DNA of 64,000 bases from Candidatus Omnitrophota bacterium. Its GTDB lineage: Bacteria > Omnitrophota > Gorgyraeia > Pluralincolimonadales > Pluralincolimonadaceae. The stretch covers positions 96,670 through 160,669 of the forward strand of contig JAQUPL010000002.1 in assembly GCA_028716565.1 (NCBI GenBank). Reading direction: 5' to 3'. The translations under genes were made by a program, and so were the position numbers. The notes beneath the pieces were generated by a model. That model was not told where the DNA came from. It did no database searches and worked only from the letters and a program-made list of their open reading frames with translations. Shown in pieces: positions 1-64,000 of the stretch (positions within the stretch are counted from its first letter, which is position 1; every line of letters starts with the position of its first letter).

Positions 1-972
1 ACCGAGCAAGTAATAAAGAATGATGACGTTATTGGTGTCTTCGAGGATTGTGTGGTCAGCCCGGAAAAGGGAGCATGGACCAAGACTGAAGACCTCGACG
101 AGAGACAAGAAGCGATGTTCAAGGCCGTCTCCTCCCCGCGGGCGTTGCACGAGAATACCGAGTGGGACGAAAAGGGCAACATAAGTTTTGCCGGAAAACT
201 TTTCCAGTACCACGGCAAACCCAACCAGAACGCGAGGACGGTCCTGATGATCGAGGATACCGGTTATTACGACGGCAGCGTCGATTCGAGCGGCCCGCTT
301 AACATGGCGGTCTTCATCAGCCCCGGATATATATCCGATTATGCCTGGCTCAAGTTGAGCGATCCCGCTTTTGCGGCAAAGGTGCTCGCTGACGGCCGCA
401 CGACCGGCCATCCGGCCCAGAGCAGGAAAGGCGTGGGCGAGGAGAAATACGAATCGAGATATTGCCTTCCTTTCACGATGGGCGTAGGGAATGCCGCGCA
501 CGTGAAAAGATTCCACGATTTTATTAAAAAAAGAGAGAAGACTGATAACCCGCTCGAGGTTTACCAGATCAGCACCACCGGCAGGGTCGGCGCGCACTAC
601 GATTGGGTAGAAGTGCAACTCGGCGATAAGAAAGTAAAATTACCTAAGACAAAATTTGAGGAGATAGGCGGCAAGATAAGGCCGGTAGGCGGCACAGGGC
701 CCACCATAGAAGAGACTGAACTATTTTTATTCCAGGCGGCAAGAGGCGCGGTAAAGTATGAGCCCCATCCGATATGGAAGGATAAGGTCCTGGTGCCTGT
801 AGAGGTCGAGGGCCTGTCGAAGGAACGGCTTAAGGAGATGAACCCTTTCCATTACAGGTCTGCCGCAGAGATGAAGCGCCTGCTGAAGGCGCAGATATTG
901 ACGAGCAAGTTTTACCTTGAACAGCAGTGCCCGGGCCTTTCCAAGAACATCTTTAACGCGATGGATTTCTAG
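1..972 (+). CDS. hypothetical protein, 5'-partial (open reading frame runs off the window start)
   Basis: The frame of ORF 52..972 stays open back to nt 1 (TEQVIKNDDVIGVFEDC...), so the gene begins upstream of the window. There is no family match I can support from memory. Confidence 0.45.
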   Translation, partial: TEQVIKNDDVIGVFEDCVVSPEKGAWTKTEDLDERQEAMFKAVSSPRALHENTEWDEKGNISFAGKLFQYHGKPNQNARTVLMIEDTGYYDGSVDSSGPLNMAVFISPGYISDYAWLKLSDPAFAAKVLADGRTTGHPAQSRKGVGEEKYESRYCLPFTMGVGNAAHVKRFHDFIKKREKTDNPLEVYQISTTGRVGAHYDWVEVQLGDKKVKLPKTKFEEIGGKIRPVGGTGPTIEETELFLFQAARGAVKYEPHPIWKDKVLVPVEVEGLSKERLKEMNPFHYRSAAEMKRLLKAQILTSKFYLEQQCPGLSKNIFNAMDF

Positions 973-983
973 GGGGGTGCGCT

Positions 984-1865
984 TTGCTTAAGAGCATGAC
1001 GGGTTTCGGCCGCGGCGAGACGGCTACGCCGAACGGGAAGATACAGATAGAGGCAAGGACCGTGAACCACAGGTTCTTCGAGGTATCATCCCGCCTGCCC
1101 GAAAATTTCCAGATATTCGAGGACAAGCTGAGGGCCGAGATCGCCAAGAAAGTAAAACGCGGGAAAGTGAACCTTTCCATGACATACGATAACCCGCGGA
1201 AGTCCGGGCCAAAGCTCATAATAAACAAAGACCTCGCCCGTAAATATAAGAGATTACTTCTGGACCTGAAACATTCCCTGGGATCGAAAGACGAGATCAA
1301 TTTTTCCCAGATAATCGCCTTCCCCGGCGTAATAAGCGTGGAGGAGCAGCCAAAGGAAGAGGCGAAGCTCTGGCCGCACATCAAGTCCGCGTTGAATAAA
1401 GCCCTATCCTCCCTGGTAAAGATGAGGGAAGAAGAAGGCAAGAGGTTGGTCGCGGATATATTAAAGAGGAAGGCCATGGTTTCCAGGCACCTGGCGGTTA
1501 TAGAGCATCGCTCCAGGCTGGCCGTCAGGGAATATCGCGGCCATCTTTTAAAAAAGATAAAAGAGCTCTCGTCCGGGAAGATAAACCTCGACAAGGGAAG
1601 GATAGAGCTGGAGGTGGCCCTCTTCGCCAAGAATTCCGACATATCCGAAGAGGTTACCAGAATAAGATCGCATCTTAAGGGCCTCGGGGAGGCCCTTAAC
1701 CAGCAGGATGAAGTGGGAAGGAAATTGGATTTCATCGCCCAGGAATTGCACCGCGAGATAAATACCGTAGGCCAGAAGACGAACGATTACAAGATAGCCC
1801 AATTGGCCATCGCCATAAAGGGCGAGATAGAAAAGATACGGGAACAGATACAGAACATAGAATAG
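984..1865 (+). CDS. yicC: YicC family stress-induced protein
   Basis: N-terminus MLKSMTGFGRGE matches the YicC signature (E. coli MIRSMTAYARRE). TTG start, preceded by a GGGGGGTG RBS. Conserved yicC-gmk-rpoZ neighbourhood. Confidence 0.8.
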   Translation: MLKSMTGFGRGETATPNGKIQIEARTVNHRFFEVSSRLPENFQIFEDKLRAEIAKKVKRGKVNLSMTYDNPRKSGPKLIINKDLARKYKRLLLDLKHSLGSKDEINFSQIIAFPGVISVEEQPKEEAKLWPHIKSALNKALSSLVKMREEEGKRLVADILKRKAMVSRHLAVIEHRSRLAVREYRGHLLKKIKELSSGKINLDKGRIELEVALFAKNSDISEEVTRIRSHLKGLGEALNQQDEVGRKLDFIAQELHREINTVGQKTNDYKIAQLAIAIKGEIEKIREQIQNIE

Positions 1866-1869
1866 GCCT

Positions 1870-2445
1870 ATGCCGGAGAGAAGGGGACATATTTTCGTCG
1901 TTTCAGCGCCGTCGGGTTGCGGCAAGACCTCGCTTGTAAAGGCGCTTTTAAAAGAGGACAGGTCCCTTGCGCATCCGGCCTCTTTTACGACGCGCCTCAG
2001 GCGCCCGGGCGAAAGAGACGGAGTCGATTATCGTTTTATTTCAGAAGACGAATTCAGCCGCCGCCTTAAAAGGAAAGATTTTTTGGAGTGGTCCCGGCCG
2101 TTCGGGCAGTATTACGCAACGTCAAAAAGCTCCGTCTCGGGCAATATCCGCAGCGGCAGGGACGTGATCCTCAGCCTGGATTTCAAAGGCGCGAATTTCG
2201 TAAAGAAGAATTTCAAGGATTCAACCTCGATCTACATACTCCCGCCTTCACTGAAGGCTTTAAGGCAGAGGCTCGTCGGCCGCATGACCGATCATTCCTC
2301 CGAGATAAAGAAGAGATTGAGCTGCGCGAGGGCCGATATCTGCAATATTAAGAAATACGACTACGCGGTAGTCAACGACAGTTTTACGGATGCCGTAAAA
2401 AAGCTCAAATCAATCATCGTCGCGGAAAGACTTAGGGTGAGGTGA
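1870..2445 (+). CDS. gmk: guanylate kinase
   Basis: P-loop SAPSGCGKTS and the GMP-binding region (RPGERDGVDYRFIS). Lies between yicC and rpoZ as in many bacteria. Confidence 0.9.
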   Translation: MPERRGHIFVVSAPSGCGKTSLVKALLKEDRSLAHPASFTTRLRRPGERDGVDYRFISEDEFSRRLKRKDFLEWSRPFGQYYATSKSSVSGNIRSGRDVILSLDFKGANFVKKNFKDSTSIYILPPSLKALRQRLVGRMTDHSSEIKKRLSCARADICNIKKYDYAVVNDSFTDAVKKLKSIIVAERLRVR

Positions 2446-2449
2446 AAAA

Positions 2450-2659
2450 TTGAAAGCGAAGAGTTCCATCTCGGTCGAGAACCTTCTCGACAAGACTGAT
2501 AATTCTATCTACAAGCTCGTGATACTTGCCTCGAAGCGCGCCTTGGAGCTGAACGAAGGGAGCCCGAAGCTGGTCGAGACCGAAAGCAAGAAGATATCGA
2601 CCGTAGCGCTTGAAGAGATCAGAGAAGGCAAGATAGGGATGAAGGAAAAGAAAAAATAA
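2450..2659 (+). CDS. rpoZ: DNA-directed RNA polymerase subunit omega
   Basis: 69 aa with the omega-like core (SIYKLVILASKRALEL). TTG start preceded by GGTGAGG. Directly downstream of gmk. Confidence 0.8.
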   Translation: MKAKSSISVENLLDKTDNSIYKLVILASKRALELNEGSPKLVETESKKISTVALEEIREGKIGMKEKKK

Positions 2660-3201
2660 TGGCGAAGAAAGAGGCGATCCTCGGGGTCAGCGGTTCCATC
2701 GCCGCTTACAGGGCGTGTGATATCGTCAATAGCCTGAGGAGGGCGGGGGCGAACGTCACGGTCATCATGACGAAAGAAGCGAAAGAGTTCGTCACTCCCT
2801 TGACGCTCCAGACCCTTTCCCGTAACAAAGTTTATTCAGAGATGTTCGAACTGCCGGCCGAATGGAGCCCGGTCCATACCTCGTTGGCCGACATGGCCGA
2901 CCTGATACTGATCGCCCCGGCCTGCGCCAACGTGATAGGCAAGATAGCCAACGGCATCTGTGACGATCTCCTGACCTGCGTGGTCCTGGCGTCCAAGGCG
3001 AAGACCCTTATTGCCCCGGCGATGAACGAGAAGATGTATTTGAACCCCGCGGTGCAGGATAATATCAAAAAGCTCAAAAGCAGGGGAATAGGATTTATCG
3101 GCCCTATCAAAGGTCCCCTGGCATGCGGGCACGATTCTATCGGGCACATCGCCGATACTGCCTCGATAATCCTGGAAGCGAAGAAATTACTCAAGGGTTG
3201 A
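2659..3201 (+). CDS. coaC: phosphopantothenoylcysteine decarboxylase (CoaC flavoprotein half of CoaBC)
   Basis: Flavoprotein fold: GVSGSIAAYRACDIVNSLRRAG..., PLTLQT..., APAMN...M. Ends at a TGA at 3199-3201. Confidence 0.8.
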   Translation: MAKKEAILGVSGSIAAYRACDIVNSLRRAGANVTVIMTKEAKEFVTPLTLQTLSRNKVYSEMFELPAEWSPVHTSLADMADLILIAPACANVIGKIANGICDDLLTCVVLASKAKTLIAPAMNEKMYLNPAVQDNIKKLKSRGIGFIGPIKGPLACGHDSIGHIADTASIILEAKKLLKG

Positions 3202-3884
3202 AGTTGCGAATACTCATAACCGCAGGCCCCACCAAAGAATACATAGACCCCGTCCGCTTCATCTCGAATTCCTCTACGGGTTTTTTCGGATACCAGATAG
3301 CCTCGGAAGCCGCCAGGCGCGGCCATAAGGTCACGCTCGTAAGCGGGCCGACATGCCTGACCCCGCCCAAAGGGGTGAAATTTGTCCCTGTCGTCTCCGC
3401 CCTGGAGATGAAAAAGGCCGTCGAAAAGCATTTTCCGGCATCCGATTGCCTTATAATGTCGGCGGCCGTAGCGGATTACAGGCCGGCGGCTGTCTTCCCG
3501 CGGAAGATCAAGAAGGGGAAGGACCGGTTGGTATTAAGGTTGAAGAGGAACCCCGACATACTTTCGCTCGTCTCCCAAAAAAAAGAAGGCAGGGTCGTAA
3601 TAGGTTTCGCCGTGGAGACTGCCGACTTGAAGAAGAACGCAAAGAAAAAATTGAAAGAGAAGAGTCTCGACTATATCATCGCGGCGCCGCTAAATAACAA
3701 AAGATCCCCGTTCGGGAACCGGAAGGTCCCTGTTTCGATCATATCCGGGACCGGAAAAGCAGAAGCCCTTTTTTCCCACAAAAAAAACCTCTCAAGGATT
3801 ATCCTTGACAAAGCAGAGGCGGCAAAGTATCATTATAATACTGGTAAAATTCAAAAGAGAAAGGGGGACATACATCATGATTAA
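3198..3884 (+). CDS. coaB: phosphopantothenate--cysteine ligase (CoaB half)
   Basis: LKLRILITAGPTKEYIDPVRFISNSSTGFFGYQIA matches the CoaB core. The reading frame is shifted relative to coaC and overlaps its stop (TTGA). The exact start is uncertain: TTG 3198, or an upstream in-frame position. Confidence 0.7.
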   Translation: MKLRILITAGPTKEYIDPVRFISNSSTGFFGYQIASEAARRGHKVTLVSGPTCLTPPKGVKFVPVVSALEMKKAVEKHFPASDCLIMSAAVADYRPAAVFPRKIKKGKDRLVLRLKRNPDILSLVSQKKEGRVVIGFAVETADLKKNAKKKLKEKSLDYIIAAPLNNKRSPFGNRKVPVSIISGTGKAEALFSHKKNLSRIILDKAEAAKYHYNTGKIQKRKGDIHHD

Positions 3885-4278
3885 GAGAAAGGGTTTCACC
3901 CTTATCGAGTTGTTGGTAGTCATGGCAATCATACTTATCCTCGCGGGTTTACTTACACCTGGCCTATTTAAAGCCAAGACACAAGCCGGTAAGGTAAGCT
4001 GCGCCAATAACATGAAGCAAATAGGTACGGCGATGGAATTGTACGCTGGCAAGTTCAGCGATGCTTATCCTGCCACGCTGGGCGCATTATACACGGACAA
4101 CGACATCGACGATACCAACGTATTAAATTGTCCGGTTGCCGGGACTTCGTATACCGCCTATACTCAGCCGGCAAGCACAACGGCGTCAAATGCCATTGTT
4201 TTATCGTGCACTAATGCCGTTCACGGCACAGGAGCTCAGATAAGCCTCTACAAAGGCGGATACGTAAAGATAAAGTAA
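3877..4278 (+). CDS. type IV pilin / pseudopilin (prepilin-type N-terminal cleavage/methylation domain), copy 1
   Basis: MIKRKGFTLIELLVVMAIILILAGLL contains the class III signal with G|FTLIE and Glu at +5. Two C-terminal Cys residues. AAGGGGGA RBS. ATG 3877 chosen over the longer track ORF starting at 3805. Confidence 0.8.
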   Translation: MIKRKGFTLIELLVVMAIILILAGLLTPGLFKAKTQAGKVSCANNMKQIGTAMELYAGKFSDAYPATLGALYTDNDIDDTNVLNCPVAGTSYTAYTQPASTTASNAIVLSCTNAVHGTGAQISLYKGGYVKIK

Positions 4279-4303
4279 TGGTATAAGTAACGAAAAGCTT
4301 CAA

Positions 4304-4344
4304 AAAGGCACCCAAGAGGAATTCTTAGGTGCCTTTTTATTTTG
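4304..4344 (+). terminator. rho-independent terminator after pilin copy 1
   Basis: Stem AAAGGCACC / GGTGCCTTT with a 15-nt loop, followed by TTTTTATTTT. Confidence 0.7.
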
Positions 4345-4405
4345 ACTTTTATATTTTTATATGTTAAATTGGAAAACAAAGTTAATGGAGAAGGGGGGTG
4401 AAGGA

Positions 4406-4819
4406 ATGATGCTGCATATATGCAAGAGAAAGGGTTTCACCCTTATCGAGTTGTTGGTAGTCATGGCAATCATACTTATCCTCGCGGGTTTACTTACACC
4501 TGGCCTATTTAAAGCCAAGACACAAGCCGGTAAGGTAAGCTGCGCCAATAACTTGAAACAGGTAGGTACGGCGCTGGAATTGTACGCTGGCAAGTACAGC
4601 GGAACTTATCCTGCCACGCTGGGCGCATTATACACGGACAACGACATCGACGATACCAACGTATTAAATTGTCCGGTTGCCGGGACTTCGTATACCGCCT
4701 ATACTCAGCCGGCAAGCACAATGGCGTCAAATTCCATTATTTTATCGTGCACTAATGCCGTTCACGGCACAGGATCTCAAATAAGCCTCTATAGGGGTGG
4801 ATACGTAAAGATAAAATAG
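4406..4819 (+). CDS. type IV pilin / pseudopilin, copy 2 (tandem paralogue)
   Basis: Same KRKGFTLIELLVVMAIILILAGLL prepilin leader. About 90% identical to copy 1 at the protein level, with nucleotide stretches of over 120 nt identical. GGAGAAGGGGGGTG RBS. Confidence 0.8.
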   Translation: MMLHICKRKGFTLIELLVVMAIILILAGLLTPGLFKAKTQAGKVSCANNLKQVGTALELYAGKYSGTYPATLGALYTDNDIDDTNVLNCPVAGTSYTAYTQPASTMASNSIILSCTNAVHGTGSQISLYRGGYVKIK

Positions 4820-4849
4820 ATAATAGGTGACATTTAGGGTATTTACAAA

Positions 4850-4889
4850 GAAAGGCACTTGGGTTACAATACTCCGGTGCCTTTTGTTT
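4850..4889 (+). terminator. rho-independent terminator after pilin copy 2
   Basis: Stem AAAGGCAC / GTGCCTTT followed by TTTTGTTT. Lies immediately upstream of tRNA-Cys. Confidence 0.6.
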
Positions 4890-4891
4890 AA

Positions 4892-4967
4892 GGCGACGTA
4901 CCCAAGTGGCTAAGGGAGCGGTCTGCAAAACCGCGATCCACCGGTTCGATTCCGGTCGTCGCCTCCA
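4892..4967 (+). tRNA. tRNA-Cys (GCA)
   Basis: Cloverleaf with acceptor stem GGCGACG/CGTCGCC, anticodon loop CUGCAAA, T-arm GGTTCGATTCC and an encoded CCA. Confidence 0.9.
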
Positions 4968-4992
4968 GATTTATCTATCATAAGCGCCAAAC

Positions 4993-5079
4993 GCCGGGAT
5001 GGCGGAATTGGCAGACGCACGGGACTTAAAATCCCGCGACCGTAAGGTTATGAGGGTTCGACCCCCTCTCCCGGCACCA
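4993..5079 (+). tRNA. tRNA-Leu (UAA), type II with long variable arm
   Basis: Acceptor stem GCCGGGA/TCCCGGC, anticodon loop CUUAAAA, long variable arm, T-arm GGTTCGACCCC and an encoded CCA. Confidence 0.9.
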
Positions 5080-5183
5080 TCTTCGTCAACAAATTACCAC
5101 TAAAAAGCAAGATATTTTCCTTGACAAATGTGCGCGTTAGGTGTAGTTTATAGCAAGTATCAGAGTAGCATAAAAATCAAACC

Positions 5184-5212
5184 GGAGCCGGAAGTTAGGC
5201 TCCTTTTTGTTT
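5184..5212 (+). terminator. rho-independent terminator after the tRNA pair
   Basis: Stem GGAGCC / GGCTCC with an 8-nt loop, followed by TTTTTGTTT. Confidence 0.7.
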
Positions 5213-5227
5213 GCTAAAGACCGGAAA

Positions 5228-7255
5228 ATGGAAAAGAAAAAAGCAGTCATAATAGAAAACAATCCGACGATAGCGCAGGATATCTCCGATATCTTTTCGG
5301 AGAAGGGCTATCTTCCCTTACTGGCGACCAACGGACTGGACGGCATTGAGCTAGTCTGCGAGGAGTCGCCTGACCTCGTCATGCTTAATCCATGCATCAC
5401 AGACATAAACGGCAGTTCCGTATATAAACTTCTCAGGGACGACCCCAAAAACGGCCATATCCCCATCCTGATCTGCGTCACCAACGAAAGGGATATGTTC
5501 AGGTTCTGCGGCATGAAATCTCAGCCCGAACAGAACGCGATCAGGTTTACGGCAAAATCCGATTTTAAAGATAACCTGGAAAAATCCCTCAATCTTATAG
5601 AGAACCGCGTCCTGTCGAATAAATTCCAGCTCGACAGCGAACATTTCAAGAGAGTCCTGGTAAAGCTTGTGAGCGCTTACCAGTCGTATAACGGTTTATC
5701 GTCGGAAGAGGTCAAGGGCATCCTTAACGAAGTCCTCGATAAGATAACGACGATGCTGAGTTCCGAACTCGGGTCGTTGATGCTCGTAGACGAACCCGCG
5801 CAGGAACTTGTGATCAAGGCCTCCAAGGGATTAAGCGACGACGTAATAAATAAGACCCGCATAAAGGTGGGCAAGGGGATCTCCGGTTGGGTGGCGAAGG
5901 CGGGGAGCCCGTTGCTGATAAGGAACATCGAGACCGACGAGCGTTTCTCCCGCCAGAATTCCAAGAGATATTATACATCGTCCTTATTGAGCGCGCCCAT
6001 CCGGATAAAGAACAGGATCGTAGGCGTGATCAACGTAAACAATAAATCCACGAGGGAGCCTTTTACGGAATATGACCTTGCGCTCCTGACGATCCTCACA
6101 AATGAGATGTCGATAGCGATCGAATCCTCGCATTGGCAGAAAGAGCTCGAAGAGGCCAACGAGAAAATAGAAAAACTCAAAGTCAGCAAGCAGATCCTGG
6201 GAGATATCGCCCGTTCGCTCGATGACGAATTATATGAGTTGACAATCTCGCAGGAAGTTAGTAATATAATATACTCGAGGCTCGATTATAAGGAGATAAT
6301 AGACGCGATTTTGGAGATAATCGAGCGCTCCATCGATTGTCATCTATGCGGCTTATTGTTTGTGGATGAGGAAAAAAAGACGGGAATAATAGTCGAGGTA
6401 AAATACCCGGCTACCCAGCAGGAGATTGACAACTTTAAGCTGAAGATCATAGAAACGTTCAACAGGTTAACAGGGGGGAGACTGTTGCCGGAACAAGTTT
6501 CGGTTGATCAGGCTCGAGACAGCGGAAATTTAATAGACTCATACGCCGAAAACAGGAATATCCTCAGCTCTTTCCAGGCGCAATTACTTTTGGCCGGCGA
6601 GAAGCCTATCGGCATGCTGGCAGTCGCCAATTCATTCCCGAACGCCTTCAGCGGCGAAGACCTGAGAGTCTTCTCGATCATATCCCGCCATTCAAGCATC
6701 GCGATAAACAATACCATGCTCCACAAGAAGATAACCGAGCTTTCGATAACAGACGGCCTTACCGGCCTTTATGTCTACAGGTATTTTAACGACGCGCTCG
6801 ACAAGGAAATACTGCGATCGGCCAGGTACAGGCAGCCATTCGGCCTCATAATGATCGACCTGGACAGCTTCAAGAAGATAAACGACAGCTACGGCCATCC
6901 CCAGGGCGACGAGGTATTAAAAGAAGTCGCCCAAATATTCAAGAAAATATGCCGCGAGGTGGATATCGTGGCGAGGTACGGCGGAGAGGAATTCGCGATA
7001 ATACTTCCGGAAACGGACCTGGAGGGCGCGTTTGTCCTGGCCGACAGGATAAGGATGGTCATAAAGAATTACGCTTTCGGGACAAAAGAGAACGTAATAA
7101 ACCTGACGGCGAGCATCGGGGCCGCGAGCTATCCCGATATAGCGGTCTCGAAAACGGAACTCATAAAGCACGTCGACAGGGCGTTATACAGGGCCAAGGC
7201 CGAAGGCAGGAACAAGACATGCCGCGCCGTAAAGGAGATCACGAATGAGATTTAG
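5228..7255 (+). CDS. diguanylate cyclase (GGDEF) with N-terminal degenerate receiver-like domain and GAF domains
   Basis: C-terminal GGDEF core (RYGGEEFAIILPETD, DGLTGLYVYRYFN) and a middle GAF-like region. The N-terminal REC-like fold has lost its acidic pocket and phospho-Asp (ENNP; LVMLNPCITDING). ATG 5228 (MEKKKAVII) preferred over the TTG at 5207. Confidence 0.8.
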   Translation: MEKKKAVIIENNPTIAQDISDIFSEKGYLPLLATNGLDGIELVCEESPDLVMLNPCITDINGSSVYKLLRDDPKNGHIPILICVTNERDMFRFCGMKSQPEQNAIRFTAKSDFKDNLEKSLNLIENRVLSNKFQLDSEHFKRVLVKLVSAYQSYNGLSSEEVKGILNEVLDKITTMLSSELGSLMLVDEPAQELVIKASKGLSDDVINKTRIKVGKGISGWVAKAGSPLLIRNIETDERFSRQNSKRYYTSSLLSAPIRIKNRIVGVINVNNKSTREPFTEYDLALLTILTNEMSIAIESSHWQKELEEANEKIEKLKVSKQILGDIARSLDDELYELTISQEVSNIIYSRLDYKEIIDAILEIIERSIDCHLCGLLFVDEEKKTGIIVEVKYPATQQEIDNFKLKIIETFNRLTGGRLLPEQVSVDQARDSGNLIDSYAENRNILSSFQAQLLLAGEKPIGMLAVANSFPNAFSGEDLRVFSIISRHSSIAINNTMLHKKITELSITDGLTGLYVYRYFNDALDKEILRSARYRQPFGLIMIDLDSFKKINDSYGHPQGDEVLKEVAQIFKKICREVDIVARYGGEEFAIILPETDLEGAFVLADRIRMVIKNYAFGTKENVINLTASIGAASYPDIAVSKTELIKHVDRALYRAKAEGRNKTCRAVKEITNEI

Positions 7256-8876
7256 CAGGCAACTTTTGTTTTGCAGCTTCGTCACGGTTTTCCTTTTGGT
7301 GTTTGCCCATCTCACCTGCGCCCAAGACGACAAAACGGTCACCCTCGACGTGCAGAACATGAATATCGACGCGGTCGTCAAGATGATAGCCGACCAGAGC
7401 GGAATGAACGTAGCCCTGAGCAATAATGTCATCGGCACGGTTACCGTAAAACTTGACAGCGTAAGCGTGATCCAGGCCCTCGACTCGGTCCTGAAGGCGA
7501 ACAATTACCTATATTCCATCGAAAACGGGATAATATCCGTCTACACATACCAGGACTCGGAACAACAGGAGCGTTTCGTTAATCTCGAAACAAGGGTATT
7601 TACTCTTGGCTACACGGATGTCGCCGACCTGAAAAAAGTCCTCCTTTCGATGAAGACAGCCCGCGGCAGGATAGAGACGAACGAGAAGAACAACCAGGTA
7701 ATAGTGACCGATACCCCGGAAAAGGTAAAAGAGATCGAGATCGCGCTTAAGGAACTCGACCAGCCTACCGAGACGAAAGAATATAAGCTGTTGTATTCCA
7801 AGGCCAAGGATGTCGAGCCGAAGATACTCCAGGTGATACCCAAAGAGAAGGGTGACGTATACATCGACGAGAGGACTAACAGTATAACCGTCAGGGCGAC
7901 GCCGGTCATACTGAAAAATATAGATAATTTTATCGGGGGCTGGGATTCCCAGCATAAGCAGGTGCTCATAGAGTCGATGATATTAGAAGTCACCCTCGAT
8001 GAAGGGACGAAGCTTGGCATACAATGGCAGCAGTTGAGCCAATTACCGGTCGATTCCAGCGGTAAAGCCGCCCATCACCCCGCGCTTATCAATACGGCCG
8101 CGATGTTCGCTTCCGGGCTCCCGGCAGCGGGCCCGGCCGGTTTCTTTAAGATCGGAAGCCTTACGGCCGACGAATATAACATCGCTATAGACGCCCTCAA
8201 GAGCAACGCGAATACCGAGGTCCTTTCGAGCCCGAGGATCGTGGTCATAGATAACGAGAAAGCGAATATACTTATCGGGAGCAGCGAGCCGTACGCGGTG
8301 GCGACGACTGACCCGATAACCCACCTGCTCGTCCAGGATATAAAATATGTCGATGTCGGCGTAAAATTGGAAGTTACGCCGCAGATCGGCGAGGATAATT
8401 ATGTCACGATGAAGATACATCCAGAGGTCAGCACCGCGAGAAGGGTGCCTGAGGTCGACAACGTCGTGGCCAAAGATACCACCCAGGCCGATACAGTAAT
8501 GATGGTCAGGGACGGCGAGACGATAGTCCTGGGCGGGCTCATTAAGAACCAGAAAAAGCTGACAGTAAATAAGATCCCGATATTGGGGGATCTGCCCCTG
8601 TTCGGCCTGCTCTTCAGGAACAAGAATTACCAGGACCAGAAGAGGGAGGTGATAGTCTTTGTCACGCCCCATATCCTGACGAATAATAACCGCCAGACGC
8701 TTTCAAGGCAGCAATACCAAAACACCATCAACAGGACAAAAAGAGACGACGCTATCGTAACCGATGCCATAGAAAAGTCCGGTGGGGTACTGATGACCCC
8801 CGTAGAGAAAGAAAAGAAGAGCGAGGCGATAAGAAAAGATATCCAGAGATTGTTAGACGGCGGCGATGAGTATTAA
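7245..8876 (+). CDS. secretin (GspD/PilQ family outer-membrane channel)
   Basis: Signal peptide, N-terminal NolW-like repeats and a C-terminal secretin domain (VLGGLIKNQKK...IPILGDLPLFGLLFRNKNYQDQKREVIVFVTPHIL). Confidence 0.85.
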   Translation: MRFSRQLLFCSFVTVFLLVFAHLTCAQDDKTVTLDVQNMNIDAVVKMIADQSGMNVALSNNVIGTVTVKLDSVSVIQALDSVLKANNYLYSIENGIISVYTYQDSEQQERFVNLETRVFTLGYTDVADLKKVLLSMKTARGRIETNEKNNQVIVTDTPEKVKEIEIALKELDQPTETKEYKLLYSKAKDVEPKILQVIPKEKGDVYIDERTNSITVRATPVILKNIDNFIGGWDSQHKQVLIESMILEVTLDEGTKLGIQWQQLSQLPVDSSGKAAHHPALINTAAMFASGLPAAGPAGFFKIGSLTADEYNIAIDALKSNANTEVLSSPRIVVIDNEKANILIGSSEPYAVATTDPITHLLVQDIKYVDVGVKLEVTPQIGEDNYVTMKIHPEVSTARRVPEVDNVVAKDTTQADTVMMVRDGETIVLGGLIKNQKKLTVNKIPILGDLPLFGLLFRNKNYQDQKREVIVFVTPHILTNNNRQTLSRQQYQNTINRTKRDDAIVTDAIEKSGGVLMTPVEKEKKSEAIRKDIQRLLDGGDEY

Positions 8877-8879
8877 ACC

Positions 8880-10511
8880 ATGACCATGACAACGCATGAG
8901 GACCAAGGTTCGCTACGCGATTATCTACAGATAATCTTCCACCGCAGATGGTTTTTCATGATGCCCTTCGTCATCGTCTTCTTCACTGCCAGCATAGGCA
9001 GTTTTTTTCTGCCCAAATATTACCAATCGGCAGTTCTCGTGCTTGTCGAAGAAGAAAAACCGATTAATCCGCTCGCCACCAAGGAACCGACATATGTCTC
9101 AGTGACCGGACAACCTCCTACCCTTTCCGAACAACTTAAGACTTTAACGGAAAAACTCCTCAGCTATCCCCATCTTTTAGTATTAGTAAAAACACTCGGC
9201 CTTGATAAGGGCATTGCCGATCAAGCCTCCTATGAAAAACTTCTGATGGGGATCCGGAAACGGGCAGAAGTAAAAATGAGGTCTCCCGACGTTTTCCAGA
9301 TCTCATACGAAGACAAGAACCCCGTCGTCTCGAGGGACTCCGTAAGGACGCTGGTAAAGATCTTTATAGACGAGAATAAATCAAAAAAGACCGAGCAAGC
9401 CAAGGACGCCGTTAAATTCGCCGAACAGCATGCCCAGCTTTATAAGAAAAAACTCGAAGACTCGGAAAAAGCCCTTTTCGAGTTCCGGGCCCAGTATCCT
9501 ATGCAGCTGCCAGGGAAGGAGCTCGATTATAACGTCTCCATGCTCACCAATTACCAGACATCGCTTACGGCCATCCAGATGAGCATAAAAGAAGCCCAGA
9601 ATAAAATAGACCTGGTAAAGAGGCAATTGGCGGGCAGGGAGCCGGTCATAATAACGGCTGAGTCGATCGACCTCAATCCGGCGGTCAGCCGCCTTAATTC
9701 CAAGTTACAATCGTTGCAATCCCAGCAAGAGGAGCTTATAAAGACTACTCCTGATTCGCCTGACATCTCTTCTCTGCAGGTCGAGATGGAAGAGACGCGC
9801 GATCAGCTGCGGCTTGAGACCGAGAAACTGGTCGGCGGAGAGACCGCCCAGACCGCGCCTCTTTTTTACAAGAGGCTTGAGCAAAGACTCAGAGATGCCC
9901 AAAAAGAGGCGGATGAATTAAGGGTGCGGGAGAAGAACCTGCAGGGACTGGTCAGCGAATATGAAAAGAGGATCGAGACTCTGCCGGAACAGGACAGGAA
10001 ATTAGCCCTGCTTACGAGAGATACCGAAGTAAATGACAATATATATAAAATGCTGGTGCTAAAAGTGGAAGAAAATAAGCTCGCGACATCAGAGGCCGAG
10101 GAGAAAGGGACCAAATATACGATCCTCGACGATGCCAGGCTCCCCCTTAAGCCTTCCAAGCCGCAGATCTTGTTGATCGGGATAGTCGCTTTCATATTGG
10201 GCATCCTTTCCGGGTTTGGCTGCGTATTCATGGCCGAATTCGCGGACCATTCTTTTAGGGGAGTGGAGGACGCGAGGGCATTTTTAAAATTCGAGATATT
10301 AGGAGGCGTGGCGGCCATTGTCGACCGTAACGAGGTAATGGCCCGGAATGCGAGGCAGCGCGTGGTCGGGGTAACGGTGGTAATATTGTATATCGTGTTT
10401 TTTGCAGTCGCCGCGACATATTCAAATATGAGGCAGGAAGAGGTAAAGAATAAAGTCATTGAGATAGCCAACAAAGAAAAGACTGCCGAGGCGAAACAAT
10501 ATGGCAAATAA
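8880..10511 (+). CDS. polysaccharide chain-length determinant (Wzz/GumC-like, Wzc N-terminal half)
   Basis: N-terminal TM helix (FFMMPFVIVFFTASIGSFF), a long coiled-coil periplasmic region and a C-terminal TM helix. Followed by the BY-kinase gene. Confidence 0.7.
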   Translation: MTMTTHEDQGSLRDYLQIIFHRRWFFMMPFVIVFFTASIGSFFLPKYYQSAVLVLVEEEKPINPLATKEPTYVSVTGQPPTLSEQLKTLTEKLLSYPHLLVLVKTLGLDKGIADQASYEKLLMGIRKRAEVKMRSPDVFQISYEDKNPVVSRDSVRTLVKIFIDENKSKKTEQAKDAVKFAEQHAQLYKKKLEDSEKALFEFRAQYPMQLPGKELDYNVSMLTNYQTSLTAIQMSIKEAQNKIDLVKRQLAGREPVIITAESIDLNPAVSRLNSKLQSLQSQQEELIKTTPDSPDISSLQVEMEETRDQLRLETEKLVGGETAQTAPLFYKRLEQRLRDAQKEADELRVREKNLQGLVSEYEKRIETLPEQDRKLALLTRDTEVNDNIYKMLVLKVEENKLATSEAEEKGTKYTILDDARLPLKPSKPQILLIGIVAFILGILSGFGCVFMAEFADHSFRGVEDARAFLKFEILGGVAAIVDRNEVMARNARQRVVGVTVVILYIVFFAVAATYSNMRQEEVKNKVIEIANKEKTAEAKQYGK

Positions 10512-11370
10512 CGGCAACGGGTTCAAAAAATTAAGCGATGCGCTGAAAAAGGCGGCCGAAGAGAAAGACGAAGCTTTGCAGAAGGACAAAGTGCCGGTAA
10601 TTACCCCCCCGCCGGCGGCGCCGGAAACGGAGAAACAGGAAGCTCCTCAAGAGGCGCCTGTGTATCAGGCCGCAGAAAGACCAGAAAGCCAAATACGTTC
10701 AACAGGGATAAGCAAAAAGATAGTGGCATACCACAATCCTGCCAGCCATATAACAGAGCAATTCCGCGTTTTAAGGATGCATGCCTGTTCATCGGAGAAG
10801 GCCGGCAACGTAAAACTAATGGTTGTTACCAGTTCCGCTAATGGGGAAGGGAAATCGGTGGCTGCGGCGAATCTCGCGGTGGTCATGGCCCAGGATTTTG
10901 GCAGGCCGGTCCTGCTTATCGACTGCAATATGCGTAAACCTGCCATCGATTCGTTACTGGGGATAAGAAGTGAGAGGGGCCTGTCCGACGTCCTTTCGGG
11001 AAACCTGAAATTAGAAGACGCGTTGGTAAAGACAGATATAGCTAACCTGGTGGTCCTGCCCGCCGGGCAGACGCCCGCAAATCCGAACGAACTGCTGGCG
11101 TCCGACAGGATGAAGGCCATTCTTGCGGAAGTAAGGCCGCAGTTTGAGGTAATAGTCCTGGATACACCCGCGGTCATACCGTTCGCCGACCCGAGGATAT
11201 TGAGCAAAGTAGTCGATGGCGTTATAATAGTGGTAAGGGCGGGAAAGACACGCCGGGAAGTGGTAGCCCGAGCGGAAAGCATCCTGAAGAGTGTCGGCGC
11301 GAATATAATGGGGTATGTCCTGACAGGCGTAGAATACCATATTCCTGAGTATATTCACCGGCATCTGTAG
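10501..11370 (+). CDS. CpsD/CapB-type protein-tyrosine kinase (BY-kinase ATPase, Wzc C-terminal half)
   Basis: Walker A (SSANGEGKS), Walker B (VIVLDTPAV) and the BY-kinase context (LVVLPAGQTPANPNELL). Overlaps the Wzz-like gene. Confidence 0.85.
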   Translation: MANNGNGFKKLSDALKKAAEEKDEALQKDKVPVITPPPAAPETEKQEAPQEAPVYQAAERPESQIRSTGISKKIVAYHNPASHITEQFRVLRMHACSSEKAGNVKLMVVTSSANGEGKSVAAANLAVVMAQDFGRPVLLIDCNMRKPAIDSLLGIRSERGLSDVLSGNLKLEDALVKTDIANLVVLPAGQTPANPNELLASDRMKAILAEVRPQFEVIVLDTPAVIPFADPRILSKVVDGVIIVVRAGKTRREVVARAESILKSVGANIMGYVLTGVEYHIPEYIHRHL

Positions 11371-11455
11371 TTTTTCAAGGAGGCGATTCGGTGAATCATA
11401 AACCAAGATCCGCAAAAAGGGGTTTTGGTTTTTTGGTTTAAGGAGTTGATTATTT

Positions 11456-12169
11456 ATGTATGCTGGCGATGAATTAATAAAAGAATTTGTGCCGAATAAT
11501 GAATGTAAACAAATTTCCTCGACTTTTTTTCTCGATTTATTATTAAAAGATACGAAAATAGAAAAAATATTAGACCTAGGCTGCGGCAAAGGAGATTCTG
11601 TAGATTACTTCAGGAAGAAAGACCCTGAAATACAATGGGTCGGCCTTGACATTCAATCGTCTCCGGAAGTCGGGGCCAGGAAAAGGACAGACGCCGCATT
11701 TGTCACATTTAACGGAAGAGAAATCCCTTTTGCGGACGGATATTTTGATATTATATATTGCAATCAGGTATTAGAGCATGCAGAGAAACCGGAAGAGCTT
11801 ATCAATGAGGCGACAAGAGTATTAAAGAAAGGCGGTTTCTTGGTCGGTTCGACATCCCATCTGGAGCCGTTTCATTCCTTGAGTATGTATAATTTTACCC
11901 CTTACGGTTTCAGCCTCATGGTTAAGGCTCCTCTGAAATTAAAGGAGATAAGGCCGGGCATAGATGTGTTTACCCTCATATTCTCGCGAATATTCAAACG
12001 GGTACCACTTTTGTCTCAGCTGTTATCGAGCTATTTCGAAAATGAATCACCCTTCAATTTCATGATGACCGTAGCGGGGAAAATGACCGGCAGGTCAGAT
12101 CAGTATATTAACCTTGCGAAACTGTTATTTTGCGGTCACTTCAGGTTTTTAATACAAAAAGACGGATAA
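11456..12169 (+). CDS. class I SAM-dependent methyltransferase
   Basis: SAM motif I ILDLGCGKGDS and a post-motif region DIIYCNQVLEHAEKPEEL. Confidence 0.7.
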   Translation: MYAGDELIKEFVPNNECKQISSTFFLDLLLKDTKIEKILDLGCGKGDSVDYFRKKDPEIQWVGLDIQSSPEVGARKRTDAAFVTFNGREIPFADGYFDIIYCNQVLEHAEKPEELINEATRVLKKGGFLVGSTSHLEPFHSLSMYNFTPYGFSLMVKAPLKLKEIRPGIDVFTLIFSRIFKRVPLLSQLLSSYFENESPFNFMMTVAGKMTGRSDQYINLAKLLFCGHFRFLIQKDG

Positions 12170-13450
12170 ATGCTCAGTAAGTTTAATATTGACAAAAAAC
12201 GATTGATATCAAATTTCTTCAGCCTCTCATCGGTTGAAGCGGCGAATTATCTCTTCCCGCTTATAACATTGCCGTATCTGGTAAGAGTGCTCGGTCCGGA
12301 AAAATATGGTCTTATTAACTTTGCAGCAGCATTCATCTACTATTTTGTGCTCTTGACAGACTATGGCTTTAACCTCTCAGCTACGAGAGAGATCTCGATC
12401 AATAGGGAGGACAAACGAAAAGTATTGAGTATCTTTAATTCAGTCATGTTCGTGAAGTTTGTATTGATGGTCGTAAGTCTAATTATTATGCTGGCGATGG
12501 TGTTTTCTATACCAAAGTTCAGGCAGGATTGGCTTATTTATATAGGTACTTTTGGGATGGTTCTAGGCAACGTCCTTTTTCCCATATGGCTTTTTCAGGG
12601 GATGGAGAAGATGAAACTGGTGGCGCTTCTTAACCTGCTTGCGAAATTTATATTCGTTATAGCGATATTTATATTCGTGAGGAAGCAATCAGACTATATT
12701 TACGTGCCACTTATAACATCGTTAGGGTTTATGACGGCCGGTGTTATCAGTCTCGTAATAGCGGCAAGGCGTTTCGGTATAATCTTCCGTATGCCCGCAG
12801 GAAAAGACTGCACCTCTTCTCTAAAGGAAGGCTGGCACGTATTTATCTCGACCGTTTCTGTAAGTTTATATACGAGCAGTAACGCTTTTATACTGGGGCT
12901 CTTTACCAACAACACGATAGTCGGCTATTATAGTGCCTCCGAAAGGATAATAAGAAGCGGCCAACGCCTGATAAACCCCATATCGCAGACACTATACCCG
13001 CACATAAGCAAGCTTGTTGCGGATTCAAAAGAGAAAGCCGCATATTTTATAAAGAAAGTTATAGTGGTCTTTGGAGGAATCGGATTTGCCGCATCGATTC
13101 TATTGTTTGCCCTCGCGGCACCTATAGTGAATATAATTCTCGGAAACCAGTTTGAACAGTCAATAATAGTCCTGAAGATATTGGCGTTCCTGCCTTTTAT
13201 GGATGCGTTAAGTAATATTTTTGGTATTCAAACCATGCTGACTTTTAACATGAAGGAGGCCTTGTCGAGGATATATATTTCCGGCGGAATACTAAGCATT
13301 ATTCTTGCTCTGATCCTCGTGCCATTATGGAAGCACGTCGGTACGGCAATGGCAGCATTAATAACCGAGACATATATATCATTAGCAATGTTCGCCTTCA
13401 TTCACAAGAAGGGGATTTTATACGCCAAAAGACAGGTAAGGCAACATTAG
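12170..13450 (+). CDS. oligosaccharide flippase (Wzx / polysaccharide biosynthesis protein family)
   Basis: Multi-TM protein of about 420 aa (12 predicted TM segments), sitting between a methyltransferase and glycosyltransferase genes. Confidence 0.65.
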   Translation: MLSKFNIDKKRLISNFFSLSSVEAANYLFPLITLPYLVRVLGPEKYGLINFAAAFIYYFVLLTDYGFNLSATREISINREDKRKVLSIFNSVMFVKFVLMVVSLIIMLAMVFSIPKFRQDWLIYIGTFGMVLGNVLFPIWLFQGMEKMKLVALLNLLAKFIFVIAIFIFVRKQSDYIYVPLITSLGFMTAGVISLVIAARRFGIIFRMPAGKDCTSSLKEGWHVFISTVSVSLYTSSNAFILGLFTNNTIVGYYSASERIIRSGQRLINPISQTLYPHISKLVADSKEKAAYFIKKVIVVFGGIGFAASILLFALAAPIVNIILGNQFEQSIIVLKILAFLPFMDALSNIFGIQTMLTFNMKEALSRIYISGGILSIILALILVPLWKHVGTAMAALITETYISLAMFAFIHKKGILYAKRQVRQH

Positions 13451-13489
13451 AGTCATGCATATGAAATTCCAAAAAAAATCGCTCGTATT

Positions 13490-14683
13490 ATGAACATCCT
13501 GATCTTGACGGCAGACTACTATGCACAGCTTGGCGGGAAATTTACGCATATCCTTATGTTGAAGAGCGGATTAGAAGAACTCGGGCATTCTGTAGACATA
13601 CTATTCCCTAAGAGAACCCCCCTCAATGCTTTAGTGATCAGCGGAGGCGGAAGGATACTGGATTTTTTCGGAATAGGTATTTACTACAGGCAAAATGCCA
13701 TAAAGGCAATGTTAAGATTTTCTCTCGGGAATTTTTTGTGCAGAAAACGGATAGATATTATTAACGCGGAAGACGTAATAGCGTTTTTTGCGATTAATAG
13801 ATCAAAAATTAAAGTTCCCGTGATCCTGACGATCCACGGCGAACTTGCGCAGGAGATGGAATCCGCCGGTCATATAAAATCAGCCTTCGAAAAAAAACTT
13901 TTCTTGAATATGGAGAAGAGATCGTATGAGCTCGCGGATTATACAGTTACCGTAGACACAAGGCTGAAAAACCATATTCAGGATTTAGCCCCTCTTGCTA
14001 AGTCCAAACTCCAGATAATCCAGAACTTTATTGATGTGGAATCCTTCAGGAATAGAATAGATTTGTTAAATATGGAAGAGATAAAGAAAAAAACAGGAAT
14101 TTCTTCCGACAAAAAGGTGATCCTCGTCCCAAGAAGGCTCGTACTGAAATGCGGGGTAATATATGCAATAAAAGCAGCTGAGCTCATTAGAAATAAATTC
14201 AATAGATGCGACCTGGTGTTTTTGATAGTAGGAGTTGGGCCGGAGAGGAGTAATATCCTTAACTATATTAATGATAATAAGTTACAAGAGCTGGTATCCC
14301 TTATTGATGGTGCTGAATACGACAAAATGCCGGAATTCTATAAAATAGCTGAAGTAGTTTTAATCCCGTCTATTAACGTGAAAGGTTATATAGAAGCCAC
14401 ATCCCTGTCCGCTATAGAAGCTATGGCAGCGAATATTCCGGTGATCGCTTCCGATATAGGCGGCCTTGCGGAGATGATCAGTAACGGAGTTACGGGTATA
14501 CTGGTCCCTGAGAAATCAAGCGAAGATATCGCCAAAAATATCATAAAGATCCTGGATAATGAAGATTTAAGAAACGTTATTACCTCTGCAGCCTTTGATT
14601 ATGTATCAAAAAATCATTCGAACCGGGTTGCCGCGCAGAAATTCGCGCGAATATATACAAACGAGATAAAAAATAATGGATGA
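13490..14683 (+). CDS. glycosyltransferase family 4
   Basis: GT4 C-terminal motif EATSLSAIEAMAANIPVIASDIGGLAEMI...GILVP. Confidence 0.8.
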   Translation: MNILILTADYYAQLGGKFTHILMLKSGLEELGHSVDILFPKRTPLNALVISGGGRILDFFGIGIYYRQNAIKAMLRFSLGNFLCRKRIDIINAEDVIAFFAINRSKIKVPVILTIHGELAQEMESAGHIKSAFEKKLFLNMEKRSYELADYTVTVDTRLKNHIQDLAPLAKSKLQIIQNFIDVESFRNRIDLLNMEEIKKKTGISSDKKVILVPRRLVLKCGVIYAIKAAELIRNKFNRCDLVFLIVGVGPERSNILNYINDNKLQELVSLIDGAEYDKMPEFYKIAEVVLIPSINVKGYIEATSLSAIEAMAANIPVIASDIGGLAEMISNGVTGILVPEKSSEDIAKNIIKILDNEDLRNVITSAAFDYVSKNHSNRVAAQKFARIYTNEIKNNG

Positions 14684-16091
14684 GCTCAAGATCAAGAAAC
14701 CGCAAGAAATTTTGTCAGAAGAAAGGCCGCTGGTAGAGCTTCCGGCGCTATTAAAAATATTATTGGTGCTCGTATTTTTTTTATTGGGCATCAGTCTGTT
14801 AATTTTTCCAAGCTATATCGTGTTGGCGCTATTTTTTGGGGTCGTTACGGCCATAGGCATATTATTTAATCCATTCATAGGGGCAATTTTATTTGTCGCA
14901 GCCGCGTACCTACATCCAATACAGCTTATGCCTGAATTAAAATATTCTAATCTTACGACTGCATTCGGCTTTATAATATTTCTTGTATGGGCTTTTCATA
15001 TTTTGATATATAGAGATTTCAAGGTTCCAAAGAGCAGGCAAATACCATATTTTATCGGCTTCGCGATTATTGCGACTGTCTCCTCCGCATTGCGCTGGGA
15101 AGAGAGTTCATTCTATTACGTAGACTTGCTCAAGGTATTTATATTGTATTTCTTGATCTCGAATTTAACAAAAACAAAAAAGCAAATTTCTATCATAGTA
15201 ATTGTTATGCTGATATTGGGATTTCTGGGAAGCATTTTAGCAGTATATCAGTATACCCATGGGTTAGGGTTGAAGATGTCGGGCGGCATCCTTAGGGTCA
15301 CGGGCTTCTCGGATAATCCCAATGATTTCGGCCTAAGCTTGTTATTGCTTATTTCGTTTAGCGTAGGGCTAGTCATGAAAAGCGGAAAATCGGCGCTTAA
15401 AATTACAGGGGCGTTATTAGTATGCGCGTATTTGTTAGGCATATTGATAAGTTTTTCGAGGGCGGTTTATCTCGGGCTGCCCGTGGTCTTGATCGTAAGT
15501 GTATGGAAATTCATAAACAAGGGAAAAAGATTTCTTACCGTCATAATCACCCTTATGTTATTTACCGTGGTGTTATTATTTTTGCCGCAGCAGTTCTGGA
15601 ATAGGATCAATAGCATAGTTATGACGGGGGCAGATCCGAGCATCTGGTCAAGGTTGGACGGGGATATCGTTGGATTAAAAATGATGGCGGCAAATCCCGT
15701 AATCGGAGTAGGTATAGGGCGTTGGAAACAGGAATATTGGCCCATCGCATACGCATCGCCGTTAATAAGGACAAAGTCATCTACCGTTCCGCACAATCTT
15801 TTTATAGAAGCCGGCGCTGAAACTGGCATCACAGGCTTGATTTTGTTTAGTTTGCTGATATTCCTCGCCCTCAGAGAATCGCAGCAATCAATCCGCATAT
15901 TTGAAAAGTCAAAGAATACTCTCTTGAGCGTATATTCCCAGTCGGCAAGTATAAGCTTGGTCGGTTTTCTCATATCCTCGATGTTTATTTCAGCGCTTCA
16001 TGTCAAATTTGTATGGATTATATTAGGATTTATTATAGCCCTTAGGAATATCGCATCAAAAATAGAATCTGAGGATCAAGGGATAAAATGA
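14676..16091 (+). CDS. O-antigen ligase/polymerase-like membrane protein (Wzy_C family)
   Basis: About 10 TM helices with a large periplasmic loop, typical of Wzy/WaaL-type proteins, and a glycan-cassette context. Confidence 0.6.
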   Translation: MDELKIKKPQEILSEERPLVELPALLKILLVLVFFLLGISLLIFPSYIVLALFFGVVTAIGILFNPFIGAILFVAAAYLHPIQLMPELKYSNLTTAFGFIIFLVWAFHILIYRDFKVPKSRQIPYFIGFAIIATVSSALRWEESSFYYVDLLKVFILYFLISNLTKTKKQISIIVIVMLILGFLGSILAVYQYTHGLGLKMSGGILRVTGFSDNPNDFGLSLLLLISFSVGLVMKSGKSALKITGALLVCAYLLGILISFSRAVYLGLPVVLIVSVWKFINKGKRFLTVIITLMLFTVVLLFLPQQFWNRINSIVMTGADPSIWSRLDGDIVGLKMMAANPVIGVGIGRWKQEYWPIAYASPLIRTKSSTVPHNLFIEAGAETGITGLILFSLLIFLALRESQQSIRIFEKSKNTLLSVYSQSASISLVGFLISSMFISALHVKFVWIILGFIIALRNIASKIESEDQGIK

Positions 16092-17233
16092 TAAAAGTGC
16101 TGCATTTGATGACAGCCTCGGAAAAAAACAGGGGGGTCGGAGGAGCGGAAACGCTGCTTTTATCGATAACGGAAAAGATGAGCAAAGAAGATATCGGATT
16201 TATTATCGCGTATACATCAGGAGGGATGCTAACCGATGATTTCAAAAAGGCGGGAGCTGAAGTCGTCCAGTTTGATACGGCAAGCCAGATAGATCTGCCC
16301 GCCGTCTTTAAGTTGGTGAAATTGATAAAAAGCAGAAATATCGATATCGTCCATTCTCACCAGCTTAGGTATGATTTCCTTGGGTCTATTGCAGCCAGGA
16401 TAAGCAAGACCCCTTTTATTTTTACTAGGCATCAATCTCTAAGTGATTATCCGATTAAAAGATTCAAGAAGGCGATTTTCTTAAATGTGGATAGGTTAAT
16501 TACAGTAAGGTCGGCGGATAAAATAGCAGCCGTTTCTAAATTTATTGCCGCTGACCTAATACGAAATGAATGGGTGCCGGCAGAAAGGATAGAGGTTATA
16601 TACTCCGGATTAGATCTGAAAAAATACAACAAGGAGGTAAGGGTAGGGAATATAAGAAAAGAATTTTCAATAGATCCCAGGGCCCCCCTTATCGGAACGG
16701 TAGGCAGGATAAACATCGAAAAGGCCCACGACCTGTTCCTGAAGGCGGCGGCCGAAGTAATAAAGGCGGCCCCTGATGCGAGATTCATAATAGCGGGAGA
16801 CGGCCCATTAAGGGAAAACCAGGAAAAGCTCTCGGAGGAATTAGGCCTGAAGTCAAAAGTGATATTTACGGGATACAGAAGAGATATTCCAGAGATAATT
16901 GCCGATCTCAACATATTCGCCCTCTCATCTCTTACCGAATCCCTGGGAATCGTAAATTTAGAAGCTATGGCCATGGGAAAACCCGTGGTCTCCTTTGATG
17001 TGGGAGGGGTCTCAGAGTTAGTGGCCGATAAGGAAACGGGCTTGTTGGTCCCTCCCAGGGATGCCGTCGCCTTCGCCGGCGCCATAATAGGCCTAATACA
17101 GGACAAGGGAAAAGCGAAAAATATGGGTTTGGCGGGAAGAAGGCGAGTAGAAGAAAACTTCACGCTGGATGCGACGGTAAAAAAATACCATGAATTATAC
17201 AATTCGATTGCAGAGGGCGGACAAAAGCAATAA
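16088..17233 (+). CDS. glycosyltransferase family 4
   Basis: ESLGIVNLEAMAMGKPVVSFDVGGVSELVADKETGLLVPP. Confidence 0.8.
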   Translation: MIKVLHLMTASEKNRGVGGAETLLLSITEKMSKEDIGFIIAYTSGGMLTDDFKKAGAEVVQFDTASQIDLPAVFKLVKLIKSRNIDIVHSHQLRYDFLGSIAARISKTPFIFTRHQSLSDYPIKRFKKAIFLNVDRLITVRSADKIAAVSKFIAADLIRNEWVPAERIEVIYSGLDLKKYNKEVRVGNIRKEFSIDPRAPLIGTVGRINIEKAHDLFLKAAAEVIKAAPDARFIIAGDGPLRENQEKLSEELGLKSKVIFTGYRRDIPEIIADLNIFALSSLTESLGIVNLEAMAMGKPVVSFDVGGVSELVADKETGLLVPPRDAVAFAGAIIGLIQDKGKAKNMGLAGRRRVEENFTLDATVKKYHELYNSIAEGGQKQ

Positions 17234-17234
17234 T

Positions 17235-18455
17235 ATGCCGAAAAAATTGAATATTCTAATGGCGACAGAGGCTTTTTATCCGGATGGGATCGGCGGGGCG
17301 CATACTTACGTCTATAATTTATCTAAATATTTGATACGGCAAGGTCACCGCGTTTATGTCATAACCATAAAGAACGGTGAAAGCGCATTAGCAGATGAGG
17401 ACATCGAGGGAATCAAAGTTTTAAGATATAAGACTCCGATTAGCGGGCTCTTCCTGTTCGTTAGGCGTCCGATATGTAGCATTATAAATTCCCGACGACT
17501 GTTTTGTTCTATAGCAAAAGAAGTAAAATTTGACGTCATTAATTTTCATTTAGCATTACCAGCTTTTGGTTTAAGCACTTGCTCATTTAGCAAGGGGATT
17601 CCGAAGATTTACACTTTTCATTCATCAATGGCCGGAGATGTAGCGGTCCAGGTAAAAAAGAAGAAATATTTTCCGTCATTCCTGAACAGCCTTGTTTTCG
17701 CGGTGATCAGATCTATTGAAAAGGCGGACTTAAAATGGTGCGATAAAGTAATAGTTTTAAGCGGTTTCAGCAAGCGGTGCCTGACGGAGATCTATAAACA
17801 GGATCCCGGCAAGATAACGATTATCCCAGGAGGGGTAGATGTAAACAAGTTCATTCCCGTTATCGACAAAATGCTGCTGAGAAAAGAGCTCTCCATTCCC
17901 GCGGACAAGACGGTCCTTTTGACTGCAAGGCGCTTGGTTGCCCGGATGGGGCTCGAGAACCTGATCTATGCCATGAGGCATGTGATTGAAAAAGAAAAGA
18001 ATGTGATCTTACTGATTTTAGGCGAAGGGTTTTTAAGGGAAAAGCTGGAACTGATCATAACGCAGAATGGCCTGAAAGATTACGTTATTCTTTTGGGACC
18101 GGTCGATACCGGTAAAATGAGCTCTTACTATCAGGCTTGTGATGCTTTTGTTTTGCCCACCGAGCAGGATGAATGGTTCGGGCTGGTTACTATAGAAGCG
18201 CTATCCTGCGGTATTCCGGTTCTCGGAACACCCGTGGGCGGGACTTCGGAAATATTGGGAAGCATCGATAAGGCGTTGTTATTTTCCGGGACAGGTGCTC
18301 GGGATATGGCCAAGGGTATATTGGATTTCCTCGGGAATAAGGATCGCTTTACTGGGAAGAGCCGCGAGTTCAGAAAATTCGCGGAAGATAATTACTCATG
18401 GGAGATTGTATCCCGGAAAACCGAGGATATTTATTTAAGCATCCTCGGAAAATAA
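17235..18455 (+). CDS. glycosyltransferase family 4
   Basis: EQDEWFGLVTIEALSCGIPVLGTPVGGTSEIL. Start set at ATG 17235 (MPKKLNIL), after the stop of the upstream gene, rather than 17190. Confidence 0.75.
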   Translation: MPKKLNILMATEAFYPDGIGGAHTYVYNLSKYLIRQGHRVYVITIKNGESALADEDIEGIKVLRYKTPISGLFLFVRRPICSIINSRRLFCSIAKEVKFDVINFHLALPAFGLSTCSFSKGIPKIYTFHSSMAGDVAVQVKKKKYFPSFLNSLVFAVIRSIEKADLKWCDKVIVLSGFSKRCLTEIYKQDPGKITIIPGGVDVNKFIPVIDKMLLRKELSIPADKTVLLTARRLVARMGLENLIYAMRHVIEKEKNVILLILGEGFLREKLELIITQNGLKDYVILLGPVDTGKMSSYYQACDAFVLPTEQDEWFGLVTIEALSCGIPVLGTPVGGTSEILGSIDKALLFSGTGARDMAKGILDFLGNKDRFTGKSREFRKFAEDNYSWEIVSRKTEDIYLSILGK

Positions 18456-18468
18456 ATAGAGAGGTTAT

Positions 18469-20106
18469 ATGAGATTTTTTCTGGAAGTAATTATTTTGAT
18501 AAGCATGATCCCAACATCTTCGGCTTCCGGTCCGGTTTCAGTAACGCCCACTCCCCAAGAAATAGAGATGAAAGGAGGGGCAGCAGTCTTATCGAACGAT
18601 TGGAGCATTGTATTGGACCAGAAAGATTCCAAAAATGCACTTACTGCTAGATACTTGGCGGATAAAATTAATGACCGATTCGGCCTTATTCTTAATCTGG
18701 AAGATGTGGCCCATCCAAATAAAAAAAACCATATTGTGTTAAGTAAACTTTCCGGACAAGAGCATAATAACATAGGAGAAGAAGGTTATGTGTTGATAGC
18801 CTCAGATGGGAATATTTCCATATCGGCAAATACCCAGAAAGGTATATTCTATGGCATGCAAACGCTGTGCCAGTTGATTAAAAAAGAAGCAAACAATATA
18901 ACGGTGCCGTTGCTCAAAATCGTTGATTATCCCAAGATAAAGATCAGGGCAGTGCATTTTAGCGGAATAAAGCCCGATAAAATAAAGGAAGAAATAGAAA
19001 AAATCGCCCAGCTTAAATACAATACGGCGATAATAGAATCGCAAGCTTATTTTAGCCTTGGCCAAAGCGAAAACAGGGAATTAATGGAAGAAATATTCCG
19101 TTACGCCCGCGAACTCTATATTGAACCTATTCCCGAGGTGCTTAGCTTTAGTTCAGCGCAGGGAATATTGGTAGGCGATCCTTATTCAGTCGAAGGAATA
19201 CGTAACGAAAATAAAAAGCTTAAATTCATAAATGATATTGCCCAACCAGAAGAATCAACTGTTGGGCCTCTGGTCAATGTGATAAGAGACGGAGAAGACG
19301 AAATAATAGTCAGAAGCGCGGATGGGAAAAAAGTATTTTCCGAACACAAGGATTATAAAGTCATTGATGGGCAGATATCCTTTCCCTTCAGTTCGAGTGC
19401 CGTTCCCACGCAGATCATGAGGATCCAAGATGGCGAGATAGAAAATGGAGAAGAGGTCCTGGTTTCCTATACTTATTTTGAAAATAAACCCTCGTTTAAT
19501 TTTCCGGATTGCGTGGCCACCTATTGTCCTTCCACGGAAAGGACATATAATGTAATGACTGAAACGATAGGGAACGTGCTTAATATATTAAGGCCGTCAT
19601 ATATCAGCATCGGCCATGATGAAATAAGGGGAATGAATAGGGACAATCGTTGCAGAAAAAGAAATCTAAGCAACGCGGAATTGTTGGCGGACGATGTGAT
19701 TAAACTTTTTAATATATGTAAAAGCGTTAATCCGGATGTAAATGTATTAATGTGGAATGACATGCTTAATCCTTATTATAACGGCGGCAATGCTGATTTT
19801 GAAGTACAGTATGGAGGCCTGCCCGGAGAGACATATCCGGCCATAGATTGGATTCCTAAAGACGTTATCCTAATGACGGCGGCATACGATCCAAATAAAA
19901 GTTTCTGCCTGAAAAGTTGCGATTATTTTGACTCGAAGCAATTTAACTACCTTGTTGCCGGTTGGAACAATAAGCAGAACATTGCCGAGTGGTCTGAAAT
20001 AGCCAAACAAAGAAGCAATTGCCTCGGTATCATAGAGACCACCTGGTATGATTGGGAAGGTAATTTTGAGAATATAAAATATGCAGCCGAAGTTTCCTGG
20101 CACTAA
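18469..20106 (+). CDS. secreted glycoside hydrolase, GH20-like (beta-N-acetylhexosaminidase/dispersin-like fold), tentative
   Basis: Signal peptide. A TPTPQEIEMKGG N-domain pattern, DYPKIKIRAVHF...KYNTAIIE, and SIGHDEI resembling the GH20 H-x-G-G-D-E catalytic motif. Assigned from memory of family motifs only. Confidence 0.4.
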   Translation: MRFFLEVIILISMIPTSSASGPVSVTPTPQEIEMKGGAAVLSNDWSIVLDQKDSKNALTARYLADKINDRFGLILNLEDVAHPNKKNHIVLSKLSGQEHNNIGEEGYVLIASDGNISISANTQKGIFYGMQTLCQLIKKEANNITVPLLKIVDYPKIKIRAVHFSGIKPDKIKEEIEKIAQLKYNTAIIESQAYFSLGQSENRELMEEIFRYARELYIEPIPEVLSFSSAQGILVGDPYSVEGIRNENKKLKFINDIAQPEESTVGPLVNVIRDGEDEIIVRSADGKKVFSEHKDYKVIDGQISFPFSSSAVPTQIMRIQDGEIENGEEVLVSYTYFENKPSFNFPDCVATYCPSTERTYNVMTETIGNVLNILRPSYISIGHDEIRGMNRDNRCRKRNLSNAELLADDVIKLFNICKSVNPDVNVLMWNDMLNPYYNGGNADFEVQYGGLPGETYPAIDWIPKDVILMTAAYDPNKSFCLKSCDYFDSKQFNYLVAGWNNKQNIAEWSEIAKQRSNCLGIIETTWYDWEGNFENIKYAAEVSWH

Positions 20107-20121
20107 TTTGAGGGAGGCAAG

Positions 20122-21258
20122 ATGAAGCCGCAAAAAATTAAGGTCATCTTGATATTCGGTACGCGCCCCGAGGTGATCAAGTCCGCTCCGGTAGTGAAGG
20201 AGTTGCGGAAATATCCAAAATCGATCGAGTCCAAAGTGATAATCAGCGCACAACACAGGAAAATGGCAGACCAATTCCTAGGTCTTTTCAAGATAAAGGC
20301 CGATTTCGATTTGAATATAATGCGACCTAATCAGACGCTCTTTGACGTTACTGGGAGGTGCCTGAAAAAACTGGAAGATATTTTAAGGAAAGAGAAGCCT
20401 CATCTCGTCCTGGTCCAGGGGGATACCACTACTTCTTTTACAGCCAGCCTGGCAGCTTATTACCTGAAGATAAAAGTCGGTCACGTAGAAGCAGGCCTTC
20501 GGACTGACGATAAATACAGGCCGTTTCCGGAAGAAATGAACAGAAGGCTTGTCAGCGCCATAGGGGATTTCCATTTTTCACCAACGACGAAAGCCAGGCA
20601 AAATCTTATAAAGGAGGGGATAAACCCTTCAAGCATCTACGTCACCGGTAATACCGTTATAGATTCGCTATTGGAAGTAGCGAGGAGAAAGTTTAGATTC
20701 GATGACCCGTTTTTGCAGAAGATCTGTTCTGGTAAAAGGAAGATAATATTAGTTACCGCTCACAGGAGAGAAAGTTTCGGAAAGCCCCTGGAATCCATAT
20801 GCGAGGCCCTTAAAGAGATAGCCCGACTCTATGATGTTGAAATTATATACCCTGTCCATCTCAACCCCAATGTCCAGGTGCCTGTAAGGAAAATTCTTGC
20901 AGGTATAAAAAATATCCATCTTATTGAGCCGTTGGAGTACGAGCCGTTTATTCACCTGATGAAAAGAAGTTATATAGTATTAACAGACTCAGGCGGAGTT
21001 CAAGAGGAGGCCCCTTCATTAGGGAAACCTGTCCTAGTCATGAGGGAAGTGACTGAACGTCCGGAGGGCATTAAGGCGGGGTGCGCAAAACTTGTCGGAA
21101 TGGATAAGAAAAGGATAATTTCCGCCGTTAAGAAGCTCCTGAATTCCAAGCCGGCATACAACAAGATGGCCAAATCGGTAAATCCGTATGGCGACGGGAA
21201 AGCAGCGAAAAGGATAGTGAGCGTTATTTTGCACTCAAGAAAAAGGCTTGTCAGGTAG
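20122..21258 (+). CDS. wecB: UDP-N-acetylglucosamine 2-epimerase (non-hydrolysing)
   Basis: IFGTRPEVIK, HVEAGLRTDDKYRPFPEEMNRRL and the overall WecB/MnaA architecture. Confidence 0.9.
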   Translation: MKPQKIKVILIFGTRPEVIKSAPVVKELRKYPKSIESKVIISAQHRKMADQFLGLFKIKADFDLNIMRPNQTLFDVTGRCLKKLEDILRKEKPHLVLVQGDTTTSFTASLAAYYLKIKVGHVEAGLRTDDKYRPFPEEMNRRLVSAIGDFHFSPTTKARQNLIKEGINPSSIYVTGNTVIDSLLEVARRKFRFDDPFLQKICSGKRKIILVTAHRRESFGKPLESICEALKEIARLYDVEIIYPVHLNPNVQVPVRKILAGIKNIHLIEPLEYEPFIHLMKRSYIVLTDSGGVQEEAPSLGKPVLVMREVTERPEGIKAGCAKLVGMDKKRIISAVKKLLNSKPAYNKMAKSVNPYGDGKAAKRIVSVILHSRKRLVR

Positions 21259-21261
21259 ACT

Positions 21262-22401
21262 ATGGCTGCATGGCTATTTTGGTTTTCGATAGGTCTAGTG
21301 GCGACTAGTTATTTCGGCTATCCTTTTATTATGGCCGTGTTAGCAGCTGTTTTGAAAAAGCCCTATGAAATAAAAGATATAGAACCATACGTTAGCTTGA
21401 TCATTCCTGCCCATAATGAGGAAAAAGTTATAGCCGATAAGCTTAATAATGCCCTGTCTCTGGACTATCCCCGGGATAAGTTCGAAATCTTGTTAATTCT
21501 GGATGGTTGTATTGATAAGACTAAAGCAATCGCCGCGGGTTACAAAGATTCTCGGCTGAAATTAATCGAGCAAAACCCCAGAAAAGGCAAAATGGCCGCC
21601 CTGAATTTAGCAGTTCCGCAAGCCAAGGGTGATATAGTCGTATTTACCGACGCGAATTCCCTCTACGAGAAAGATGCCATAAGAAAACTAGTAAGGAATT
21701 TTGCCGATAAAAGAATAGGTTGCGTGTGCGGAGAATTAAAATATCGCAACGAATCTCTGGTAGGAGAGGGCGAAGACCTGTATTGGAAATATGAAAAATT
21801 CATAAAGACAAACGAAAGTCGCTTATATTCTTTATTAGTAGTGAACGGTTCCATATATGCCATAAGGAAAGACCTGTTCGAACCGGTCGAAGAGACCCTG
21901 GCAGATGACTTTGTGGTACCCATGGTCATAGCCAAAAAGGGATACGGCCTTGTATATGAACCTGAAGCAGTTACCCTGGAAAAGACCGCAGCGAGCACAA
22001 AAGAAGGAATAAGCCAGAAAGCCAGGATCATCGCGCAGGGGCTTAAAGCCGGTTTTGCTGTCGGCCGGATCATTGTTTTGTCAGGGCCTCTGAGATTATT
22101 TCAATTCCTGTTCCATAAGTTTATCCGCTGGTTTGTTCCCGTTTTTTTAATTATAATGTTTCTATCCAATATATTTTTACTGAACGAGCCGTTCTATAAA
22201 GTTATATTTTTGTGCCAAGGTCTATTTTACATATTCGCGGCGATCGGCCATTTACTGGAAAAAAATAACGTAAAGATAGGCATCTTCAAAATCCCGCTTT
22301 ATTTTTGTGTGGTCAACTTGGCCTCGGCCATCGGTATAATCAAGTTTTTGACAGGCGGGATAAAGGCAACCTGGGAAAAAGCGGAAACAACAAGAGGATA
22401 A
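21262..22401 (+). CDS. glycosyltransferase family 2 (membrane-anchored)
   Basis: SLIIPAHNEE, ILDGCIDKT and a DxD-like TDANS motif, plus C-terminal TM helices. Confidence 0.75.
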   Translation: MAAWLFWFSIGLVATSYFGYPFIMAVLAAVLKKPYEIKDIEPYVSLIIPAHNEEKVIADKLNNALSLDYPRDKFEILLILDGCIDKTKAIAAGYKDSRLKLIEQNPRKGKMAALNLAVPQAKGDIVVFTDANSLYEKDAIRKLVRNFADKRIGCVCGELKYRNESLVGEGEDLYWKYEKFIKTNESRLYSLLVVNGSIYAIRKDLFEPVEETLADDFVVPMVIAKKGYGLVYEPEAVTLEKTAASTKEGISQKARIIAQGLKAGFAVGRIIVLSGPLRLFQFLFHKFIRWFVPVFLIIMFLSNIFLLNEPFYKVIFLCQGLFYIFAAIGHLLEKNNVKIGIFKIPLYFCVVNLASAIGIIKFLTGGIKATWEKAETTRG

Positions 22402-22404
22402 ACC

Positions 22405-23442
22405 ATGATCAGGTATTTCTTAACCTCATTTTTCATCTCCGCGGCGGCGGCGATCGTCTTTACCCCTATAGTCAGAAGGTTGGCGCTGGCGTTAGGGGTT
22501 GTCGACAAACCCGGCGGCCGGAAGGTGCACCGGCAGAACATGCCGACTTTGGGCGGGATAGCGATAGCCGCGGCGTTTTTCGCGGGCATAACCGTCGCTT
22601 TTAGGGCAGTGCCGGGGGCGATGGGCACATTTTCACTGAAATTTGCGGGATTATGCGTAGGCAGCGCGATCATCCTGCTGCTGGGGGTGATAGATGATAT
22701 CGTACCGCTCAAAGCGAAATTGAAACTCGTCTTCCAGGTCATAGCCGCTTCTATCCTGATCGGATGCGGATTTACGGTTGAAGAAGTGACCATACCGTTT
22801 TACGGAAAATTCTCCCTCGGGATCTCCGGGGCCGTTTTTTCGATGCTCTGGATAGTCGGCATCGTCAATGCCATAAACCTTCTCGACGGACTTGACGGGC
22901 TCGCTGCCGGCGTCTCGGCGATAGCCTCGTTTTTTATCTTCCTGTCAGCCGTCGAACAGCACGATTATGTAGTGGCTTTCCTGGCTTTCGCCCTTACCGG
23001 CGCTTGCGCGGGATTCCTGCCGTTCAATTTTTATCCGGCGAGAATATTTATGGGGAATCCGGGAAGTATGTTCCTTGGATTTATACTGGCGGCGATATCC
23101 ATAGTCAGTTTCCAAAAAAGTAGTACCGTGATAACTCTATTTATCCCGGTAATAGCCCTGGGCGTCCCTATAATCGATACCTTGCTTGCCATCGTCCGCC
23201 GCCTGGCAAAAAAGAAACACATCTTTCAGGCCGACAAGGAGCACATCCACCATAAACTCCTTTTCCGTGAGGAATCCCAGAGGAGGGTGGTGCTCTCTCT
23301 TTATTTCCTGTCGGTCTGTTTCGGGATGATCGCCCTGAGCTTCAGGGGCATAAAAGGCCTTTATGCTATTATCGCTCTGGGCGTCGTGATCTTAGTGACT
23401 TATAAGTGGATGAAAGATTCCGGCTTCCTCGATTTTAGGTAA
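22405..23442 (+). CDS. MraY/WecA-family polyprenyl-phosphate N-acetylhexosamine-1-phosphate transferase
   Basis: IVNAINLLDGLDGLAAG and the multi-TM architecture, consistent with an initiating glycosyl-1-P transferase. Confidence 0.8.
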   Translation: MIRYFLTSFFISAAAAIVFTPIVRRLALALGVVDKPGGRKVHRQNMPTLGGIAIAAAFFAGITVAFRAVPGAMGTFSLKFAGLCVGSAIILLLGVIDDIVPLKAKLKLVFQVIAASILIGCGFTVEEVTIPFYGKFSLGISGAVFSMLWIVGIVNAINLLDGLDGLAAGVSAIASFFIFLSAVEQHDYVVAFLAFALTGACAGFLPFNFYPARIFMGNPGSMFLGFILAAISIVSFQKSSTVITLFIPVIALGVPIIDTLLAIVRRLAKKKHIFQADKEHIHHKLLFREESQRRVVLSLYFLSVCFGMIALSFRGIKGLYAIIALGVVILVTYKWMKDSGFLDFR

Positions 23443-23490
23443 TTTATTATCCTTGACAAAATTGCTTAATTGTAGTAAATTTTAAGGACA

Positions 23491-24321
23491 ATGGAATGTT
23501 CTTTAGCGATAAAAGGAATTGCCAGCACAAGGATCCTGCAGGAGCTTCAGGGCGCGTTCCTGAAGTTTACGGGCATGGAATTCTCTTTCGTGGACCTGAA
23601 GGGGAAGCCCGTGATAATCTCGCAGTATGCCGGGCATTCCTGTAAAGCCCTCCTCTCGTCGAAGAAAAAAGATTCCGCGTTCCCGGACGTCGTAACTAAA
23701 TCGTGCAATTCCCTCTCCGGCTCGAAGAAACCCGTTATTTCCGAATATAATAAAACACCGCTGGCGTTCGTCCCTATAATAATAGAGGGGAACGCGATAG
23801 GCGCGGTCTTGATGTGCCCCGGCGGCAGCCAGGCCGCCAATGCCGGGATATCGAAGGAGCAATTCAAAAGCGCGGCCGAGCTTTTATTCATTTTTGTAAA
23901 TTATGTGTTTAAGCATGAATTCGACTTCCTGGTCGTTTCCGATACAGACAAGCAGTATTCGCGCAACCAGGAAGCGGTCCTTAAAGCTGTAGCGTTCATA
24001 AAGAAAAACTACCACGACAAGGACATATCCCTCCAGAAAGTAGCCGCGGAAGTCGCCCTGAGCCATTACTATTTCAGCCATATTTTCAAGGATGAGCTTA
24101 AGATCACTTTTATAGAATATTTGACGAAGGTCAGGATGGAAGCTTCGGCCAAGCTTTTGAAAAACCGCAACCTGAATGTTAACCAGATCGCGTATGCCGT
24201 TGGATACCAGGACCCGAATTATTTCAGTAAAGTTTTTAAAAGATACATGAAAACCTCCCCGATCGAATACAGGAACAATATGCTGAGAAAGGGGACAGAA
24301 AAACAAATAATTACGGCATAA
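23491..24321 (+). CDS. AraC-family transcriptional regulator with N-terminal PocR-like sensor domain
   Basis: C-terminal AraC HTH (LQKVAAEVALSHYYFSHIFK...IAYAVGYQDPNYFSKVFKRY). The N-terminal region resembles PocR. A promoter-like TTGACA sits upstream. Confidence 0.75.
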   Translation: MECSLAIKGIASTRILQELQGAFLKFTGMEFSFVDLKGKPVIISQYAGHSCKALLSSKKKDSAFPDVVTKSCNSLSGSKKPVISEYNKTPLAFVPIIIEGNAIGAVLMCPGGSQAANAGISKEQFKSAAELLFIFVNYVFKHEFDFLVVSDTDKQYSRNQEAVLKAVAFIKKNYHDKDISLQKVAAEVALSHYYFSHIFKDELKITFIEYLTKVRMEASAKLLKNRNLNVNQIAYAVGYQDPNYFSKVFKRYMKTSPIEYRNNMLRKGTEKQIITA

Positions 24322-24336
24322 AAGCAACAAAACCCA

Positions 24337-24364
24337 TTGACACTGTTTACTTTTGTGTTATACT
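24337..24364 (+). promoter_or_regulatory. sigma70-like promoter upstream of the PilZ gene
   Basis: TTGACA (24337-24342), a 16-nt spacer, then TATACT (24359-24364). Confidence 0.5.
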
Positions 24365-24396
24365 AACCTTAATTTATTGCAGCACAAGGAGAAAGA

Positions 24397-24864
24397 ATGT
24401 CAGAACGCAGAAAGTATAAACGTGTCGACGTGAATGTTGCTATTAAGGGTAAGCTCATCGACCCCCAGAAAAAGGTCGATATTACCGGCGACATCCTGTT
24501 GAAGGCGAAAAATTTAAATGAAGGGGGCGCTTTGCTTGAATGGCCGCGCTCCTGGGATTGCGAATCCTGCTCTAATTGCCTCGGCTGGGTGCATAATTCC
24601 ACCTGCAAACTTAAGGAAGGCGGGCAAAGGGACAGCGAATTTAACAAGGATCTGGTCCCGGGGATGCATATCACTATACGTATAGTGCCGGGAAACGATA
24701 TAGAGCCGGTAAATGCTTTGGGTAAAGTAAGCTGGGTCAGGTCCGCAGGAAGCGAGAGGGCAGACAGCTATAATGTCGGGGTCTCTTTCGTTGAAGATGA
24801 AAAGCAGGAACCGGACATCAAAAAGAAGATCCTGGTCATAAAGAAAAGTTTCGAAACAACTTAG
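24397..24864 (+). CDS. PilZ domain protein (putative c-di-GMP receptor) with Cys-rich insertion
   Basis: RRKYKR followed by NLNEGGA fits the PilZ RxxxR...(D/N)xSxxG motifs. Also carries CESCSNC...C. Confidence 0.55.
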   Translation: MSERRKYKRVDVNVAIKGKLIDPQKKVDITGDILLKAKNLNEGGALLEWPRSWDCESCSNCLGWVHNSTCKLKEGGQRDSEFNKDLVPGMHITIRIVPGNDIEPVNALGKVSWVRSAGSERADSYNVGVSFVEDEKQEPDIKKKILVIKKSFETT

Positions 24865-25737
24865 ATGCTGAGTTTTTCTGTCTGGTCGATAACATTCAGG
24901 ATGATCGCCAAGTATCCCCGCGTCCTTATCCCGTTTTTTATCAAAGCGATATTCGAAGCCCTGGCGCTTACCGTATTTTTTTATTCACCCCGTTCGCCTT
25001 TACTGGCTATCTTCGGGCCGCCCATTACATCGTTCTTTACCACTAGGACCCCGTCGGGGGTTATTTCCGGGGCGCGTTATCTGCACTATCCCATCAACTT
25101 CGAGCTTCTCCCTACTCTTTTTTATTACGGCCAGATCTTCGTTATGATAACCGTCGGAGCGGTAATGTACGGCATGGCGATGGGGATGGTGTCACAGGCC
25201 CACTCGGAAGGCGGGGAGGTCAAGATATTCGGCAATTTTAACAGGTCCCTGAGGCGCTATTTAGCCTTGGTCGGCGTATGGCTTATAACTTTTATCCTCT
25301 CTCTCGCGATCCTGAAGCTTCCGCCGCTGATCATAACAAAATTGATGCCCCCGACGCCGACGGCGATGTTGCTGCTCCGTATACTGTCCTATGCGGGTAT
25401 CGTAGTCATTTTCGTTATCGAGGCGCTCTTTATCTACGCATATCCTGCCGTCATCATCGAGCGGAAAAGCTTTTTCGGGGCCATCGGAAGGTCGTTTAGC
25501 GTCATAAGGCATGTTTTCTTGACGACGGTCGTGCTGGTCTTTGTCCCGAGATTATTTGAGTTTTTGTATGTATTCGTCAGGCAGAAACAACAGGGCCTTA
25601 TGAACCTGACGGTTCCCGAGGCAACCCTCGTTATCTTAGGCGTAAGCATCGTACTCACCCTGGTCACCGACGCGCTGGTCTTTTTAAGCGCCGCGAATCT
25701 TTTTATCCTTAAGCAGGAAACGGAAAAAGGGGCGTAA
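24865..25737 (+). CDS. hypothetical polytopic membrane protein
   Basis: Six or more hydrophobic helices. Immediately follows the PilZ gene. No family recognised. Confidence 0.4.
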   Translation: MLSFSVWSITFRMIAKYPRVLIPFFIKAIFEALALTVFFYSPRSPLLAIFGPPITSFFTTRTPSGVISGARYLHYPINFELLPTLFYYGQIFVMITVGAVMYGMAMGMVSQAHSEGGEVKIFGNFNRSLRRYLALVGVWLITFILSLAILKLPPLIITKLMPPTPTAMLLLRILSYAGIVVIFVIEALFIYAYPAVIIERKSFFGAIGRSFSVIRHVFLTTVVLVFVPRLFEFLYVFVRQKQQGLMNLTVPEATLVILGVSIVLTLVTDALVFLSAANLFILKQETEKGA

Positions 25738-25739
25738 AG

Positions 25740-26588
25740 TTGCTCAAGAAGACGATTATCATACCGTTTATTTTCGCCGCAGCCGTAATGCTGAACGGCT
25801 GCGATTCGGGGACATATTCCGCCGAAAAAAGATTCTGGCATGCTTCCAAGGTGTTCAACCAGTTGTTGAAGGCCCCGGACAAAGCGACGCCGGTCGATTA
25901 CCAGAAGATCATCGACTCTTTCCGCGAGATAACCATCCGGTACCCGATGTGGCCTAACAGCGGGCAGGCGCAATTTAATATAGGCCAGCTCTATGCCATG
26001 CAGGGGAATTTTTCCAAGGCGAGGGATGAATTCATGGTCATCCTTAAGGATTACGCGGCGAACACCGATCTGTGCGCCAGGAGCCTTTTTGCGGCGGCGT
26101 TGGTATATGAGAGGGAGGATAACTGGCCCAAGGCGAAAGAAACTTTCGACAGGTTAGAAAAAGACTATACCGACACAGGGACGGCATTCCAGGTGCCGCT
26201 GCATGTCGCCGAGTATTATAAAGTAAAAGGGAAGAACGCCGAGGCGGACGCCGCTTATCTCGTTGCGCTGGATAAATACAAGAAGATGATCAAGGACAGG
26301 CCTAAGACCTACGGCGCCCTGCTTACGATCGACCTGGTGGTAAATTGTTATACCGACCAGGAGAAATGGAATGAGGCCGTGGATTATTTAGGCGGCCTCG
26401 TCAACGACTATCCTGATACCCTGCTTGCCCCAAAGGCCAAACTCATACAGGCCGCTATCTATGAGCAGAAACTCAACCAACTAGAAAAGTCGCGCGAGCT
26501 TTACGACGAAATAATCAAGAATTACTCCAAGACGCCGTTCGCGAAAACCGCCCAGCAGCAGGTCGAAAGGCTTAATAAGCCCAAATAA
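25740..26588 (+). CDS. TPR-repeat lipoprotein
   Basis: Lipoprotein signal (AAAVMLNGCDSG) and TPR-like repeats. Lies immediately upstream of the exosortase gene. Confidence 0.6.
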   Translation: MLKKTIIIPFIFAAAVMLNGCDSGTYSAEKRFWHASKVFNQLLKAPDKATPVDYQKIIDSFREITIRYPMWPNSGQAQFNIGQLYAMQGNFSKARDEFMVILKDYAANTDLCARSLFAAALVYEREDNWPKAKETFDRLEKDYTDTGTAFQVPLHVAEYYKVKGKNAEADAAYLVALDKYKKMIKDRPKTYGALLTIDLVVNCYTDQEKWNEAVDYLGGLVNDYPDTLLAPKAKLIQAAIYEQKLNQLEKSRELYDEIIKNYSKTPFAKTAQQQVERLNKPK

Positions 26589-26589
26589 G

Positions 26590-27429
26590 ATGAAGAATAT
26601 TTCCAGGTATGGTCCGATAATAGTCGCGGCCCTTTTAATGCTGATATACCTGCCTACTTTTGTATGGATGAAAGCCCGTTTTGATGAAGTGGAATCGTAT
26701 TATTCCCACGGATACCTCGTCCCCCTGGTTTTTGCTTACCTTATCTGGATGAAGAGGGATGAACTGAGAAAATGCGCTATTAAACCCGCCGGCCTGGCAT
26801 TGCTTATTTTCGTTCCCGCGCTCCTGGTCCATCTCCTGGCCTATTTCTTCGAGATCAATTTCGTATCGGGATTTACCCTTATTGCGGCGATATTCGGCCT
26901 CGCATTGTATCTGTACGGGCCGGATATCGCTAAAAAGACGGCTTTCCCTGTCATATTTTTAATATTTATGGTCCCCCTGCCCCAGGTCATGATAATAAAT
27001 ATAAGTTTTAAAATGAAGATGATGGCCGCGCAGGTCGCGACAGGCATCGTTAACCTCATTGGCATACACGCCGTAAGGGACGGGAGCATAGTTTACCTTA
27101 AGCCGGACACTTCGCTGACAATAGGAAGCCCGTGCAGCGGGCTGAGTTCCCTGATCGCGCTGACGGCGTTAGGCGCGCTATACGCTTACCTGGCAAAGAT
27201 GTCCGGGTCGAGGAAAATTATCCTTTTCCTCCTGTCGATACCGATAGCCTTGGCGGCTAACATATTCAGGATAGTCATGCTTCTTCTTGTGGGTTTCGCG
27301 TATGACGCGAAAGTGGCGACCGGTCCGTTTGTGCACGGTTTCCTGGCGTTCTTACTTTATATCTTCGCTATCGCAGGGTTATTAATAGTAGGGAGAATGT
27401 TGTCGTGGGCAAAAATGAACGCAACCTAA
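26590..27429 (+). CDS. exosortase (XrtA/EpsH family)
   Basis: 8-TM protein with an N-terminal W...YSHGYLVP...W..R motif, the catalytic-Cys motif GSPCSGLSSL and NIFRIV (Asn/Arg). Followed by EpsI and PEP-CTERM genes. Confidence 0.8.
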   Translation: MKNISRYGPIIVAALLMLIYLPTFVWMKARFDEVESYYSHGYLVPLVFAYLIWMKRDELRKCAIKPAGLALLIFVPALLVHLLAYFFEINFVSGFTLIAAIFGLALYLYGPDIAKKTAFPVIFLIFMVPLPQVMIINISFKMKMMAAQVATGIVNLIGIHAVRDGSIVYLKPDTSLTIGSPCSGLSSLIALTALGALYAYLAKMSGSRKIILFLLSIPIALAANIFRIVMLLLVGFAYDAKVATGPFVHGFLAFLLYIFAIAGLLIVGRMLSWAKMNAT

Positions 27430-28055
27430 TAATCGCGATCGTCATCTTAGCCGCTTGCGGGGCGTGTGTCTTCGGGATCTCTACCGTCAAAAGGGCCCCG
27501 TCCCGGGCCGTAAAATTAATGGAGTTCCCCCTTAATCTCGGCGAATGGACAGGGAAGGATATCAAGTTCGAAGATAAGGAATACGAAAAACAGGTTTACG
27601 AGATACTCGGCACAGACAAGGTCCTGATCAGGGCATACTCGGACAGGAAGAATGAGTCGGCCGCGGTACAGGTGGTCTATTCCGACCAGAAGAGGCAGAG
27701 TTTCCATCCGCCCGAATATTGCTACCTGGGAAGCGGCGCAAACGAGCTTTTAGAGACAGGCAAGGCGCAGGTCGCGCTTGACGGCGGCAAGGTTTTGCAG
27801 GTAAACAGGACAGTATACCAGACGAAAAGGGGAAAGGTGCTGATGCTCGATTGGTATACCGCCGGAGATATGATGACGGGTAATTATTATAAACAACAGA
27901 TGTATTTCATGATCAACCAGCTTAAGCGCGCGAAAAGCGGGGGTTCGGCCGTAAGGGTCTGGACGCCGATAATAGGAAATGATGTTGACGCCGCGTTCGA
28001 CAGGTGCCGGCGCTTGATACGCGAGATGGTAAAACTCCTTCCCGATTACCTATAA
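27405..28055 (+). CDS. exosortase-associated EpsI family protein
   Basis: N-terminal TM helix and an HPPEYCYLGSG motif characteristic of EpsI. Overlaps the exosortase 3' end. Confidence 0.8.
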   Translation: MGKNERNLIIAIVILAACGACVFGISTVKRAPSRAVKLMEFPLNLGEWTGKDIKFEDKEYEKQVYEILGTDKVLIRAYSDRKNESAAVQVVYSDQKRQSFHPPEYCYLGSGANELLETGKAQVALDGGKVLQVNRTVYQTKRGKVLMLDWYTAGDMMTGNYYKQQMYFMINQLKRAKSGGSAVRVWTPIIGNDVDAAFDRCRRLIREMVKLLPDYL

Positions 28056-28085
28056 ATAATACTAAAAAATAGCAATTTTTTTCTC

Positions 28086-28114
28086 TTGACATACTTACCC
28101 TCGTGGGGTATAGT
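28086..28114 (+). promoter_or_regulatory. consensus sigma70 promoter for the PEP-CTERM gene
   Basis: TTGACA (28086-28091), a 17-nt spacer, then TATAGT (28109-28114). Followed by a leader of about 137 nt and the RBS AAAGGAGGAGGTGG. Confidence 0.65.
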
Positions 28115-28257
28115 AGCAATGTCATAAACACGTGTCGAAGCGTACACCGCAGCACATGCTTCCGAAAATAAATCGCAACCTTTTGAATAGAGCATTAGTT
28201 TAATCCGTGGATAAACACGTTTCGACGAAAGGTAACTAAAAAAGGAGGAGGTGGAAG

Positions 28258-28935
28258 ATGGGAAAGTTTTTGTTAGTGGTATTGGTAGCGTTAATGTTAG
28301 CGTTACCAACGATGGCCCAAGCTGCTCCTGCGATATCTTCTTGGCCGGGCTACGTTTATAAAGATGGCGGCTATGCCGGAAACCTGTATTCGCCATCGGG
28401 ATGGATGGGTCAGCACTCAGCCATGAGTTTAGCCGTTACCACGAGTTCTTCTGAAACGGCTGTCAGCGGCACATCAACCAAGATAAGTTTTACATCCGGT
28501 ACCTCGGCTTCAGAGTGGACCGGTGTCTATTGGCTGTCGCCTGACGGCAACTGGGGTAGTGACGCTAACGGCGGTTGGAATTTGACCGGCGCGGGCAATA
28601 TGACGTTCTGGGCAAAAGGCGCTGTCGGCGGAGAGAAGATGGAATTCAAGATAGGCGGTATCGCCGGGGATTACGGGGATACGCTGGCCGGTATGACGCA
28701 GACGGTTACTCTCGCTCCTGTCTGGACGCAGTATTCTTTCGATTTAACCGGCAAGGATCTAAGCCGTGTGGTCGGCGGTTTTGAATTTGCCGCCAACGAT
28801 ACCGATAACCCGACCGGCGCTACATTCTACGTCGATGACGTTCAATACAACGCCGTTCCTGAACCTGCGAGCCTGTTACTGCTCGGCAGCGGTTTAGTAG
28901 GGTTAGTTGGTTTGACAAAAAAGAGAAAAGCGTAA
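28258..28935 (+). CDS. PEP-CTERM sorting-domain protein (secreted, Gly/Ser/Thr-rich)
   Basis: Signal peptide. C-terminal VPEPASLLLLGSGLVGLVGLTKKRKA is a complete PEP-CTERM signal: the PEP motif, a TM helix and a basic tail. Confidence 0.85.
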   Translation: MGKFLLVVLVALMLALPTMAQAAPAISSWPGYVYKDGGYAGNLYSPSGWMGQHSAMSLAVTTSSSETAVSGTSTKISFTSGTSASEWTGVYWLSPDGNWGSDANGGWNLTGAGNMTFWAKGAVGGEKMEFKIGGIAGDYGDTLAGMTQTVTLAPVWTQYSFDLTGKDLSRVVGGFEFAANDTDNPTGATFYVDDVQYNAVPEPASLLLLGSGLVGLVGLTKKRKA

Positions 28936-29026
28936 GTAAGTAGGTTATAGTTAGTGTAGGGGGACGAAGAGGGCTTCCATATTCCGCTCCAGGTAGATGG
29001 GAGCCCTCTTTATTACTTCATACTTT

Positions 29027-30097
29027 ATGAAAATAAACTATTTAAGTCTTACAGCAGCCTTATTTATTTTACTCTATGCGCCGGCCGTTTCCGCGGAAAC
29101 GGAGATCGGCGCTTTCGTGGGTAATGAAGACCACATGATGCCGTCCGCTGCCGAGGTCCAAAATTTCGAGAACCTCACCGGAAGGCACGTCAATAGCGTC
29201 CTGGTCTATTGGGCGTGGAATGACGGCGATTTCCCGGCGCAGAGCCTCAATAGCGGGGTCAGGTTCCATGACGGGTACGATACCAAGACATCGATAAATT
29301 TTACATGGGAACCATGGTCAAGGCTGGGCGGAAATGACAGCACCTTCCCCATGGACAGGATAATAAATGGCGATTTTGATCCTTATATCACTAAATTCGC
29401 GATAGACAGCCGCGTTTGGGCCGATCCGATAAGGATGCGTTTCGCTCACGAGATGATACAGGATAACGATCCGGCTACGCCGGGTTGGTATCCGTGGCAG
29501 GACAAGCCCGCAGAGTACGTCCAGGCATTCAACCATGTACGCGATATATTCAAGAAAGAGGGGGCAAATAACGTCGAGTTTGTCTGGTGCCCGAATAACT
29601 ACCCGTTCGATCCCACGGTGTTAGCGCAATATTATCCCGGGAAGGAAAACGTCGATTGGCTTGGGATAGACGGCTATAATTCCGGGGAAGACGGCGATCC
29701 CGAATGGCCCTATTGGCAGAATATCGATGATATATTTTATGTGATGTACAACGCCTTTAAGAATAACCCGGAGCTGTTCGGCGACAAGCCGATAATGCTC
29801 GGCGAATTCGCCTCTGTCGAGGGAAATCAATTAGACGGCGGGAGCAAGGCGCAATGGATAGCCCAGGCTTTTAGCAGGCTCAAGCAGTCCTATCCGGATA
29901 TAGACGCTTTTTATTGGTTCGACAAGCTGAAAGAGGCGGATTGGCGGATAGATTCTTCCCCCGAAAGCCTGGCGGCTTTTCAGTTAGCGATGCAAGACCC
30001 GTATTATACCTCCCACGCCGTTCCCGAGCCCGCAAGCCTGCTTTTGCTTGGTACGGGCCTTTTAGCGTTATTTTCTCCCTTATTTCCCCTTGACTAA
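29027..30097 (+). CDS. PEP-CTERM-anchored glycoside hydrolase, GH26-like (tentative family)
   Basis: Signal peptide MKINYLSLTAALFILLYAPAVSA. RFAHEM and WCPN / IMLGEF resemble the GH26 catalytic acid and nucleophile regions. Ends in VPEPASLLLLGTGLLALFSPLFPLD. Start set at ATG 29027, after the terminator-like hairpin. Confidence 0.7.
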   Translation: MKINYLSLTAALFILLYAPAVSAETEIGAFVGNEDHMMPSAAEVQNFENLTGRHVNSVLVYWAWNDGDFPAQSLNSGVRFHDGYDTKTSINFTWEPWSRLGGNDSTFPMDRIINGDFDPYITKFAIDSRVWADPIRMRFAHEMIQDNDPATPGWYPWQDKPAEYVQAFNHVRDIFKKEGANNVEFVWCPNNYPFDPTVLAQYYPGKENVDWLGIDGYNSGEDGDPEWPYWQNIDDIFYVMYNAFKNNPELFGDKPIMLGEFASVEGNQLDGGSKAQWIAQAFSRLKQSYPDIDAFYWFDKLKEADWRIDSSPESLAAFQLAMQDPYYTSHAVPEPASLLLLGTGLLALFSPLFPLD

Positions 30098-30118
30098 AAA
30101 CCCTCTAATCGGCTATAA
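30090..30118 (+). promoter_or_regulatory. sigma70 promoter for tRNA-Val/thrS
   Basis: TTGACT (30090-30095), a 17-nt spacer, then TATAAT (30113-30118). A hairpin GGCTTACCC/GGGTAAGCC at 30135-30167 lies in the leader. Confidence 0.55.
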
Positions 30119-30189
30119 TCTAGCTTCACACGTGGGCTTACCCATTAGTATCTACTAGAGGGTAAGCCATGGGTGGATTATGTTTAAGT

Positions 30190-30266
30190 GGGCTTATAGC
30201 TCAGTTGGTTAGAGCGCTTCCTTGACATGGAAGAGGTCAGAGGTTCGAGTCCTCTTAGGCCCACCA
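30190..30266 (+). tRNA. tRNA-Val (GAC)
   Basis: Acceptor stem GGGCTTA/TAGGCCC, D-arm GCTCAGTTGGTTAGAGC, anticodon loop CUUGACAU, T-arm GGTTCGAGTCC and an encoded CCA. Confidence 0.9.
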
Positions 30267-30280
30267 TTTTACCGTAAACC

Positions 30281-31993
30281 ATGGAACAGGATACCTTAAG
30301 ACATTCTACGTCACATATCATGGCCCAGGCCGTAAAAAGGCTGTTTCCGGGCGTCAAACTGGCTATAGGACCGGCCATAGAGGACGGTTTTTACTATGAT
30401 TTTGACGTCCCACAGCCGTTTTTGGAAGAGGACCTTCCCAGGATCGAGGCCGAGATGGCCAAGATCATAAAGGAGAATTATAAGTTCGAAAAGTCCCTCC
30501 TGAAGAAAGAAGAGGCGCTTAAGCTATTCGAGAAGATGGGCGAGCCGTATAAGGTCGAGCTCATCAGGGAGATCCAGGATAGCGAAGTTACGATATACAA
30601 GAACGGGGACCTTACTGATCTTTGCAGGGGCCCGCACATTGATTCCACCGGCCAGGTCAAGGCGTTCAAGCTGCTTTCCATAGCCGGCGCATACTGGCGC
30701 GGCGATGAGAAGAACAAGATGCTTCAGAGGATATATGGGACCGTTTTTGAGACCAAGGCCGAGTTGGATGCCTATGTCGCGAAACTCGAAGAAGCGAAAA
30801 AACGCGACCACAGGAAATTAGGGAAAGAGCTTGAGCTTTTCATGATGGACGAGAAGGCCGGCGCCGGGCTTGTGATATACCAGCCGAAAGGCGCAATGCT
30901 CCGCACCATAATCGAGGACTGGGAAAAGAAGGAGCATTTAAAGCGCGGCTACCAGATCGTCATCGGCCCGCATATGCTCAAGTCGGATATCTGGGTGGAG
31001 TCGGGCCACTACGGATATTACAAAGAGAATATGTACATCTTCCAGGTCGAGGGGCAGGAATACGCGATAAAACCAATGAACTGCCCGGCGCATATCCTGA
31101 TATACAGGTCGAAGACGAGGAGCTATAAGGACCTGCCGATAAGATATTTTGAATTGGGTTCCGTGTATAGATATGAGAAGTCGGGCGTCCTTCACGGCCT
31201 TTTGAGGGTCCGCGGCTTTACCCAGGACGACGCCCATATATTCTGCCTGCGCGAACAGGCCGTTGACGAGATAAAGGGCGTCATAGATTTCGTGATGGAT
31301 GCCTTGAAGGTCTTCGGGTTTGCCGATTTCGAGATAGAACTTTCCACTAAACCGGACAAGTGCATAGGCACCGACGAAGATTGGGAACTCGCGACGAACG
31401 CCCTGGTCGCAGCCCTGAAATCAAAGGGCCTGGCTTATAATGTGCATGAAAAAGAAGGGGCGTTCTACGGGCCTAAGATAGACATCAAGTTAAAAGACGC
31501 CTTGGGCAGGGCGTGGCAATGCGCGACGATACAATGTGATTTCGCGTTGCCGCAAAGGTTTAAGATCTCTTATGTAGGCCCGGACGGAAAGGAATATACC
31601 CCGATAATGCTGCACCGGGTAATACTCGGCTCTATGGAAAGATTTTTGGGGGCCCTGATAGAGCATTACGGAGGGGCTTTTCCGGTATGGCTTTCTCCGG
31701 TCCAAGCTGTTATAATACCGATTGCGGACGAACACAAGGATTACGCGAAGAAGGTTGAAGAGGAACTCCGAAATAGCGATATACGGGTCGAGATCGATGA
31801 CAAGAACGCCAGGATGCAGCATAAGATAAGGGAAGCGGAAACGCAGAAGGTCCCTTATATGCTCATCGTAGGCGGGAAAGAAGCCCAGACCGAAAGCGTT
31901 TCCGTTAGGGAGCGGGGCAAAGGCGACCTTGGGCCGATGAAACTCAGCGAATTTATCGGTAAGATAGCGGACGAAATAAACGGCAAAAAATAA
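30281..31993 (+). CDS. thrS: threonine--tRNA ligase (no N-terminal TGS domain)
   Basis: Editing-domain HSTSH, class II aaRS core motifs and a C-terminal anticodon-binding domain. An in-frame stop lies 2 codons upstream of the ATG, so the N-terminal TGS domain is absent. Confidence 0.9.
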   Translation: MEQDTLRHSTSHIMAQAVKRLFPGVKLAIGPAIEDGFYYDFDVPQPFLEEDLPRIEAEMAKIIKENYKFEKSLLKKEEALKLFEKMGEPYKVELIREIQDSEVTIYKNGDLTDLCRGPHIDSTGQVKAFKLLSIAGAYWRGDEKNKMLQRIYGTVFETKAELDAYVAKLEEAKKRDHRKLGKELELFMMDEKAGAGLVIYQPKGAMLRTIIEDWEKKEHLKRGYQIVIGPHMLKSDIWVESGHYGYYKENMYIFQVEGQEYAIKPMNCPAHILIYRSKTRSYKDLPIRYFELGSVYRYEKSGVLHGLLRVRGFTQDDAHIFCLREQAVDEIKGVIDFVMDALKVFGFADFEIELSTKPDKCIGTDEDWELATNALVAALKSKGLAYNVHEKEGAFYGPKIDIKLKDALGRAWQCATIQCDFALPQRFKISYVGPDGKEYTPIMLHRVILGSMERFLGALIEHYGGAFPVWLSPVQAVIIPIADEHKDYAKKVEEELRNSDIRVEIDDKNARMQHKIREAETQKVPYMLIVGGKEAQTESVSVRERGKGDLGPMKLSEFIGKIADEINGKK

Positions 31994-32007
31994 AAGGGGG
32001 TGATCGT

Positions 32008-32523
32008 ATCCAGTTTCAGGCAAAATCTATCAGGGTAAATGATAGAATCAGGATACGCGAGGTGATGGTCATCGGTGAAGACGGCGGACAACTCGGCGTG
32101 ATGGCTCCGGAAGAAGGTTTAAAACTCGCGCAGCAGGCAGGATTGGATCTGGTAGAAATAGCGCCGACGGCAAGGCCGCCGGTATGCAGGATAATGGACT
32201 TCTCCAAATTTAAATACGAGCAGGAGAAGAAAGAAAAGGAAGCCAGGAAGAAGCAGCATGCCACCCAGCTCAAAGAGATAAGGCTCAAGCCCAAGATCGG
32301 CGACCACGATTACCAGGTGAAAGTGGGTTTCATAAAGAAATTCCTTGAGCATAAAGACAAAGTAAAGGTAACGCTCATATTCCGCGGGAGAGAGATGGCG
32401 CATCCCGAACTCGGCAACAAGGTGCTCGAGAGATTGAAGGCCGACATAGCCGATGTGGCGCAGATAGAAAAACCGCCGCTCAGGGAGGGACGCGCAATAA
32501 TAATGATCGTCGCCCCTAAATAG
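32008..32523 (+). CDS. infC: translation initiation factor IF-3 (predicted non-AUG AUC start)
   Basis: KSIRVNDRIRIREVMVIGEDGGQLGV...PPVCRIMDF aligns to the E. coli IF3 N-domain. These conserved residues lie upstream of the first GTG/ATG, and the frame is open back to ATC 32008, which is preceded by a GGGGGTG SD at a 6-nt spacing. Confidence 0.8.
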   Translation: MQFQAKSIRVNDRIRIREVMVIGEDGGQLGVMAPEEGLKLAQQAGLDLVEIAPTARPPVCRIMDFSKFKYEQEKKEKEARKKQHATQLKEIRLKPKIGDHDYQVKVGFIKKFLEHKDKVKVTLIFRGREMAHPELGNKVLERLKADIADVAQIEKPPLREGRAIIMIVAPK

Positions 32524-32551
32524 ATAATCAGTTTCGAAGGAGGAACCGTTA

Positions 32552-32749
32552 ATGCCTAAAATGAAGACACGCAAAGGAATTGCTAAAAGGTTCAAGGTAA
32601 CCAAAAGACGCAAGGTCTTGAGGCATAAAGGCGGCAAGGGCCACCTGTTAGGCCACAAGACGAAGAAGAGGAAGAGGGCGCTCCGGAGAGCGACCCTTGT
32701 AAGCAAACACGAGCGCAAGAAGATATTAAAGCTTCTGCCTTACGCGTAA
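32552..32749 (+). CDS. rpmI: 50S ribosomal protein L35
   Basis: MPKMKTRKGIAKRFKVTKRRKVLRHKGGK... is a highly basic 65-aa bL35. Confidence 0.9.
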   Translation: MPKMKTRKGIAKRFKVTKRRKVLRHKGGKGHLLGHKTKKRKRALRRATLVSKHERKKILKLLPYA

Positions 32750-32776
32750 AATCATCAGTAGAAGGAGAGAACAGAA

Positions 32777-33130
32777 ATGCCTAAGTCGAAGTATTTGCCG
32801 GCAAAAAGACAACGCAGGAAGAAGGTCCTAAAAGCAGCCAAGGGATATTTCCTCGGCCGCTCGAAATTATACAAGAAGGCCATCGAGACCGTCAGAAGGG
32901 CGATGGTCTACGCTTACCGCGACAGGAAGGCCTATAAACGCGAGATGCGCGCTCTCTGGGTTGTGAGGATAAATGCCGCGTGCAGGAACAACGGCATAAC
33001 GTATTCTAAGTTCATAAACGGCCTCAAAAAGCTGAAGATCGACCTCGACAGGAAGATCCTCTCCGATATGGCCGCGAACGACCACCCCGCTTTCGCGAAA
33101 CTGGTTGAAGAAGTAAGCAAAGCAAAATAA
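32777..33130 (+). CDS. rplT: 50S ribosomal protein L20
   Basis: [39 protein letters not shown] is bL20. Lies in the conserved infC-rpmI-rplT operon. Confidence 0.9.
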
Positions 33131-34155
33131 TGCTCGATAAGATCAACGCACTCGAGGCCGAAGCAAAAAGCGAGATCAAAGCGGCCGGAGATTCGAAGGC
33201 GCTCGATGATCTTAGGATAAAATACCTGGGCAGGAAAGGCCTGGTCACCGAGTTGCTCGGAGGGATCGCGTCCCTGCCGCCCGAGGAGAAGCCGCGCCTC
33301 GGTAAAGAACTGAACGCCCTGAAGACGCGGCTTGATGAGGCGCTCAGGTCAAGGCAGGCGGAGCTTTCAAGGTCGCCTGTGATACCCTTGGTATTACCGG
33401 GGGATTTCGCGGACCTGACCCTGCCCGGTTTCAGGCCGCCGGCCGGATCGAAACATCCCCTCACAAAGACCATAGACGACATCTGTTCTATCTTCCTCGG
33501 CATGGGTTTCAAGATAGTCGAGGGGCCGGAGATAGAGACCGAGTTCTATAATTTCGAAGCCCTCAATATCGCGCTCGACCACCCTTCGCGCGACGCCTTC
33601 GACACATTCTACATAAAAAACCAGTATCTGCTGCGGAGCCATACATCGCCTGTGCAGGTGAGGTTCATGGAAACGGAGAAACCGCCGTTCAAGATCATCG
33701 TCCCTGGCAGGGTATACCGTCCCGACGCGGTCGACGCGTCGCACTCTTTCATGTTCCACCAGGTCGAAGGCCTTGTCGTGGGCGACGGCGTGACATTCGC
33801 CGACCTCAAGGGCGCGTTAAGCGTATTTTTGAAGGGCTATTTCGGAGCGGATGTTAAAGTCCGGTTCCGCCCCCATTATTTCCCGTTCACCGAGCCGAGC
33901 GCCGAGGTCGATGTCTCGTGCTTCATATGCGGCGGGAAAGGCTGCAGCGTTTGCGGGAGGAAGGGATGGCTCGAGATACTCGGCTGCGGCATGGTCCATC
34001 CGAACGTATTCAAGGCGGTAAAGTATAATCCCGAAAAAGTCACCGGCTTCGCGTTCGGCATGGGAGTCGAGCGCATCGCGATGCTCAAATACGGCATCAA
34101 CGACATGCGCCTTTTCTTCGAGAACGACATGCGCTTTTTAGAACAATTCAAATGA
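33130..34155 (+). CDS. pheS: phenylalanine--tRNA ligase alpha subunit
   Basis: Class II core (FRPHYFPFTEPSAEVDV, GCGMVHPNV). Confidence 0.9.
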   Translation: MLDKINALEAEAKSEIKAAGDSKALDDLRIKYLGRKGLVTELLGGIASLPPEEKPRLGKELNALKTRLDEALRSRQAELSRSPVIPLVLPGDFADLTLPGFRPPAGSKHPLTKTIDDICSIFLGMGFKIVEGPEIETEFYNFEALNIALDHPSRDAFDTFYIKNQYLLRSHTSPVQVRFMETEKPPFKIIVPGRVYRPDAVDASHSFMFHQVEGLVVGDGVTFADLKGALSVFLKGYFGADVKVRFRPHYFPFTEPSAEVDVSCFICGGKGCSVCGRKGWLEILGCGMVHPNVFKAVKYNPEKVTGFAFGMGVERIAMLKYGINDMRLFFENDMRFLEQFK

Positions 34156-34204
34156 CCCCTTCGCAGATGCTCAGGGGTCATCCTGAGCTACCAGGGAGCA
34201 GAGG

Positions 34205-36253
34205 ATGAAGATTTCATATAACTGGTTAAGAGAATATATTAATTTCAGCGCCAAGCCCCAAGACCTGGCGGATAAACTGACCATGGCCGGGCTCGAGATA
34301 AAGGGAATAGAGAGGCAGAACGGCGATTTTATATACGAAGCTGAGATAACCTCGAACAGGCCGGACTGGCTCTGCCTTTACGGGATCGCGCGCGAGATGC
34401 AGGCGCTTTACGGATCAAGGATCAAGCCGGTAAAGGCCGCACCCGCCGGATCCGCGAAGCCAGAAAAACCTTCGATAACTATAGAAGATAAAAAAGGCTG
34501 CGCCAGATATGTAGGTATCATGATCGACGGCGTCCAGCCCGCGCCTTCATCGAAAAGCCTCGCGCAGAAGATAGAGAGCGCCGGGATGCGGCAGGTGAAC
34601 AATGTAGTGGATATAACAAATTTCTGCATGCTTGAATCCGGACAGCCGCTCCACGCCTTCGACTACGATAAATTGGACGGCGGGAAGATAATAGTCAGGA
34701 GGGCGCGCAAAGGCGAGGAGATAACCACCATAGACGGGGTGAAACGCGCGCTCGATGAGAATATCCTCGTCATAGCTGACGTTAAAAAGCCGGTGGCGAT
34801 AGCCGGCATAATGGGCGGCAAGGATACCGAGGTCGGTTTCTCGACGAGGAGGGTCCTCCTTGAGAGCGCGTATTTCGGTCCGGCCCTGATACGCCGGGCC
34901 GCGAAAAAACTCGGGATCTCCAGCGAGGCTTCATATAGGTTTGAAAGGAACGTGGATATCGGCGGGTGCCTGGCCGCGGCCGAGAGGGCGGCATCATTGA
35001 TATGCGAGGCCGCCAAGGCGAAGTCGGTCTCTAAGCCTTCGGATACGGGGGCAAAAGGCCCCGGGGCGGTAAAAATAACGTTAAGGATGCCAAGGGCGAA
35101 TAAGCTGCTCGGGACGGACATACCCGCCTCAAAATGTGCCTCGATACTCAAAAGCCTCGGGCTGGGCGTAAAATCCAAGGGCAAGGACGCGCTAACGGTA
35201 TCGGTCCCTTCTTTCAGGAGAGACCTCAAGGAAGAGGTCGACCTGATAGAAGAGGTATCGCGCATATACGGCTATGATAATATACCGGAGACCCTTTCGA
35301 GGATACAGCTCTGGGGCAAGGGTTCCCAGAAGAGCCGCGACAGGATAATAGAAGAGACGGTAAGGGAGGCCCTGACCGGCGCAGGGTTGGATGAGGCGAT
35401 CACCTACTCGTTAAGGTGCAGGGATCTTTATGTCCAACAGGCGTTGAGCATGACCGACAGCCAGGTATTAAAGGTCCGGAACCCGCTGAGCTCGGAATCG
35501 GAGGCGCTCCGCCCGGTCCTGATATGCGGGATGCTGGATGTCGTCGCGTATAATCTCAACAGGAAGGTCCCGGACGTAAAGATATTCGAGATCGGGAAAT
35601 CCTATTTTTACAAGGGCGGCGACGTGCCGTCCGAAAAAGGGGTTTTAGCGCTCGCCATGTGCGGGATGAAAGAGAAGGATTGGCACAGGAAAGAGGCGGT
35701 CGACATATTCGACCTCAAGGGGATAATAGAAGCGCTTTTTTCGAAACTCGGGATCGCCGGATACGAATTTGAGGTAAAACCGCTTCCCCTCTTCTCGCCG
35801 GCCGCGTCGGCTATCGTGAAGATCGACGGAAAAGAGGCGGGTGTTTTGGGTAAAGTCGACAAGGTGTACCTCGATAAATACGGCATAAAAGGTAACGTAT
35901 TCGTTAGCGAGCTGGCGATCGAGGCGGTATATCCGCACGCCAGGCTTGAACATAAATTCTCAGGGCTCCCGAGATACCCGTCGTCATCGCGGGACATATC
36001 GCTTATAGTCGACGAAAAGGTGTCTAACAAGGATATCGCAGGGACGATAAAAGAGGTTTGCGGCGAACTGGCGGCCGATGTCAGCCCGTTCGACCTTTAC
36101 CGGGGAGAGCAGGTGCCCAAGGGATGCAAGAGCATCCTGTATTCCGTGGAATACAGGTCGCCTGACAGGACCTTGACAGACGAAGAGATCAACTCCCTCG
36201 ACAGGAAGGTCCGCGAGGTGTTGGTCCAGAGATTTAACGCCAAGATACGATAA
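34205..36253 (+). CDS. pheT: phenylalanine--tRNA ligase beta subunit
   Basis: MKISYNWLREYINF start, with B3/B4 and C-terminal FDX-ACB-like regions. At 682 aa it is a short form. Confidence 0.85.
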   Translation: MKISYNWLREYINFSAKPQDLADKLTMAGLEIKGIERQNGDFIYEAEITSNRPDWLCLYGIAREMQALYGSRIKPVKAAPAGSAKPEKPSITIEDKKGCARYVGIMIDGVQPAPSSKSLAQKIESAGMRQVNNVVDITNFCMLESGQPLHAFDYDKLDGGKIIVRRARKGEEITTIDGVKRALDENILVIADVKKPVAIAGIMGGKDTEVGFSTRRVLLESAYFGPALIRRAAKKLGISSEASYRFERNVDIGGCLAAAERAASLICEAAKAKSVSKPSDTGAKGPGAVKITLRMPRANKLLGTDIPASKCASILKSLGLGVKSKGKDALTVSVPSFRRDLKEEVDLIEEVSRIYGYDNIPETLSRIQLWGKGSQKSRDRIIEETVREALTGAGLDEAITYSLRCRDLYVQQALSMTDSQVLKVRNPLSSESEALRPVLICGMLDVVAYNLNRKVPDVKIFEIGKSYFYKGGDVPSEKGVLALAMCGMKEKDWHRKEAVDIFDLKGIIEALFSKLGIAGYEFEVKPLPLFSPAASAIVKIDGKEAGVLGKVDKVYLDKYGIKGNVFVSELAIEAVYPHARLEHKFSGLPRYPSSSRDISLIVDEKVSNKDIAGTIKEVCGELAADVSPFDLYRGEQVPKGCKSILYSVEYRSPDRTLTDEEINSLDRKVREVLVQRFNAKIR

Positions 36254-36357
36254 TGAGGCCATGAGTTACGGAGTGTAAGCGACGCAACTCATAAGGCCGA
36301 ATTATCCCCCAGCGTATTATTCGTTACGGGAATCAGCTGGGGGGTAGAAAGTCATAG

Positions 36358-37695
36358 ATGGTTAATTCCTCCCTGAACAAAGACCTGTTTGAGAAGAAAA
36401 AAAGGGATTCCTCCAAGCCCGAACCTCTCGCCGTAAGGATGAGGCCCCGCGCCCTGAAGGAGTTCACGGGGCAGGGCCATATCATCGGGCCGGGAAAGCT
36501 CCTTACCCGCGCGATAGAAGCGGATACGATAGCGTCGCTCGTGCTTTACGGCCCTCCCGGGACGGGAAAGACGACCCTTGCCCATGTAGTTTCGAACGCC
36601 ACAAAGGCGGAATTCGTCCAATTGAACGCTACGACCTCAAACGTCCAGGAAATGAGGAAGGAGATCGAGGCCGCGAAACAGCGCCGGGCCCTTTACGACA
36701 AGAAGACGATACTCTTCGTCGACGAGATACACAGGTTCAACAAGGCGCAGCAGGACGTACTGATGCCGGACGTCGAAGCGGGCGTCGTGATATTGATAGG
36801 CGCGACGACCTACAACCCCTTCTTCTCGATAGTTGCGCCGCTCATCTCACGTTCACTGGTCTTTGAGTTAAAACCGCTTTCCGAGGCTGATATCACGACG
36901 ATATTGGACAACGCGCTCAAGGACAGGGAGCGCGGGCTCGGCAATATGCCCGTGAAGACAGAAAGCGACGCGCTTAAATTTTTAGCGAAGATCTCCGAGG
37001 GCGACGCGCGACGGGCATTGAACGCCCTGGAGCTTGCGGCCCTTACGACCCCGAAGTCTAAGGACGGGACGATAAATATCACTCTGCAGGCCGCCGAGGA
37101 ATGCATACAGAAGAAGGCCGTCGTATATGACAGGGACGAGGACGGCCATTATGACACCATATCGGCCTTCATAAAATCCATGCGCGGCTCGGATCCCGAC
37201 GCCGCGCTATATTGGCTCGCCAAGATGCTATACGCCGGCGAGGACCCCAGGTTTATCGCGCGCCGCATCGTGATATGCGCGGCGGAGGATGTCGGCCTAG
37301 CCGACCCGCAGGCGATAGTCGTCGCGAACGCGGCATTACAGATATCGGAATTCGTCGGGCTCCCGGAGGCGAAGATACCGCTGGCCGAGGCCACGGTCTA
37401 TATCGCGTGCGCGCCTAAATCGAACTCGGCTTATCTCGGAGTGGAGAAGGCGTTAAAGGACGTCGAGGCTGGAAGGGTCATGGAAGTGCCCGCGCATTTG
37501 AAGGATGCCTCGATGGATTCCGAGGCCCTGGGCCACGGTAAAGGATATAAGTATGCCCACGATTATAAAGGGCATTTCGTCGAGCAGGAATATATGCCCA
37601 AGAAGGCTACTTATTATGAGCCGACGGAGATAGGTTTCGAGAAACAGATCAAGGAACGCATAGAGACATTATGGAAAAGAAGACAAAAGCCATAG
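36358..37695 (+). CDS. rarA: replication-associated recombination protein A (AAA+ ATPase)
   Basis: LYGPPGTGKTTLAHVV, Walker B ILFVDEIHRFNKAQQD and the MgsA C-terminal domain. Confidence 0.85.
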   Translation: MVNSSLNKDLFEKKKRDSSKPEPLAVRMRPRALKEFTGQGHIIGPGKLLTRAIEADTIASLVLYGPPGTGKTTLAHVVSNATKAEFVQLNATTSNVQEMRKEIEAAKQRRALYDKKTILFVDEIHRFNKAQQDVLMPDVEAGVVILIGATTYNPFFSIVAPLISRSLVFELKPLSEADITTILDNALKDRERGLGNMPVKTESDALKFLAKISEGDARRALNALELAALTTPKSKDGTINITLQAAEECIQKKAVVYDRDEDGHYDTISAFIKSMRGSDPDAALYWLAKMLYAGEDPRFIARRIVICAAEDVGLADPQAIVVANAALQISEFVGLPEAKIPLAEATVYIACAPKSNSAYLGVEKALKDVEAGRVMEVPAHLKDASMDSEALGHGKGYKYAHDYKGHFVEQEYMPKKATYYEPTEIGFEKQIKERIETLWKRRQKP

Positions 37696-38681
37696 GATTG
37701 TTGAGCGGCGGGCTCGATTCGATCGTCGCCTCAAGGCTTATCCTGGACCAGGGGATAGAAGTAGAGGCGCTTAATTTCGTGACCGCGTTTTGCACCTGCA
37801 CTTCCAAGGGCTCGGGCTGCCTCGCCTCGCAGAAGGCCGCAGACCAGCTCGGGGTCCCGCTAAAGGTCGTGGATATCTCCGAGGAGATCCTCGATGTCGT
37901 GAAACACCCGAAGTTCGGATACGGCAGCGGGATGAACCCGTGCCTCGATTGCCGTATATTTGTATTCAAGAAAGCCGGGGAATATATGCGCGAATCCGGA
38001 GCCGAGTTCATATTTACCGGAGAGGTGCTGGGACAGAGGCCTATGTCGCAGAGGCGCGAGGCGATGAATACCATAGAGCGCGAGTCCGGGCTCAGGGGTT
38101 ACCTCTTGAGGCCGCTCTGCGCCAAGCTCTTCCCGCCGACTTTCGCGGAAGAGAAGAAGATCGTCGACAGGGAGAAGCTTTTATCCATTTCCGGGCGTTC
38201 AAGGAAAGGCCAGATATCGCTTACGAAAAGGTTTAACATAAAAGATTACCCGTGTTCAAGCGGCGGATGCCTTCTCACCGACAAGTGCTTCGCCCAGCGT
38301 ATGGAGGACCTGATGAAATACAAGCCGGATTTCGGGCTGCCTGACGTCCTCCTGCTGAAATACGGCAGGCATTTCAGGATGTCCCCGTCGGTAAAACTCG
38401 TAGTGGCGAGGGATGAGAGCGAGAATTTCAGGCTGGCGGCGCTGAAGAATAAGAGCGATATAATGTTCCACGCGCAGGACCCGCTCGGGCCCGTTTCGAT
38501 ATTGCGGGGAAGCACCGGCGGGGAGTTTGTGGACGAGGCCGCATCGATAACCGCAAGGTATGCGCTCGGTAAGGATAACGAAGGCGAAGTAAAAATAAGG
38601 TATTTCATTAACCCGGGCGAGGACAGGTTCCTGAGGGCAGGCCCTTGCGGGGAATCTGCGGTTAAGGGCAGGAGGGTTTAG
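37671..38681 (+). CDS. PP-loop superfamily ATPase, probable tRNA thiolation/sulfurtransferase-type enzyme (Cys-rich)
   Basis: SGGLDS PP-loop and multiple conserved Cys (CTCTS..GC, NPCLDCR, PCSSGGC). Subfamily not resolved. Confidence 0.45.
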   Translation: MEKKTKAIGLLSGGLDSIVASRLILDQGIEVEALNFVTAFCTCTSKGSGCLASQKAADQLGVPLKVVDISEEILDVVKHPKFGYGSGMNPCLDCRIFVFKKAGEYMRESGAEFIFTGEVLGQRPMSQRREAMNTIERESGLRGYLLRPLCAKLFPPTFAEEKKIVDREKLLSISGRSRKGQISLTKRFNIKDYPCSSGGCLLTDKCFAQRMEDLMKYKPDFGLPDVLLLKYGRHFRMSPSVKLVVARDESENFRLAALKNKSDIMFHAQDPLGPVSILRGSTGGEFVDEAASITARYALGKDNEGEVKIRYFINPGEDRFLRAGPCGESAVKGRRV

Positions 38682-38683
38682 CC

Positions 38684-39418
38684 ATGGATAGCGGGACAGG
38701 ATCGGTAAGTTTTATAGCCGCTTTTGTAGCCGGTTTACTGTCGTTCCTTTCCCCGTGCGTATTGCCCCTTATCCCGTTTTACATATCGTATATTACCGGC
38801 ATCACGTTCGGGGAACTGACACAGGAAACGCTGCCGAAAAAAATAAGATTCCTGACTGCAGTCCATTCCCTGCTTTTCATACTTGGGTTTACCATAGTCT
38901 TTATGCTCCTGGGGTTGTCGCTGACTTTCGCGGGCGGGCTGGTGTCCCAACACAGGCAGGCCATAAGCAAGATAGGCGGCATCATAATAATCATCTTCGG
39001 GCTTAGTATATCAGGGGTAATAAACCTGGCCTTCCTGCAGAAGGAGAAGAAGGTCGAGGTCAAATCAAGGCCGGTAGGCTATCTCGGGTCGCTCCTTATA
39101 GGGGCGACTTTCGCGCTCGGCTGGACGCCGTGCGTCGGGCCGCTTTTGGCCTCAATATTGCTTTTGAGCTCGACCGAAAAAGAGATAATGAAAGGGGCTG
39201 CGCTCCTTTTCTCTTATTCCCTTGGGTTGGCCTTGCCTTTCTTCATTTCAAGCATACTCATCAACGACTTCCTGTCCTACTTTAAGGCCTTGAAGAAGTA
39301 CCTTAGGGCGGTATCCGTCATTACGGGTATATTCCTGGTCGTTGTGGGCATAATGCTGTTCACGAACTCGTTCGGCTCGCTCGCCGGCTGGTTCGAACGG
39401 CTCTTTTCGAGGCCGTGA
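38684..39418 (+). CDS. ccdA: cytochrome c-type biogenesis protein CcdA / DsbD-like thiol:disulfide transporter
   Basis: 6-TM protein with LSPCVLPLIPFYISY and a second Cys (WTPCVGPLL) in the DsbD_2 arrangement. Confidence 0.75.
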   Translation: MDSGTGSVSFIAAFVAGLLSFLSPCVLPLIPFYISYITGITFGELTQETLPKKIRFLTAVHSLLFILGFTIVFMLLGLSLTFAGGLVSQHRQAISKIGGIIIIIFGLSISGVINLAFLQKEKKVEVKSRPVGYLGSLLIGATFALGWTPCVGPLLASILLLSSTEKEIMKGAALLFSYSLGLALPFFISSILINDFLSYFKALKKYLRAVSVITGIFLVVVGIMLFTNSFGSLAGWFERLFSRP

Positions 39419-39469
39419 TTTTAGGGCATTTTCCCTTGACTTAGCGGTATTTTAACTTATAATAAATAG

Positions 39470-40027
39470 ATGGTACATAAGCTAAAACAGAATCTTAGAG
39501 AAAATATCCTTAGAAGGTTAAAAACCCAAAAGGAGGGTGAAAGGCATAGTAGGAGCCTCGCTATAAAGAGGAGGCTTTTGTCGTTGCCCGAGTTCAAAAG
39601 GGCAAATGTAATAATGTTTTACGTCTCGAAAGACGGCGAAGTTGAGACGATGCCGATGATCGAGGCGGCTTTGGAACGCGGTAAGGCAGTGCTTGTGCCG
39701 GTCATAAAAGTGAGAAAGAAAAAAATGGTGGTATCCGAGATAATGGATCCCAATAAAGATCTGGTTAGAGGCCCTTACGGGATTTATCAGCCTAAGGCGC
39801 ATTTTGAGGTTTTTCACCCGCGCTCAATAGACCTTGCGGTAGTGCCCGGTGTCGCTTTTGACACGAAAGGCAACCGGCTTGGCCGCGGGTTGGGCTATTA
39901 CGATAAATTCCTCGTCAGGCTCCGTCCGGGAGCGACGACTGTAGGCCTCGCTTTTAAATTCCAGGTAGTCAAGAAGTTACCCAGACTTTCTCACGACCAG
40001 CCCGTCACAAAACTCCTTACCGCATAA
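39470..40027 (+). CDS. 5-formyltetrahydrofolate cyclo-ligase
   Basis: VAFDTKGNRLGRGLGYYDKFL is the MTHFS signature. Confidence 0.8.
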   Translation: MVHKLKQNLRENILRRLKTQKEGERHSRSLAIKRRLLSLPEFKRANVIMFYVSKDGEVETMPMIEAALERGKAVLVPVIKVRKKKMVVSEIMDPNKDLVRGPYGIYQPKAHFEVFHPRSIDLAVVPGVAFDTKGNRLGRGLGYYDKFLVRLRPGATTVGLAFKFQVVKKLPRLSHDQPVTKLLTA

Positions 40028-40059
40028 CGATCAATATAATTTAATCAGGGGGTACTTAA

Positions 40060-41622
40060 ATGAACGGTGTTTTATCTCTCGTCCTCTGCCTTGTTGCGCT
40101 CTTGGGCGGAGGCTTAGTAGGTTTTATTGTCAGGAAGTCATATGCTGAACAGAAGGTCAAGTCTGCTGAGGAGCGGGCGAAGTCGATCCTTGAGGAAGCC
40201 GACAAGAAGGCGCAGGACAAGAAGAAGGAAATCGAGCTTGAGTCCAAGGAACTGCTCCATAATATAAGGGCCGATTTCGAAAAGGAGACGAAGGAGAGGC
40301 GCGCGGAATTAATGAATATGGAGAAGCGCCTCATACAGCGCGAGGAGAACCTGGACAAGAAGGTCGAGCTCCTCGACAGGAAAGAGAAGGAGCTTAACGA
40401 GAAACTCAGGGATATAGCCGCCAAAGAACAGAAACTCCATTCCATGGAAGAGGAATATAACGTCCTCGTGGCCGAGGAGAAGGACAGGCTGCAGAGGGTA
40501 TCGGGCCTGACCGCGGAAGAGGCGAAGAAGCTGCTTTTGGCCAGGATGGAGGAAGACGTAAAGCAGGAAGCCGGCGTAATGATAAAGCGGATCGAAGATG
40601 AGACCAGGCAGGAATCCGACAAGAGGGCGCGCGAGATACTCGCCACAGCGATACAGAGGTGCGCGGTCGAGCATACCGTCGAGTCCACAGTATCGGTCGT
40701 CAACCTTCCCAGCGATGAGATGAAAGGAAGGATAATCGGCCGCGAAGGGCGCAATATCCGCGCCCTTGAGATGGCCACGGGCGTCGATGTCATCATTGAC
40801 GATACTCCGGAAGCGGTCATACTCTCCGGGTTCGATCCGGTAAAAAGGGAGGTCGCGCGCATAGCCTTGACCCGCCTGATGGAAGATGGCAGGATCCATC
40901 CGGGCAGGATCGAGGAGGTCGTCGAAAAAGTCAAGAAAGAGATGGAGGTATCGATCAAGGAAGCCGGCGAACATGCGGTATTCGAGGTCGGGATACGCAA
41001 CCTCCATCCCGAGCTTGTCAAATTGATCGGTAAATTGAAATACAGGACCTCTTACGGGCAGAACGTCCTCGACCATTTGAAAGAATCGGCATTCATAATG
41101 GGGACGATGGCAAACGAACTGGGGCTCGACGCCAACCTCGCGAAGCGCATCGGGCTTTTGCATGATATCGGAAAGGCCGTGAGCCACGAGGTCGAAGGCG
41201 CGCATCCGAAACTCGGCGCCGAGATGGCAAAGAAATACGGCGAGAACGAGATCGTCGTCAATGCCATAGAAGGACATCACGGCGAGATACCGGCCATCTC
41301 TATTTATACGGTCCTGTCCAGCGCCGCTGACGCGGTTTCCGGCGCGAGGCCGGGCGCCAGGCGCGAGACGCTTGAGATATACATAAAGCGCCTCGAAAAA
41401 CTCGAGGAGATCGCCGATTCGTTCAAGGGTGTAGAAAAAGCTTACGCGATACAGGCCGGGCGCGAAATAAGGGTAATAGTCGAGCCGGCGAAGATAACCG
41501 ACGCGCAGGCGACGGTCCTTGCCCGTGAGATAAAAAAGAAGATAGAGGAAGGCATGGAGTATCCGGGCCAGATAAAGATAACCGTGATACGCGAGACCCG
41601 CGCGATAGAATACGCGAAGTAA
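40060..41622 (+). CDS. rny: ribonuclease Y
   Basis: N-terminal TM helix, coiled coil, KH domain ([14 protein letters not shown]) and HD domain (HDIGKAV...H). Confidence 0.9.
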
Positions 41623-41626
41623 AATT

Positions 41627-42409
41627 ATGAACATACTGTTTATAGGCGATATAGTCGGAAACCCCGGCCGCGAGGCCGTGAAATCGCTCCTCCCGAAGAT
41701 AAAACAGAGGGAGAAGATAGATTTCACCGTCGGTAATTCCGAGAATGCGGCCGGAGGCGCCGGCATCACGCCCGACATAGCGCAAGACCTCCTGGGCATG
41801 GGAGTAGATGTCCTGACGAACGGCGACCATATCTGGGACAGGAAAGAGATCCTCGAGGAGATAGACAAGGAGCAGAGGATATTGCGCCCCTCGAATTACG
41901 GGGACGGCGCGCCCGGGAGCGGTTCGATAGTGATGCATTCGAAGACCGGCGCGAAGGTCGGCGTCATCTGCCTCGTCGGCCGCGTATTCATGCAGGCGGT
42001 CGAATGCCCGTTCAAGGCGGCGGTAAAAGAGATAGAGAAAGTAAAGAAGGAGACCCCGGTCATCGTCATCGATATGCATGCCGAGGCGACATCCGAAAAG
42101 ATAGCGCTCGCGTATTATCTCGACGGGCTCTCGACCGCGATATGCGGGACGCATACGCACATCCAGACCGCGGACGAAAGGATATTCCCGAAAGGGCTGG
42201 CATATATCACCGATGTCGGGATGACAGGCCCGTTCGATTCCGTCCTGGGACGCAAGCCCGAGCAGATAATAAGGCGGTTCATAACAGGCCTCCCGACGAG
42301 ATTCGAGATGGCCGATTCGGATATCCAACTCCAGGGAGCAGTCATAAACTGCGACGACAAGACCGGAAAGGCAGTTTCCATAAAAAGGATCCAGGAGAAG
42401 CTTTCCTAA
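41627..42409 (+). CDS. YmdB-like metallophosphoesterase (TIGR00282 family; 2',3'-cNMP phosphodiesterase)
   Basis: MNILFIGDIVGNPGR, a GNSEN-like region, and a conserved position downstream of rny. Confidence 0.8.
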   Translation: MNILFIGDIVGNPGREAVKSLLPKIKQREKIDFTVGNSENAAGGAGITPDIAQDLLGMGVDVLTNGDHIWDRKEILEEIDKEQRILRPSNYGDGAPGSGSIVMHSKTGAKVGVICLVGRVFMQAVECPFKAAVKEIEKVKKETPVIVIDMHAEATSEKIALAYYLDGLSTAICGTHTHIQTADERIFPKGLAYITDVGMTGPFDSVLGRKPEQIIRRFITGLPTRFEMADSDIQLQGAVINCDDKTGKAVSIKRIQEKLS

Positions 42410-42417
42410 AAGGACTT

Positions 42418-43605
42418 ATGTCCCCGAACGCGCAGACCAACGCAGGCAGGCTTGTCTATTCGGTAACCCAGATCACGAGGGAGATAAAGGTCGTCCTCGA
42501 GGACGCGTTCCCGCAGGTCTGGGTGGAAGGCGAAGTGTCTAATTTCAAGCTCCACTCATCCGGACATATGTATTTCGCGCTTAAAGACCCGGAGTCGGTC
42601 CTGAATTGCGCGTTCTTCAGGGGTTCTAACCAGGGTATAAAATTCCAGATAAAAGACGGCCTGAAGATCCTGTGTTTCGGCAGGGTCGGTTTCTATAATA
42701 AGTCGGGCCAGACGCAGCTCTATGTGGAAAGGGTCGAGCCGAAGGGGGTCGGCGAACTCCAACTCGCATTCGAACAGCTGAAGGAGAGGCTCCAGAAGGA
42801 AGGGCTTTTCGACGAGGCGCACAAAAGGCCGGTCCCGATGCTCCCTTCAAAGATCGGTATAGTCACGTCGCCGACAGGCGCCGCGATACGGGACATATTG
42901 CACATATTGAAGCGCCGTTTTAACGATATAGAGGTCCTGATCTACCCGGTCAAAGTGCAGGGGGAAGGCGCGGCCGAAGATATCTCCGGGGCTATAAAGG
43001 AGATGAACCGCATTAAAGATATCGACGTTCTGATACTCGCCAGGGGCGGCGGCAGCCTCGAGGACCTGTGGGCCTTTAACGAAGAGGCGGTCGCGCGGGC
43101 GATATACAACTCCGGCATCCCGGTCATATCGGCAGTCGGCCACGAGATAGATTATACGATAGCGGATTTTGTCGCGGACCTCCGCGCGCCTACGCCCTCG
43201 GCGGCGGCGGAACTTGTCATAGCCAATAAAGAGGACCTGTCCGGTAAACTCGATTCCTTGATAAGGATCCTGCGTAAATATCCTATCGAGGCGATAGAAA
43301 GATACGGCCAGGAGATAGACGACTTGTGCAGGAGGATGGACAGCCATGCCGCCCACGCCATCGAAATGGGGGCCGAGAAAGTAAATTCCCTGATCGGGAT
43401 GCTGGACGCGCTCTCCCCGCTGGCGATATTGAAACGCGGATACAGTATAACGCTGATGATGCCGGAGGGAGGAGTCCCGCCTCAGCGGGGCAGGTTATTA
43501 AGGAGCGTGAAAGGCGTCAAAGCCGGTGATATAATAGAGACGAGGCTGGCCGTGGGCCGGATGACCAGCGAAGTGAAAGAGATCTCAAAGGAGGAGACCA
43601 GATGA
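42418..43605 (+). CDS. xseA: exodeoxyribonuclease VII large subunit
   Basis: OB-fold N-terminus (VWVEGEVSNFKLHSSGHMYFALKD) and a catalytic core. ATG 42418 preferred over the track's artefactual N-extension from 42004. Confidence 0.85.
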   Translation: MSPNAQTNAGRLVYSVTQITREIKVVLEDAFPQVWVEGEVSNFKLHSSGHMYFALKDPESVLNCAFFRGSNQGIKFQIKDGLKILCFGRVGFYNKSGQTQLYVERVEPKGVGELQLAFEQLKERLQKEGLFDEAHKRPVPMLPSKIGIVTSPTGAAIRDILHILKRRFNDIEVLIYPVKVQGEGAAEDISGAIKEMNRIKDIDVLILARGGGSLEDLWAFNEEAVARAIYNSGIPVISAVGHEIDYTIADFVADLRAPTPSAAAELVIANKEDLSGKLDSLIRILRKYPIEAIERYGQEIDDLCRRMDSHAAHAIEMGAEKVNSLIGMLDALSPLAILKRGYSITLMMPEGGVPPQRGRLLRSVKGVKAGDIIETRLAVGRMTSEVKEISKEETR

Positions 43606-43841
43606 CCGCCGAGATGAAATTTGAGGATGCCCTGAAAAAACTGGAGAAGGCTGTATCCGACCTCGAGTCCGGCGAGTTATCGCTGGATGATTCGCTCAAG
43701 AAATACGAGGAGGGCGTGAAACTGGCGCAGTTCTGCTCAAAGAAACTGGATACAGCGCGAAGGAAAGTAGAGATACTCGTCAAGACGAGCGGCGGAAAGC
43801 TGGAAACGAAACCGTTCAATGAAAAAGCGCTCGAGGAATAA
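43602..43841 (+). CDS. xseB: exodeoxyribonuclease VII small subunit
   Basis: 79-aa helical protein (FEDALKKLEKAVSDLESGELSLDDSLKKYEEG). ATGA overlap with xseA. Confidence 0.85.
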   Translation: MTAEMKFEDALKKLEKAVSDLESGELSLDDSLKKYEEGVKLAQFCSKKLDTARRKVEILVKTSGGKLETKPFNEKALEE

Positions 43842-43855
43842 CAGGGAGAACGCGA

Positions 43856-44671
43856 TTGAAGATCACAGGATACTTTAAGGCTCGGCGAAAGCTGGTCGAT
43901 GCGGCGCTGGATTCCTGCCTCCCGGCCGAGAACGAATATCCCAAAGAGATCCACAGGGCGATAAGGTACTCCGTCTTTAGCGGGGGCAAGAGGGTAAGGC
44001 CCATACTTACGCTGGCCTCTTGCGAGGCGTGCGGCGGGAACATAAAGGGGGCCATGGCCGCAGCCTGCGCCGCGGAGATGGTCCATACCTATTCGTTGAT
44101 ACACGACGACCTCCCGGCGATGGACGATGATGATTTCAGGAGGGGAAAACCCACCTGCCACAAAAAATTCGGCGAGGGGATCGCGGTATTGGCCGGCGAC
44201 GCGCTTTTGACTTATGCTTTTGAGCTTTTGAGCGAGGGGAAGGACCCTGCAGTAAATAACCGGATAATGAAGACGCTGGCCGGGGCGGCAGGCTCCAACG
44301 GCATGATCGGCGGACAGGTCGTGGATATCCAGAACCAGTCCGACCCCGATCTGCCCACGCTTACCTATATTAATGCCCACAAGACCGGAGCCCTGATCGC
44401 GGCCTCCTGCATGATAGGCGCGATATCCGCCAAGGCGCCGAAGAAGAAATTTGACGCCCTCAAGAGATACGGCGAATATATCGGCTTTACGTTCCAAGTT
44501 GTAGATGATATATTAGATAAGGAAGGTTTTGCCCTGGCGCTGGGCGTCGACGGCGCGAAAAAAGAAGCGGCGCGGCTTATCGCGAAGGCCCGCAGGGAAC
44601 TGGAGATCTTCGGGAGAAAGGCCAAGCCGTTAGATGACCTGGCCGGTTTCATTTTAAACCGCAAGAAATAA
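43856..44671 (+). CDS. ispA: polyprenyl diphosphate synthase (FPP/GGPP synthase)
   Basis: First and second Asp-rich motifs (LIHDDLPAMDDDDFRRGKPT; FQVVDDILD). TTG start preceded by GGGAG. Confidence 0.85.
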   Translation: MKITGYFKARRKLVDAALDSCLPAENEYPKEIHRAIRYSVFSGGKRVRPILTLASCEACGGNIKGAMAAACAAEMVHTYSLIHDDLPAMDDDDFRRGKPTCHKKFGEGIAVLAGDALLTYAFELLSEGKDPAVNNRIMKTLAGAAGSNGMIGGQVVDIQNQSDPDLPTLTYINAHKTGALIAASCMIGAISAKAPKKKFDALKRYGEYIGFTFQVVDDILDKEGFALALGVDGAKKEAARLIAKARRELEIFGRKAKPLDDLAGFILNRKK

Positions 44672-44674
44672 ATT

Positions 44675-46597
44675 ATGTTCAAAATCCTTAATTCCATGAA
44701 TTCTCCGCAGGACCTGAAGATCCTGTCCAGGGAGGAGCGCGAGCTCCTGGCTAAAGAGATCAGGGAGTTCCTGGTCGATACGGTCTCGAAGACCGGCGGC
44801 CATCTTGCCCCGAGCCTCGGCGCGGTAGAGATAGCTATCGCCCTCCACTATTGTTTAAATACGCCATACGATAAGATAGTCTGGGACGTCGGCCATCAGT
44901 CCTATGCCCATAAGATACTTACCGGCAGGCGGGATAAATTCAAGACGATCCGCCAACTGGGCGGGCTTAGCGGTTTTCCGAATATAAACGAAAGTGAATA
45001 CGACGCCTTTACTGTTGGGCACGGTTCCACATCTATTTCGTCAGCGCTGGGATTGGCGAAGGCGAGGGATATAGCGGGCGAGTCCTATAAGGTGGCGGCT
45101 GTCATAGGCGACGGTTCGCTGGTCGGCGGGATGGCGTTCGAGGCGCTAAACCATGCCGGGCACGCGAACACCAACTTGCTGATAATCTTAAACGACAACG
45201 AAATGTCCATCTCCCCGTCGGTCGGAGCGTTATCAAAATACCTTAATAAGATACTGATGAATCCGACATACAATAAGATCCACAAGGACCTCGAAGGGCT
45301 CGTCAAGAGGGTCCCCTGGTACGGCTTCAGGGCCTACCGGGCGGCTAAAAGGCTCGAAGAGAGCGTAAAGAGCCTGCTTATACCGGGAATGTTGTTCGAG
45401 GAGCTGGGATTGAGGTATATAGGCCCGATCGACGGGAACAACCTCGAGGAACTGATAAAGACTATCGACAGCGCCTTAAGGCTGGACGGCCCGATATTGA
45501 TACACGCTCTTACGAAAAAAGGGAAAGGGTATGTCCACGCGGAGAAACATCCCGAGAGATTCCACGGCACGGCGCCCTTTAATGTTGAAACGGGAGACCT
45601 GAGGGAAGCGGAGTCGGACTCAGCCGTCTCTTTCACCGAGGCTTTCTCCGACGCCATAATGGATATCGCTAAGGACAACCCGAAGGTGGCCGCTGTGACA
45701 GCCGCAATGTCGGACGGCACAGGGCTCGACGAATTCCAGAAGGCGTATCCCGACAGGTTTTTTGATGTCGGTATGGCCGAACAGCATGCGGTGACGTTCG
45801 CGGCCGGGCTGGCGAAGGGCGGGCTTATCCCGGTCGTCGCCATATATTCCACCTTCCTCCAGAGGTCTTACGACCAGATAGTGCACGACGTATGCCTGCA
45901 GAATTTCCATGTGGTCCTTTGCCTCGACCGCGCGGGTATCGTCGGGGAGGACGGCCCGACGCACCATGGCCTTTTTGATATACCTTACCTCAGGCACATA
46001 CCTAACATGACCATAATGGCGCCGAAAGACCAGTCCGAACTTAAGGCGATGCTCAAGTTCGCCGTGGACGAATGCAAGGGCCCTGTAGCGATAAGGTATC
46101 CCCGCGGAAAGGTCGTATCGCCTCCTGTCCTCGAAAAGACCGCGCCGGTCTCATACGGGAAGGCGGAGGTGATGTCGAAGGAGGGCGAGCTCGCGATACT
46201 TGCCGTCGGTTCCATGGTCTGGCCGGCCGCCGCCGCTGCGGGATTATTGTTCAATGAGGGAATAAAGAGTTCGCTGGTAAATATGAGGTTCATAAAGCCG
46301 CTCGACGAAGAATTGCTTAAGGACCTGGCATCGCGCACGAATATGTTCGTGGTCATCGAGGAGGGCGTCCTCGATGGCGGTTTCGGCAGCGCGGTAATGG
46401 AATTTTTTGAGCGCGAGAGGATCATCGGCATATCCGTGAAGAGGATAGGGTTTCCCGGCAAGTTCATCGAACACGGGAAAAAAACAGAACTCCTCAAGAA
46501 TTACGGGCTGGACGCCCAAGGGATAGCGAACGAGATAAAAAAGGTGTGCGCGAAAGGCAAGGTCCCTGGCGAAGCCAGGGGAAAGTGCGCGAGGTAA
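44675..46597 (+). CDS. dxs: 1-deoxy-D-xylulose-5-phosphate synthase
   Basis: TPP-binding GDGSLVGGMAFEALNHAG, transketolase-like domains and the xseAB-ispA-dxs synteny. Confidence 0.9.
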   Translation: MFKILNSMNSPQDLKILSREERELLAKEIREFLVDTVSKTGGHLAPSLGAVEIAIALHYCLNTPYDKIVWDVGHQSYAHKILTGRRDKFKTIRQLGGLSGFPNINESEYDAFTVGHGSTSISSALGLAKARDIAGESYKVAAVIGDGSLVGGMAFEALNHAGHANTNLLIILNDNEMSISPSVGALSKYLNKILMNPTYNKIHKDLEGLVKRVPWYGFRAYRAAKRLEESVKSLLIPGMLFEELGLRYIGPIDGNNLEELIKTIDSALRLDGPILIHALTKKGKGYVHAEKHPERFHGTAPFNVETGDLREAESDSAVSFTEAFSDAIMDIAKDNPKVAAVTAAMSDGTGLDEFQKAYPDRFFDVGMAEQHAVTFAAGLAKGGLIPVVAIYSTFLQRSYDQIVHDVCLQNFHVVLCLDRAGIVGEDGPTHHGLFDIPYLRHIPNMTIMAPKDQSELKAMLKFAVDECKGPVAIRYPRGKVVSPPVLEKTAPVSYGKAEVMSKEGELAILAVGSMVWPAAAAAGLLFNEGIKSSLVNMRFIKPLDEELLKDLASRTNMFVVIEEGVLDGGFGSAVMEFFERERIIGISVKRIGFPGKFIEHGKKTELLKNYGLDAQGIANEIKKVCAKGKVPGEARGKCAR

Positions 46598-46600
46598 GAT

Positions 46601-46804
46601 ATGGCAAGGATAACCATAGACAGGGACGCTTGCAAGGGTTGTGAGCTGTGCTCGATAAACTGCCCGGAAAAACTTATAATCATGGACGACTCGCTTAACG
46701 TTCGCGGCGTCCATCCCGCGAAATTCCGCGGCGTGGGTAAATGCAAGGGCTGCAAAATGTGCGCCATGATGTGCCCGGATATATGCATAGAGGTATATAA
46801 ATAA
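46601..46804 (+). CDS. 2-oxoacid:ferredoxin oxidoreductase delta subunit (2x[4Fe-4S] ferredoxin)
   Basis: CKGCELCSINCP and CKGCKMCAMMCP cluster motifs. Confidence 0.8.
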   Translation: MARITIDRDACKGCELCSINCPEKLIIMDDSLNVRGVHPAKFRGVGKCKGCKMCAMMCPDICIEVYK

Positions 46805-47899
46805 ATGGCAAAGATAATGATGTGCGGCAATGAGGTCATAGGAGAGGCGGCCGTCCACGCCGGCTGCACTTTCTACGCCGGATACCCGATAACCCCGCAG
46901 AATGAGTTGACGCAGTATATGGCCTCGAGGATGACCGAATCCGGAGGGACATTCATCCAGGCCGAGTCCGAGCTGGCAGCGATAAACTCGGTATTCGGCG
47001 CGGCCGCGGCAGGCGCCCGCGCGATGACATCAAGCTCGAGCCCGGGCATAAGCCTTAAACAGGAAGGGATATCGTATCTCGCCGCGTGCCAGCTTCCCGC
47101 GGTCATAGTGAACATGATGCGCGGCGGCCCGGGGCTGGGAAATATTGCCCCGTCGCAGGCGGATTATTTCCAGGCGACGCGCGGCGGCGGCCACGGCGAT
47201 TACAGGACGATAGTGCTGGCGCCGTCCGCAGTAGAAGAGGCGTGGCATCTTACGCATCTGGCGTTCGACCTGGCCGATGAATACAGGAACCCGGTCCTGA
47301 TACTTGGCGACGGCATACTGGGCCAGATGATGGAGCCGATAGAGGTCGTCAGGAAACACCTCCACGGCAAGATAGCCAATCATGATATGCGCCACAAGCC
47401 GTGGGCGCTGACCGGATGCAAGGGCAGGAAGCCCAACGTCATCCGCTCCTTATATTTGGGCGAAGGCGAACTCGAGGAGCTCAACAGGCTACTCCAGATG
47501 AAATATGACAGGGTGAAATCCAAGGAAGTCCGTTTCGAGTCGCTATATACGGAGGATTCGGACCTGGTGGTAGTTGCATATGGCACTACCAGCAGGATAG
47601 TCCGCTCCGCGATATCGAAAGCCAGGCAGGAGAGGCTTCATGTCGGGATGCTCAGGCCGGTCACGCTATGGCCTTTCCCTGAAGCCGAGCTGCAAAAACT
47701 GGCGAAGAGGGCAAAGGCATTCCTCGTCGTAGAGATGAGCGCCGGACAGATGGTAGACGACGTAAAGCTTTCCGTGCTAGGAAAAAAACCGATACATTTT
47801 TACGGGAGGGCCGGAGGCGGCATACCTACGGAAGAAGCGATTCTCGATATCATCAGGGATATACTCAGGGCAAAGTCAAGGAACAAGGTGCGCGTATGA
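46805..47899 (+). CDS. 2-oxoacid:ferredoxin oxidoreductase alpha subunit
   Basis: KorA/PorA-like pyruvate-flavodoxin oxidoreductase core domain. Substrate specificity not resolved. Confidence 0.8.
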   Translation: MAKIMMCGNEVIGEAAVHAGCTFYAGYPITPQNELTQYMASRMTESGGTFIQAESELAAINSVFGAAAAGARAMTSSSSPGISLKQEGISYLAACQLPAVIVNMMRGGPGLGNIAPSQADYFQATRGGGHGDYRTIVLAPSAVEEAWHLTHLAFDLADEYRNPVLILGDGILGQMMEPIEVVRKHLHGKIANHDMRHKPWALTGCKGRKPNVIRSLYLGEGELEELNRLLQMKYDRVKSKEVRFESLYTEDSDLVVVAYGTTSRIVRSAISKARQERLHVGMLRPVTLWPFPEAELQKLAKRAKAFLVVEMSAGQMVDDVKLSVLGKKPIHFYGRAGGGIPTEEAILDIIRDILRAKSRNKVRV

Positions 47900-48630
47900 A
47901 AAAGATATTTGAACGGCCCAAATCGTTAAGGGACGTGCCCACGCATTATTGCGCCGGCTGCGGCCACAGCCTTGCGCACAGGCTCATCTGCGAGGTCATC
48001 GACGAGCTCGGCATACGGGAGGATGTCATAGCGGTATGCCCGGTTGGGTGCGCCGTCATCGCCTACGAATACTGGGATTTCGACTGTTCCGAGGCCGCGC
48101 ACGGGAGGACGCCATGCGTTGCTACAGGGATAAAACGCATCCACCCGGATAAGATAGTCTTCAGTTACCAGGGCGACGGGGACCTCGCGGCGATAGGCAC
48201 CGCAGAGATAATACACACCGCGAACCGCGGAGAAAATATCACCGTGATATTCATAAATAACGGCGTCTACGGAATGACTAACGGGCAGATGGCCCCGACC
48301 ACAATGATCGGGCAGAGGACATCGACCACGCCGCTCGGCCGCGATATAACGCGGGACGGGTATCCACTGAAGATCACCGAGCTTTTGGCGCAACTGCCCG
48401 GCTCGAGATATGTCGAGAGGGTATCGGTTGATACGCCGGCGAACGTCATCAAGGCAAAGGCCGCGATAAAAAAAGCGTTTAAGAACCAGATAGATAAAAA
48501 AGGTTTTTCCCTGGTAGAAGTATTGTCGCCATGCCCGACTTACTGGGGCCTTTCGCCTAAAGACGCATGTATGCGGATCTCCGGCGAGATGACAAAGGAA
48601 TATCCTCTTGGCGTGATAAAGGACACATAA
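47896..48630 (+). CDS. 2-oxoacid:ferredoxin oxidoreductase beta subunit (TPP-binding)
   Basis: TPP motif GDGDLAAIG...NNGVYGMTNGQ. Overlaps the alpha subunit gene. Confidence 0.8.
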   Translation: MKKIFERPKSLRDVPTHYCAGCGHSLAHRLICEVIDELGIREDVIAVCPVGCAVIAYEYWDFDCSEAAHGRTPCVATGIKRIHPDKIVFSYQGDGDLAAIGTAEIIHTANRGENITVIFINNGVYGMTNGQMAPTTMIGQRTSTTPLGRDITRDGYPLKITELLAQLPGSRYVERVSVDTPANVIKAKAAIKKAFKNQIDKKGFSLVEVLSPCPTYWGLSPKDACMRISGEMTKEYPLGVIKDT

Positions 48631-48634
48631 GAAA

Positions 48635-49177
48635 ATGAAAGAAGAGATAATATTCGCGGGTTTCGGCGGGCAGGGGATAATGGTGATGGGCAAGGTCCTG
48701 GCCTGGGCTGCGATGCGCGAAGGATTAAAGGTGACGTGGATGCCTTCTTACGGCGCCGAGGTTCGCGGCGGCACGGCGCATTCGATGGTCGTGATATCGG
48801 ACGAGATGGTCCCTTCGCCGGTCGTGACGAACCCGACGGCGTGCGTCGTGATGAACAGGCCGTCGATGGACAGATACGAGGATTCTCTCACGAAATCAGG
48901 CACTTTAATAGTCAATTCCACGCTGATTGACAGGCAGGCAGCGAGGAAAGATATATACGTCCTGGAGGTACCCGTAACCAAGCTGGCCAAGGAGCTGGGC
49001 AATACGCGCTGCGCGAACATGATAGCGCTAGGCGCGCTGAACGCTAAATTGAAGATAGTATCGATGAGGGCATTGGTCGACGCTTTAAAGGAAGTGATCC
49101 CTCCGGATAAGCACGGCCTTATTCCGATAAATGAAGAAGCGCTGAAGGAAGGCGCTAAACTGGTCTCAAGGCAATAG
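48635..49177 (+). CDS. 2-oxoacid:ferredoxin oxidoreductase gamma subunit
   Basis: IIFAGFGGQGIMVMGKVLA is the gamma-subunit signature. Confidence 0.8.
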   Translation: MKEEIIFAGFGGQGIMVMGKVLAWAAMREGLKVTWMPSYGAEVRGGTAHSMVVISDEMVPSPVVTNPTACVVMNRPSMDRYEDSLTKSGTLIVNSTLIDRQAARKDIYVLEVPVTKLAKELGNTRCANMIALGALNAKLKIVSMRALVDALKEVIPPDKHGLIPINEEALKEGAKLVSRQ

Positions 49178-51250
49178 ATGGTAAAGGTAAGGTTCGCCCC
49201 GTCTCCGACGGGTTTTCTCCACATAGGAAGCGCGCGGACCGCGCTCTTCAACTGGCTCTTTGCCAGGCACATGAAAGGCACTTTTGTCTTCAGGGTGGAG
49301 GACACCGACAGGGAGCGCTCGAAAGACGAATTCCTTCAGGAAATAATATCTTCGCTCGAATGGATGGGGATGAATTGGGACGAGGGGCCGTTTTACCAGA
49401 CGAAACGGCTCGATGTCTACCGCGAATACGCCAAAAGGCTGCTTAAAGAAGGAAAGGCGTATGAGGCGGAAGGGACGCTTGGCGGCGAGAAAGCGGTGAT
49501 CCTTACCATGCCAAAAGTGACGATGACGATGGATGACATCGTCCACGGCCCGGTCTCCTTCGATATGAACCTGCAGAAAGACCTCGTACTCATGAAGTCG
49601 GACGGATTTCCCGCCTATAATTTCGCGTGCGTCATCGACGATCATGACATGAAGATCACCCATGTGATACGCGGCGACGACCATATATCGAATACGCCGA
49701 AACAGCTGGCGGCCTACCAGGCTCTCGGTATCGAGCCGCCGAAATTCGCGCATATACCCCTTATACTGGGGACGGACCGTTCGCGGATGTCAAAACGCCA
49801 CGGCGCGACTTCTATCTCGGAATACAAAGAGATGGGTTTCCTTCCCGACGCCCTCGTCAATTACATCTCCCTTTTAGGCTGGGCGCCGACAGGCGACCGC
49901 GAGGTGATGCCGATCGACGAGATAATAAAGGAATTTTCCCTCGAGAGGGTCGGGAAGACCGGCGCCGTATTCGATATAGACAAACTGATCTGGATGAACG
50001 GCGAATATATCAGGGCAAAAAAGACGGAGGACCTGGTCCCATTCGTCGCGCCGAGGCTTAGAGAGAAAGGCGTAATAGGAGACGACTACGATAAGGTGCG
50101 GCTCAAGGAGGCGGTGGAGCTTTTTCATCCCCGCGCGAAGACGATCGCCGAACTAGCCGATTCGACCGCTCCGTTTTTCACAGACGACGTGGTTTACGAC
50201 GAAACCGCGGTCGCTTCTGTACTCGCCAAGGAAGGGGTAAAGGCAAAACTGGAGGCTGTTATCGCGAAATTCGGGCCGCTCAAGGCGTTCGATCCGCAGG
50301 CGCTCGAGGCCTGCGTCAGGGACCTTGCCTCGGAGTCGGGCGTTAAGGCGGCGGATCTCATACATCCGGTCCGCGTAGCCGTCACTGGCCGGAAGGTTGG
50401 CGCGAGCCTCTTCGAGACCCTTTCCCTTATCGGAAAAGAAAAGACGTTGGCGCGCCTTAAAGCGGGCCTCGCGAAGGCCTTATCGGTCGTGATGGCGGCC
50501 GGGCTTTTGATGACATGCCGGGATCTGCGGGCGGAGAAGATATACTACAAAGACGGAACTAAGGTCACGGAACAGGTGATCGGCCGTGATAAGAGATCGG
50601 TCTGGATCAAAGACCCCTCGGGGAATATCGCCGTAAACCCGGATCGCATACAAAAGATCCTGAATGATGACGGGTCGGTCTCCAAGTATGATTACGGGAC
50701 GATACTGAGGACGATAGAAGAGAAAGTGAGGGCCGGAAATTACAATGAGGCCGCGGACTTATGCGACCTTTTAGTGCAATCGTTCCCGAAGAGCAACGAG
50801 GTCCATTACCTTCGGGCGGTGCTTAACCAGAAGGCCGGAAGATTTTCCAAGACCGCAGAAGATTACAAATTCATAATCGACAGCAAGTATAGCGACGCCA
50901 AGGTCTTTAACAACCTCGGCGCGATATACGCCGCGGATAAAGACAACCGCAGCGCGATGGAGATGTTCAAGAAAGCCGCGGAGATGAACGGCGATATGCC
51001 AGAAGTCCATTATAACCTCGCCTTCCTGTTCCTGCAGGAGAAGGACTACGATAAAGCGATAGATGAATACAATAAAGTGATAGCCAAGGAGCCCGATAAC
51101 ACCACGGCCTTGTATAATCTCGGCGTAGCCTGCGCGTTTAAGGGGGATTTTGCCGGGGCGAGGGAGCGGTTCGAAAAAGTCATCGCGATAGACAAAGGCG
51201 ACGAAAGCGCGACGAAAGCGCTTAAGGCGCTTTTGAGAAAAAATAAGTAG
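49178..51250 (+). CDS. gltX: glutamate--tRNA ligase with in-frame C-terminal hydrophobic segment plus TPR-repeat extension
   Basis: Class I HIGH (PSPTGFLHIG) and KMSKS-like (RMSKRHG) motifs in the first ~440 aa. The frame then continues through ALSVVMAAGLLMTC into about 240 aa of TPR-like repeats with no intervening stop. Confidence 0.8.
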   Translation: MVKVRFAPSPTGFLHIGSARTALFNWLFARHMKGTFVFRVEDTDRERSKDEFLQEIISSLEWMGMNWDEGPFYQTKRLDVYREYAKRLLKEGKAYEAEGTLGGEKAVILTMPKVTMTMDDIVHGPVSFDMNLQKDLVLMKSDGFPAYNFACVIDDHDMKITHVIRGDDHISNTPKQLAAYQALGIEPPKFAHIPLILGTDRSRMSKRHGATSISEYKEMGFLPDALVNYISLLGWAPTGDREVMPIDEIIKEFSLERVGKTGAVFDIDKLIWMNGEYIRAKKTEDLVPFVAPRLREKGVIGDDYDKVRLKEAVELFHPRAKTIAELADSTAPFFTDDVVYDETAVASVLAKEGVKAKLEAVIAKFGPLKAFDPQALEACVRDLASESGVKAADLIHPVRVAVTGRKVGASLFETLSLIGKEKTLARLKAGLAKALSVVMAAGLLMTCRDLRAEKIYYKDGTKVTEQVIGRDKRSVWIKDPSGNIAVNPDRIQKILNDDGSVSKYDYGTILRTIEEKVRAGNYNEAADLCDLLVQSFPKSNEVHYLRAVLNQKAGRFSKTAEDYKFIIDSKYSDAKVFNNLGAIYAADKDNRSAMEMFKKAAEMNGDMPEVHYNLAFLFLQEKDYDKAIDEYNKVIAKEPDNTTALYNLGVACAFKGDFAGARERFEKVIAIDKGDESATKALKALLRKNK

Positions 51251-51285
51251 TTTGATATTTCTCAGAGATGTGATAAAATTATAGT

Positions 51286-52497
51286 ATGAAAAGAGTTATG
51301 CGATATAATAGGTCCGGGATAAGGGCGTTTACCCTAGTCGAGATATTGATCGCGCTCGCGGTAGTAGGGGTCCTTTTTGGCCTTATATTCGCCTTCTACA
51401 GGTCCGCCATAGACAGGTCCAAGTATGTTGGGGCCGTCGCCACGGTAGATTCTATCAGTAAGGCCGAAGAGATAAGCCAGATGAATACCGGCGAGTATGT
51501 GGCTGCCGCCGACACGCAAGAGGTAAACGAAAAACTCGGGCTGGATATAGAATCGAAAGAATATAATTTTAAGGTTATCGGGGTAACGAACGATAATTTC
51601 ATCGTCCTGGCGGAAAAGATACTAGATGATATCAATAGCGGAGACCTTTCTTCGGATCAGGCCGTAATAGCCAGGGATAAAACCGGGCCGATCCCTCCGG
51701 AATCGGTCGATACCCAAGGAGATGAAACCTCTCCCGGAGAAAATAGTCCCCCCGGCGGTGATTCTCCCGGCGGCGGTAGTCCGGGCGGCGGGGCTCCTTC
51801 GGGCGAAAGCAGCCCGGTTAGCACCCCGGGCGGGGGCGGAAGCCCTACCGGCGGCGGGATCCGGACGATAAGGCCGCGCCAAAGCACCCTCAGCGCCGAC
51901 ATATTAAATTTACTGGACGGCACTATCTCAGGACAGTGGGCGCTCGACCTTATCGCTAACAATAGCATAAAAGTAGTCTATGTCGACATTAATGATTACG
52001 GCCTTTCGGGCGCTTTGGCTTTTTGGGGAGGCACAAGAGATGGTTATATAGTCGTCGACAGGCATAACGTATTCGTAACAGGCAACACGATATTCGTAAA
52101 CGAGAACCTTCCCGCGCTTGGGTATCCCGATACCGCCATAGCTTCCATAATCACGCATGAAGCTACTCATGCCGATTACGATTATCATCCCCAGGCATGG
52201 ATAGACGCGACTAAACTCGCGCATCCGGAATTGACGGATAGCGACATCCATATAACCAAGTATCCGGGAGATTCCATAGACCAGGAATACCAGGCTTTTA
52301 ATAACGCCACGACCACCTGGAGGGAAATAAGGGGAGCCGATAGAAATACCGAAATGGATGATTGGATCACGCTCCAGGATACGCCTCCTCCGCCTATAGA
52401 TATAGGGCCGGAAGCGGCCATGAAAGCTGAGATCAGGACCAGGTATCCGACCAATCCGCCGATACCGATAGGATCGGGCGGGTTGCCGGAATATTGA
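51286..52497 (+). CDS. prepilin-type (type IV pilin-like) protein with G/S/P-rich linker and C-terminal metzincin-like zinc-metallopeptidase motif
   Basis: Class III signal IRA|FTLVEILIALAVVGVL. A low-complexity segment TSPGENSPPGGDSPGGGSPGGGAPSGESSPVSTPGGGGSPTGG. HEATHADYDYH has the HExxHxxGxxH spacing with Gly replaced by Tyr. Confidence 0.6.
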   Translation: MKRVMRYNRSGIRAFTLVEILIALAVVGVLFGLIFAFYRSAIDRSKYVGAVATVDSISKAEEISQMNTGEYVAAADTQEVNEKLGLDIESKEYNFKVIGVTNDNFIVLAEKILDDINSGDLSSDQAVIARDKTGPIPPESVDTQGDETSPGENSPPGGDSPGGGSPGGGAPSGESSPVSTPGGGGSPTGGGIRTIRPRQSTLSADILNLLDGTISGQWALDLIANNSIKVVYVDINDYGLSGALAFWGGTRDGYIVVDRHNVFVTGNTIFVNENLPALGYPDTAIASIITHEATHADYDYHPQAWIDATKLAHPELTDSDIHITKYPGDSIDQEYQAFNNATTTWREIRGADRNTEMDDWITLQDTPPPPIDIGPEAAMKAEIRTRYPTNPPIPIGSGGLPEY

Positions 52498-52516
52498 TAT
52501 TATCGGAGCAGACCAT

Positions 52517-53113
52517 ATGAAAAAATCGGCAGTAACGGTTTTTATTTTATTATTAGGAGCGGCCTATATGGTTACTTGTAGCGGTTGTTCCGGAGCGGGC
52601 AAATATAAAAAATATTCCAGCACAGACCCGGAGCTTAATTTAACGATGTACTATATCCCGGGTTGGGAGTTCAGCGAAACGCGCGGCGCCCATAACAGCT
52701 ATGTTGATGTCTATTTTGGCGAACCGTGGGACAAGGTAAGGGCAAAGACGCGCAGGGCATCCATCGAAGTCGTCTCTTTCCAGGTGCCGAAGACCGGGAC
52801 GCCGGATATCTCGGCCCTTGCCGAGGGGATTGCCGCCGGTAAATTAAGATTGAATGACGGTAAATTGCTCGGAAAGGCGAAGATAAAACTTCCGGCGGGA
52901 GAGGCGATGGACCTTTCTTTTTCCTTTAAGGCCCCGGACAGGCTCTATAACACAAGCTCTAAACTGTTGACTGTAAAAGAAAGGGTCGTGATCTTAAAGA
53001 ACGGCGACAGCCTTTATACCGTCAAATACCAGAACAGGGAAGAGGCTTTTGACAAATATAGCAAAGATTTCAACAATATAGTAAGGTCGATAAGGTTTAA
53101 AGTGAAAAGGTAA
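52517..53113 (+). CDS. hypothetical lipoprotein
   Basis: Lipoprotein signal LLLGAAYMVTCSGC. No family recognised. Confidence 0.4.
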   Translation: MKKSAVTVFILLLGAAYMVTCSGCSGAGKYKKYSSTDPELNLTMYYIPGWEFSETRGAHNSYVDVYFGEPWDKVRAKTRRASIEVVSFQVPKTGTPDISALAEGIAAGKLRLNDGKLLGKAKIKLPAGEAMDLSFSFKAPDRLYNTSSKLLTVKERVVILKNGDSLYTVKYQNREEAFDKYSKDFNNIVRSIRFKVKR

Positions 53114-53158
53114 TATTTTGCCGTCGCATTTCAACCGGTTCCCTCCCGAATATTAGAG

Positions 53159-54772
53159 ATGACTGATAAAATAAATATTCTTATACTTATAGCATGCTGT
53201 CTATTCTTGTATTTTATCGGAAGCGCCTCCATTAATCTTACCGATCCGGACGAGGTCTTCTACACCGGTACGGCAAAAGAGATGCTCGCTAACAAAAGCC
53301 TTCTTACGCCGCTTATCTTCGGAAAACCCCAGTTCGAGAAACCCCCGTTATTTTATTGGATGCTGATGGGTTCCTTCAAGGCCTTCGGCATCAATACATT
53401 CGCGGCGCGGCTTGTCCCTGCCCTGGTCGGGCTGATAGGAGTCATGGGGACTTATTTTTTCATGAGGAAGATATCCGGCGCCCAGGTCTCTTTTTACGCG
53501 GCCCTGTTCCTGTCGGCCGCGTTTTTGTATTTCGGGCTTTCAAAGACGGTGATCACCGATATCGCCTTTTCGGTCTTTACGGCATTCGCCCTTTACTCCT
53601 TTTATATCTGGTACAGGTCCAGGAAAGACCCTTATGTAGCCCTTTTTATGATAACCCTCTCCCTGGCCGTATTGACAAAAGGTCCGCTCGCCGTAGTCCT
53701 TGTTTTCGCCGCCATAATCCCGTTCCTCTTTTTGGCCAAGGGAGCCAAGGCCTTGCCGGCATTCTTACTGAACAGGTACTGGCTCATATTCCTGGCGCTC
53801 GGATGCGGCTGGTTTGTTTATGCCGTCGCAAAATACGGGAATGAGTTTGTCGGGGAATTTTTTGTGCGCGATAACTGGCACAGGATAATCTATGCAGAAC
53901 ACCGGAGTTCCGACAGATGGTATTTCTATCCGGCCGTCGTAATAGGGGGCATGGCCCCGTGGACGGCTTACCTCTTATTCCTGGGAAAGGGCTTTAAGGA
54001 GCATAGGGACGAATACCTCTTCTTTATCTCATGGATCGTCTCGACCTTTTTGATATTAACCTGCGCGCATTCTAAATTAGCCAGTTATATACTTCCGCTC
54101 TTCCCCGCGCTTTGTTGCGCCCTTGCCATTTCCGTGAATTCACTGTCCGGCAGGCCGAAGTCGCTTATCGCCGCGGGAGCCGTTAATATCCTTTTTGGGG
54201 CGGCAGGATTGATAGCGTCGCCGTTTATCGCGAAAGAATATCCGGACCTGGCAAAACCGTTTTTTTTGAGCCTTTTCCTACTTTTTATTTTCATGACGGC
54301 AGGAGGGGTATCGCTGATAAAAGGCAGGATAAAGCAGGCGGTATTTTTGAATATCGCGGCGCTCGCGGCTTTTCTGCTCGCGGGGGTATCTTCGGTCCCG
54401 GCTAAACTTGAAACAGCTTTTAGCGATCACGGCCTTCCTGAAATCGTGAGGAAGCACGGGTATGAAGGAAAGCCGATAGTTTGCAGCAAGATGTATGTGA
54501 GAGGGGTATATTTTTATACCGGAAACCCGGTCCTGGTCTTGAATATGGGCGGGAAAAAACCTTTTTGGAGCGACCATCCCTTAGATGTATTGAGCACGGA
54601 AGCGGAGGCGGTGACTTTTTTCAGGGATAAGGATAAAGTACTGTGTGTCTTGACTGAAGAAGGCCTGGAGAAGATAAACGGGTTTTTCGGAAGCGGCAGG
54701 AGGAACGCGGTGATATCGAGCAATTTAGACAGGGTGGTCGTCCTAAGCGAAAAAATCTCCCCGTTAAAATAG
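53159..54772 (+). CDS. glycosyltransferase family 39 (PMT/ArnT-like polyprenyl-phosphate-sugar:protein or lipid glycosyltransferase)
   Basis: N-terminal DE motif (LTDPDEVFYTGTAKEM), a KPPLFYWM loop and about 11 TM helices typical of the ArnT/PMT (GT-C) fold. Confidence 0.75.
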   Translation: MTDKINILILIACCLFLYFIGSASINLTDPDEVFYTGTAKEMLANKSLLTPLIFGKPQFEKPPLFYWMLMGSFKAFGINTFAARLVPALVGLIGVMGTYFFMRKISGAQVSFYAALFLSAAFLYFGLSKTVITDIAFSVFTAFALYSFYIWYRSRKDPYVALFMITLSLAVLTKGPLAVVLVFAAIIPFLFLAKGAKALPAFLLNRYWLIFLALGCGWFVYAVAKYGNEFVGEFFVRDNWHRIIYAEHRSSDRWYFYPAVVIGGMAPWTAYLLFLGKGFKEHRDEYLFFISWIVSTFLILTCAHSKLASYILPLFPALCCALAISVNSLSGRPKSLIAAGAVNILFGAAGLIASPFIAKEYPDLAKPFFLSLFLLFIFMTAGGVSLIKGRIKQAVFLNIAALAAFLLAGVSSVPAKLETAFSDHGLPEIVRKHGYEGKPIVCSKMYVRGVYFYTGNPVLVLNMGGKKPFWSDHPLDVLSTEAEAVTFFRDKDKVLCVLTEEGLEKINGFFGSGRRNAVISSNLDRVVVLSEKISPLK

Positions 54773-55114
54773 GTTTTATTTCCGCCGGAAATCAGGTATA
54801 ATTGTCTTCCGGCAATATAAGATCCGAAGTTTCTGCCCCGTTGGGTAATGGTAGCCCACAAGATTCTGGAACTGATGTAGATACTTGCAAAAACCGTCTC
54901 AAACCGCTATAACCCCTTAATCCAAATCACATTAGCCAAATCCGCGATTTTAATCAATTTTATCAAATTTTAGTCATTTTTAATCTAAAACAGTCATTTT
55001 ATAGACATCGACCCGGGAGTAGGATTTAGCATTTTAATTTATTTATCATCGTGGCCGCTCCACCGTACTTATCTCTGACTCTTGCCTGTAAATTAATCAA
55101 ACCTAATTTTGTTC

Positions 55115-55143
55115 TTGACAAACGTTTTTAATTAGGTTAAAAT
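55115..55143 (+). promoter_or_regulatory. sigma70-like promoter upstream of the higB-like toxin gene
   Basis: TTGACA (55115-55120), a 17-nt spacer, then TAAAAT (55138-55143). Confidence 0.45.
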
Positions 55144-55185
55144 TATTAACAGAAAGGGTTAAGAATTTTTTGACATATATCATAG

Positions 55186-55524
55186 ATGGATGTATACTTT
55201 GTTAACAGCAAATTGGGAAAGATTTTTAATAGCGAGAGGAATTTGCGAAAAAAATATGGCCCAATTTCAGACAAGATTAAACAAAGGCTAGCCGAGCTTA
55301 GGGCGGCTAGTACCTTATCGGAAGTATCTCAGTATCCGCCCGCCAGATGTCACGAGCTAAAAGAAAACCACAAAGGACAATTCGCAGTTAATGTTAGTGA
55401 AAATAAAAGATTGATATTCGTACCCCATAACCACCCTACTCCTCTCAAAGTTGATGGTGGCATAGATTTAACTAAGGTTACTGAGATTTGTATCATAGAC
55501 GTACTGAATTACCACCAAACTTAA
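55186..55524 (+). CDS. higB: HigB-like toxin (RelE/ParE superfamily, plasmid-killer type)
   Basis: 112 aa. ...CHELKENHKGQFAVNVSENKRLIFVP...EICIIDVLNYHQT parallels HigB (LHPLKGDREGYWSIRVN..RI.F...GDAYILNYEDYH). Immediately followed by an HTH antitoxin gene. Confidence 0.65.
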   Translation: MDVYFVNSKLGKIFNSERNLRKKYGPISDKIKQRLAELRAASTLSEVSQYPPARCHELKENHKGQFAVNVSENKRLIFVPHNHPTPLKVDGGIDLTKVTEICIIDVLNYHQT

Positions 55525-56601
55525 ATGTATAACACAAAAAAATATAAATTTAATCCTGATTATGCTGTTGCTCCCGGGGAGACGGTATTAGAATACCTCA
55601 ATCATCTAGGGATGACTCAAGCAGAATTGTCTACTAGAACGGGCAGACCATTAAAAACAATTAATGAGATTATAAAAGGGAAACAAGCCATAACACCGGA
55701 AACTGCGCTGCAATTCGAAAGAGCGCTTGGAATGACTGCTAGCTTCTGGAATAATCTCGAAAAAAATTATCGTGAAGTATTAGTTGGCAATAGAGAAACT
55801 CGACTTCTAGGAAATCATCTTGAATGGCTTAATAAAATACCAGTTAATGGCATGATAGCCAATGAATGGATAAAGAAATGTGACAACCCTGTTTATCAAT
55901 TGCAGGAAGTTTTATCTTTTTTTGGAGTTGCAAGCCCAAGAGAATTATCTGCAAACTGTTCTCAGGTTGTTTATAGACAATCCAAAAAATTAAGAGGTGA
56001 CCCTTGGGCAATTTGCGCATGGTTAAGAGAAGGGGAGTTAGTAGCTCAAGCCATAACTTGCGATGCTTATGATAGTGCGAAATTCCGTGCCGCTTTAAAT
56101 ACAATAAGAGGAATGACGGTAGAACCTATTTCTGATGTTTTGGTTAAATGGCAAAGTCTTTGCGCTGAATGCGGAATCGCTCTAGTTCTTGTGAAGGAAC
56201 TCCCAAATTTAAAAGTTAATGGCGCTACTCGTTGGATATCAAAAGACAAAGCCGTTATTCAGCTTTCATTGTTATATAAGTTTGCCGATATATTTTGGTT
56301 TACTTTTTTTCATGAAGCAGGCCATATATTATTGCATGGCAAAAAAGAAGTCTTTATTGAAAGCCATGGTAAAGAAAACAATAATGAAAAAGAAGCAGAT
56401 GAATTTGCAGAAAATATTCTGATACCAAAACGTGAATATAGTACATTTATTAATGCAGATAGTTTTACTTATGAAGATATTATAAAATTTTCTAAAAAAA
56501 TTGATATTTCCCCAGGAATTATACTTGGTCGTTTGCAATTTGAAAAGAGAGTACCTTACAATAGTTTTAGTAGTTTAAAACAAAGATTTTGCTGGAAGTG
56601 A
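55525..56601 (+). CDS. higA: HigA-like XRE-HTH antitoxin fused to ImmA/IrrE-family (COG2856) zinc-metallopeptidase domain
   Basis: N-terminal HTH (AVAPGETVLEYLNHLGMTQAELSTRTGRPLKTINEIIKGKQAITPETALQFERALGMTASFW). C-terminal HEAGHILLH (HExxH) together with ...EKEADEFAENILIP is typical of ImmA/IrrE peptidases. Confidence 0.65.
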   Translation: MYNTKKYKFNPDYAVAPGETVLEYLNHLGMTQAELSTRTGRPLKTINEIIKGKQAITPETALQFERALGMTASFWNNLEKNYREVLVGNRETRLLGNHLEWLNKIPVNGMIANEWIKKCDNPVYQLQEVLSFFGVASPRELSANCSQVVYRQSKKLRGDPWAICAWLREGELVAQAITCDAYDSAKFRAALNTIRGMTVEPISDVLVKWQSLCAECGIALVLVKELPNLKVNGATRWISKDKAVIQLSLLYKFADIFWFTFFHEAGHILLHGKKEVFIESHGKENNNEKEADEFAENILIPKREYSTFINADSFTYEDIIKFSKKIDISPGIILGRLQFEKRVPYNSFSSLKQRFCWK

Positions 56602-56613
56602 GAGGGAAATACT

Positions 56614-57381
56614 ATGACGATAGTAGAGATAGCTGATAAAATTGCAAACAATGCATGGTATGGAGTAATTTTTATAGCAGGTTTAGTAACAAAGTATGTT
56701 TTTGATTTATACAAAAACAAGATATCTAAACTACAGTACTCTATTAACAAATCTCTTCTTGGGGCATCAAACCAGGATAATTACTTAGGGAACGTCCAAG
56801 TTCTGTATAATGGTAAACCCGTAGAAAATCTTTATCTGTGCAATATCAATCTCGTTAATACGTCTAATAAAGATTTTAAAGATATTGAGATAACTGTATG
56901 GAGTGACATTGATAGTATTATTCTTGTTTCGAATGCTCTCAAAGCAAAAAGCATATATGCTCTGTCATTAACCCAAGCGTATGTAGAGCAAAGTAAGACT
57001 ATAACAGACCAAAATGTAAAATTAATTAATTCAAGGCGCCCTTATTTAATTCCTGTTTTGAATAGGGATGACAGTATCACTTTTTCGTGTCTTGTAACAA
57101 ATCCAAATAAAGCCGAACCAAATATATACTTAAATTGCGACTTTCCTGGATTAAAGATAGAGCCAACTTTTACAAAGCCAAAGTTATTTTGGAGGGAAAA
57201 TCAGGATACCGCGGCTCTGTACGGACTGCTTATTACCGCCATTATTTCAATATTTGTGACGCATTATTTACAATCTAAAGCTATCATTGCTTTGATTATA
57301 TTTATACTTGCCGCATTTTTGTTAATCCCAGGTGTTATAGTACTGAAAATATTAAAAAGAATTAGAAAATTGATAAGGTAG
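56614..57381 (+). CDS. hypothetical membrane protein (N-terminal TM helix, beta-rich middle, two C-terminal TM helices)
   Basis: Hydrophobic segments AWYGVIFIAGLVTKYVF and LLITAIISIFV...IIALIIFILAAFLLIPGVIVL. No recognisable family. Island cargo. Confidence 0.35.
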   Translation: MTIVEIADKIANNAWYGVIFIAGLVTKYVFDLYKNKISKLQYSINKSLLGASNQDNYLGNVQVLYNGKPVENLYLCNINLVNTSNKDFKDIEITVWSDIDSIILVSNALKAKSIYALSLTQAYVEQSKTITDQNVKLINSRRPYLIPVLNRDDSITFSCLVTNPNKAEPNIYLNCDFPGLKIEPTFTKPKLFWRENQDTAALYGLLITAIISIFVTHYLQSKAIIALIIFILAAFLLIPGVIVLKILKRIRKLIR

Positions 57382-57820
57382 ATTAAGATACGGTGCCCTC
57401 GTCTAAATCATATTGGATTCTGGATCCACGAAATATAGCTTAACCGTCTGTATTCCAAGTGGTTATATCAAAATAGTGCTTAATTTTTATAGTATTTTGT
57501 CTGGAAATTATGAGTAGAGCTGTCTGGAGCACCGTCTGGGCGCTGTCTGAGACTTATGAGAGCGATTGTCAGCACGCTATGAGGCACTTATTAGAGACAT
57601 GCAAGAAAAGTAAGGCTCTCATTATTTTGTTAATATGCCCGGTCGTTAAGCACAAAAGTATGGTATTCAATCATAATGAGCAAGAAAAGCCAAATTGATA
57701 AATGGTCTAAACTTTATGGTAGGCCAATAACCGAGGAAGAATACAGGCAGATTTGCGATGATTTAAGTAGATATTTCAAAACATTGCATAAATGGAATAA
57801 ACAAAACGAAAGTAAGTTAA

Positions 57821-58732
57821 ATGCCGGATAAAGCCATGTATTCAAATTATGTTCTCGCTTTAATTGATGTTTTAGGGCAAAAAGAACTTTTCCAAGGTTT
57901 CGACGATAGTTTCTTAACTGTTGTTGATGACCCCAGATTAGTAGCAATTCATAAAAATACAGTTATGGCGGTTGAGGAATTACGTGGAATTTTAGAAGGT
58001 TTTCTTAAGACTTTCACTGAAAACGGGGTAAGCGAAGAAGTAATTTCTAGGATACCACCTGATAAAGTAGACCAGTTCAGAGAAATGAGGAAGACCGAAG
58101 TAATAACTTATCGGTTTTCTGATTGTATACTTGCATACTCATCATTACAGAAAACAAAATATTGCTCCCCGGCAATGAATAGCGTTTATGGTATATTAAT
58201 GGCATGCGGGATAATGATGACTCTATCACTAGCTAGAAAAAAAGTATTTAGAGCCGCGGTAGATATTGGATTGGGGACGCTACTATCTAATGGAGAAGTA
58301 TATGGCCCCGTTTCTTATAAGGTTTATAAAATGGAAAGTTCAATAGCCCAATATCCGCGGATAGTAATAGGAGATAATCTTCATGCATATCTGACATCTT
58401 TATCACATGAGACAAAACAGTTTGAAGGCCAAACCGCAGAAGACATTAAATTATGTAAAGAAGAAGCTGGCATTTGCCTAAAAATGATTGTTCGAGACTT
58501 AGATGGCTATCCAATACTTGATTATTTAGGTGATACATTTAAAAACTGTTTAGGCGACGGCTATAATCATCCCGACGGCAGTATTAAAGAAGAAGAAATA
58601 TTGAATAAAGCCATGTATTTTATAAGGGAAGAATATGATAAAAAAAGGAAAATGAAAGATAGCAAACTAGCATTACGATATTTCTTACTTCTTAATTATT
58701 TTAAAGCTAGAATACCCAAAAAGAACATTTAA
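57821..58732 (+). CDS. hypothetical protein with class-III-nucleotidyl-cyclase-like palm-domain motifs (tentative)
   Basis: ALIDVLGQ (compare FADIVGFT), RFSDCILAY (compare KTIGDAYMA) and RAAVDIGLG...GPVSYKVYKMESSIAQYPRIVIG (compare RIGIHTG...GDTVNLASRMES...IL VS). Followed by a C-terminal extension of about 120 aa. Assignment rests on motif recall only. Confidence 0.35.
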   Translation: MPDKAMYSNYVLALIDVLGQKELFQGFDDSFLTVVDDPRLVAIHKNTVMAVEELRGILEGFLKTFTENGVSEEVISRIPPDKVDQFREMRKTEVITYRFSDCILAYSSLQKTKYCSPAMNSVYGILMACGIMMTLSLARKKVFRAAVDIGLGTLLSNGEVYGPVSYKVYKMESSIAQYPRIVIGDNLHAYLTSLSHETKQFEGQTAEDIKLCKEEAGICLKMIVRDLDGYPILDYLGDTFKNCLGDGYNHPDGSIKEEEILNKAMYFIREEYDKKRKMKDSKLALRYFLLLNYFKARIPKKNI

Positions 58733-58745
58733 TCAGGACGGTTAA

Positions 58746-58964
58746 TTAAAGGAAATAGTTTATATTTTTCCTGTAAATTTTAGCAAATTCTTTTAATTGT
58801 ATTAAATCCACTCTTCGCTGTCCAGCCTCTATTTTAGAAACATATGATTGTGTTCTGCCGAGTAGTTTTGCAACGTCTTCTTGTTTAAGCTTTCTCGATT
58901 TACGAGCTTCTATAAGCTTTTTAACGAGAATTTTATGACCTTCACTATAGATTGTCTTGTCCAT
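58746..58964 (-). CDS. XRE-family HTH transcriptional regulator (Cro/CI-like)
   Basis: LKQEDVAKLLGRTQSYVSKIEAGQRRV is a classic HTH_3. The only convincing minus-strand gene in the window, and divergent from the zinc-ribbon gene. Confidence 0.7.
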   Translation of the reverse strand: MDKTIYSEGHKILVKKLIEARKSRKLKQEDVAKLLGRTQSYVSKIEAGQRRVDLIQLKEFAKIYRKNINYFL

Positions 58965-59070
58965 ACCCCATCCGTATTTACCTTGACTGGTTACCTACCC
59001 TATGATATATTCCAAAATGAAATATGCCAAAATGGAATATAGTCAATTTGGCATTAAGGAGGATAAATTA

Positions 59071-59667
59071 GTGAAAAAGTGTCCTTATTGCGCTGAAGAT
59101 ATTCAAGAAGAAGCGATAAAATGCAGGTATTGCGGAGAGTATCTAAATAAAGAAAAAAGTAAAAATATTGGTAGCCTCAAAGAATATGTAGTTTATGTTA
59201 AAGAATATGAAATGGGCGAAAGCGGCGGGCATCAAAATTTTGGAATTAAAGGTGACGTTCGTTGCTCGAAGTGCGATAAGGAGCTGTCTAAAGAGGACGC
59301 TGAGGTATTTCAAAATAAATATTGGTGCAGTGAGCACTATTTAGAGGAAGTCCGCGGACTAGGCGGAGGCATGGCTTTTGGAGCCGTTGGAGCAGTGTAT
59401 GCAAATAATGAAAAAGATGCACTAGTTTTAGCGAAGAAAGAATATCCAAATGATTCTTATGGAGAGATTACCGTTAAGGAATCAACCGAAATTGGCAGGT
59501 ATTCATGTCCAAAATGCGAATGTAAATATACTATTTGTAATAAAGAAATAGGTTGTTTCTTTTGGTTATTAGGGATATTTACTCTTGGATTAGCGTTAAT
59601 ACTGATGTGGCCGTTCTTGCCTTATAAATGTCATTGCAGAGCTTGTAAATACGATTGGAAAGCATAG
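59071..59667 (+). CDS. zinc-ribbon protein with C-terminal TM helix (hypothetical)
   Basis: Several CxxC pairs (CPYCAEDI...CRYCGEY; CSKCDK; CPKCEC; CHCRAC) and the hydrophobic stretch FFWLLGIFTLGLALILMWPF. GTG start chosen because of the AAGGAGG SD 8 nt upstream. Confidence 0.4.
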   Translation: MKKCPYCAEDIQEEAIKCRYCGEYLNKEKSKNIGSLKEYVVYVKEYEMGESGGHQNFGIKGDVRCSKCDKELSKEDAEVFQNKYWCSEHYLEEVRGLGGGMAFGAVGAVYANNEKDALVLAKKEYPNDSYGEITVKESTEIGRYSCPKCECKYTICNKEIGCFFWLLGIFTLGLALILMWPFLPYKCHCRACKYDWKA

Positions 59668-59758
59668 CTTCCCGCCTCTAGCGTTTAAATTACCAAATAA
59701 TTTAATTAAAGAAAGTATTATCGTTGAACTCCATTTAAGCAAGTAGTATTATTTAGCT

Positions 59759-60550
59759 ATGATAAAGCACAGAGATAAAGAGGTCAAAGGCGTAAAAAGA
59801 TACAGCAGGGAGCCTCGAAATATGAGGATTTTTTGGTCTAGATTCTGGATGTATCAATGTCTTATTCGAACCCCAGAGTATCGTAGAGCTTATTGTAAAC
59901 TGAAAAAAATATTCATTGAAAAAGAAAAGTCGAAATTTGCAGAATATATCAAGCAAGAATTTAATCTTTCACGCATAATTAATCCATACAATAATGCCAA
60001 GAATAACGTTGATGATAAGGCGTTGAATGTGTCGGCTTTCAGAAATGGTTCATTGAGGAGCATGCGGAAGGATGAATTCAAACTGCCCGATTTTGTAAAG
60101 TTATCTAGCCGGGATGAAGATATACTGCAAGAACTTAAAGCAATCATAAAAGATGCCAAAAAGAAATCGGGTTATGATAGGTCTAGGCGCGATATAAAAT
60201 TGAAATTTATGAAAGATTATCTCAAGGTATGGGACATGAAGGAAGATGGTTTAAGCACTTGGGAAATAGCTATTAAGAGGAATCCGCATCTATCAAAAGC
60301 AAAAATCGGCGATGAATATGCAAAGATAAATAAAGAGGAATATGAAAAATATGATAGTTACTGTAATGAACTAATAGATAAATTGGGCATAGATAGCGAA
60401 ATAGCAGAAAAAATGATAAACAAGAAATTTCCAAAATTAGTTAGCGATCCTAAAGCAAGTAAATTGAAGTCAGAAATGAAGAAAATTCGTGAACAATACG
60501 CTATGGCTGCCAGATTAATTGAGGGAGGGATGTGGCGTTATATTAAATGA
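59759..60550 (+). CDS. hypothetical protein (Lys-rich; possible sigma-70 region-4-like HTH GLSTWEIAIKRNPHLSKAKIGDEY)
   Basis: ORF with a coding-like composition inside the island. No confident family. Confidence 0.35.
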   Translation: MIKHRDKEVKGVKRYSREPRNMRIFWSRFWMYQCLIRTPEYRRAYCKLKKIFIEKEKSKFAEYIKQEFNLSRIINPYNNAKNNVDDKALNVSAFRNGSLRSMRKDEFKLPDFVKLSSRDEDILQELKAIIKDAKKKSGYDRSRRDIKLKFMKDYLKVWDMKEDGLSTWEIAIKRNPHLSKAKIGDEYAKINKEEYEKYDSYCNELIDKLGIDSEIAEKMINKKFPKLVSDPKASKLKSEMKKIREQYAMAARLIEGGMWRYIK

Positions 60551-60623
60551 CACGTAATTGGTAATACCAGTTACGTAGTTATACAAAAATTAAAATCTTA
60601 TATATAATGTGCCAAAATCTAAC

Positions 60624-60640
60624 TCTAGAACCGTTCTAGA
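60624..60640 (+). promoter_or_regulatory. perfect palindromic operator TCTAGAAC-C-GTTCTAGA downstream of a TATAAT box (60603-60608)
   Basis: 8+1+8 inverted repeat lying 45-60 nt upstream of the paralogue A start. A second near-palindrome, ACGTAATTGGTA-A-TACCAGTTACGT, lies at 60553-60577. Confidence 0.5.
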
Positions 60641-60686
60641 GCGACACGATTTTGGCTTTTTTATGTACATTATTTACAAAGGAAAA

Positions 60687-61412
60687 ATGAAAATGAATAC
60701 AGCGAAGCTACGGAATATTAAAGATTGCATAAAAATCTGTCTCGAAAAGGGGGCTAAAAATGAGAATGAATTTATATCAATGCGCTACAGCATTATTTGC
60801 GAGTTGAAAAAGGCAGGCTTGGGTCAATATGAAATTGAAGAAATTATGATAGGCTGGTGCAAGAAGAATTATAAAGATTTATCTTATGTAGAATTTAAAA
60901 AACAAATCGTAGAATGCATCGAAATAATTTTTAAAAAGGATGCTAAAGCTGGTTGCGGATATATATCAGAGAATATCTTTTGTGTAGACGGGTGCAAATA
61001 CATGAGAACTAATCGGAGGAAGGGCAGCATAAAATTATCTGGAGAAAAATTTTGTACTGAGGATGAAATAGAGAAATGTTTGAAAAAATACGCTAAATGC
61101 CTCCATCCAATGGAATGTGCAAGAGTATACAAAATTATGGATACCAGAAGAGTTGAATTGGGGCTATTAAGAGAAGAAGCTTTTAATATGTCTTACGGGG
61201 ATATAGCAGATAAACTTTGGGTAACCGATGTCTCAACTGCAAATCCGAAGCAAGTGCATAGATTTGTCAACGAACTTATTGATAGCAAACTTTTAGAAAT
61301 GGTCACTATTAATGGAAAAAATAATTTTCATAGTCAAGCAAGAAGATACAAGCTGAAAACTCCAGAAGACATTTATAGTAATAAATTGTTTAACCTGCTT
61401 AATGAGCACTAA
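60687..61412 (+). CDS. hypothetical Cys-cluster protein, tandem paralogue A
   Basis: Shares KDAKAGCGY..EN.FC..GC.Y, LGLLR and KLKTPEDIY blocks with paralogue B. ATG 60687 (MKMNTAKL) chosen by analogy with paralogue B's start MNMNTLK. Confidence 0.4.
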   Translation: MKMNTAKLRNIKDCIKICLEKGAKNENEFISMRYSIICELKKAGLGQYEIEEIMIGWCKKNYKDLSYVEFKKQIVECIEIIFKKDAKAGCGYISENIFCVDGCKYMRTNRRKGSIKLSGEKFCTEDEIEKCLKKYAKCLHPMECARVYKIMDTRRVELGLLREEAFNMSYGDIADKLWVTDVSTANPKQVHRFVNELIDSKLLEMVTINGKNNFHSQARRYKLKTPEDIYSNKLFNLLNEH

Positions 61413-61486
61413 TAGTTAAACTAAAATGAAAGGCAGATAACTGCAAATAATTATACAATGCATATCGAAAAAAAGGAGGTTAATCA

Positions 61487-62206
61487 ATGAATATGAATAC
61501 ACTAAAAGATGTCAGAGATTGCGTGATGAAAAGTCTTAATGACGGTGTTTCAGATTTGCATGAATTTAGAATCATGCGGTACGGAATTATTTGTGAATTG
61601 AAAAGGATAGGATGCGGAAAAGACAGAATCGAAGAAATTATGAAACGCTGGAATGAAAAAAACTATAAAAAATTATCATTTAAAGATTTTAGAGAGCAAG
61701 TCAAAGTGTTTATTGATTGGGTATTCAAAAAAGATGCAAAAGTGGGATGTAATTATTTTACTGAAAATATGTGCTGTATAGCCGGGTGCAGGTATAAAGA
61801 GAATAAGATTAAAGAAGACAACAAGAAATTATCCGAAGAGGTTGTTTATACCCAAAGCGAAATAGAGAAATTCTTGACAGAATATGACGAATGCAAACAT
61901 TCAAGAGAATGTTCAATAGTTTATAAAATAATGGACAACAAAAGAGTTGCTCTGGGTTTATTAAGAAAACAAATACTTTATATGTCATTTGAAGAAATGG
62001 CAAAAATGCTTTGGGAGAATGGGTATTCAACTGCAAAGCCTATGAATGCGTGTAGATTTGTAAGAGAATTAGTTGACAGCGGACTCTTAGAAATAGTCGA
62101 AAGAGGAAAAAAGGGCAATTTTCATAGTCTAGCTAACGGCTACAATCTGAAAACTCCAGAAGATGTTTACAATAAAGACTTGTTTGAGTACTCTGACGGA
62201 CTATAA
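61487..62206 (+). CDS. hypothetical Cys-cluster protein, tandem paralogue B
   Basis: About 40% identical to paralogue A over its full length. AAGGAGG SD 8 nt upstream. Confidence 0.45.
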   Translation: MNMNTLKDVRDCVMKSLNDGVSDLHEFRIMRYGIICELKRIGCGKDRIEEIMKRWNEKNYKKLSFKDFREQVKVFIDWVFKKDAKVGCNYFTENMCCIAGCRYKENKIKEDNKKLSEEVVYTQSEIEKFLTEYDECKHSRECSIVYKIMDNKRVALGLLRKQILYMSFEEMAKMLWENGYSTAKPMNACRFVRELVDSGLLEIVERGKKGNFHSLANGYNLKTPEDVYNKDLFEYSDGL

Positions 62207-62279
62207 CTTCATAAGACTAATTCATCTTGATAGGCAGGCATAATCATATATATGTATAACAAATATAAGGAGCTATAAA

Positions 62280-62417
62280 ATGAGAAAAAAGAACTTACTC
62301 TTTGGCGTTAATTCCAAATGCAGACAATGCACCAAGGAATGTAAAAAATATGAGCAACAAACTGTTGTTTTGTGCAAATACTTCGATTCGGTTACGGCTA
62401 AAAAGAAAAGGCTGTAA
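62280..62417 (+). CDS. small Cys-rich protein (45 aa; not in ORF track)
   Basis: ATG preceded by ATAAGGAGC at a 7-nt spacing. MRKKNLLFGVNSKCRQCTKECKKYEQQTVVLCKY... contains CxxC...C...C. Confidence 0.3.
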   Translation: MRKKNLLFGVNSKCRQCTKECKKYEQQTVVLCKYFDSVTAKKKRL

Positions 62418-62547
62418 CCTGCAAGCACAGAAAAGCGTGGAAATTGACGATTCCAGACATGTTTTTCAGAAACCGTACTCATGCTATGAATAATCGCAAA
62501 AACGCTCTGGACAGACAATGGAGACTTAAAACAAGTCATTATTAGAC

Positions 62548-62730
62548 ATGGACAGCAGACTTTTGGGGATAGATGAATTATCGCAGTACTTGGGAATAGC
62601 GAAAGGCACTCTCTACGTTTGGGTGTGTCACAGGGAGATACCCTACCTAAAAGTCGGTAGATTAGTAAAGTTTGATTTACCAGAGATACAAGGCTGGCTC
62701 AAGAAGAGAAGAGTAAAGGAATTGCCTTGA
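62548..62730 (+). CDS. AlpA/Xis-family DNA-binding protein (excisionase-like)
   Basis: 60 aa. LGIDELSQYLGIAKGTLYVWVCHREIPYLKVGRLVKFDLPEIQGWL is the AlpA-type HTH. Immediately upstream of the integrase. Confidence 0.65.
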   Translation: MDSRLLGIDELSQYLGIAKGTLYVWVCHREIPYLKVGRLVKFDLPEIQGWLKKRRVKELP

Positions 62731-62787
62731 CCTGGCACTTTGGATGCACTACCATCCAAGAAAGAGCAAAAATAACAGGGGAAACGC

Positions 62788-63864
62788 ATGGGAGTATACG
62801 AAAAGAACGGAAACTGGTATATACGCTACTACATTGGTGACAAAAACGTAAGAAGAAAAGTAGGCCCAACCAAGGGTCTAGCTGAAATTGCGCTTAAAAA
62901 GATAAAAGTTGCGATGGCCGAGGGCAAATATTTAGATATAAAGAGAGAACAGAAGATTAAGTTTGAAGAATTCGCTGATGAATATATAAAGACACACTCA
63001 AAAACAAACAACAAATCTTGGGAACAAACCGACCTTCATACTGTTAAGTGCTTAAAAGCATTCTTCGCTGGTAAGTATCTAAGCGAAATAACTCCTCAGA
63101 TGGTGGAGCAATTTAAAGCAAAAAGAGTAACAGAAGTAAAGCCGGCTACTACCAACAGGGCGCTGGCGTTACTGAAGTCTATTTTCAATAAAGCTACAGC
63201 ATGGAATAAGTTTGATGGTCGAAATCCAGTTAAAGGAATTAAATTTTATAAAGAACACCCAAGACTTCGTTTTTTGGAAAGGGAAGACATTACTAAATTA
63301 ATAGACAATAATACCGAACCTTTAAAATCAATAGTCATAATCGCTCTAAATACTGGAATGAGAAGAGGAGAGATATTTAATCTTAAATGGCATGACATAG
63401 ATTTTGAGAGAGGGATAATTAGTTTATACCAAACAAAGAACGGGGAACAAAGAAAAGTCCCAATGAATGAGCAAGTCAAACAGACTATTATTGCGGTAAG
63501 AAAGACGCCGGATAGTCCTTACATATTCTGCAATAAAGACAAAAGACCATACTGCGATATAAGAAAATCATTTTTTACAGCATGCGATAAATGCGGTATA
63601 ACTGATTTTCATTTTCATGATTTAAGACATACTTTTGCTTCTCAATTGGTAATGTCGGGTATCGATTTAAATACAGTCAGAGAGCTGTTGGGGCATAAAA
63701 CCATTGAGATGACGTTGCGGTATGCTCACCTTTCGCCGGACTTCAAGAAACGAGCAGTTGACATCCTAGGAAGGAAAATAGGCATTCTTCCAATGCCCGT
63801 TCAAAAAGAAGCGGAAAAGACAGAAGTTTTTAAAATTGCAACTACGGCATTTATTCAAGAATAA
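62788..63864 (+). CDS. tyrosine-type site-specific recombinase/integrase
   Basis: N-terminal SAM-like domain. Catalytic region ...RRGE...HDLRHTFASQLVMSGIDLNTVRELLGHKTIEMTLRYAHL carries the R..H..R..Y signature. Confidence 0.9.
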   Translation: MGVYEKNGNWYIRYYIGDKNVRRKVGPTKGLAEIALKKIKVAMAEGKYLDIKREQKIKFEEFADEYIKTHSKTNNKSWEQTDLHTVKCLKAFFAGKYLSEITPQMVEQFKAKRVTEVKPATTNRALALLKSIFNKATAWNKFDGRNPVKGIKFYKEHPRLRFLEREDITKLIDNNTEPLKSIVIIALNTGMRRGEIFNLKWHDIDFERGIISLYQTKNGEQRKVPMNEQVKQTIIAVRKTPDSPYIFCNKDKRPYCDIRKSFFTACDKCGITDFHFHDLRHTFASQLVMSGIDLNTVRELLGHKTIEMTLRYAHLSPDFKKRAVDILGRKIGILPMPVQKEAEKTEVFKIATTAFIQE

Positions 63865-64000
63865 TAAATGACAAATAAACTTCTTTAATCTTCTCCCTAC
63901 ACAGAGCAAAAGGATTATACTAAAAGTAATGGCGTGAACGAGGCTCGGGCGGGGTAGTGCAAAACCCGTAAAAAGCAAATTCTCGTATTAATCCATTGCG

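Follow-up and report, generated by a model that had tools for sequence, protein, structure and literature searches.

Export of Wzx/Wzy-dependent polysaccharides across the outer membrane is thought to need an OPX protein, sometimes with a β-barrel partner. Secretins are known from textbooks as channels for proteins, pili or phages; judged by solved structures, their bore would be much wider than that of a Wza-type channel. The architecture of the T2SS secretin GspD is N0–N3. In the Wza/OPX–Wzc module (wza-wzb-wzc of E. coli; XrtA), the gene for the outer-membrane component, a Poly_export/SLBB protein, is followed by genes for a polysaccharide co-polymerase (PCP) and a BY-kinase (BYK) and then by variable Wzx, Wzy and glycosyltransferase (GT) genes. 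The gene order is OPX–ChnLen–TyrKin in the XrtA locus of Vibrio alfacsensis (L089), OPX–PCP–BYK in L094, exosortase–EpsI–OPX–PCP–BYK in L098, and OPX–PCP–AAA ATPase(–BYK) in the Omnitrophota loci L095 and L135.

Secretins have also been implicated in the export of a non-protein exopolymer. Zuckerman, So & Hoiczyk (2025) described secretin 'slime nozzles', PilQ in filamentous cyanobacteria and GspD in Myxococcus xanthus; the need of secretins for 'slime' secretion is argued from biochemistry and depletion, and they prefer a route for the polymer straight through the secretin, while the feeding of the nozzle by a polysaccharide machine is left unexplained (PMC12475490). T2SS dependence is moreover established for C-terminally tagged proteins with sortase-like processing, namely GlyGly-CTERM and MYXO-CTERM proteins (PMC11980579, PMC12475490). 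In these display systems (GlyGly-CTERM/rhombosortase, MYXO-CTERM/myxosortase), the secretin system, the sortase-like enzyme and the tagged substrates lie in one neighbourhood.

Here we describe a 64-kb stretch of DNA from Candidatus Omnitrophota, hereafter the window, in which a secretin gene stands at the operon position of the OPX gene. No earlier description of such an arrangement was found in the literature.

The secretin and its gene cluster

The secretin gene (7245..8876, + strand) encodes 543 residues from an ATG start, has an AAGGAG ribosome-binding site 7 nt 5′ of the start codon, and begins 11 nt before the GGDEF gene on its 5′ side has ended. The protein comprises a signal peptide, an N0 domain (residues 31–101), two ring-building domains (115–171 and 176–233), the secretin domain (239–478) and C-terminal helices (483–541). 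It belongs to the secretin superfamily (PF00263), with Pfam matches to Secretin (1.8e-45; 155 bits, cutoff 27.5), Secretin_N in two stretches (1.4e-22; 80.1 bits, cutoff 28.2), STN (4.7e-10; 39.5 bits, cutoff 28.4) and GspD N0 (5.9e-6). Among proteins of solved structure, ExeD, PilQ and GspD come closest in sequence (6e-39 to 1e-30), and its AF2 model (pLDDT 71.9) has the secretin fold, with a Foldseek probability of 1.0 against PulD (6hcg), GspD (5zdh) and ExeD (6i1x); global TM-scores are low (~0.3) because the domain orientation in the monomer model is arbitrary. The initial annotation had called this gene a GspD/PilQ-type secretin, and domains, solved relatives and fold all agree with that call.

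The protein falls short of the curated models for either subfamily, scoring 277.9 with the GspD equivalog TIGR02517 (cutoff 351.35) and 263 with the PilQ model TIGR02515 (cutoff 284.35). With GspD, PulD and ExeD, its best sequence and fold matches, it shares N0, ring domains, secretin domain and a C-terminal helical tail, but it has one ring domain fewer than the N0–N3 layout. There is no GspE, GspF or PilP/GspC-like ORF in the window, and in contrast to T2SS loci, the locus lacks GspC/E/F/G–K genes and offers a PCP as the partner gene. Pfam detects no AMIN domain, and upstream there is no pilMNOP but a GGDEF response regulator; the true PilQ of L097, for contrast, comes with AMIN domains and PilO. 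The secretin itself likewise gives no Poly_export or SLBB match: the gene stands in the place of OPX, yet by its sequence does not encode one. The protein retains a conserved N0 domain and the same gate motifs as paralogues that secrete proteins or pili, and no striking class-specific signature was found, so that the sequence alone gives no pointer to a polysaccharide substrate.

The secretin, PCP and BYK genes head a cluster of about 25 kb that holds a complete Wzx/Wzy and exosortase set and has tRNA genes at both edges; all genes named here lie on the + strand. The upstream edge is marked by tRNA-Cys and tRNA-Leu (4892..5079; ARAGORN), which are followed by a response-regulator–GAF–GGDEF diguanylate cyclase (5207..7255; Pfam GGDEF 1.2e-46, GAF_2 2.3e-29, Response_reg 4.9e-8). 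Of 40 related loci, 22 carry a gene of this kind at −1. Only 3 nt separate the secretin from the PCP gene (8880..10511), an XrtA-type chain-length determinant (TIGR03007, 285.6 bits against a cutoff of 278.85) with transmembrane helices near residues 22–45 and 428–450 and a long periplasmic coiled-coil domain. The BY-kinase, with the motifs GEGKS (Walker A) and a C-terminal YHIPEY, is encoded by a separate gene that overlaps the PCP stop (10501..11370; TIGR01007, 158.6 bits, cutoff 108). That a secretin lies directly 5′ of Wzz-like and BY-kinase genes, as first annotated, is thereby borne out.

Downstream follow a SAM-dependent methyltransferase (11456..12169; Pfam Methyltransf_11 1.7e-19), a Wzx flippase (12170..13450; Pfam Polysacc_synt 2e-65), a GT4 glycosyltransferase (13490..14683; Pfam Glycos_transf_1 1.6e-36), a Wzy/O-antigen-ligase-like polymerase (14676..16091; TIGR03097 1e-26; its counterpart at the same position in L001 matches PF04932, Wzy_C), two further GT4 enzymes (16088–17233 and 17190–18455; TIGR03088 8.8e-54, TIGR04063 7.2e-29), a GH20-like protein (18469..20106; Pfam Glyco_hydro_20b 2.6e-22), the UDP-GlcNAc 2-epimerase WecB (20122–21258; TIGR00236 9.5e-153), a GT2 enzyme (21262–22401; TIGR03937 8.7e-25) and a WecA/MraY-family priming transferase (22405–23442; TIGR02380 1.2e-35). 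Priming transferase, flippase, polymerase, PCP and BYK of a Wzx/Wzy-dependent pathway are thus all present in one cluster. An AraC-family regulator (23491..24321; NCBIfam AraC-family matches) precedes a small PilZ-like protein with RKYKR and NLNEGG motifs (24397..24864; Pfam PilZ 2.7e-4, under the cutoff), which by its sequence is probably a c-di-GMP receptor. Next come a hydrophobic, polytopic inner-membrane protein with no Pfam or NCBIfam match (24865..25737) and a TPR lipoprotein with the lipobox LNGC (25740..26588; only TPR, YbgF and BamD-like matches), which might, speculatively, be a secretin pilotin or assembly factor. The cluster closes with an exosortase (26590–27429; PF09721 5.5e-56; TIGR02602 148.8 bits, cutoff 105.55), EpsI (27405–28055; TIGR02914 4.6e-27), two PEP-CTERM proteins (28258–28935 and 28997–30097, the second with a GH26-like region; PF07589 1.3e-6 and 1.9e-4) and, at the downstream edge, tRNA-Val (30190..30266; ARAGORN). 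The exosortase scores 167.7 with the exosortase A model TIGR03109 (cutoff 208) and the BY-kinase 183.2 with the XrtA kinase model TIGR03018 (cutoff 230.65); profile matches class the system as XrtA-like rather than as a canonical XrtA/PEP-CTERM EPS system (Haft 2006).

Gene for gene, the order matches that of the Vibrio XrtA locus except for the first gene. Where the latter has a short OPX directly 5′ of ChnLen, the window has the secretin, a large gated β-barrel that forms 12- to 15-mers in solved homologues; the window also lacks an AAA_22 ATPase and homologues of the 476-aa and 443-aa proteins encoded 3′ of the Vibrio kinase. The claim that the 25-kb locus holds no Wza homologue stands up throughout the window: a profile scan of ORFs of ≥100 aa (a non-nested, + strand set tiling the 64 kb) gave no Poly_export or SLBB match, and a 7-sequence OPX HMM found nothing at E ≤ 10 among six-frame ORFs of ≥50 aa. 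This HMM, with which the genuine Omnitrophota-type OPX proteins of L094 and L095 score 1e-35 and 1e-32, detected no OPX in the window and 86 other Omnitrophota-type loci (~1.3 Mb). Other Omnitrophota commonly carry OPX genes, and one elsewhere in the genome of the window, or in those of its relatives, could act in trans.

Pilins had been described as scattered through the window. Two small prepilin-type genes (N_methyl and DUF1559-like; 3805–4278 and 4361–4819; Pfam, NCBIfam) and a 403-aa N_methyl protein (51286–52497) do exist, but the small pair is set off from the secretin operon by the tRNA-Cys and tRNA-Leu genes, so that its membership of the system is uncertain.

Recurrence and phylogeny of the secretin–PCP pair

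We classified 86 secretin-bearing loci, comprising the window, 5 loci from a protein look-up and 80 from a genome scan. A PCP gene lies directly 3′ of the secretin in 42 of them, at a median distance of 3 nt from stop to start (≤14 nt in 37 of the 42). The same adjacency occurs on further metagenome contigs, giving more than 50 contigs in all from many studies and samples. Among the 40 non-redundant loci of this type, which we call class A, the gene at +1 is a PCP by profile label in every case and joins the PCP sequence cluster in 38. BYK is found at +2 or +3 in 31 of 40 by cluster and is present in 32 by label, and several of the BYK-less loci stop within or just past the PCP gene. The genes farther downstream (Wzx, Wzy, GTs) and those upstream differ among class A loci. 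A constant secretin–PCP–BYK block with changing flanks is what one expects where an export module is conserved and the glycan region after it varies. An exosortase is within reach in only 1 of the 40. Class A spans Omnitrophota across deep divergence and includes at least one contig labelled Auribacterota.

The PCP-BYK-linked secretins of the 40 loci form one clade (NJ bootstrap 98/100), within which identity falls to 41%, and the secretin-linked PCPs form another (100/100). In a single distance tree, the closest neighbours of these PCPs are OPX-linked PCPs, those of L094, L098 and the Omnitrophota loci L095 and L135, in which a short OPX fills the slot of the secretin, although the joining node has a bootstrap of only 46/100. 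At this operon position, a locus has either an OPX or a secretin gene, never both. The shared slot and the two clades support the view, first put forward for the window only, that the secretin stands where a Wzc-type locus would have its Wza-type exporter.

Other secretins, often from the same assemblies, keep PilO/PilP or a full T2SS-like operon, and the window secretin is 41–49% identical to the PilO/PilP-linked paralogues. Of the class B loci, 24 of 25 carry PilP, as do all 15 of class C; by contrast, the 40 class A loci (609 kb) contain no PilO, PilP, GspE or GspF and no GspC-like ORF. In class C, which is not sister to class A, a secretin–GspE–GspF operon of Omnitrophota directly precedes exosortase–EpsI (6 of 15) or PEP-CTERM genes. 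Thirteen assemblies carry, besides a PCP-linked secretin, another one from the pilus-type clade, which in 10 has its own PilO and/or PilP directly upstream and in the remaining 3 lies at a contig start and is placed by phylogeny only. In these relatives, the notion that the PCP-linked gene is a displaced pilus component fails.

Function of the PCP-linked secretin

The adjacency comes from MAG and metagenome data on uncultured organisms, where an assembly artefact or chance event in one MAG might be suspected. Recurrence of the order on over 50 independent contigs, which come from numerous studies and samples, and the co-phylogeny of both partners rule this out for all practical purposes. A more serious rival is that the secretin exports proteins, either exosortase-processed PEP-CTERM proteins or matrix enzymes such as the GH20-like and GH26-like ones, with pseudopilins, ATPase and platform encoded elsewhere; the polysaccharide would then leave by an OPX elsewhere or another route, and the linkage to PCP–BYK would reflect co-regulation of matrix protein and glycan. 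Because an exosortase is fused to T2SS-like operons in other Omnitrophota, and the window cluster itself ends in an exosortase, EpsI and two PEP-CTERM proteins, export of protein has to be taken seriously. The class C loci resemble the GlyGly-CTERM and MYXO-CTERM display systems, whose T2SS dependence is known (PMC11980579, PMC12475490), in coupling T2SS genes to an exosortase, and OPX genes occur widely across the phylum. Against this reading, which we consider unlikely though deserving of attention, the T2SS-linked paralogues always keep partners such as GspE, GspF, PilO and PilP, which class A loci lack throughout, and class A is not sister to the exosortase-linked class C. Its invariant partner is a PCP–BYK pair at 3 nt, whereas the exosortase, near in a single class A locus, sits 18 kb off at the far end of the cluster in the window; moreover, OPX and secretin exclude each other at one operon position.

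Less probable still, to our mind distinctly so, is that the protein is the secretin of a type IV pilus or pseudopilus, works with the pilin-like genes nearby and is merely co-transcribed with EPS genes in a c-di-GMP-controlled adhesion programme. Such a role would account for the prepilin-type genes at 3805–4819, with counterparts no more than five genes 5′ of the secretin in 14 of the 40 class A loci, for the diguanylate cyclase directly 5′ of the secretin, and for the close paralogy to PilO/PilP-linked secretins. However, two tRNA genes separate the pilin genes from the operon, most class A loci have no pilin genes, and 13 class A assemblies have a further, pilus-type secretin, 10 of these with their own PilO and/or PilP. 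The protein also lacks AMIN domains and stays under the curated PilQ cutoff, and the PCP linkage is invariant over ~40% sequence divergence, while co-regulation alone rarely keeps a 3-nt spacing. Among the polysaccharide, PEP-CTERM protein and pilus roles that the initial annotation had offered, synteny favours only the first.

We therefore lean towards the view that a lineage-specific secretin paralogue was recruited as the outer-membrane conduit of a Wzx/Wzy exopolysaccharide pathway, in a non-orthologous displacement of OPX. The WecA-like primer and the GT4 and GT2 enzymes would build repeat units on undecaprenyl phosphate, Wzx would flip them and the Wzy-like protein polymerise them, with the PCP/BY-kinase pair controlling polymerisation and passing the polymer across the periplasm. 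There, the periplasmic crown of the PCP oligomer may dock on the N0/N1 rings of the multimeric secretin, replacing the PilP/GspC-type partners of paralogous secretins, and the gated barrel would act as the outer-membrane conduit. Both this physical contact and the passage of polysaccharide through the secretin are inferred. Output is probably under c-di-GMP control, since a diguanylate cyclase heads the operon and a PilZ-like protein is encoded in the cluster.

A bolder and rather doubtful possibility is that secretin, PCP and BYK together make up a novel kind of polysaccharide exporter spanning the envelope, its secretin gate engaged and opened by a PCP oligomer instead of by a pseudopilus or pilus. 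The wide bore would pass bulky cargo, possibly EPS with exosortase-attached PEP-CTERM proteins, that is, matrix glycoconjugates assembled in the periplasm.

Significance for secretins and Omnitrophota

The slime nozzles are the ordinary T4P/T2SS secretins of their organisms, and have neither a genetic link to a polysaccharide machine nor a known inner-membrane partner. The dedicated paralogue described here is instead operon-fused to PCP–BYK, which names a candidate for such a partner; were the PCP-gated exporter real, it would supply the piece missing from cyanobacterial and myxobacterial slime secretion. The class A clade provides independent, purely genomic evidence linking secretins to exopolymer export, and the presence of a secretin in the OPX slot of more than 50 contigs suggests that slime polysaccharide is exported through it. 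It also names a concrete, testable pair of partners, with the N-domains on the side of the secretin and the periplasmic crown on that of the PCP. If confirmed, the arrangement would be the fourth kind of outer-membrane translocon for polysaccharides and widen the substrate range of secretins, and it may bear on the matrix or attachment material of these tiny, probably host-attached bacteria.

The secretin gene and its cluster

The secretin gene (7245-8876, + strand) is an intact ORF of 543 codons with an ATG start, a ribosome-binding site (AAGGAG) lies 7 nt 5' of this ATG, and the first 11 nt of the ORF overlap the end of the preceding gene. Pfam assigns the product to Secretin (1.8e-45), Secretin_N (two stretches), and STN/N0, and detects no AMIN domains; the solved structures closest to it by sequence are ExeD, PilQ, and GspD. 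In an AlphaFold2 model (mean pLDDT 71.9), a signal peptide is followed by an N0 domain (residues 31-101), two ring-building domains (115-171 and 176-233), the secretin domain (239-478, with a disordered loop at 254-300), and C-terminal helices. Foldseek groups the model with PulD, GspD, and ExeD at a probability of 1.0. The protein scores below the curated NCBIfam cutoffs for GspD (277.9 versus 351.35) and PilQ (263 versus 284.35), and a profile search of that collection assigns it to no narrower curated family. A protein of identical sequence is recorded for a Candidatus Omnitrophica MAG.

The cluster is a complete Wzx/Wzy pathway combined with an exosortase module, bordered by tRNA-Cys/tRNA-Leu (4892-5079) and tRNA-Val (30190-30266), and all genes between 5207 and 30097 lie on the + strand. 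A response-regulator–GAF–GGDEF cyclase (5207-7255) precedes the secretin, which is followed by an XrtA-type chain-length determinant or polysaccharide co-polymerase (PCP, 8880-10511) exceeding the curated TIGR03007 cutoff, and by a separate BY-kinase (10501-11370). The glycan genes encode a methyltransferase (11456-12169), Wzx (12170-13450), a GT4 enzyme (13490-14683), a Wzy-like polymerase (14676-16091), two further GT4 enzymes (16088-18455), a GH20-like protein (18469-20106), WecB (20122-21258), a GT2 enzyme (21262-22401), and a WecA-like primer (22405-23442). An AraC regulator (23491-24321), a PilZ-like protein with an RxxxR motif (24397-24864), a 290-residue polytopic membrane orphan (24865-25737), and a TPR lipoprotein with the lipobox LNGC (25740-26588) lead up to the exosortase (26590-27429), EpsI (27405-28055), and two PEP-CTERM proteins (28258-30097). 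The secretin is the sole outer-membrane component of the cluster. GC content is 40-44% across the Wzx/GT/Wzy part (12000-22000), whereas the export module and the flanks are at about 50%, a pattern typical of an exchangeable, serotype-like glycan region.

Two products of the cluster were examined more closely. The orphan at 24865-25737 was rejected as a hidden outer-membrane β-barrel, its sequence being that of a polytopic helical membrane protein. The TPR lipoprotein, encoded directly upstream of the exosortase, gave only designed-TPR and weak BamD/CpoB matches when tested as a PilF/PilW-type pilotin, and its similarities are generic (TPR, YbgF, BamD); it could be a pilotin for the secretin or a TPR partner of the exosortase system.

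Several features lie outside the cluster. CoaC (2659-3201) and CoaB (3123-3884, longest ORF) are encoded separately instead of as a fused CoaBC, and since the same split is found in the related locus L001, it is not a frameshift artefact. A 690-residue protein (49178-51250) fuses the catalytic and anticodon-binding regions of a class I Glu/Gln-type tRNA synthetase to a C-terminal TPR block. A gene at 51286-52497 encodes a 403-residue protein with a prepilin-type N-terminal methylation motif, unusually large for a pilin-like protein, and is followed by genes for a 198-residue protein with a weak PsbP-like match and a PMT_2 glycosyltransferase. The block at 54000-64000 is low in GC (33-41%, compared with near 50% averaged over the window) and probably represents an integrated mobile element. 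Its genes include a HigB-like toxin (55186-55524), an HTH + M78 peptidase (55525-56601), a tyrosine integrase (62788-63864), and several orphan ORFs; no tRNA gene was detected at its edge inside the window.

Secretin–PCP–BY-kinase operons in related genomes

Matches to the secretin are abundant and, where labelled by organism, almost all from Omnitrophota. Relatives at 69%, 55%, 50%, and 49% identity all display the order secretin–GNVR protein–ParA-like kinase–Wzx/Wzy/GTs, with unrelated genes upstream. When one genome per GTDB species was scanned, 80 loci were obtained; ORF calling and profile searches then distinguished three arrangements. Class A ([GGDEF]–secretin–PCP–BY-kinase–Wzx/Wzy) comprises 42 loci, 40 of them non-redundant; class B (PilO–PilP–secretin, then unrelated genes) comprises 25; and class C (PilMN-like–PilO–PilP–secretin–(PilP)–GspE–GspF, often followed by exosortase–EpsI) comprises 16.

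The secretin, PCP, and BY-kinase (positions 0, +1, and +2) form the invariant core of the 40 non-redundant class A loci, the later glycan genes vary, and a GGDEF regulator occupies position -1 in 22 of the 40. The secretin stop and the PCP start are separated by a median of 3 nt, and by at most 14 nt in 37 of the 42 loci. The initial annotation had placed the secretin immediately upstream of the PCP and BY-kinase genes and had pointed to synteny in related genomes as a check; the order is indeed kept throughout class A. No PilO, PilP, GspE, or GspF homologue occurs in the 40 non-redundant class A loci (609 kb), while 24 of 25 class B and 15 of 15 class C loci have PilP. In a distance tree, the class A secretins group together as one clade (98 of 100 bootstraps), within which identity falls to 41%; one member is labelled Candidatus Auribacterota, a further phylum of the PVC group. 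Class B secretins are followed by conserved genes lacking a family assignment, which in the class B locus L004 (11535-15194) stand alongside an M10 peptidase and a protein faintly resembling TraF_2; loci of this kind have no ATPase or platform gene nearby.

We searched for a Wza-like outer-membrane polysaccharide export protein (OPX) in several ways. No ORF of the 64-kb window has a Pfam match to Poly_export or SLBB. E. coli Wza had no match at E ≤ 10 among the six-frame ORFs of the window and of 86 related loci, while the positive control, E. coli Wzc, matched 66 ORFs. An HMM trained on seven OPX proteins of varied origin (E. coli Wza, Ralstonia EpsA, exopolysaccharide export proteins of the XrtA/PEP-CTERM system from Alteromonas and Vibrio plasmids, and three alphaproteobacterial sequences) likewise found nothing in this set, in which the Vibrio XrtA chain-length determinant and tyrosine kinase matched 40 and 36 ORFs, respectively. 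This negative result is meaningful because the HMM recovers OPX proteins found later in L095, an Omnitrophota MAG contig (1e-35), and L094, a metagenome contig (1e-32). The absence of a Wza homologue from the locus, claimed at the outset, therefore held in the Pfam, Wza, and HMM searches. It applies to 64 kb of the source genome, elsewhere in which an OPX acting in trans may be encoded. Short OPX proteins are common in Omnitrophota; as weak negative evidence, class A contigs, including ones of 684 and 708 kb, have no counterpart of the same length among the contigs of the 120 Omnitrophota OPX matches listed.

The position of the secretin corresponds to that of the OPX in other systems. A canonical XrtA locus on a Vibrio alfacsensis plasmid reads short OPX (216 residues)–ChnLen–TyrKin, and in the window the secretin takes the place of the short OPX. 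Close homologues of the window PCP are nearly all from Omnitrophota where labelled, and for more distant ones the gene directly upstream encodes a short Poly_export/SLBB protein, as in L094 (OPX–PCP–BY-kinase), L095 (OPX–PCP–AAA ATPase), and the related locus L098 (exosortase–EpsI–OPX–PCP–BY-kinase). The proposal that a secretin replaces a Wza-type exporter is thus borne out, the slot being the OPX slot of these three loci and of the Vibrio locus. In a metagenome scan seeded with distant PCPs (38 loci), the gene just upstream of the PCP, where on the contig, is a secretin or an OPX, never both, with L097 as the sole exception. In a PCP tree, all 51 secretin-linked PCPs, including one whose upstream gene falls off the contig, fall into one clade (100/100), the nearest neighbours of which are the OPX-linked PCPs of L098 and L094. 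The simplest explanation is that a duplicated secretin displaced the OPX once, as a non-orthologous substitute.

The exception, L097 (330-7165 on metagenome contig Ga0210016_1001542), has a true PilQ that bears two AMIN domains, lies downstream of PilO, and is separated from the PCP by two orphan genes (255 and 301 residues); no OPX is present. Its PCP groups in a distance tree with those of L098 and L094, the OPX-linked PCPs closest to the secretin-linked clade, and the arrangement may be an independent or intermediate juxtaposition.

The canonical Omnitrophota export module, MerR–short OPX–PCP (about 424 residues)–AAA_22 (ExeA/GspA-like) ATPase–BY-kinase, was seen in L135 (GCA_964629785.1, CAZVRU010000002.1; 6794-11119) and L095 (9023-11832). 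All secretin-linked modules, in contrast, lack the AAA ATPase. A class C genome carries MerR–OPX–PCP–AAA ATPase–BY-kinase on a 197-kb contig (197,074 bp), with its secretin in a T2SS-like operon about 40 kb away. Two solutions thus coexist in different lineages of one phylum, a PCP paired with an OPX and a PCP paired with a secretin.

Possible roles of the secretin

The class A operon is characterized by its component list, the order and spacing of its genes, their co-phylogeny, and its exclusivity with OPX and with PilO/PilP/GspE/F. Its recurrence on more than 50 contigs excludes chance juxtaposition or misassembly. The initial annotation had also considered that the secretin might serve a pilus system with its pilins scattered through the window, and had named a displaced pilus component as a refuting explanation. 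Pilin-like genes are indeed present, namely two small ones upstream and the large one at 51286-52497, but two tRNA genes cut the upstream pair off from the secretin operon, and the window holds no T2SS/T4P ATPase, platform, PilO, or PilP gene. In relatives, displacement was not borne out: 13 assemblies carry, besides a class A locus, a second secretin in the pilus-type class B clade (for example, JAHIOQ L034/L043, JBDRJV L033/L045, JACQZH L028/L046, JAAEQR L080/L047, DAOVKU L025/L049, and SDBU01 P0064/P0107). For ten of these second secretins, a PilO and/or PilP of their own is encoded immediately upstream; the remaining three, located at contig starts, were classified by phylogeny only. Together with the lack of AMIN domains, the tRNA boundary and the second secretins weaken the idea of a pilus secretin co-regulated with exopolysaccharide genes.

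The strongest rival is that the secretin exports PEP-CTERM proteins or matrix enzymes. GlyGly-CTERM and MYXO-CTERM proteins need a T2SS (PMC11980579), the window cluster holds exosortase and PEP-CTERM genes, and class C loci join a T2SS-like operon to an exosortase. However, all T2SS partners are missing from class A loci, class A is not the sister of class C, and the constant class A neighbour is the PCP–BY-kinase pair, not the exosortase. The class C operon itself (L006/L059, L063, L064, L066, L067, L075, and L077; in L006 at 7127-18781) reads PilMN-like–PilO–PilP–secretin–PilP–GspE–GspF and leads directly into exosortase and EpsI (6 of 15 loci) or into several consecutive PEP-CTERM genes. 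By analogy with the GlyGly-CTERM and MYXO-CTERM systems, this suggests that PEP-CTERM proteins of other Omnitrophota are exported by a dedicated T2SS-like machine.

The secretin sequence alone is of little help in choosing among these readings. Only one N0 site, K46R, shows type-II divergence between PCP-linked and other secretins, and a handful of N1 sites (T120, R131, L134, K160, and E163) are conserved in class A alone, evidence too weak for a remodelled N0 or a new interface. The N0 domain and the gate motifs are as strongly conserved in class A as in paralogues.

In the favoured reading, in which the secretin exports polysaccharide, a PCP oligomer would replace PilP/GspC as the periplasmic partner of its N-domains, and the Wzy-made polymer would exit via its barrel. 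Output is probably controlled by c-di-GMP, to which the GGDEF regulators at -1 and the RxxxR motif of the PilZ-like protein point. The exopolymer 'nozzles' have been identified as PilQ in filamentous cyanobacteria and as GspD in M. xanthus, and depleting GspD in M. xanthus lowered slime secretion; the authors, who had no link to a polysaccharide machine, favour a direct passage of the polymer (PMC12475490). This precedent makes polysaccharide passage through a secretin plausible.

The secretin machine and the PCP–BY-kinase machine are both well known; their combination is new. Literature searches on secretins with exosortase, Omnitrophota, Wzc, or chain-length determinant returned no description of such an operon, and no curated NCBIfam model covers its secretin. 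Class A secretins, whose hosts are largely uncultured, are proposed to function in polysaccharide export. Whether polysaccharide leaves cells through secretins, and by what mechanism, is a question raised recently, and the class A operons give an independent genomic approach to it that can be tested.

Follow-up and report, generated by a model that had tools for sequence, protein, structure and literature searches.

Organization of the locus

An exosortase, EpsI and two PEP-CTERM proteins (cargo 1 and cargo 2) are encoded at positions 26590–30097 of a 64-kb window, the whole stretch of DNA analysed, from a Candidatus Omnitrophota MAG. Their genes close a Wzx/Wzy-type exopolysaccharide (EPS) locus at its 3' end (Table 1). 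All four open reading frames were found where an earlier, sequence-only reading had placed them, and HMM searches put the exosortase, EpsI and PEP-CTERM families that it had named above their curated cutoffs. The locus ends at a tRNA-Val(GAC) gene, with thrS-infC-rpmI-rplT-pheST downstream. By regex scan, cargo 1 and cargo 2 are the only plausible genes in the window with PEP-CTERM-like tails. Comparison of seven genes between the window and locus L007 showed purifying selection on each (dN/dS 0.04–0.29).

Table 1. Features of the EPS and exosortase region (window coordinates).
Feature	Position	Strand	Evidence or remarks
EPS biosynthesis locus	5207..24321	+	NCBIfam and Pfam scans
Sigma-70-like promoter of the exosortase operon, TTGACA-16-TATACT	24337..24364	+	Consensus match only, 11/12
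PilZ-like protein, 155 aa, first gene of the operon	24397..24864	+	
Multi-pass membrane protein, 290 aa (memb290)	24865..25737	+	No family assigned
TPR lipoprotein, 282 aa, lipobox LNGC	25740..26588	+	YbgF/BamD-like, below all cutoffs
Exosortase, 279 aa	26590..27429	+	PF09721, TIGR02602, TIGR04178
EpsI, 216 aa	27405..28055	+	TIGR02914 94.6 (cutoff 42.8); PF11984 101.7 bits
Sigma-70-like promoter for cargo gene(s), TTGACA-17-TATAGT	28086..28114	+	11/12 consensus
Cargo 1: Sec signal peptide, CBM11/CBM30-like beta-sandwich (predicted), canonical PEP-CTERM	28258..28935	+	
Terminator-like hairpin, 15-bp stem then U-rich run	28966..29011	+	
Cargo 2: Lic26A-type GH26 retaining glycosidase (predicted), truncated PEP-CTERM	28997..30097	+	
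Last cargo 2 codons, F-S-P-L-F-P-L-D-stop	30071..30097	+	Alignments, raw sequences vs relatives without GH26
tRNA-Val promoter, TTGACT-18-TATAAT	30090..30119	+	11/12 consensus
tRNA-Val(GAC), end of the locus	30190..30266	+	

The upstream region is a genuine EPS cluster. It starts with a REC-GAF-GGDEF diguanylate cyclase, a secretin, a chain-length determinant of the XrtA-system type, a Tyr autokinase, a methyltransferase and Wzx, followed by a GT4, a Wzy/O-antigen-ligase-like protein, two more GT4s and a GH20-like protein, and then by WecB, a GT2, a WecA-like transferase and an AraC/PocR regulator. The chain-length determinant passed the XrtA-system model TIGR03007 (285.6, cutoff 278.85), and the same scans gave 158.6 for TIGR01007 (cutoff 108.05) and 508.7 for TIGR00236. 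The WecA-like, WecB, GH20-like and PgaC/NodC-like GT2 proteins make the locus look HexNAc-based, not like one for a beta-1,3-1,4-glucan.

Exosortase operon

The genes from the PilZ-like protein to EpsI are contiguous or overlapping, EpsI overlapping the exosortase by 25 nt, and near-consensus promoters were found at 24337, 28086 and 30090. The first is intergenic and precedes five genes that are closely packed or overlap, which makes that call more credible. The same cassette (PilZ-like, memb290, TPR lipoprotein, exosortase, EpsI) is conserved across Omnitrophota, with identical gene order in L002, L005, L007, L008, L089 and L090.

The PilZ-like protein scored 21.6 bits with Pfam PilZ, below the cutoff of 22.5. 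It carries a Cys-rich insertion of ~33 aa, and its RxxxR and N-x-(S/N/C)-x-G-G motifs are conserved across 15 loci; by its sequence, it is a probable c-di-GMP receptor. The membrane protein and TPR lipoprotein reported previously ahead of the exosortase are both present. No Pfam or NCBIfam model matched memb290, which has a dN/dS of 0.10. Of 85 related exosortase loci, most of them from Omnitrophota, 50 contain it, always with the TPR gene alongside; the latter was found in 56 of the loci. This distribution points to memb290 as a conserved partner of the exosortase in Omnitrophota. The TPR lipoprotein, which resembles YbgF/BamD but scores under all cutoffs, is not PrsT, and neither PrsK, PrsR nor PrsT was seen in the 64-kb window.

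The exosortase scored 190 bits with PF09721, 148.8 with TIGR02602 (cutoff 105.55) and 59.8 with TIGR04178 (cutoff 23). The CSG catalytic motif and YSHG described before are there (C182, in PCSG, and H40), together with N224-x-x-R227 and H249. C-x-G and N-x-x-R, which are among the exosortase motifs given by Haft 2006 (PMC1569441), do not vary among 35 homologues, of which at least 90% keep His249; the HxxxG motif of the same work reads H-G-F-L-A in the present subclade. The AF2 model (pLDDT 85) has ~8 long helices. Every cutoff of the subtype-specific models was missed, with XrtA scoring 167.7 against 208, XrtW 150.3 and XrtD 149.8. The protein is thus of an unclassified subtype, nearest XrtA, and its description as XrtA-like holds as a resemblance but not as membership.

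EpsI consists of an N-terminal TM segment and a periplasmic domain with the expected HPPEYCYLGSG, whose HPPExC..G.G residues are invariant in 82 homologues. It was found in 82 of the 85 related loci.

Cargo proteins

The promoter at 28086 is followed by a 5' UTR of ~140 nt, with no Rfam match or unusual fold, and a strong AGGAGG ribosome-binding site. Both cargos have Sec signal peptides and pass TIGR02595 (cutoff 16), in agreement with their description as secreted PEP-CTERM proteins, and VPEP C-termini are present in the orthologues of both. They share the sorting sequence AVPEPASLLLLG, with a 12-residue core identical between the two proteins. As this core differs by 8 synonymous codon changes, its identity points to selection and not to recent gene conversion.

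Cargo 1 ends in AVPEPASLLLLGSGLVGLVGLTKKRKA (TIGR02595 23.4), where VPEP, a TM segment and TKKRKA form the canonical tail claimed for it. Confidence in its predicted structure is only moderate (pLDDT 72), and none of the CBM models in Pfam matches. The best structural match is CtCBM11, at fold level only (15% identity), with CBM30, CBM8 and CBM4 almost equal; the model presents it as a CBM11/CBM30-like glycan-binding module. The domain family is Omnitrophota-specific and also occurs in an abundant ~380-aa two-domain protein lacking PEP-CTERM. The hairpin after cargo 1 (dG −35.8 kcal/mol, z −3.9) recurs in L089, with the tRNA-Val promoter directly 3' of it.

Cargo 2, earlier called GH26-like, deserves a firmer name. 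It scored 24.6 with PF02156 (cutoff 20.2), its family profile matches CtLic26A (PDB 2bv9) at E 4.4e-72, and its invariant E152 and E270 (366-aa numbering) correspond in the alignment to E109 and E222 of Lic26A. By homology it is a clear Lic26A-type GH26 with E152 and E270 as predicted catalytic residues. The ATG at 28997 falls in the 3' arm of the strong terminator-like hairpin, and translation more probably starts at ATG 29027, giving 356 aa, as NCBI calls. Since neither a promoter nor a ribosome-binding site specific to the gene is obvious and the hairpin lies upstream, its expression is uncertain. The protein ends in AVPEPASLLLLGTGLLALFSPLFPLD, where no basic cluster follows VPEP and the hydrophobic stretch, and its TIGR02595 score of 16.9 covers only positions 1–18 of 24 of the model.

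Origin of the basic-less tail

The tail of cargo 2 is real and present in two populations, and no reading frame 3' of it gives a Lys/Arg cluster before a stop. When tails with and without the cluster were compared, 27 orthologue tails had 2–8 Lys/Arg each, against none in the cargo 2 lineage. Seven of the 116 regex-detected tails near related exosortases lacked Lys/Arg: three come from the present GH26 lineage, and the remaining four, short antisense ORFs, are probably not genes. All ~109 others had at least two. Among these orthologue and other tails, the Lys/Arg-free tail is unique to the present GH26 lineage.

The GH26 stop codon begins with the last base of the −35 hexamer of the tRNA-Val promoter, which is conserved in L007, L089 and L090. 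L090 and L091 have EpsI, the promoter and tRNA-Val but no cargo genes, while L089 has cargo 1, the hairpin and the promoter but no GH26. In alignments, the final GH26 codons pair with non-coding TTTTCTTGTCTTATTTATCCTTGACTAG of L089 and with CATTTGCCCTTGACTAA of L090. In close relatives without GH26, the DNA homologous to FSPLFPLD-stop is non-coding and sits partly just 5' of the promoter and partly inside it. This identifies the tail as a 3'-truncated PEP-CTERM rather than a new class of signal: the Lys/Arg cluster noted earlier as missing is indeed absent, but the tail is no variant signal. On these alignments, it appears to be a lineage-specific truncation at a gene-insertion junction, the cluster being absent because the native 3' end of the gene is missing. 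Insertion of GH26 here and its deletion in the relatives are formally alike on these data; in both cases the terminal codons lie in promoter-homologous DNA.

Discussion

The system is ordinary exosortase/PEP-CTERM surface-protein sorting beside a polysaccharide cluster, of a kind already known and already auto-annotated; its sole oddity is the cargo 2 sorting tail without the usual positive charges. We are confident in reading it as the sorting arm of the EPS locus, with a five-protein operon and two cargos, the second truncated 3' at the tRNA-Val promoter. The linkage of exosortase, substrates and EPS genes described earlier stands as regards the EPS cluster, but the association between cargo genes and exosortase is evolutionarily labile: at the corresponding site, a relative whose exosortase is 88% identical carries no cargo gene.

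With the proteobacterial XrtA (EpsH)/EpsI/PEP-CTERM system (Haft 2006, PMC1569441) it shares a separate, adjacent EpsI gene, an EPS-locus setting in which the chain-length determinant and the Tyr kinase are of the XrtA-associated type, the cargo plan (signal peptide, PEP, TM and basic cluster) and the C-x-G and N-x-x-R motifs. It differs in phylum (Omnitrophota, not Proteobacteria), in its sigma-70-like cargo promoter, no sigma-54 motif or PrsK/PrsR/PrsT being seen, in its accessory set of memb290, small TPR lipoprotein and PilZ-like protein, and in having a secretin but no recognisable Wza-type exporter. A bona fide XrtA in a standard XrtA system is unlikely. In its favour, the XrtA model gives the highest subtype score, EpsI is encoded separately, as it is in XrtA systems, TIGR03007 is passed, and XrtA-associated models are the top matches for the Tyr kinase and GT4s. 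Against it, the exosortase falls 40 bits under the cutoff, XrtW and XrtD score nearly equally, and EpsI aligns best with the XrtD C-terminal domain. Moreover, TIGR03018, TIGR03088, TIGR04063 and TIGR03097 stayed far under their cutoffs, the accessory genes are unlike the XrtA set, and NCBI names the protein only 'exosortase' or 'exosortase/archaeosortase family protein'.

Like cargo 1, PepA (NF033554) and the Aquincola PEP-CTERM gene product (PMC9850573) are secreted PEP-CTERM proteins of small size with genetic links to EPS and aggregate formation, but cargo 1 matches NF033554 only weakly (32 bits, far under the cutoff of 80). In LPXTG/sortase, PGF-CTERM/ArtA, GlyGly-CTERM/rhombosortase and MYXO-CTERM/myxosortase, a signature motif, a TM helix and a cytoplasmic basic cluster are processed by a dedicated membrane protease (PMC11980579). 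Cargo 1 fits this three-part signal exactly, whereas cargo 2 lacks the third element through its truncation.

The truncated tail may still work, a possibility slightly short of even, if the exosortase reads only PEP and the hydrophobic helix; GH26 would then be sorted normally and the basic cluster would be dispensable. Cargo 2 keeps the PEP core of canonical cargo 1 and a hydrophobic stretch of ~20 residues, its hydrophobicity is maintained in two populations despite two amino-acid changes, its TIGR02595 score is still slightly over the cutoff, and GH26 is under purifying selection (dN/dS 0.23). Against this, the retention of at least two Lys/Arg in every other tail examined argues that the cluster is functionally required, cargo 2 ends in Asp, and the three-part architecture is common to every described C-terminal sorting system (PMC1569441, PMC11980579). 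The opposite outcome, to be entertained with the same reserve, is that the tail fails exosortase sorting and GH26 is an inner-membrane-tethered periplasmic, soluble periplasmic or released enzyme that trims nascent EPS without involvement of the exosortase, in the way of periplasmic hydrolases from other EPS loci. Periplasmic glycosidase genes are present in many EPS loci, the loss of the cluster is unique among the tails examined and happened at the insertion junction, not through selection for a new signal, and the intact predicted catalytic residues and purifying selection indicate that the enzyme is kept for some function. If sorting failed, however, the perfect conservation of the PEP motif and its flanks in both populations would be unexpected, though the divergence time is short.

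The PilZ-like putative c-di-GMP receptor, memb290, TPR lipoprotein, exosortase and EpsI are encoded in one operon (24397–28055), and a separate promoter would drive both cargo genes. In the mechanism proposed by analogy with the exosortase/archaeosortase/sortase paradigm, Sec would export the cargo, whose C-terminal helix would keep it in the inner membrane and place PEP on the periplasmic side. The exosortase, a presumed polytopic membrane cysteine transpeptidase with C182, R227 and H249, would cut at or near PEP and hand the cargo over for display on the cell surface or within the EPS matrix. The cargo 2 reading frame runs into DNA of the tRNA-Val promoter region and stops at the TAA overlapping the −35 box.

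The glycan-binding module and the GH26 endo-beta-glycanase may act as a cell-associated pair that binds and cuts polysaccharide, with the EPS of the cell itself and a foreign beta-glycan as alternative targets. Clostridium thermocellum CelH (Lic26A-Cel5E-CBM11; PDB 2bv9, 1v0a) has the same two module types side by side: cargo 2 is homologous to its Lic26A GH26, with both catalytic Glu kept, and cargo 1 matches its CBM11 by fold. CelH, in contrast, is one cellulosomal multidomain enzyme with a dockerin, while here two polypeptides each carry a PEP-CTERM. A role in foraging or host/prey interaction, with a surface beta-glucan-binding module and a lichenase-type glucanase acting on foreign polysaccharide, is conceivable but rather doubtful. 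It is favoured by the closest solved relatives being two modules of the plant-glucan-degrading CelH, by the HexNAc-based look of the EPS locus, by the gain and loss of cargo genes at the site between close relatives that retain the EPS and exosortase genes, and by GH42, glycoamylase and LacI genes near cargo genes in other Omnitrophota loci. However, ~30–40% similarity does not reveal substrate specificity, GH26 members attack different polysaccharides, and exosortase-EpsI is recurrently co-located downstream of EPS genes. Should the pair nevertheless act on foreign polysaccharide, its linkage to EPS genes would merely reflect where the exosortase gene is located.

Organisation of the locus

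The DNA comes from a Candidatus Omnitrophota MAG; its exosortase and its two cargo proteins have 100% identical counterparts at NCBI, named 'MAG: exosortase', 'PEP-CTERM sorting domain-containing protein' and 'glycosyl hydrolase [Candidatus Omnitrophica/Omnitrophota bacterium]'. All ORFs named in the sequence-only reading were recovered at the positions it gave and with the motifs it quoted. The locus is an ordinary exosortase system, already correctly named by PGAP. Another assembly from this population (L001, GCA_028714115.1) is 99.9% identical across 20 kb.

All genes of the exosortase/EPS region lie on the + strand. The EPS locus begins with a REC-GAF-GGDEF diguanylate cyclase, followed by a secretin (PF00263, 155 bits), a chain-length determinant, a BY-kinase (TIGR01007, 158.6 against a cutoff of 108.05), a methyltransferase and Wzx. 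It also encodes three GT4s, a Wzy/O-antigen-ligase-like protein, a GH20-like protein, WecB (508.7 bits) and a PgaC/NodC-like GT2, and its 3' part holds a WecA-like initiating transferase and then an AraC/PocR regulator. After the next promoter come, contiguous or overlapping, the genes for a 155-aa PilZ-like protein, the multi-pass membrane protein memb290, a 282-aa TPR lipoprotein, the exosortase and EpsI. The ~140-nt 5' UTR of cargo 1 was considered as a riboswitch or known RNA and rejected, since even with E ≤ 1 as threshold Rfam gave only tRNAs, and the fold had a z-score of 0.16.

Positions of features in the window
Feature	Position	Strand	Remarks
coaBC, two overlapping ORFs	2659-3201 and 3123-3884	+	TIGR00521 model positions 2-178 and 187-390
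Tandem type IV pilin/pseudopilin-like genes	3805-4278 and 4361-4819	+	prepilin N-terminal methylation domain
EPS locus, Wzx/Wzy-type	5207-24321	+	NCBIfam/Pfam scans
Secretin	7245-8876	+	STN, Secretin_N and Secretin domains
GH20-like protein	18469-20106	+	inside the EPS locus
Promoter	24337	+	near-consensus, 11/12 matches; 5' of five-gene exosortase operon
PilZ-like protein	24397-24864	+	first gene of exosortase operon
memb290	24865-25737	+	290-aa membrane protein
TPR lipoprotein	25740-26588	+	
Exosortase	26590-27429	+	
EpsI	27405-28055	+	
Promoter	28086	+	11/12 matches; 5' of cargo 1
Cargo 1, CBM-like PEP-CTERM protein	28258-28935	+	
Cargo 2, GH26 protein	28997-30097	+	
Promoter	30090	+	11/12 matches; 5' of tRNA-Val(GAC)
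55-nt insertion	30134-30188	+	between tRNA-Val promoter and tRNA
tRNA-Val(GAC)	30190-30266	+	then thrS-infC-rpmI-rplT-pheST
Low-GC island	~55500-64000	+	33-37% GC against 50-55% in flanks
Tyrosine integrase	62788-63864		in the low-GC island

The secretin scored 277.9 bits with GspD and 263 bits with PilQ, both under cutoff. Its gene directly precedes those for the chain-length determinant and the Tyr kinase, the position expected for a Wza-type exporter, and the protein may be the outer-membrane conduit for EPS and/or PEP-CTERM cargo. The GH20-like protein has a GH20b domain (80 bits) and a weak catalytic-domain match; its gene adjoins those of WecB, the PgaC/NodC-like GT2 and the WecA-like transferase, an arrangement that suggests a polymer containing HexNAc and a dedicated hexosaminidase to process it. 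Elsewhere in the window, the two coaBC ORFs reflect either a frameshift or a true separation of CoaC and CoaB, and the pilin-like pair lies just 5' of tRNA-Cys, tRNA-Leu and the EPS locus. The low-GC island, with an HTH_3/M78 (ImmA/IrrE-like) regulator, six ORFs without a Pfam family and the integrase, is probably an integrated mobile element.

The exosortase and its subtype

The exosortase scored above the curated cutoffs of TIGR02602 (148.8 against 105.55), the model proposed for checking it, TIGR04178 (59.8 against 23) and PF09721 (190.2 against 25.7). The CSG and YSHG motifs already read from the sequence are present, and in an alignment of 35 homologues at 40-95% identity C182-S-G184 (C-x-G), N224-I-F-R227 (N-x-x-R) and H40 (YSHG) are invariant, with H249 kept in at least 90%. 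The invariant motifs described for exosortases are C-x-G, N-x-x-R and H-x-x-x-G (Haft 2006, PMC1569441); the third is H-G-F-L-A in this subclade, with Ala at +4, and H-D-F-S-G in the wider clade. The protein is polytopic with about eight TM helices, and hydropathy agrees with the AF2 model (pLDDT 85), which has about eight long helices and a short beta-hairpin before the Cys helix. A Foldseek search against the PDB found no solved structure like it (nothing below E 0.88).

The best subtype model was that of XrtA (TIGR03109) with 167.7, which falls 40 bits short of its cutoff (208). The XrtW (150.3 against 425), XrtD (149.8 against 400), XrtV (134.8 against 313) and XrtB (113.2 against 275) cutoffs were missed as well, with the XrtW and XrtD scores not far below that of XrtA, and the best alignment of EpsI was to the C-terminal domain of XrtD. 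Since the XrtA cutoff is missed, XrtW and XrtD are close and EpsI is nearest to XrtD, the exosortase was not filed as XrtA. The earlier description as 'XrtA-like' therefore stands as a resemblance, through the best subtype model and the separate EpsI, but not as membership.

The surroundings of the gene resemble XrtA systems in the separate EpsI gene and the XrtA-type EPS neighbours. The chain-length determinant narrowly passes the XrtA-system model TIGR03007 (285.6 against 278.85), and the XrtA markers TIGR03018 (183.2 against 230.65), TIGR03088 (183 against 409), TIGR04063 (100.9 against 442) and TIGR03097 (93.8 against 188.1) remained under cutoff. PrsK, PrsR and PrsT gave no match among the 32 window proteins scanned with NCBIfam/Pfam, a set drawn from outside ~34-51 kb; the TPR lipoprotein is YbgF/BamD-like, unlike PrsT of XrtA systems. 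On these profile scores, the exosortase is best described as an unclassified subtype resembling XrtA systems.

EpsI and the accessory genes

EpsI, as had been claimed, matches TIGR02914 (94.6 against a cutoff of 42.8) and PF11984 (101.7 against 26.1), and its gene overlaps that of the exosortase by 25 nt. The motif HPPExC..G.G (His-Pro-Pro-Glu-x-Cys-x-x-Gly-x-Gly, residues ~101-111) is invariant in 82 homologues, the Cys and first Gly at 100%, which may point to a function in catalysis or redox chemistry.

A GTDB species-genome scan gave 80 loci, mostly in Omnitrophota. When 85 exosortase loci were searched with HMMs built for this analysis, EpsI was found in 82, the TPR gene in 56 and memb290 in 50. 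Two cassette orders occur, memb290-TPR-Xrt-EpsI and Xrt-EpsI-(cargo)-memb290-TPR; the first recurs in loci L002, L005, L007, L008, L089 and L090. Between the window and L007, from a different sample and with a 95% identical exosortase, dN/dS of the cassette genes was 0.04-0.29, indicating purifying selection throughout. The memb290 family has no Pfam or NCBIfam match; four positions (P23, Y75, P76 and P251) are conserved at 90% or more among 49 homologues, with no typical catalytic residue among them. memb290 and the TPR lipoprotein are a recurrent uncharacterised accessory pair.

The PilZ-like protein scored 21.6 with PF07238, just under the cutoff of 22.5, and its RRKYKR (RxxxR) and NLNEGG (N-x-(S/N/C)-x-G-G) motifs are conserved in 15 homologues. 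Between the halves of the PilZ barrel it carries an insertion of ~33 residues, four of them conserved Cys (WPRSWDCESCSNCLGWVHNSTC), absent from the more distant homologues of L005, L032, L033, L040 and L062.

Cargo proteins

Both cargos have Sec-type signal peptides, that of cargo 1 ending ...PTMAQA/AP. Cargo 1 (225 aa) matches TIGR02595 with 23.4 against 16 over the full model (positions 1-24), and its tail, VPEP...GLVGLTKKRKA, combines the PEP motif, a TM helix and the extreme C-terminal basic cluster (TKKRKA) for which it had been called canonical. No Pfam CBM model matched at E ≤ 0.1 and no PDB match was obtained by profile; its paralogues in other loci have weak precomputed matches only, to CBM_11, CBM30 or CBM_4_9, and structural modelling points to a beta-sandwich CBM fold (CBM11/CBM30). 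The CBM-like domain also occurs as two tandem copies in signal-peptide proteins of ~380 aa that are very abundant in Omnitrophota. This family (P0251-P0367) has neither PEP-CTERM nor Pfam annotation and forms hundreds of clusters at 40-45% identity.

Cargo 2 matches PF02156 (GH26) with 24.6 against 20.2. A profile of 56 homologues aligned over the whole domain with CtLic26A, the GH26 lichenase domain of C. thermocellum CelH (2bv9), at E 4.4e-72. E109 and E222, the catalytic Glu residues of Lic26A (acid/base and nucleophile), align to E152 and E270, invariant in the 56 sequences. The family call 'GH26-like' was right but understated this full-domain homology with both catalytic Glu. A pseudogene is not supported, with dN/dS of 0.23 and the catalytic Glu residues intact. 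Since ATG 28997 lies inside the 3' arm of the terminator hairpin that follows cargo 1 (dG -35.8 kcal/mol, z -3.9), ATG 29027 is the likelier start; no promoter of its own is evident for the gene. Many GH26 homologues without PEP-CTERM (P0040-P0092) end in a short conserved (V/I)YLP(V/I)(V/I)LK(xx)-like motif, such as VYLPVVLKAP, IIYLPVVLKAR and ISIYLPIILKQP, which may be another type of C-terminal signal, for sorting or for anchoring. A 314-aa subgroup (P0022-P0039) has neither signal peptide nor tail.

The two cargos share the core AVPEPASLLLLG, with 8 synonymous differences over 12 identical residues, which argues for selection on a common recognition sequence and rules out recent gene conversion between the tails. 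A regex search in six frames found no further plausible PEP-CTERM tails in the 64 kb.

The C-terminal signal of cargo 2

The cargo 2 tail scored 16.9 against 16 with TIGR02595, a match confined to positions 1-18 of the 24-position model: after VPEP come ~20 hydrophobic residues and, in line with the basic cluster first read as missing, no Lys/Arg behind the TM helix, the protein ending in ...PLFPLD. In the sister population (L007/L008) the tail is VPEPASLLLLGMGLLALFSPLFLLD-stop. VPEP C-termini recur among orthologues: genuine PEP-CTERM tails were found in 28 of the 120 best GH26 homologues, 27 of them with 2-8 Lys/Arg and cargo 2 with none. Around related exosortases, 7 of 116 regex-detected tails had no Lys/Arg and none had exactly one; the seven were three of the cargo 2 lineage and four antisense ORFs that are short and unlikely to be genes. 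Comparison of tails with and without the cluster, as had been proposed, thus left the cargo 2 lineage unique in lacking one.

An assembly error is ruled out, since the same tail is present in the 99.9% identical L001, in a Logan assembly, and in L007 and L008, which come from other samples (~96% identical DNA). A frameshift or read-through was also discarded: inspection of all three frames and of the read-through (D-stop-KPSNRL) showed no downstream basic cluster in any frame. A nonsense mutation, considered because homologue P0002 ends in SKKPRA, was dropped since relatives lacking GH26 have the same DNA as non-coding promoter sequence. In L090 and L091 (exosortase 88% identical), which have no cargo genes, EpsI is directly followed by ...CATTTGCCCTTGACTAAAAACCCCTTAATCGGCTATAAT..., tRNA-Val and thrS, and in L089 (86% identical), which has no GH26, TTTTCTTGTCTTATTTATCCTTGACTAGAAACCCCCTAATCAGCTATAAT comes after cargo 1 and its terminator hairpin. 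The last GH26 codons, TTT TCT CCC TTA TTT CCC CTT GAC TAA (~30071-30097), align base for base with these non-coding sequences, and the first base of the stop codon is the last base of the -35 hexamer of the tRNA-Val promoter. Since the terminal codons match promoter-proximal non-coding DNA, the native end of the signal, with the remaining helix, the basic cluster and the native stop, is missing, and the ORF is completed by DNA that by chance encodes hydrophobic residues. The tail that had been called atypical is therefore real, occurring in two populations, but is explained by loss of its native 3' end. An AT-rich segment of ~18 nt on both flanks fits arrival of GH26 by insertion; its deletion in the relatives instead is formally conceivable and would leave the conclusion on the tail unchanged.

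The 55-nt insertion next to the tRNA is absent from L007 and L090. At its start the tRNA 5' end (GGGCTTA) is copied, and the insertion folds into a strong hairpin (dG -28.1 kcal/mol, z -3.65). At the same site L089 carries a different insert (~6420-6482), which likewise begins GGGGCTTACCC and is flanked by ATATTAGGGGC repeats.

Proposed pathway and implications

Established here are the family memberships, the conservation of catalytic-type residues, the layout of the operon, the conserved cassette and purifying selection, along with the fold or homology of the cargos and the tail origin. By analogy with the sortase/archaeosortase/exosortase paradigm (PMC1569441; PMC11980579), Sec would export the cargos, the C-terminal helix would anchor them with PEP at the periplasmic face, the exosortase would perform Cys-dependent cleavage and transfer, and the processed cargo would reach the surface or the EPS matrix. 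More speculatively, EpsI, memb290 and the TPR lipoprotein may work with the exosortase, and c-di-GMP from the GGDEF protein of the locus, sensed by the PilZ-like protein, might gate the system. Equally speculative, the secretin might be the outer-membrane route for cargo, by analogy with MYXO-CTERM cargo, for which T2SS dependence has been reported (PMC11980579).

Two fates of cargo 2 appear about equally probable: with its cut-short tail it may still be sorted by the exosortase, or it may now be an exosortase-independent periplasmic or membrane-tethered enzyme. The cargo pair may act on the cell's own EPS or on a foreign beta-glycan: the EPS genes have a HexNAc-oriented look, and the cargos resemble beta-glucan-active modules. 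It is rather improbable that the locus is a distinct c-di-GMP-gated exosortase system, widespread in Omnitrophota (a new Xrt subtype with memb290, TPR and PilZ-like proteins as dedicated subunits) that still sorts GH26.

To our knowledge, exosortase biology is almost entirely genomic inference, and we know of no experimental proof of how cleavage works chemically, which molecule is the acceptor, what EpsI does or whether the basic cluster is needed. The Omnitrophota genome surveys consulted do not mention exosortases or PEP-CTERM, and full-text searches of the library brought up nothing relevant. The locus combines an unclassified exosortase subtype, the recurrent accessory pair and the naturally cut-short cargo signal, in a phylum for which no exosortase literature was found in these sources. 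The compact memb290/TPR/PilZ-like set co-occurs with exosortase-EpsI across an uncultured phylum, which makes these proteins candidate system components. The cargo functions, glycan binding and glycan cleavage, are recognisable in comparison with the usual low-complexity PEP-CTERM proteins. In addition, one exosortase faces two cargos with an identical recognition core, one with the basic anchor and the other naturally without it. If cargo 2 is still sorted, the PEP-CTERM basic cluster would be dispensable for exosortase recognition.

Follow-up and report, generated by a model that had tools for sequence, protein, structure and literature searches.

Cyanobacterial aminoacyl-tRNA synthetases (aaRSs) that carry a CAAD domain are active on membranes (PMC4893482). 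GluRS-CAAD, the glutamyl-tRNA synthetase (GluRS) of this type, is thought to derive from a fusion of neighboring genes, and gltX adjoins curt1 in relatives (PMC4893482). Such aaRSs were stated to be absent from every organism outside cyanobacteria (Santamaria-Gomez et al. 2016, PMC4893482). GluRS-CAAD (also Olmedo-Verd et al. 2011) is the closest precedent for the gene described here, a gltX that runs on in frame into a TPR protein and lies within a 64,000-nucleotide stretch of an Omnitrophota contig (the window). Both cases join an essential class I aaRS to a membrane-inserting element from an adjacent gene, with membrane location a prediction in ours. In both, the fusion is restricted to one clade; it has no paralogue in cyanobacteria and putatively none in our case. 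Here too gltX and the TPR gene are adjacent but separate in sister lineages. The two systems differ in phylum and in what was acquired. CAAD is a CURT1-type element that comprises a coiled coil and two TM helices and lacks an exported domain, whereas the Omnitrophota protein has a single segment of signal-peptide descent, and behind it come 238 aa forming a domain whose counterpart in relatives is periplasmic. We considered membership in the CAAD-containing aaRSs (aaRS-C) and rejected it: profile searches gave no CAAD match on the protein and no match to CAAD or any other family on the linker, and a single hydrophobic segment is present, making the two proteins analogues only.

Other known proteins share parts of this arrangement. 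In Bradyrhizobium japonicum, the single open reading frame of fbcH reportedly gives rise to both cytochrome b and cytochrome c1 through cleavage at an internal signal peptide. Our locus resembles this "one gene, two proteins" design in that an internal signal directs the C-terminal part to export and the products are parted by signal peptidase, steps that are predicted here. In fbcH, the upstream partner belongs to the same complex and is itself an integral membrane protein, whereas here it is a soluble, essential cytoplasmic enzyme that is functionally unrelated. PknB-type Ser/Thr kinases with PASTA domains are bitopic N-in/C-out proteins in which a cytoplasmic enzyme is connected by one TM helix to extracytoplasmic repeats, and they share the topology predicted here, with the hydrophobic segment equally far from the N-terminus. 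Their TM helices span ~20 residues, have no signal-peptidase site and link functionally coupled domains; the segment here has 14 residues and a conserved Ala-x-Ala-like site, and it joins halves of unrelated ancestral roles. Finally, mycobacterial LysX is a membrane-embedded MprF-LysRS protein. Like GlnRS-YqeY (NF011291), it combines an aaRS catalytic body with an extra module, but in these two proteins the added module uses or assists aminoacyl-tRNA chemistry. No functional link between GluRS and TPR is apparent here, and the TPR module also occurs away from gltX.

A conserved GluRS-TPR reading frame

The open reading frame at 49178..51250 on the forward strand begins with ATG and encodes 690 aa without an in-frame stop, bearing out the first-pass annotation, which had read the same frame as staying open past GluRS (Table 1). 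The whole protein scores 491.1 bits against TIGR00464 (gltX_bact; cut-off 289.95), and profile position 465 of 470 is reached by residue 429. Pfam profiles match tRNA-synt_1c (PF00749) and Anticodon_2 (PF19269; 114.5 bits), the latter ending at residue 431. The class I motifs are present as HIGS at residues 14-17 (HIGH) and RMSKR at ~203-207 (KMSKS-like), and both are retained in all 26 full-length fused sequences. Stand-alone GluRS orthologues of 433-436 aa end at the same position as this module. The annotation had put the end of GluRS near residue 440 (nt ~50488), which is roughly correct; homology in fact stops at residues 434-435 (nt 50477-50482). In score, coverage, motifs and anticodon-binding domain, the N-terminal half has the sequence characteristics of a bacterial GltX. 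NCBI labels the fused proteins simply as "glutamate--tRNA ligase."

Table 1. Features of the fused gene and its surroundings, in window coordinates
Feature	Position	Strand	Description
GluRS module	49178..50482	+	residues 1-435; catalytic domain and anticodon-binding domain; complete
Last GluRS helix (GKEKTLARLKAGLAK)	50432..50476	+	now also the upstream positive flank of the hydrophobic segment; contains the in-frame TTG 50447, which is not conserved
h-region ALSVVMAAGLLMTC	50477..50518	+	residues 434-447; homologue of the signal-peptide core in separate TPR orthologues
Fusion scar	50480..50485	+	located by comparing DNA and protein with those of L089, L003 and L001
c-region RDLRA	50519..50533	+	residues 448-452; predicted signal-peptidase-I site Ala452/Glu453 (nt 50533/50534)
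Tryptic peptide spanning the junction (predicted)			ALSVVMAAGLLMTCR
Small beta domain	50534..50662	+	residues 453-495; AlphaFold2 strands, pLDDT>90
TPR solenoid and stop codon	50693..51250	+	residues 506-690; 11 helices, AlphaFold2 pLDDT 94.8
Promoter-like site TTGATA-16-TAAAAT with TG	51252..51279	+	before the next gene; kept in 7/7 fused and unfused loci
Two ancestral TPR-module partner genes	51286..53113	+	403-aa pseudopilin-like HExxH protein; 198-aa signal/lipoprotein-like protein

The C-terminal part had been described as a TPR domain of ~240 aa. TPRs are indeed present, with ~5.5 repeats over residues 506-688 and Pfam TPR matches at ~517-686, where TPR_1 and TPR_2 (64 bits each) and TPR_19 (65 bits) all exceed their cut-offs. 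Their extent is smaller, since the AlphaFold2 strands at 453-495 and helices at 506-688 divide the region into a ~45-aa beta domain and ~185 aa of TPR. The profiles and the modeled solenoid place the C-terminal half among the TPR repeat proteins. The beta domain matched no Pfam family; it corresponds to the mature N-terminus of the exported protein in separate orthologues (EKIYYKDG...) and evolves with an omega of 0.06-0.27. A Foldseek search with the TPR part returned only generic TPR structures, including CTPR, OGT and MamA at E-values of 1e-10 to 1e-8, and PDB sequence and fold searches likewise gave generic TPR matches without a specific function for the mature TPR part.

We found ~26 distinct fused versions of 689 or 690 aa in independent NCBI, ENA, JGI and Logan assemblies. 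They are 79-96% identical and form seven full-length clusters at 90% identity plus one partial cluster. A look-up of the exact 690-aa protein of the window had no match, and its close variants P0054 and P0174 were found. Through up to 21% protein divergence, all of the fused sequences have the same junction geometry and open frame, and DNA from different samples is identical in two cases (L085=L086 and L087=L088). For this many distinct sequences, the shared open frame far exceeds what chance would produce. Purifying selection acts on both halves, with omega at 0.05-0.13 for GluRS and 0.11-0.19 for TPR, while dS between fused lineages reaches 1.1-1.7; the fusion has been retained to synonymous saturation. 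The GluRS value argues that this half is functional.

One suggestion had been an artefact of MAG assembly, in which an indel or collapsed region at 50440-50500 hides what are really two genes. The nearest separate-gene relatives do have a stop codon and spacer precisely there, and a first homology search, made with the junction and TPR part as query, gave stand-alone TPR proteins only, as a one-off error would. The full-length search overturned that impression. The fused sequences were obtained from various samples by separate projects using different assemblers, and their codon-level substitutions across the junction follow the pattern of translated sequence. We consider an artefact extremely improbable and the explanation effectively refuted, and we are nearly certain that the GluRS-TPR fusion, which the annotation had offered as the novel alternative, is real at the gene level and conserved across the clade. 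Other searches were less productive. A junction-peptide scan of metagenome contigs added no fused locus, recovering separate genes of distant relationship only, and literature searches found no description of a GluRS-TPR fusion. The best 150 matches of an exhaustive search of 50%-identity representatives held no other GluRS+TPR architecture, a result that says little because the known fused clade is itself concealed under an unfused representative.

Origin of the fusion from adjacent genes

The locus has a shared synteny of DXS, ferredoxin, OFOR alpha/beta/gamma, gltX, TPR, pilin-like, 198-aa and PMT genes. In three sister lineages (L003, L089 and L001), gltX ends in a stop codon and is followed by a 56-75 bp spacer with a promoter-like TTGACA-N17-TATACT, and the TPR gene then starts with ATG and a normal signal peptide. 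More remote relatives (L006-L012) instead have an ATGA stop/start overlap at 7/7 loci. Compared with the sisters, the scar lacks the stop, the 56-75 bp spacer with its promoter-like site, the ATG and the first four to five signal-peptide codons. The remaining 17 signal-peptide residues, comprising the h- and c-regions, are joined directly to the point where a complete GluRS ends. The sequences thus indicate that an in-frame deletion of ~90 bp produced the fusion, and that it did so in a single event, because the sister lineages keep two genes. A lost stop codon, as first proposed, is accordingly part of the origin but incomplete as a description, for the spacer, start codon and signal-peptide n-region were deleted too.

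In a neighbor-joining tree of GluRS, the fused set together with P0062 and P0063 forms a clade with 85% bootstrap support; the core fused set has 98.5% and P0060+P0062+P0063 have 100%. These values support the single origin. The orthologue comparison recommended at the outset did turn up a stop codon and a separate TPR gene in L003, L089 and L001, yet the fusion stands, because the nearer relatives all share it. At two loci (L084 and L090), GluRS leads directly into PMT, indicating that one sub-lineage later lost the entire TPR module through a deletion beginning exactly at the GluRS end. The series documents, step by step, a route available to compact genomes, from an ATGA overlap or short spacer to a fusion and then a secondary deletion. 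It also calls for caution in annotation and in "Rosetta stone" inference, as the fused genes were neighbors and not functional partners.

The order of the TPR, pilin-like and 198-aa genes is kept in Omnitrophota loci with or without an upstream gltX. The 403-aa protein has an N_methyl/GspG-like N-terminus and retains HExxH in 14/14 orthologues. By these comparisons, the ancestral TPR gene product appears to be a Sec-exported beta+TPR protein belonging to a three-gene envelope module. Since the promoter-like site downstream of the TPR part is kept, promoter loss at the fusion was limited to the TPR gene itself.

A signal-peptide remnant inside the reading frame

The segment ALSVVMAAGLLMTC is the sole hydrophobic stretch within the 690-aa protein, and the linker containing it can be aligned to the signal peptides at the N-termini of separate orthologues. 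The fused h-region equals real signal peptides in the length of its uncharged run (14 residues) and in hydropathy (KD19 1.5-2.4). Its N-terminal flank has a net charge of +4 in 13/13 junction variants, and its C-terminal flank carries +1 to +3. At least 29 amino-acid state changes in the linker have introduced no charged residue and one Pro, where ~29% would be expected (p=6e-4). Position -1 is Ala in all 13 fused junction variants and almost invariably across all orthologues, and position -3 is L, A or S. These patterns indicate that the signal-peptide core of the linker is still under selection. In the AlphaFold2 model, a continuous helix at 420-445 carries the last GluRS helix into the h-region, and the c-region is the single segment with pLDDT<50.

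In composition, the segment matches a Sec signal, with a positive n-region supplied by the GluRS tail, an h-region whose 14 residues fall within the 7-15 of such signals, and suitable -1/-3 residues. It departs from one in location, as it sits at residues ~426-452 of a 690-aa reading frame. Because it lies so far inside the frame, without a conserved internal start, we regard it as an internal signal or signal-anchor-like element rather than a canonical signal peptide. Cleavage by signal peptidase I after Ala452 is predicted. The conservation of Ala452 could in part stem from constraints besides cleavage. A run of 14 residues is what cleavable signal peptides at an N-terminus typically have, but it is marginal for SRP-dependent recognition of an internal segment lying 430 residues into a folded protein.

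The segment had originally been likened to a TM or lipoprotein-signal sequence. Its descent from a signal peptide holds, given the alignment with orthologues, but the signal-peptidase-I type fits better than the lipoprotein (signal peptidase II) type. The L-M-T-C of the window departs from the lipobox pattern [LVI][ASTVI][GAS]-Cys in having Thr at -1, and the Cys is itself variable, being Tyr in P0057 and Ser in P0061/P0195; in more remote orthologues D, E, S or Q stands before it. We also considered a terminator-like hairpin at 50483-50502 and took it as chance, with 17 such sites against 9.9 +/- 3.2 expected and a weak T-run.

Source and location of the TPR domain

The 690-aa frame could be a by-product, with the TPR pre-protein made from an in-frame start inside the 3' end of gltX and exported normally. 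The candidate starts are TTG 50447, GTG 50489 and ATG 50492, and the read-through would then be tolerated or serve as plain GluRS. A textbook signal peptide (M-ARLKAGLAKALSVVMAAGLLMTCRDLRA/EK) would result if translation began at TTG 50447, and at codon 424/425 or 438/439 some in-frame ATG, GTG or TTG occurs in 4/5 DNA lineages. However, conservation is lacking at every start position. Across the five DNA lineages, codon 424 reads TTG/CTG/CTG/TTG/ATA and codon 439 reads ATG/ATG/GCC/TTG/ATG; the TTG at 50447 is synonymously changed to CTG in L085 (96% identical) and in L004 and is ATA in L087, and L004 lacks any canonical start before the Cys. The GTG and ATG at 50489/50492, which the annotation had pointed to as a possible nested start, do exist, but they are GCC/CTG in L004 and TTG/CTG in L005. 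A start there would leave just an 8-residue h-region without a charged n-region, too short a signal peptide, and the proposal is not supported.

Expression signals bear on the same question. No SD motif lies upstream of any candidate internal start, although SD is absent from about half of the window's genes and A-rich leaders like GGAAAAGAAAAGACG, which stands upstream of 50447, are common. The gltX 3' end contains no promoter-like site, the TPR gene's own was deleted, and dS in the last GluRS helix equals that found elsewhere in the gene, leaving no sign there of a reduced synonymous rate. A nested gene would account equally well for selection on the h-region and on the -1 Ala. On balance we think internal initiation unlikely, if still the most serious competitor to export from the fused chain. 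A frameshifted stop was examined as well, as the +1-frame TGA at 50490-50492 overlaps ATG 50492 and a 1-nt indel would mimic an ATGA junction; we rejected it because all lineages retain the same frame without such a stop.

The reading we favor is that the TPR part is made within the single 690-aa chain. As it emerges, the hydrophobic segment would enter the inner membrane in an N-in/C-out orientation. The last GluRS helix, rich in lysine and arginine, would serve as n-region, and Sec would translocate the beta+TPR part. Signal peptidase I would probably then cut after Ala452, releasing the mature periplasmic protein that relatives also produce and leaving an active GluRS tethered to the membrane through its C-terminal hydrophobic tail. 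From the sequence evidence, we give even chances that an exported TPR domain has the fused chain as its functional source. The complete series of events, cleavage included, falls somewhat below that. We propose only tentatively that a single reading frame supplies two compartments with a functional protein each, the periplasm with the beta+TPR protein and the inner membrane with the cell's GluRS as a tail-anchored enzyme.

If correct, the GluRS would be the first aaRS known to be tethered to a membrane outside cyanobacteria, and the 690-aa chain would be a rare bacterial polyprotein in which signal peptidase processes an essential translation enzyme and an unrelated envelope protein. If the fused chain is the TPR source, it also amounts to a natural experiment on the distance of a Sec signal from the N-terminus, here behind a 435-residue folded enzyme, and would reveal if, outside cyanobacteria, tethering to the membrane is tolerated by an essential aaRS or of benefit to it.

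Alternatively, the hydrophobic segment may go unrecognized for export, in which case the 78-kDa protein would be a two-domain enzyme, cytoplasmic or peripheral on the membrane, with TPR either co-opted as a protein-interaction module of GluRS or carried as a slowly decaying passenger. Appended domains are common in aaRSs, as the GlnRS-YqeY fusion model illustrates, and eukaryotic aaRSs carry GST-like and WHEP domains. The h-region is also short for a transmembrane helix. Even so, a soluble linker would need neither the hydrophobicity nor the small-x-Ala site that are under selection, and an exposed 14-residue hydrophobic helix would be unfavorable in the cytoplasm. Full-length AlphaFold2 modeling (pLDDT 89.6, pTM 0.60) packed TPR on GluRS without confidence. 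With its low omega after dS>1, the TPR half is not decaying. The ancestral partners of TPR are envelope proteins whose genes still lie downstream. We therefore judge a cytoplasmic enzyme improbable, well behind internal initiation. The sub-lineage that lost TPR also bears on this point, as it dropped both partner genes along with it and not TPR alone.

A conserved fusion of GluRS and a TPR protein

The first-pass annotation described a single open frame at 49178..51250 (+), and the sequence bears this out, with an ATG start and 690 codons without an in-frame stop. Residues 1-435 form a complete bacterial GluRS (TIGR00464 scores 491 bits, its cut-off being 290, and the match has come to profile position 465/470 by residue 429). 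In a Pfam search this part matched PF00749 and PF19269, the latter ending at residue 431. The features that follow are listed in the table; the hydrophobic segment is the sole hydrophobic stretch of the protein, and 238 residues lie beyond the c-region.

Features of the C-terminal part of the 690-aa protein (nt, positions along the window)
Feature	Residues	nt	Strand	Basis
Hydrophobic segment ALSVVMAAGLLMTC	434-447	50477-50518	+	
c-region RDLRA	448-452		+	
Beta domain, five/six strands	453-495		+	AlphaFold2
11 TPR helices	506-688		+	AlphaFold2

Searching with the full-length protein recovered seven clusters at 90% identity (P0054-P0060; 689-690 aa, 79-96% identical) and one partial cluster. Once expanded, the clusters comprise about 26 distinct fused sequences of full length, drawn from NCBI MAGs and from ENA, JGI and Logan assemblies. 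The junction geometry, the open frame and intact HIGH and KMSKS-like motifs are common to all of these, and different samples share identical DNA (L085 and L086; L087 and L088). Among the five fused DNA lineages (window, L085, L004, L005 and L087), divergence runs deep: dS is 0.13-0.8 between the nearer ones and above 1 to L087, with dN/dS of 0.05-0.13 in GluRS, 0.06-0.27 in the beta domain and 0.11-0.19 in the TPRs. The first-pass annotation had allowed for a MAG assembly artefact. Because of the shared geometry, the cross-sample identity and the dS and dN/dS values, we reject this explanation as exceedingly improbable; a multi-assembly fused clade with high dS and low dN/dS cannot come from sequencing or assembly error. 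Separate gltX and TPR genes in related genomes, which the first-pass annotation had named as refuting a fusion, are present in a relative (L003), yet the fused clade of 689-690-aa clusters stands. We conclude that this is a real, conserved gene fusion. NCBI annotates the fused proteins as plain glutamate--tRNA ligase.

A homology search with the junction and TPR part returned about 33 orthologues from Candidatus Omnitrophota, all stand-alone proteins of 229-276 aa. This word-indexed search, with a 276-aa query, missed 96%-identical fused proteins that the full-length query found, and a 50%-identity representative library hides the fused clade beneath an unfused representative, so negatives from both searches are weak. 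The TPR part itself gave generic matches only, by sequence and by fold.

Origin of the fusion

Locus L003 has the same gene order as the window, namely DXS, ferredoxin, three 2-oxoacid:ferredoxin oxidoreductase subunits, gltX, TPR, pilin-like, a ~200-aa protein and a PMT-type glycosyltransferase, with GluRS (435 aa) and the TPR protein (260 aa) encoded separately. In the three closest separate-gene lineages (L089, L003 and L001/L002), gltX stops at residue 435/436 and is followed by a 56-75 bp spacer containing TTGACA-N17-TATACT, after which the TPR gene opens with an ATG and a signal peptide of 22-26 residues. In every fused locus the stop, spacer and ATG are missing, together with the first 4-5 codons of the signal peptide, and the distance between fixed anchors is 93 nt less than in L089. 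The gltX stop and TPR start overlap as CC-ATGA-AA in 7/7 more distant Omnitrophota loci (L006-L012), where the essential synthetase and the exported envelope protein appear from this overlap to have been translationally coupled long before the fusion.

In a neighbour-joining tree of the GluRS part, all fused sequences and the unfused P0062 and P0063 form one clade (85% bootstrap), within which bootstrap support is 98.5% for the core fused set and 100% for P0060+P0062+P0063. The loci of the two unfused proteins (L090 and L084, respectively) encode a complete GluRS followed directly by the PMT gene, which gltX abuts or overlaps (L084 4300-4330; L090 2650-2700), and this arrangement indicates that a sub-lineage deleted the TPR gene and its two partners. 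The loss comprises the TPR, pilin-like and 198-aa genes (~2.7 kb) and begins at the natural GluRS end, and the new GluRS C-termini differ between the two loci (...LAKAL* and ...LAKAIIHRKAEQSDG*). One fusion followed by a single later loss is the simplest history. In Omnitrophota the TPR, pseudopilin-like and ~198-aa genes form a module that is also conserved away from gltX (L013-L020, L091-L093), and the fusion thus joins functionally unrelated neighbours.

A signal-peptide remnant at the junction

Stand-alone orthologues begin with a standard signal peptide (MK/R, a hydrophobic run and small-x-Ala) and continue directly into EKIYYKDG. The window sequence, ALSVVMAAGLLMTCRDLRA followed by EKIYYKDG, aligns residue for residue with their h- and c-regions, and the hydrophobic segment is therefore a signal-peptide remnant, an origin that the first-pass annotation had suspected. 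A signal-peptidase-I site is a better fit than a lipobox. The latter was considered and rejected, as Thr occupies -1 of the Cys in the window and Tyr or Ser replaces the Cys in two fused lineages; unlike the Cys, the Ala directly before Glu453 is invariant. The start is misplaced in two public gene calls of the TPR protein. P0003 (L089 1948-2667) is called from a TTG inside the signal peptide, with the proper ATG-MKR start upstream. P0001 (245 aa, on a 2129-bp contig) is called from the Met immediately preceding the Cys (MSQRGLRAEK...); this start lies 64 bp from one end of the contig, and the entry probably represents part of a fused gene.

Across nine representative fused sequences, the 14 linker positions underwent at least 29 amino-acid state changes, of which one led to Pro and none to D, E, K, R, N, Q or H; were nonsynonymous single-base substitutions random in the same codons, ~29% would be expected to produce one of these residues or a stop (binomial p = 6e-4). 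Ala occupies -1 in each of the 13 distinct junction variants, with L, A or S at -3. The linker has an uncharged run of 14 and a KD15 of 1.6-2.7, which match the signal peptides of separate orthologues (8-16 and 1.9-3.1). Upstream it is flanked by the last GluRS helix, GKEKTLARLKAGLAK, with net charge +4 in all variants, and downstream by a flank of +1 to +3. AlphaFold2 models residues 420-445 as one helix, places only the c-region below pLDDT 50, and gives no confident packing of GluRS against the TPR part (pLDDT 89.6, pTM 0.60). We infer that the segment is maintained as a membrane-active element resembling a signal, and a purely cytoplasmic two-domain enzyme seems improbable.

The TPR part might instead be translated as a nested gene from an internal start, for which the window offers TTG 50447, GTG 50489 and ATG 50492 in frame. 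The latter two, proposed in the first-pass annotation, do exist as codons, but a role as starts is unsupported, since they are unconserved and would leave no charged n-region and an h-region of only 8 residues. No candidate is conserved across the five fused lineages: at codon 424, the window and L005 have TTG, L085 (96% identical) and L004 have CTG, and L087 has ATA; at codon 425, a start codon occurs in L005 (GTG) and L087 (ATG) alone; and codon 439 (ATG 50492) reads ATG in three lineages, with TTG in L005 and GCC in L004. The sole in-frame ATG/GTG/TTG of L004 stands two residues ahead of the Cys, and a start there would come too late to encode a signal peptide. No SD-like motif precedes any candidate, though only about half of the window genes have one; a consensus scan found no promoter-like site in the gltX 3' end, and synonymous divergence of the gltX tail is not reduced. 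Judged from these comparisons, internal initiation at shifting or non-canonical codons is not supported, and we consider a nested gene unlikely. The consensus scan also placed a terminator-like hairpin at 50483-50502 (+), TCGGTCGTGATGGCGGCCGG then GCTTTTGATG, exactly on the junction; with 17 sites against 9.9 expected and a poor T-run, it was judged a chance occurrence.

We propose that the TPR part is produced within the 690-aa chain, and we hold the chances about even that this chain is the functional source of the exported domain. The hydrophobic segment would insert N-in/C-out, with the beta and TPR part translocated by Sec. Signal peptidase I would probably cleave after Ala452, given that the h-region matches the ancestral, cleavable signal in its shortness and that the site ending in Ala is conserved; the products would be the ancestral mature periplasmic protein and a GluRS with a C-terminal membrane tail. 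This full sequence of insertion, export and cleavage is put forward tentatively, and its demonstration for the fused chain would clearly raise the interest of the system. In Bradyrhizobium, cytochromes b and c1 arise from one gene, fbcH, through cleavage at an internal signal peptide, and this is the nearest mechanistic precedent for one ORF yielding two proteins via signal peptidase.

Related systems and neighbouring genes

We found no description of a GluRS-TPR fusion in the literature. Among known systems, the cyanobacterial CAAD-aaRS family comes closest: its members, class I synthetases that include GluRS in five species, bear a two-helix membrane domain resembling CURT1 and show activity on thylakoid membranes; the GluRS CAAD domain is thought to derive from fusion with a neighbouring curt1 gene, and according to the authors membrane-anchored aaRSs are seen in no other organisms (PMC4893482). 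In both cases an essential GluRS is joined to a membrane-active neighbour in a restricted clade. The Omnitrophota fusion is nevertheless not a member of this family, because it has no CAAD match, a single signal-derived segment, an ancestrally exported C-terminal domain and a different phylum.

The gene that always comes next after the TPR gene (51286-52497, +) encodes a 403-aa protein whose N-terminus is GspG-like and carries a prepilin-type methylation motif; a Gly/Ser/Pro-rich linker leads on to a C-terminal domain without a Pfam family. This domain contains an HExxH motif (ITHEATHADYDYH) that 14/14 Omnitrophota orthologues share, pointing to a putative metalloprotease with a pseudopilin tether. 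A promoter-like TTGATA-N16-T(G)nTAAAAT at 51252-51279 is conserved 7/7 (window, L085, L004, L005, L087, L003 and L089), and its -10 element ends ~7 nt before the ATG of the pilin-like gene, suggesting a leaderless or near-leaderless transcript. At the 5' end of the fused gene, the gltX ATG directly abuts the TAG stop of oxidoreductase gamma (TAGATG, 49175-49180, zero spacer), and the alpha and beta subunit genes overlap by 4 bp, so that the fusion sits within a very tightly packed operon. Nearly all long, non-nested gene-like ORFs over the full 64 kb (1-64000) lie on the + strand.
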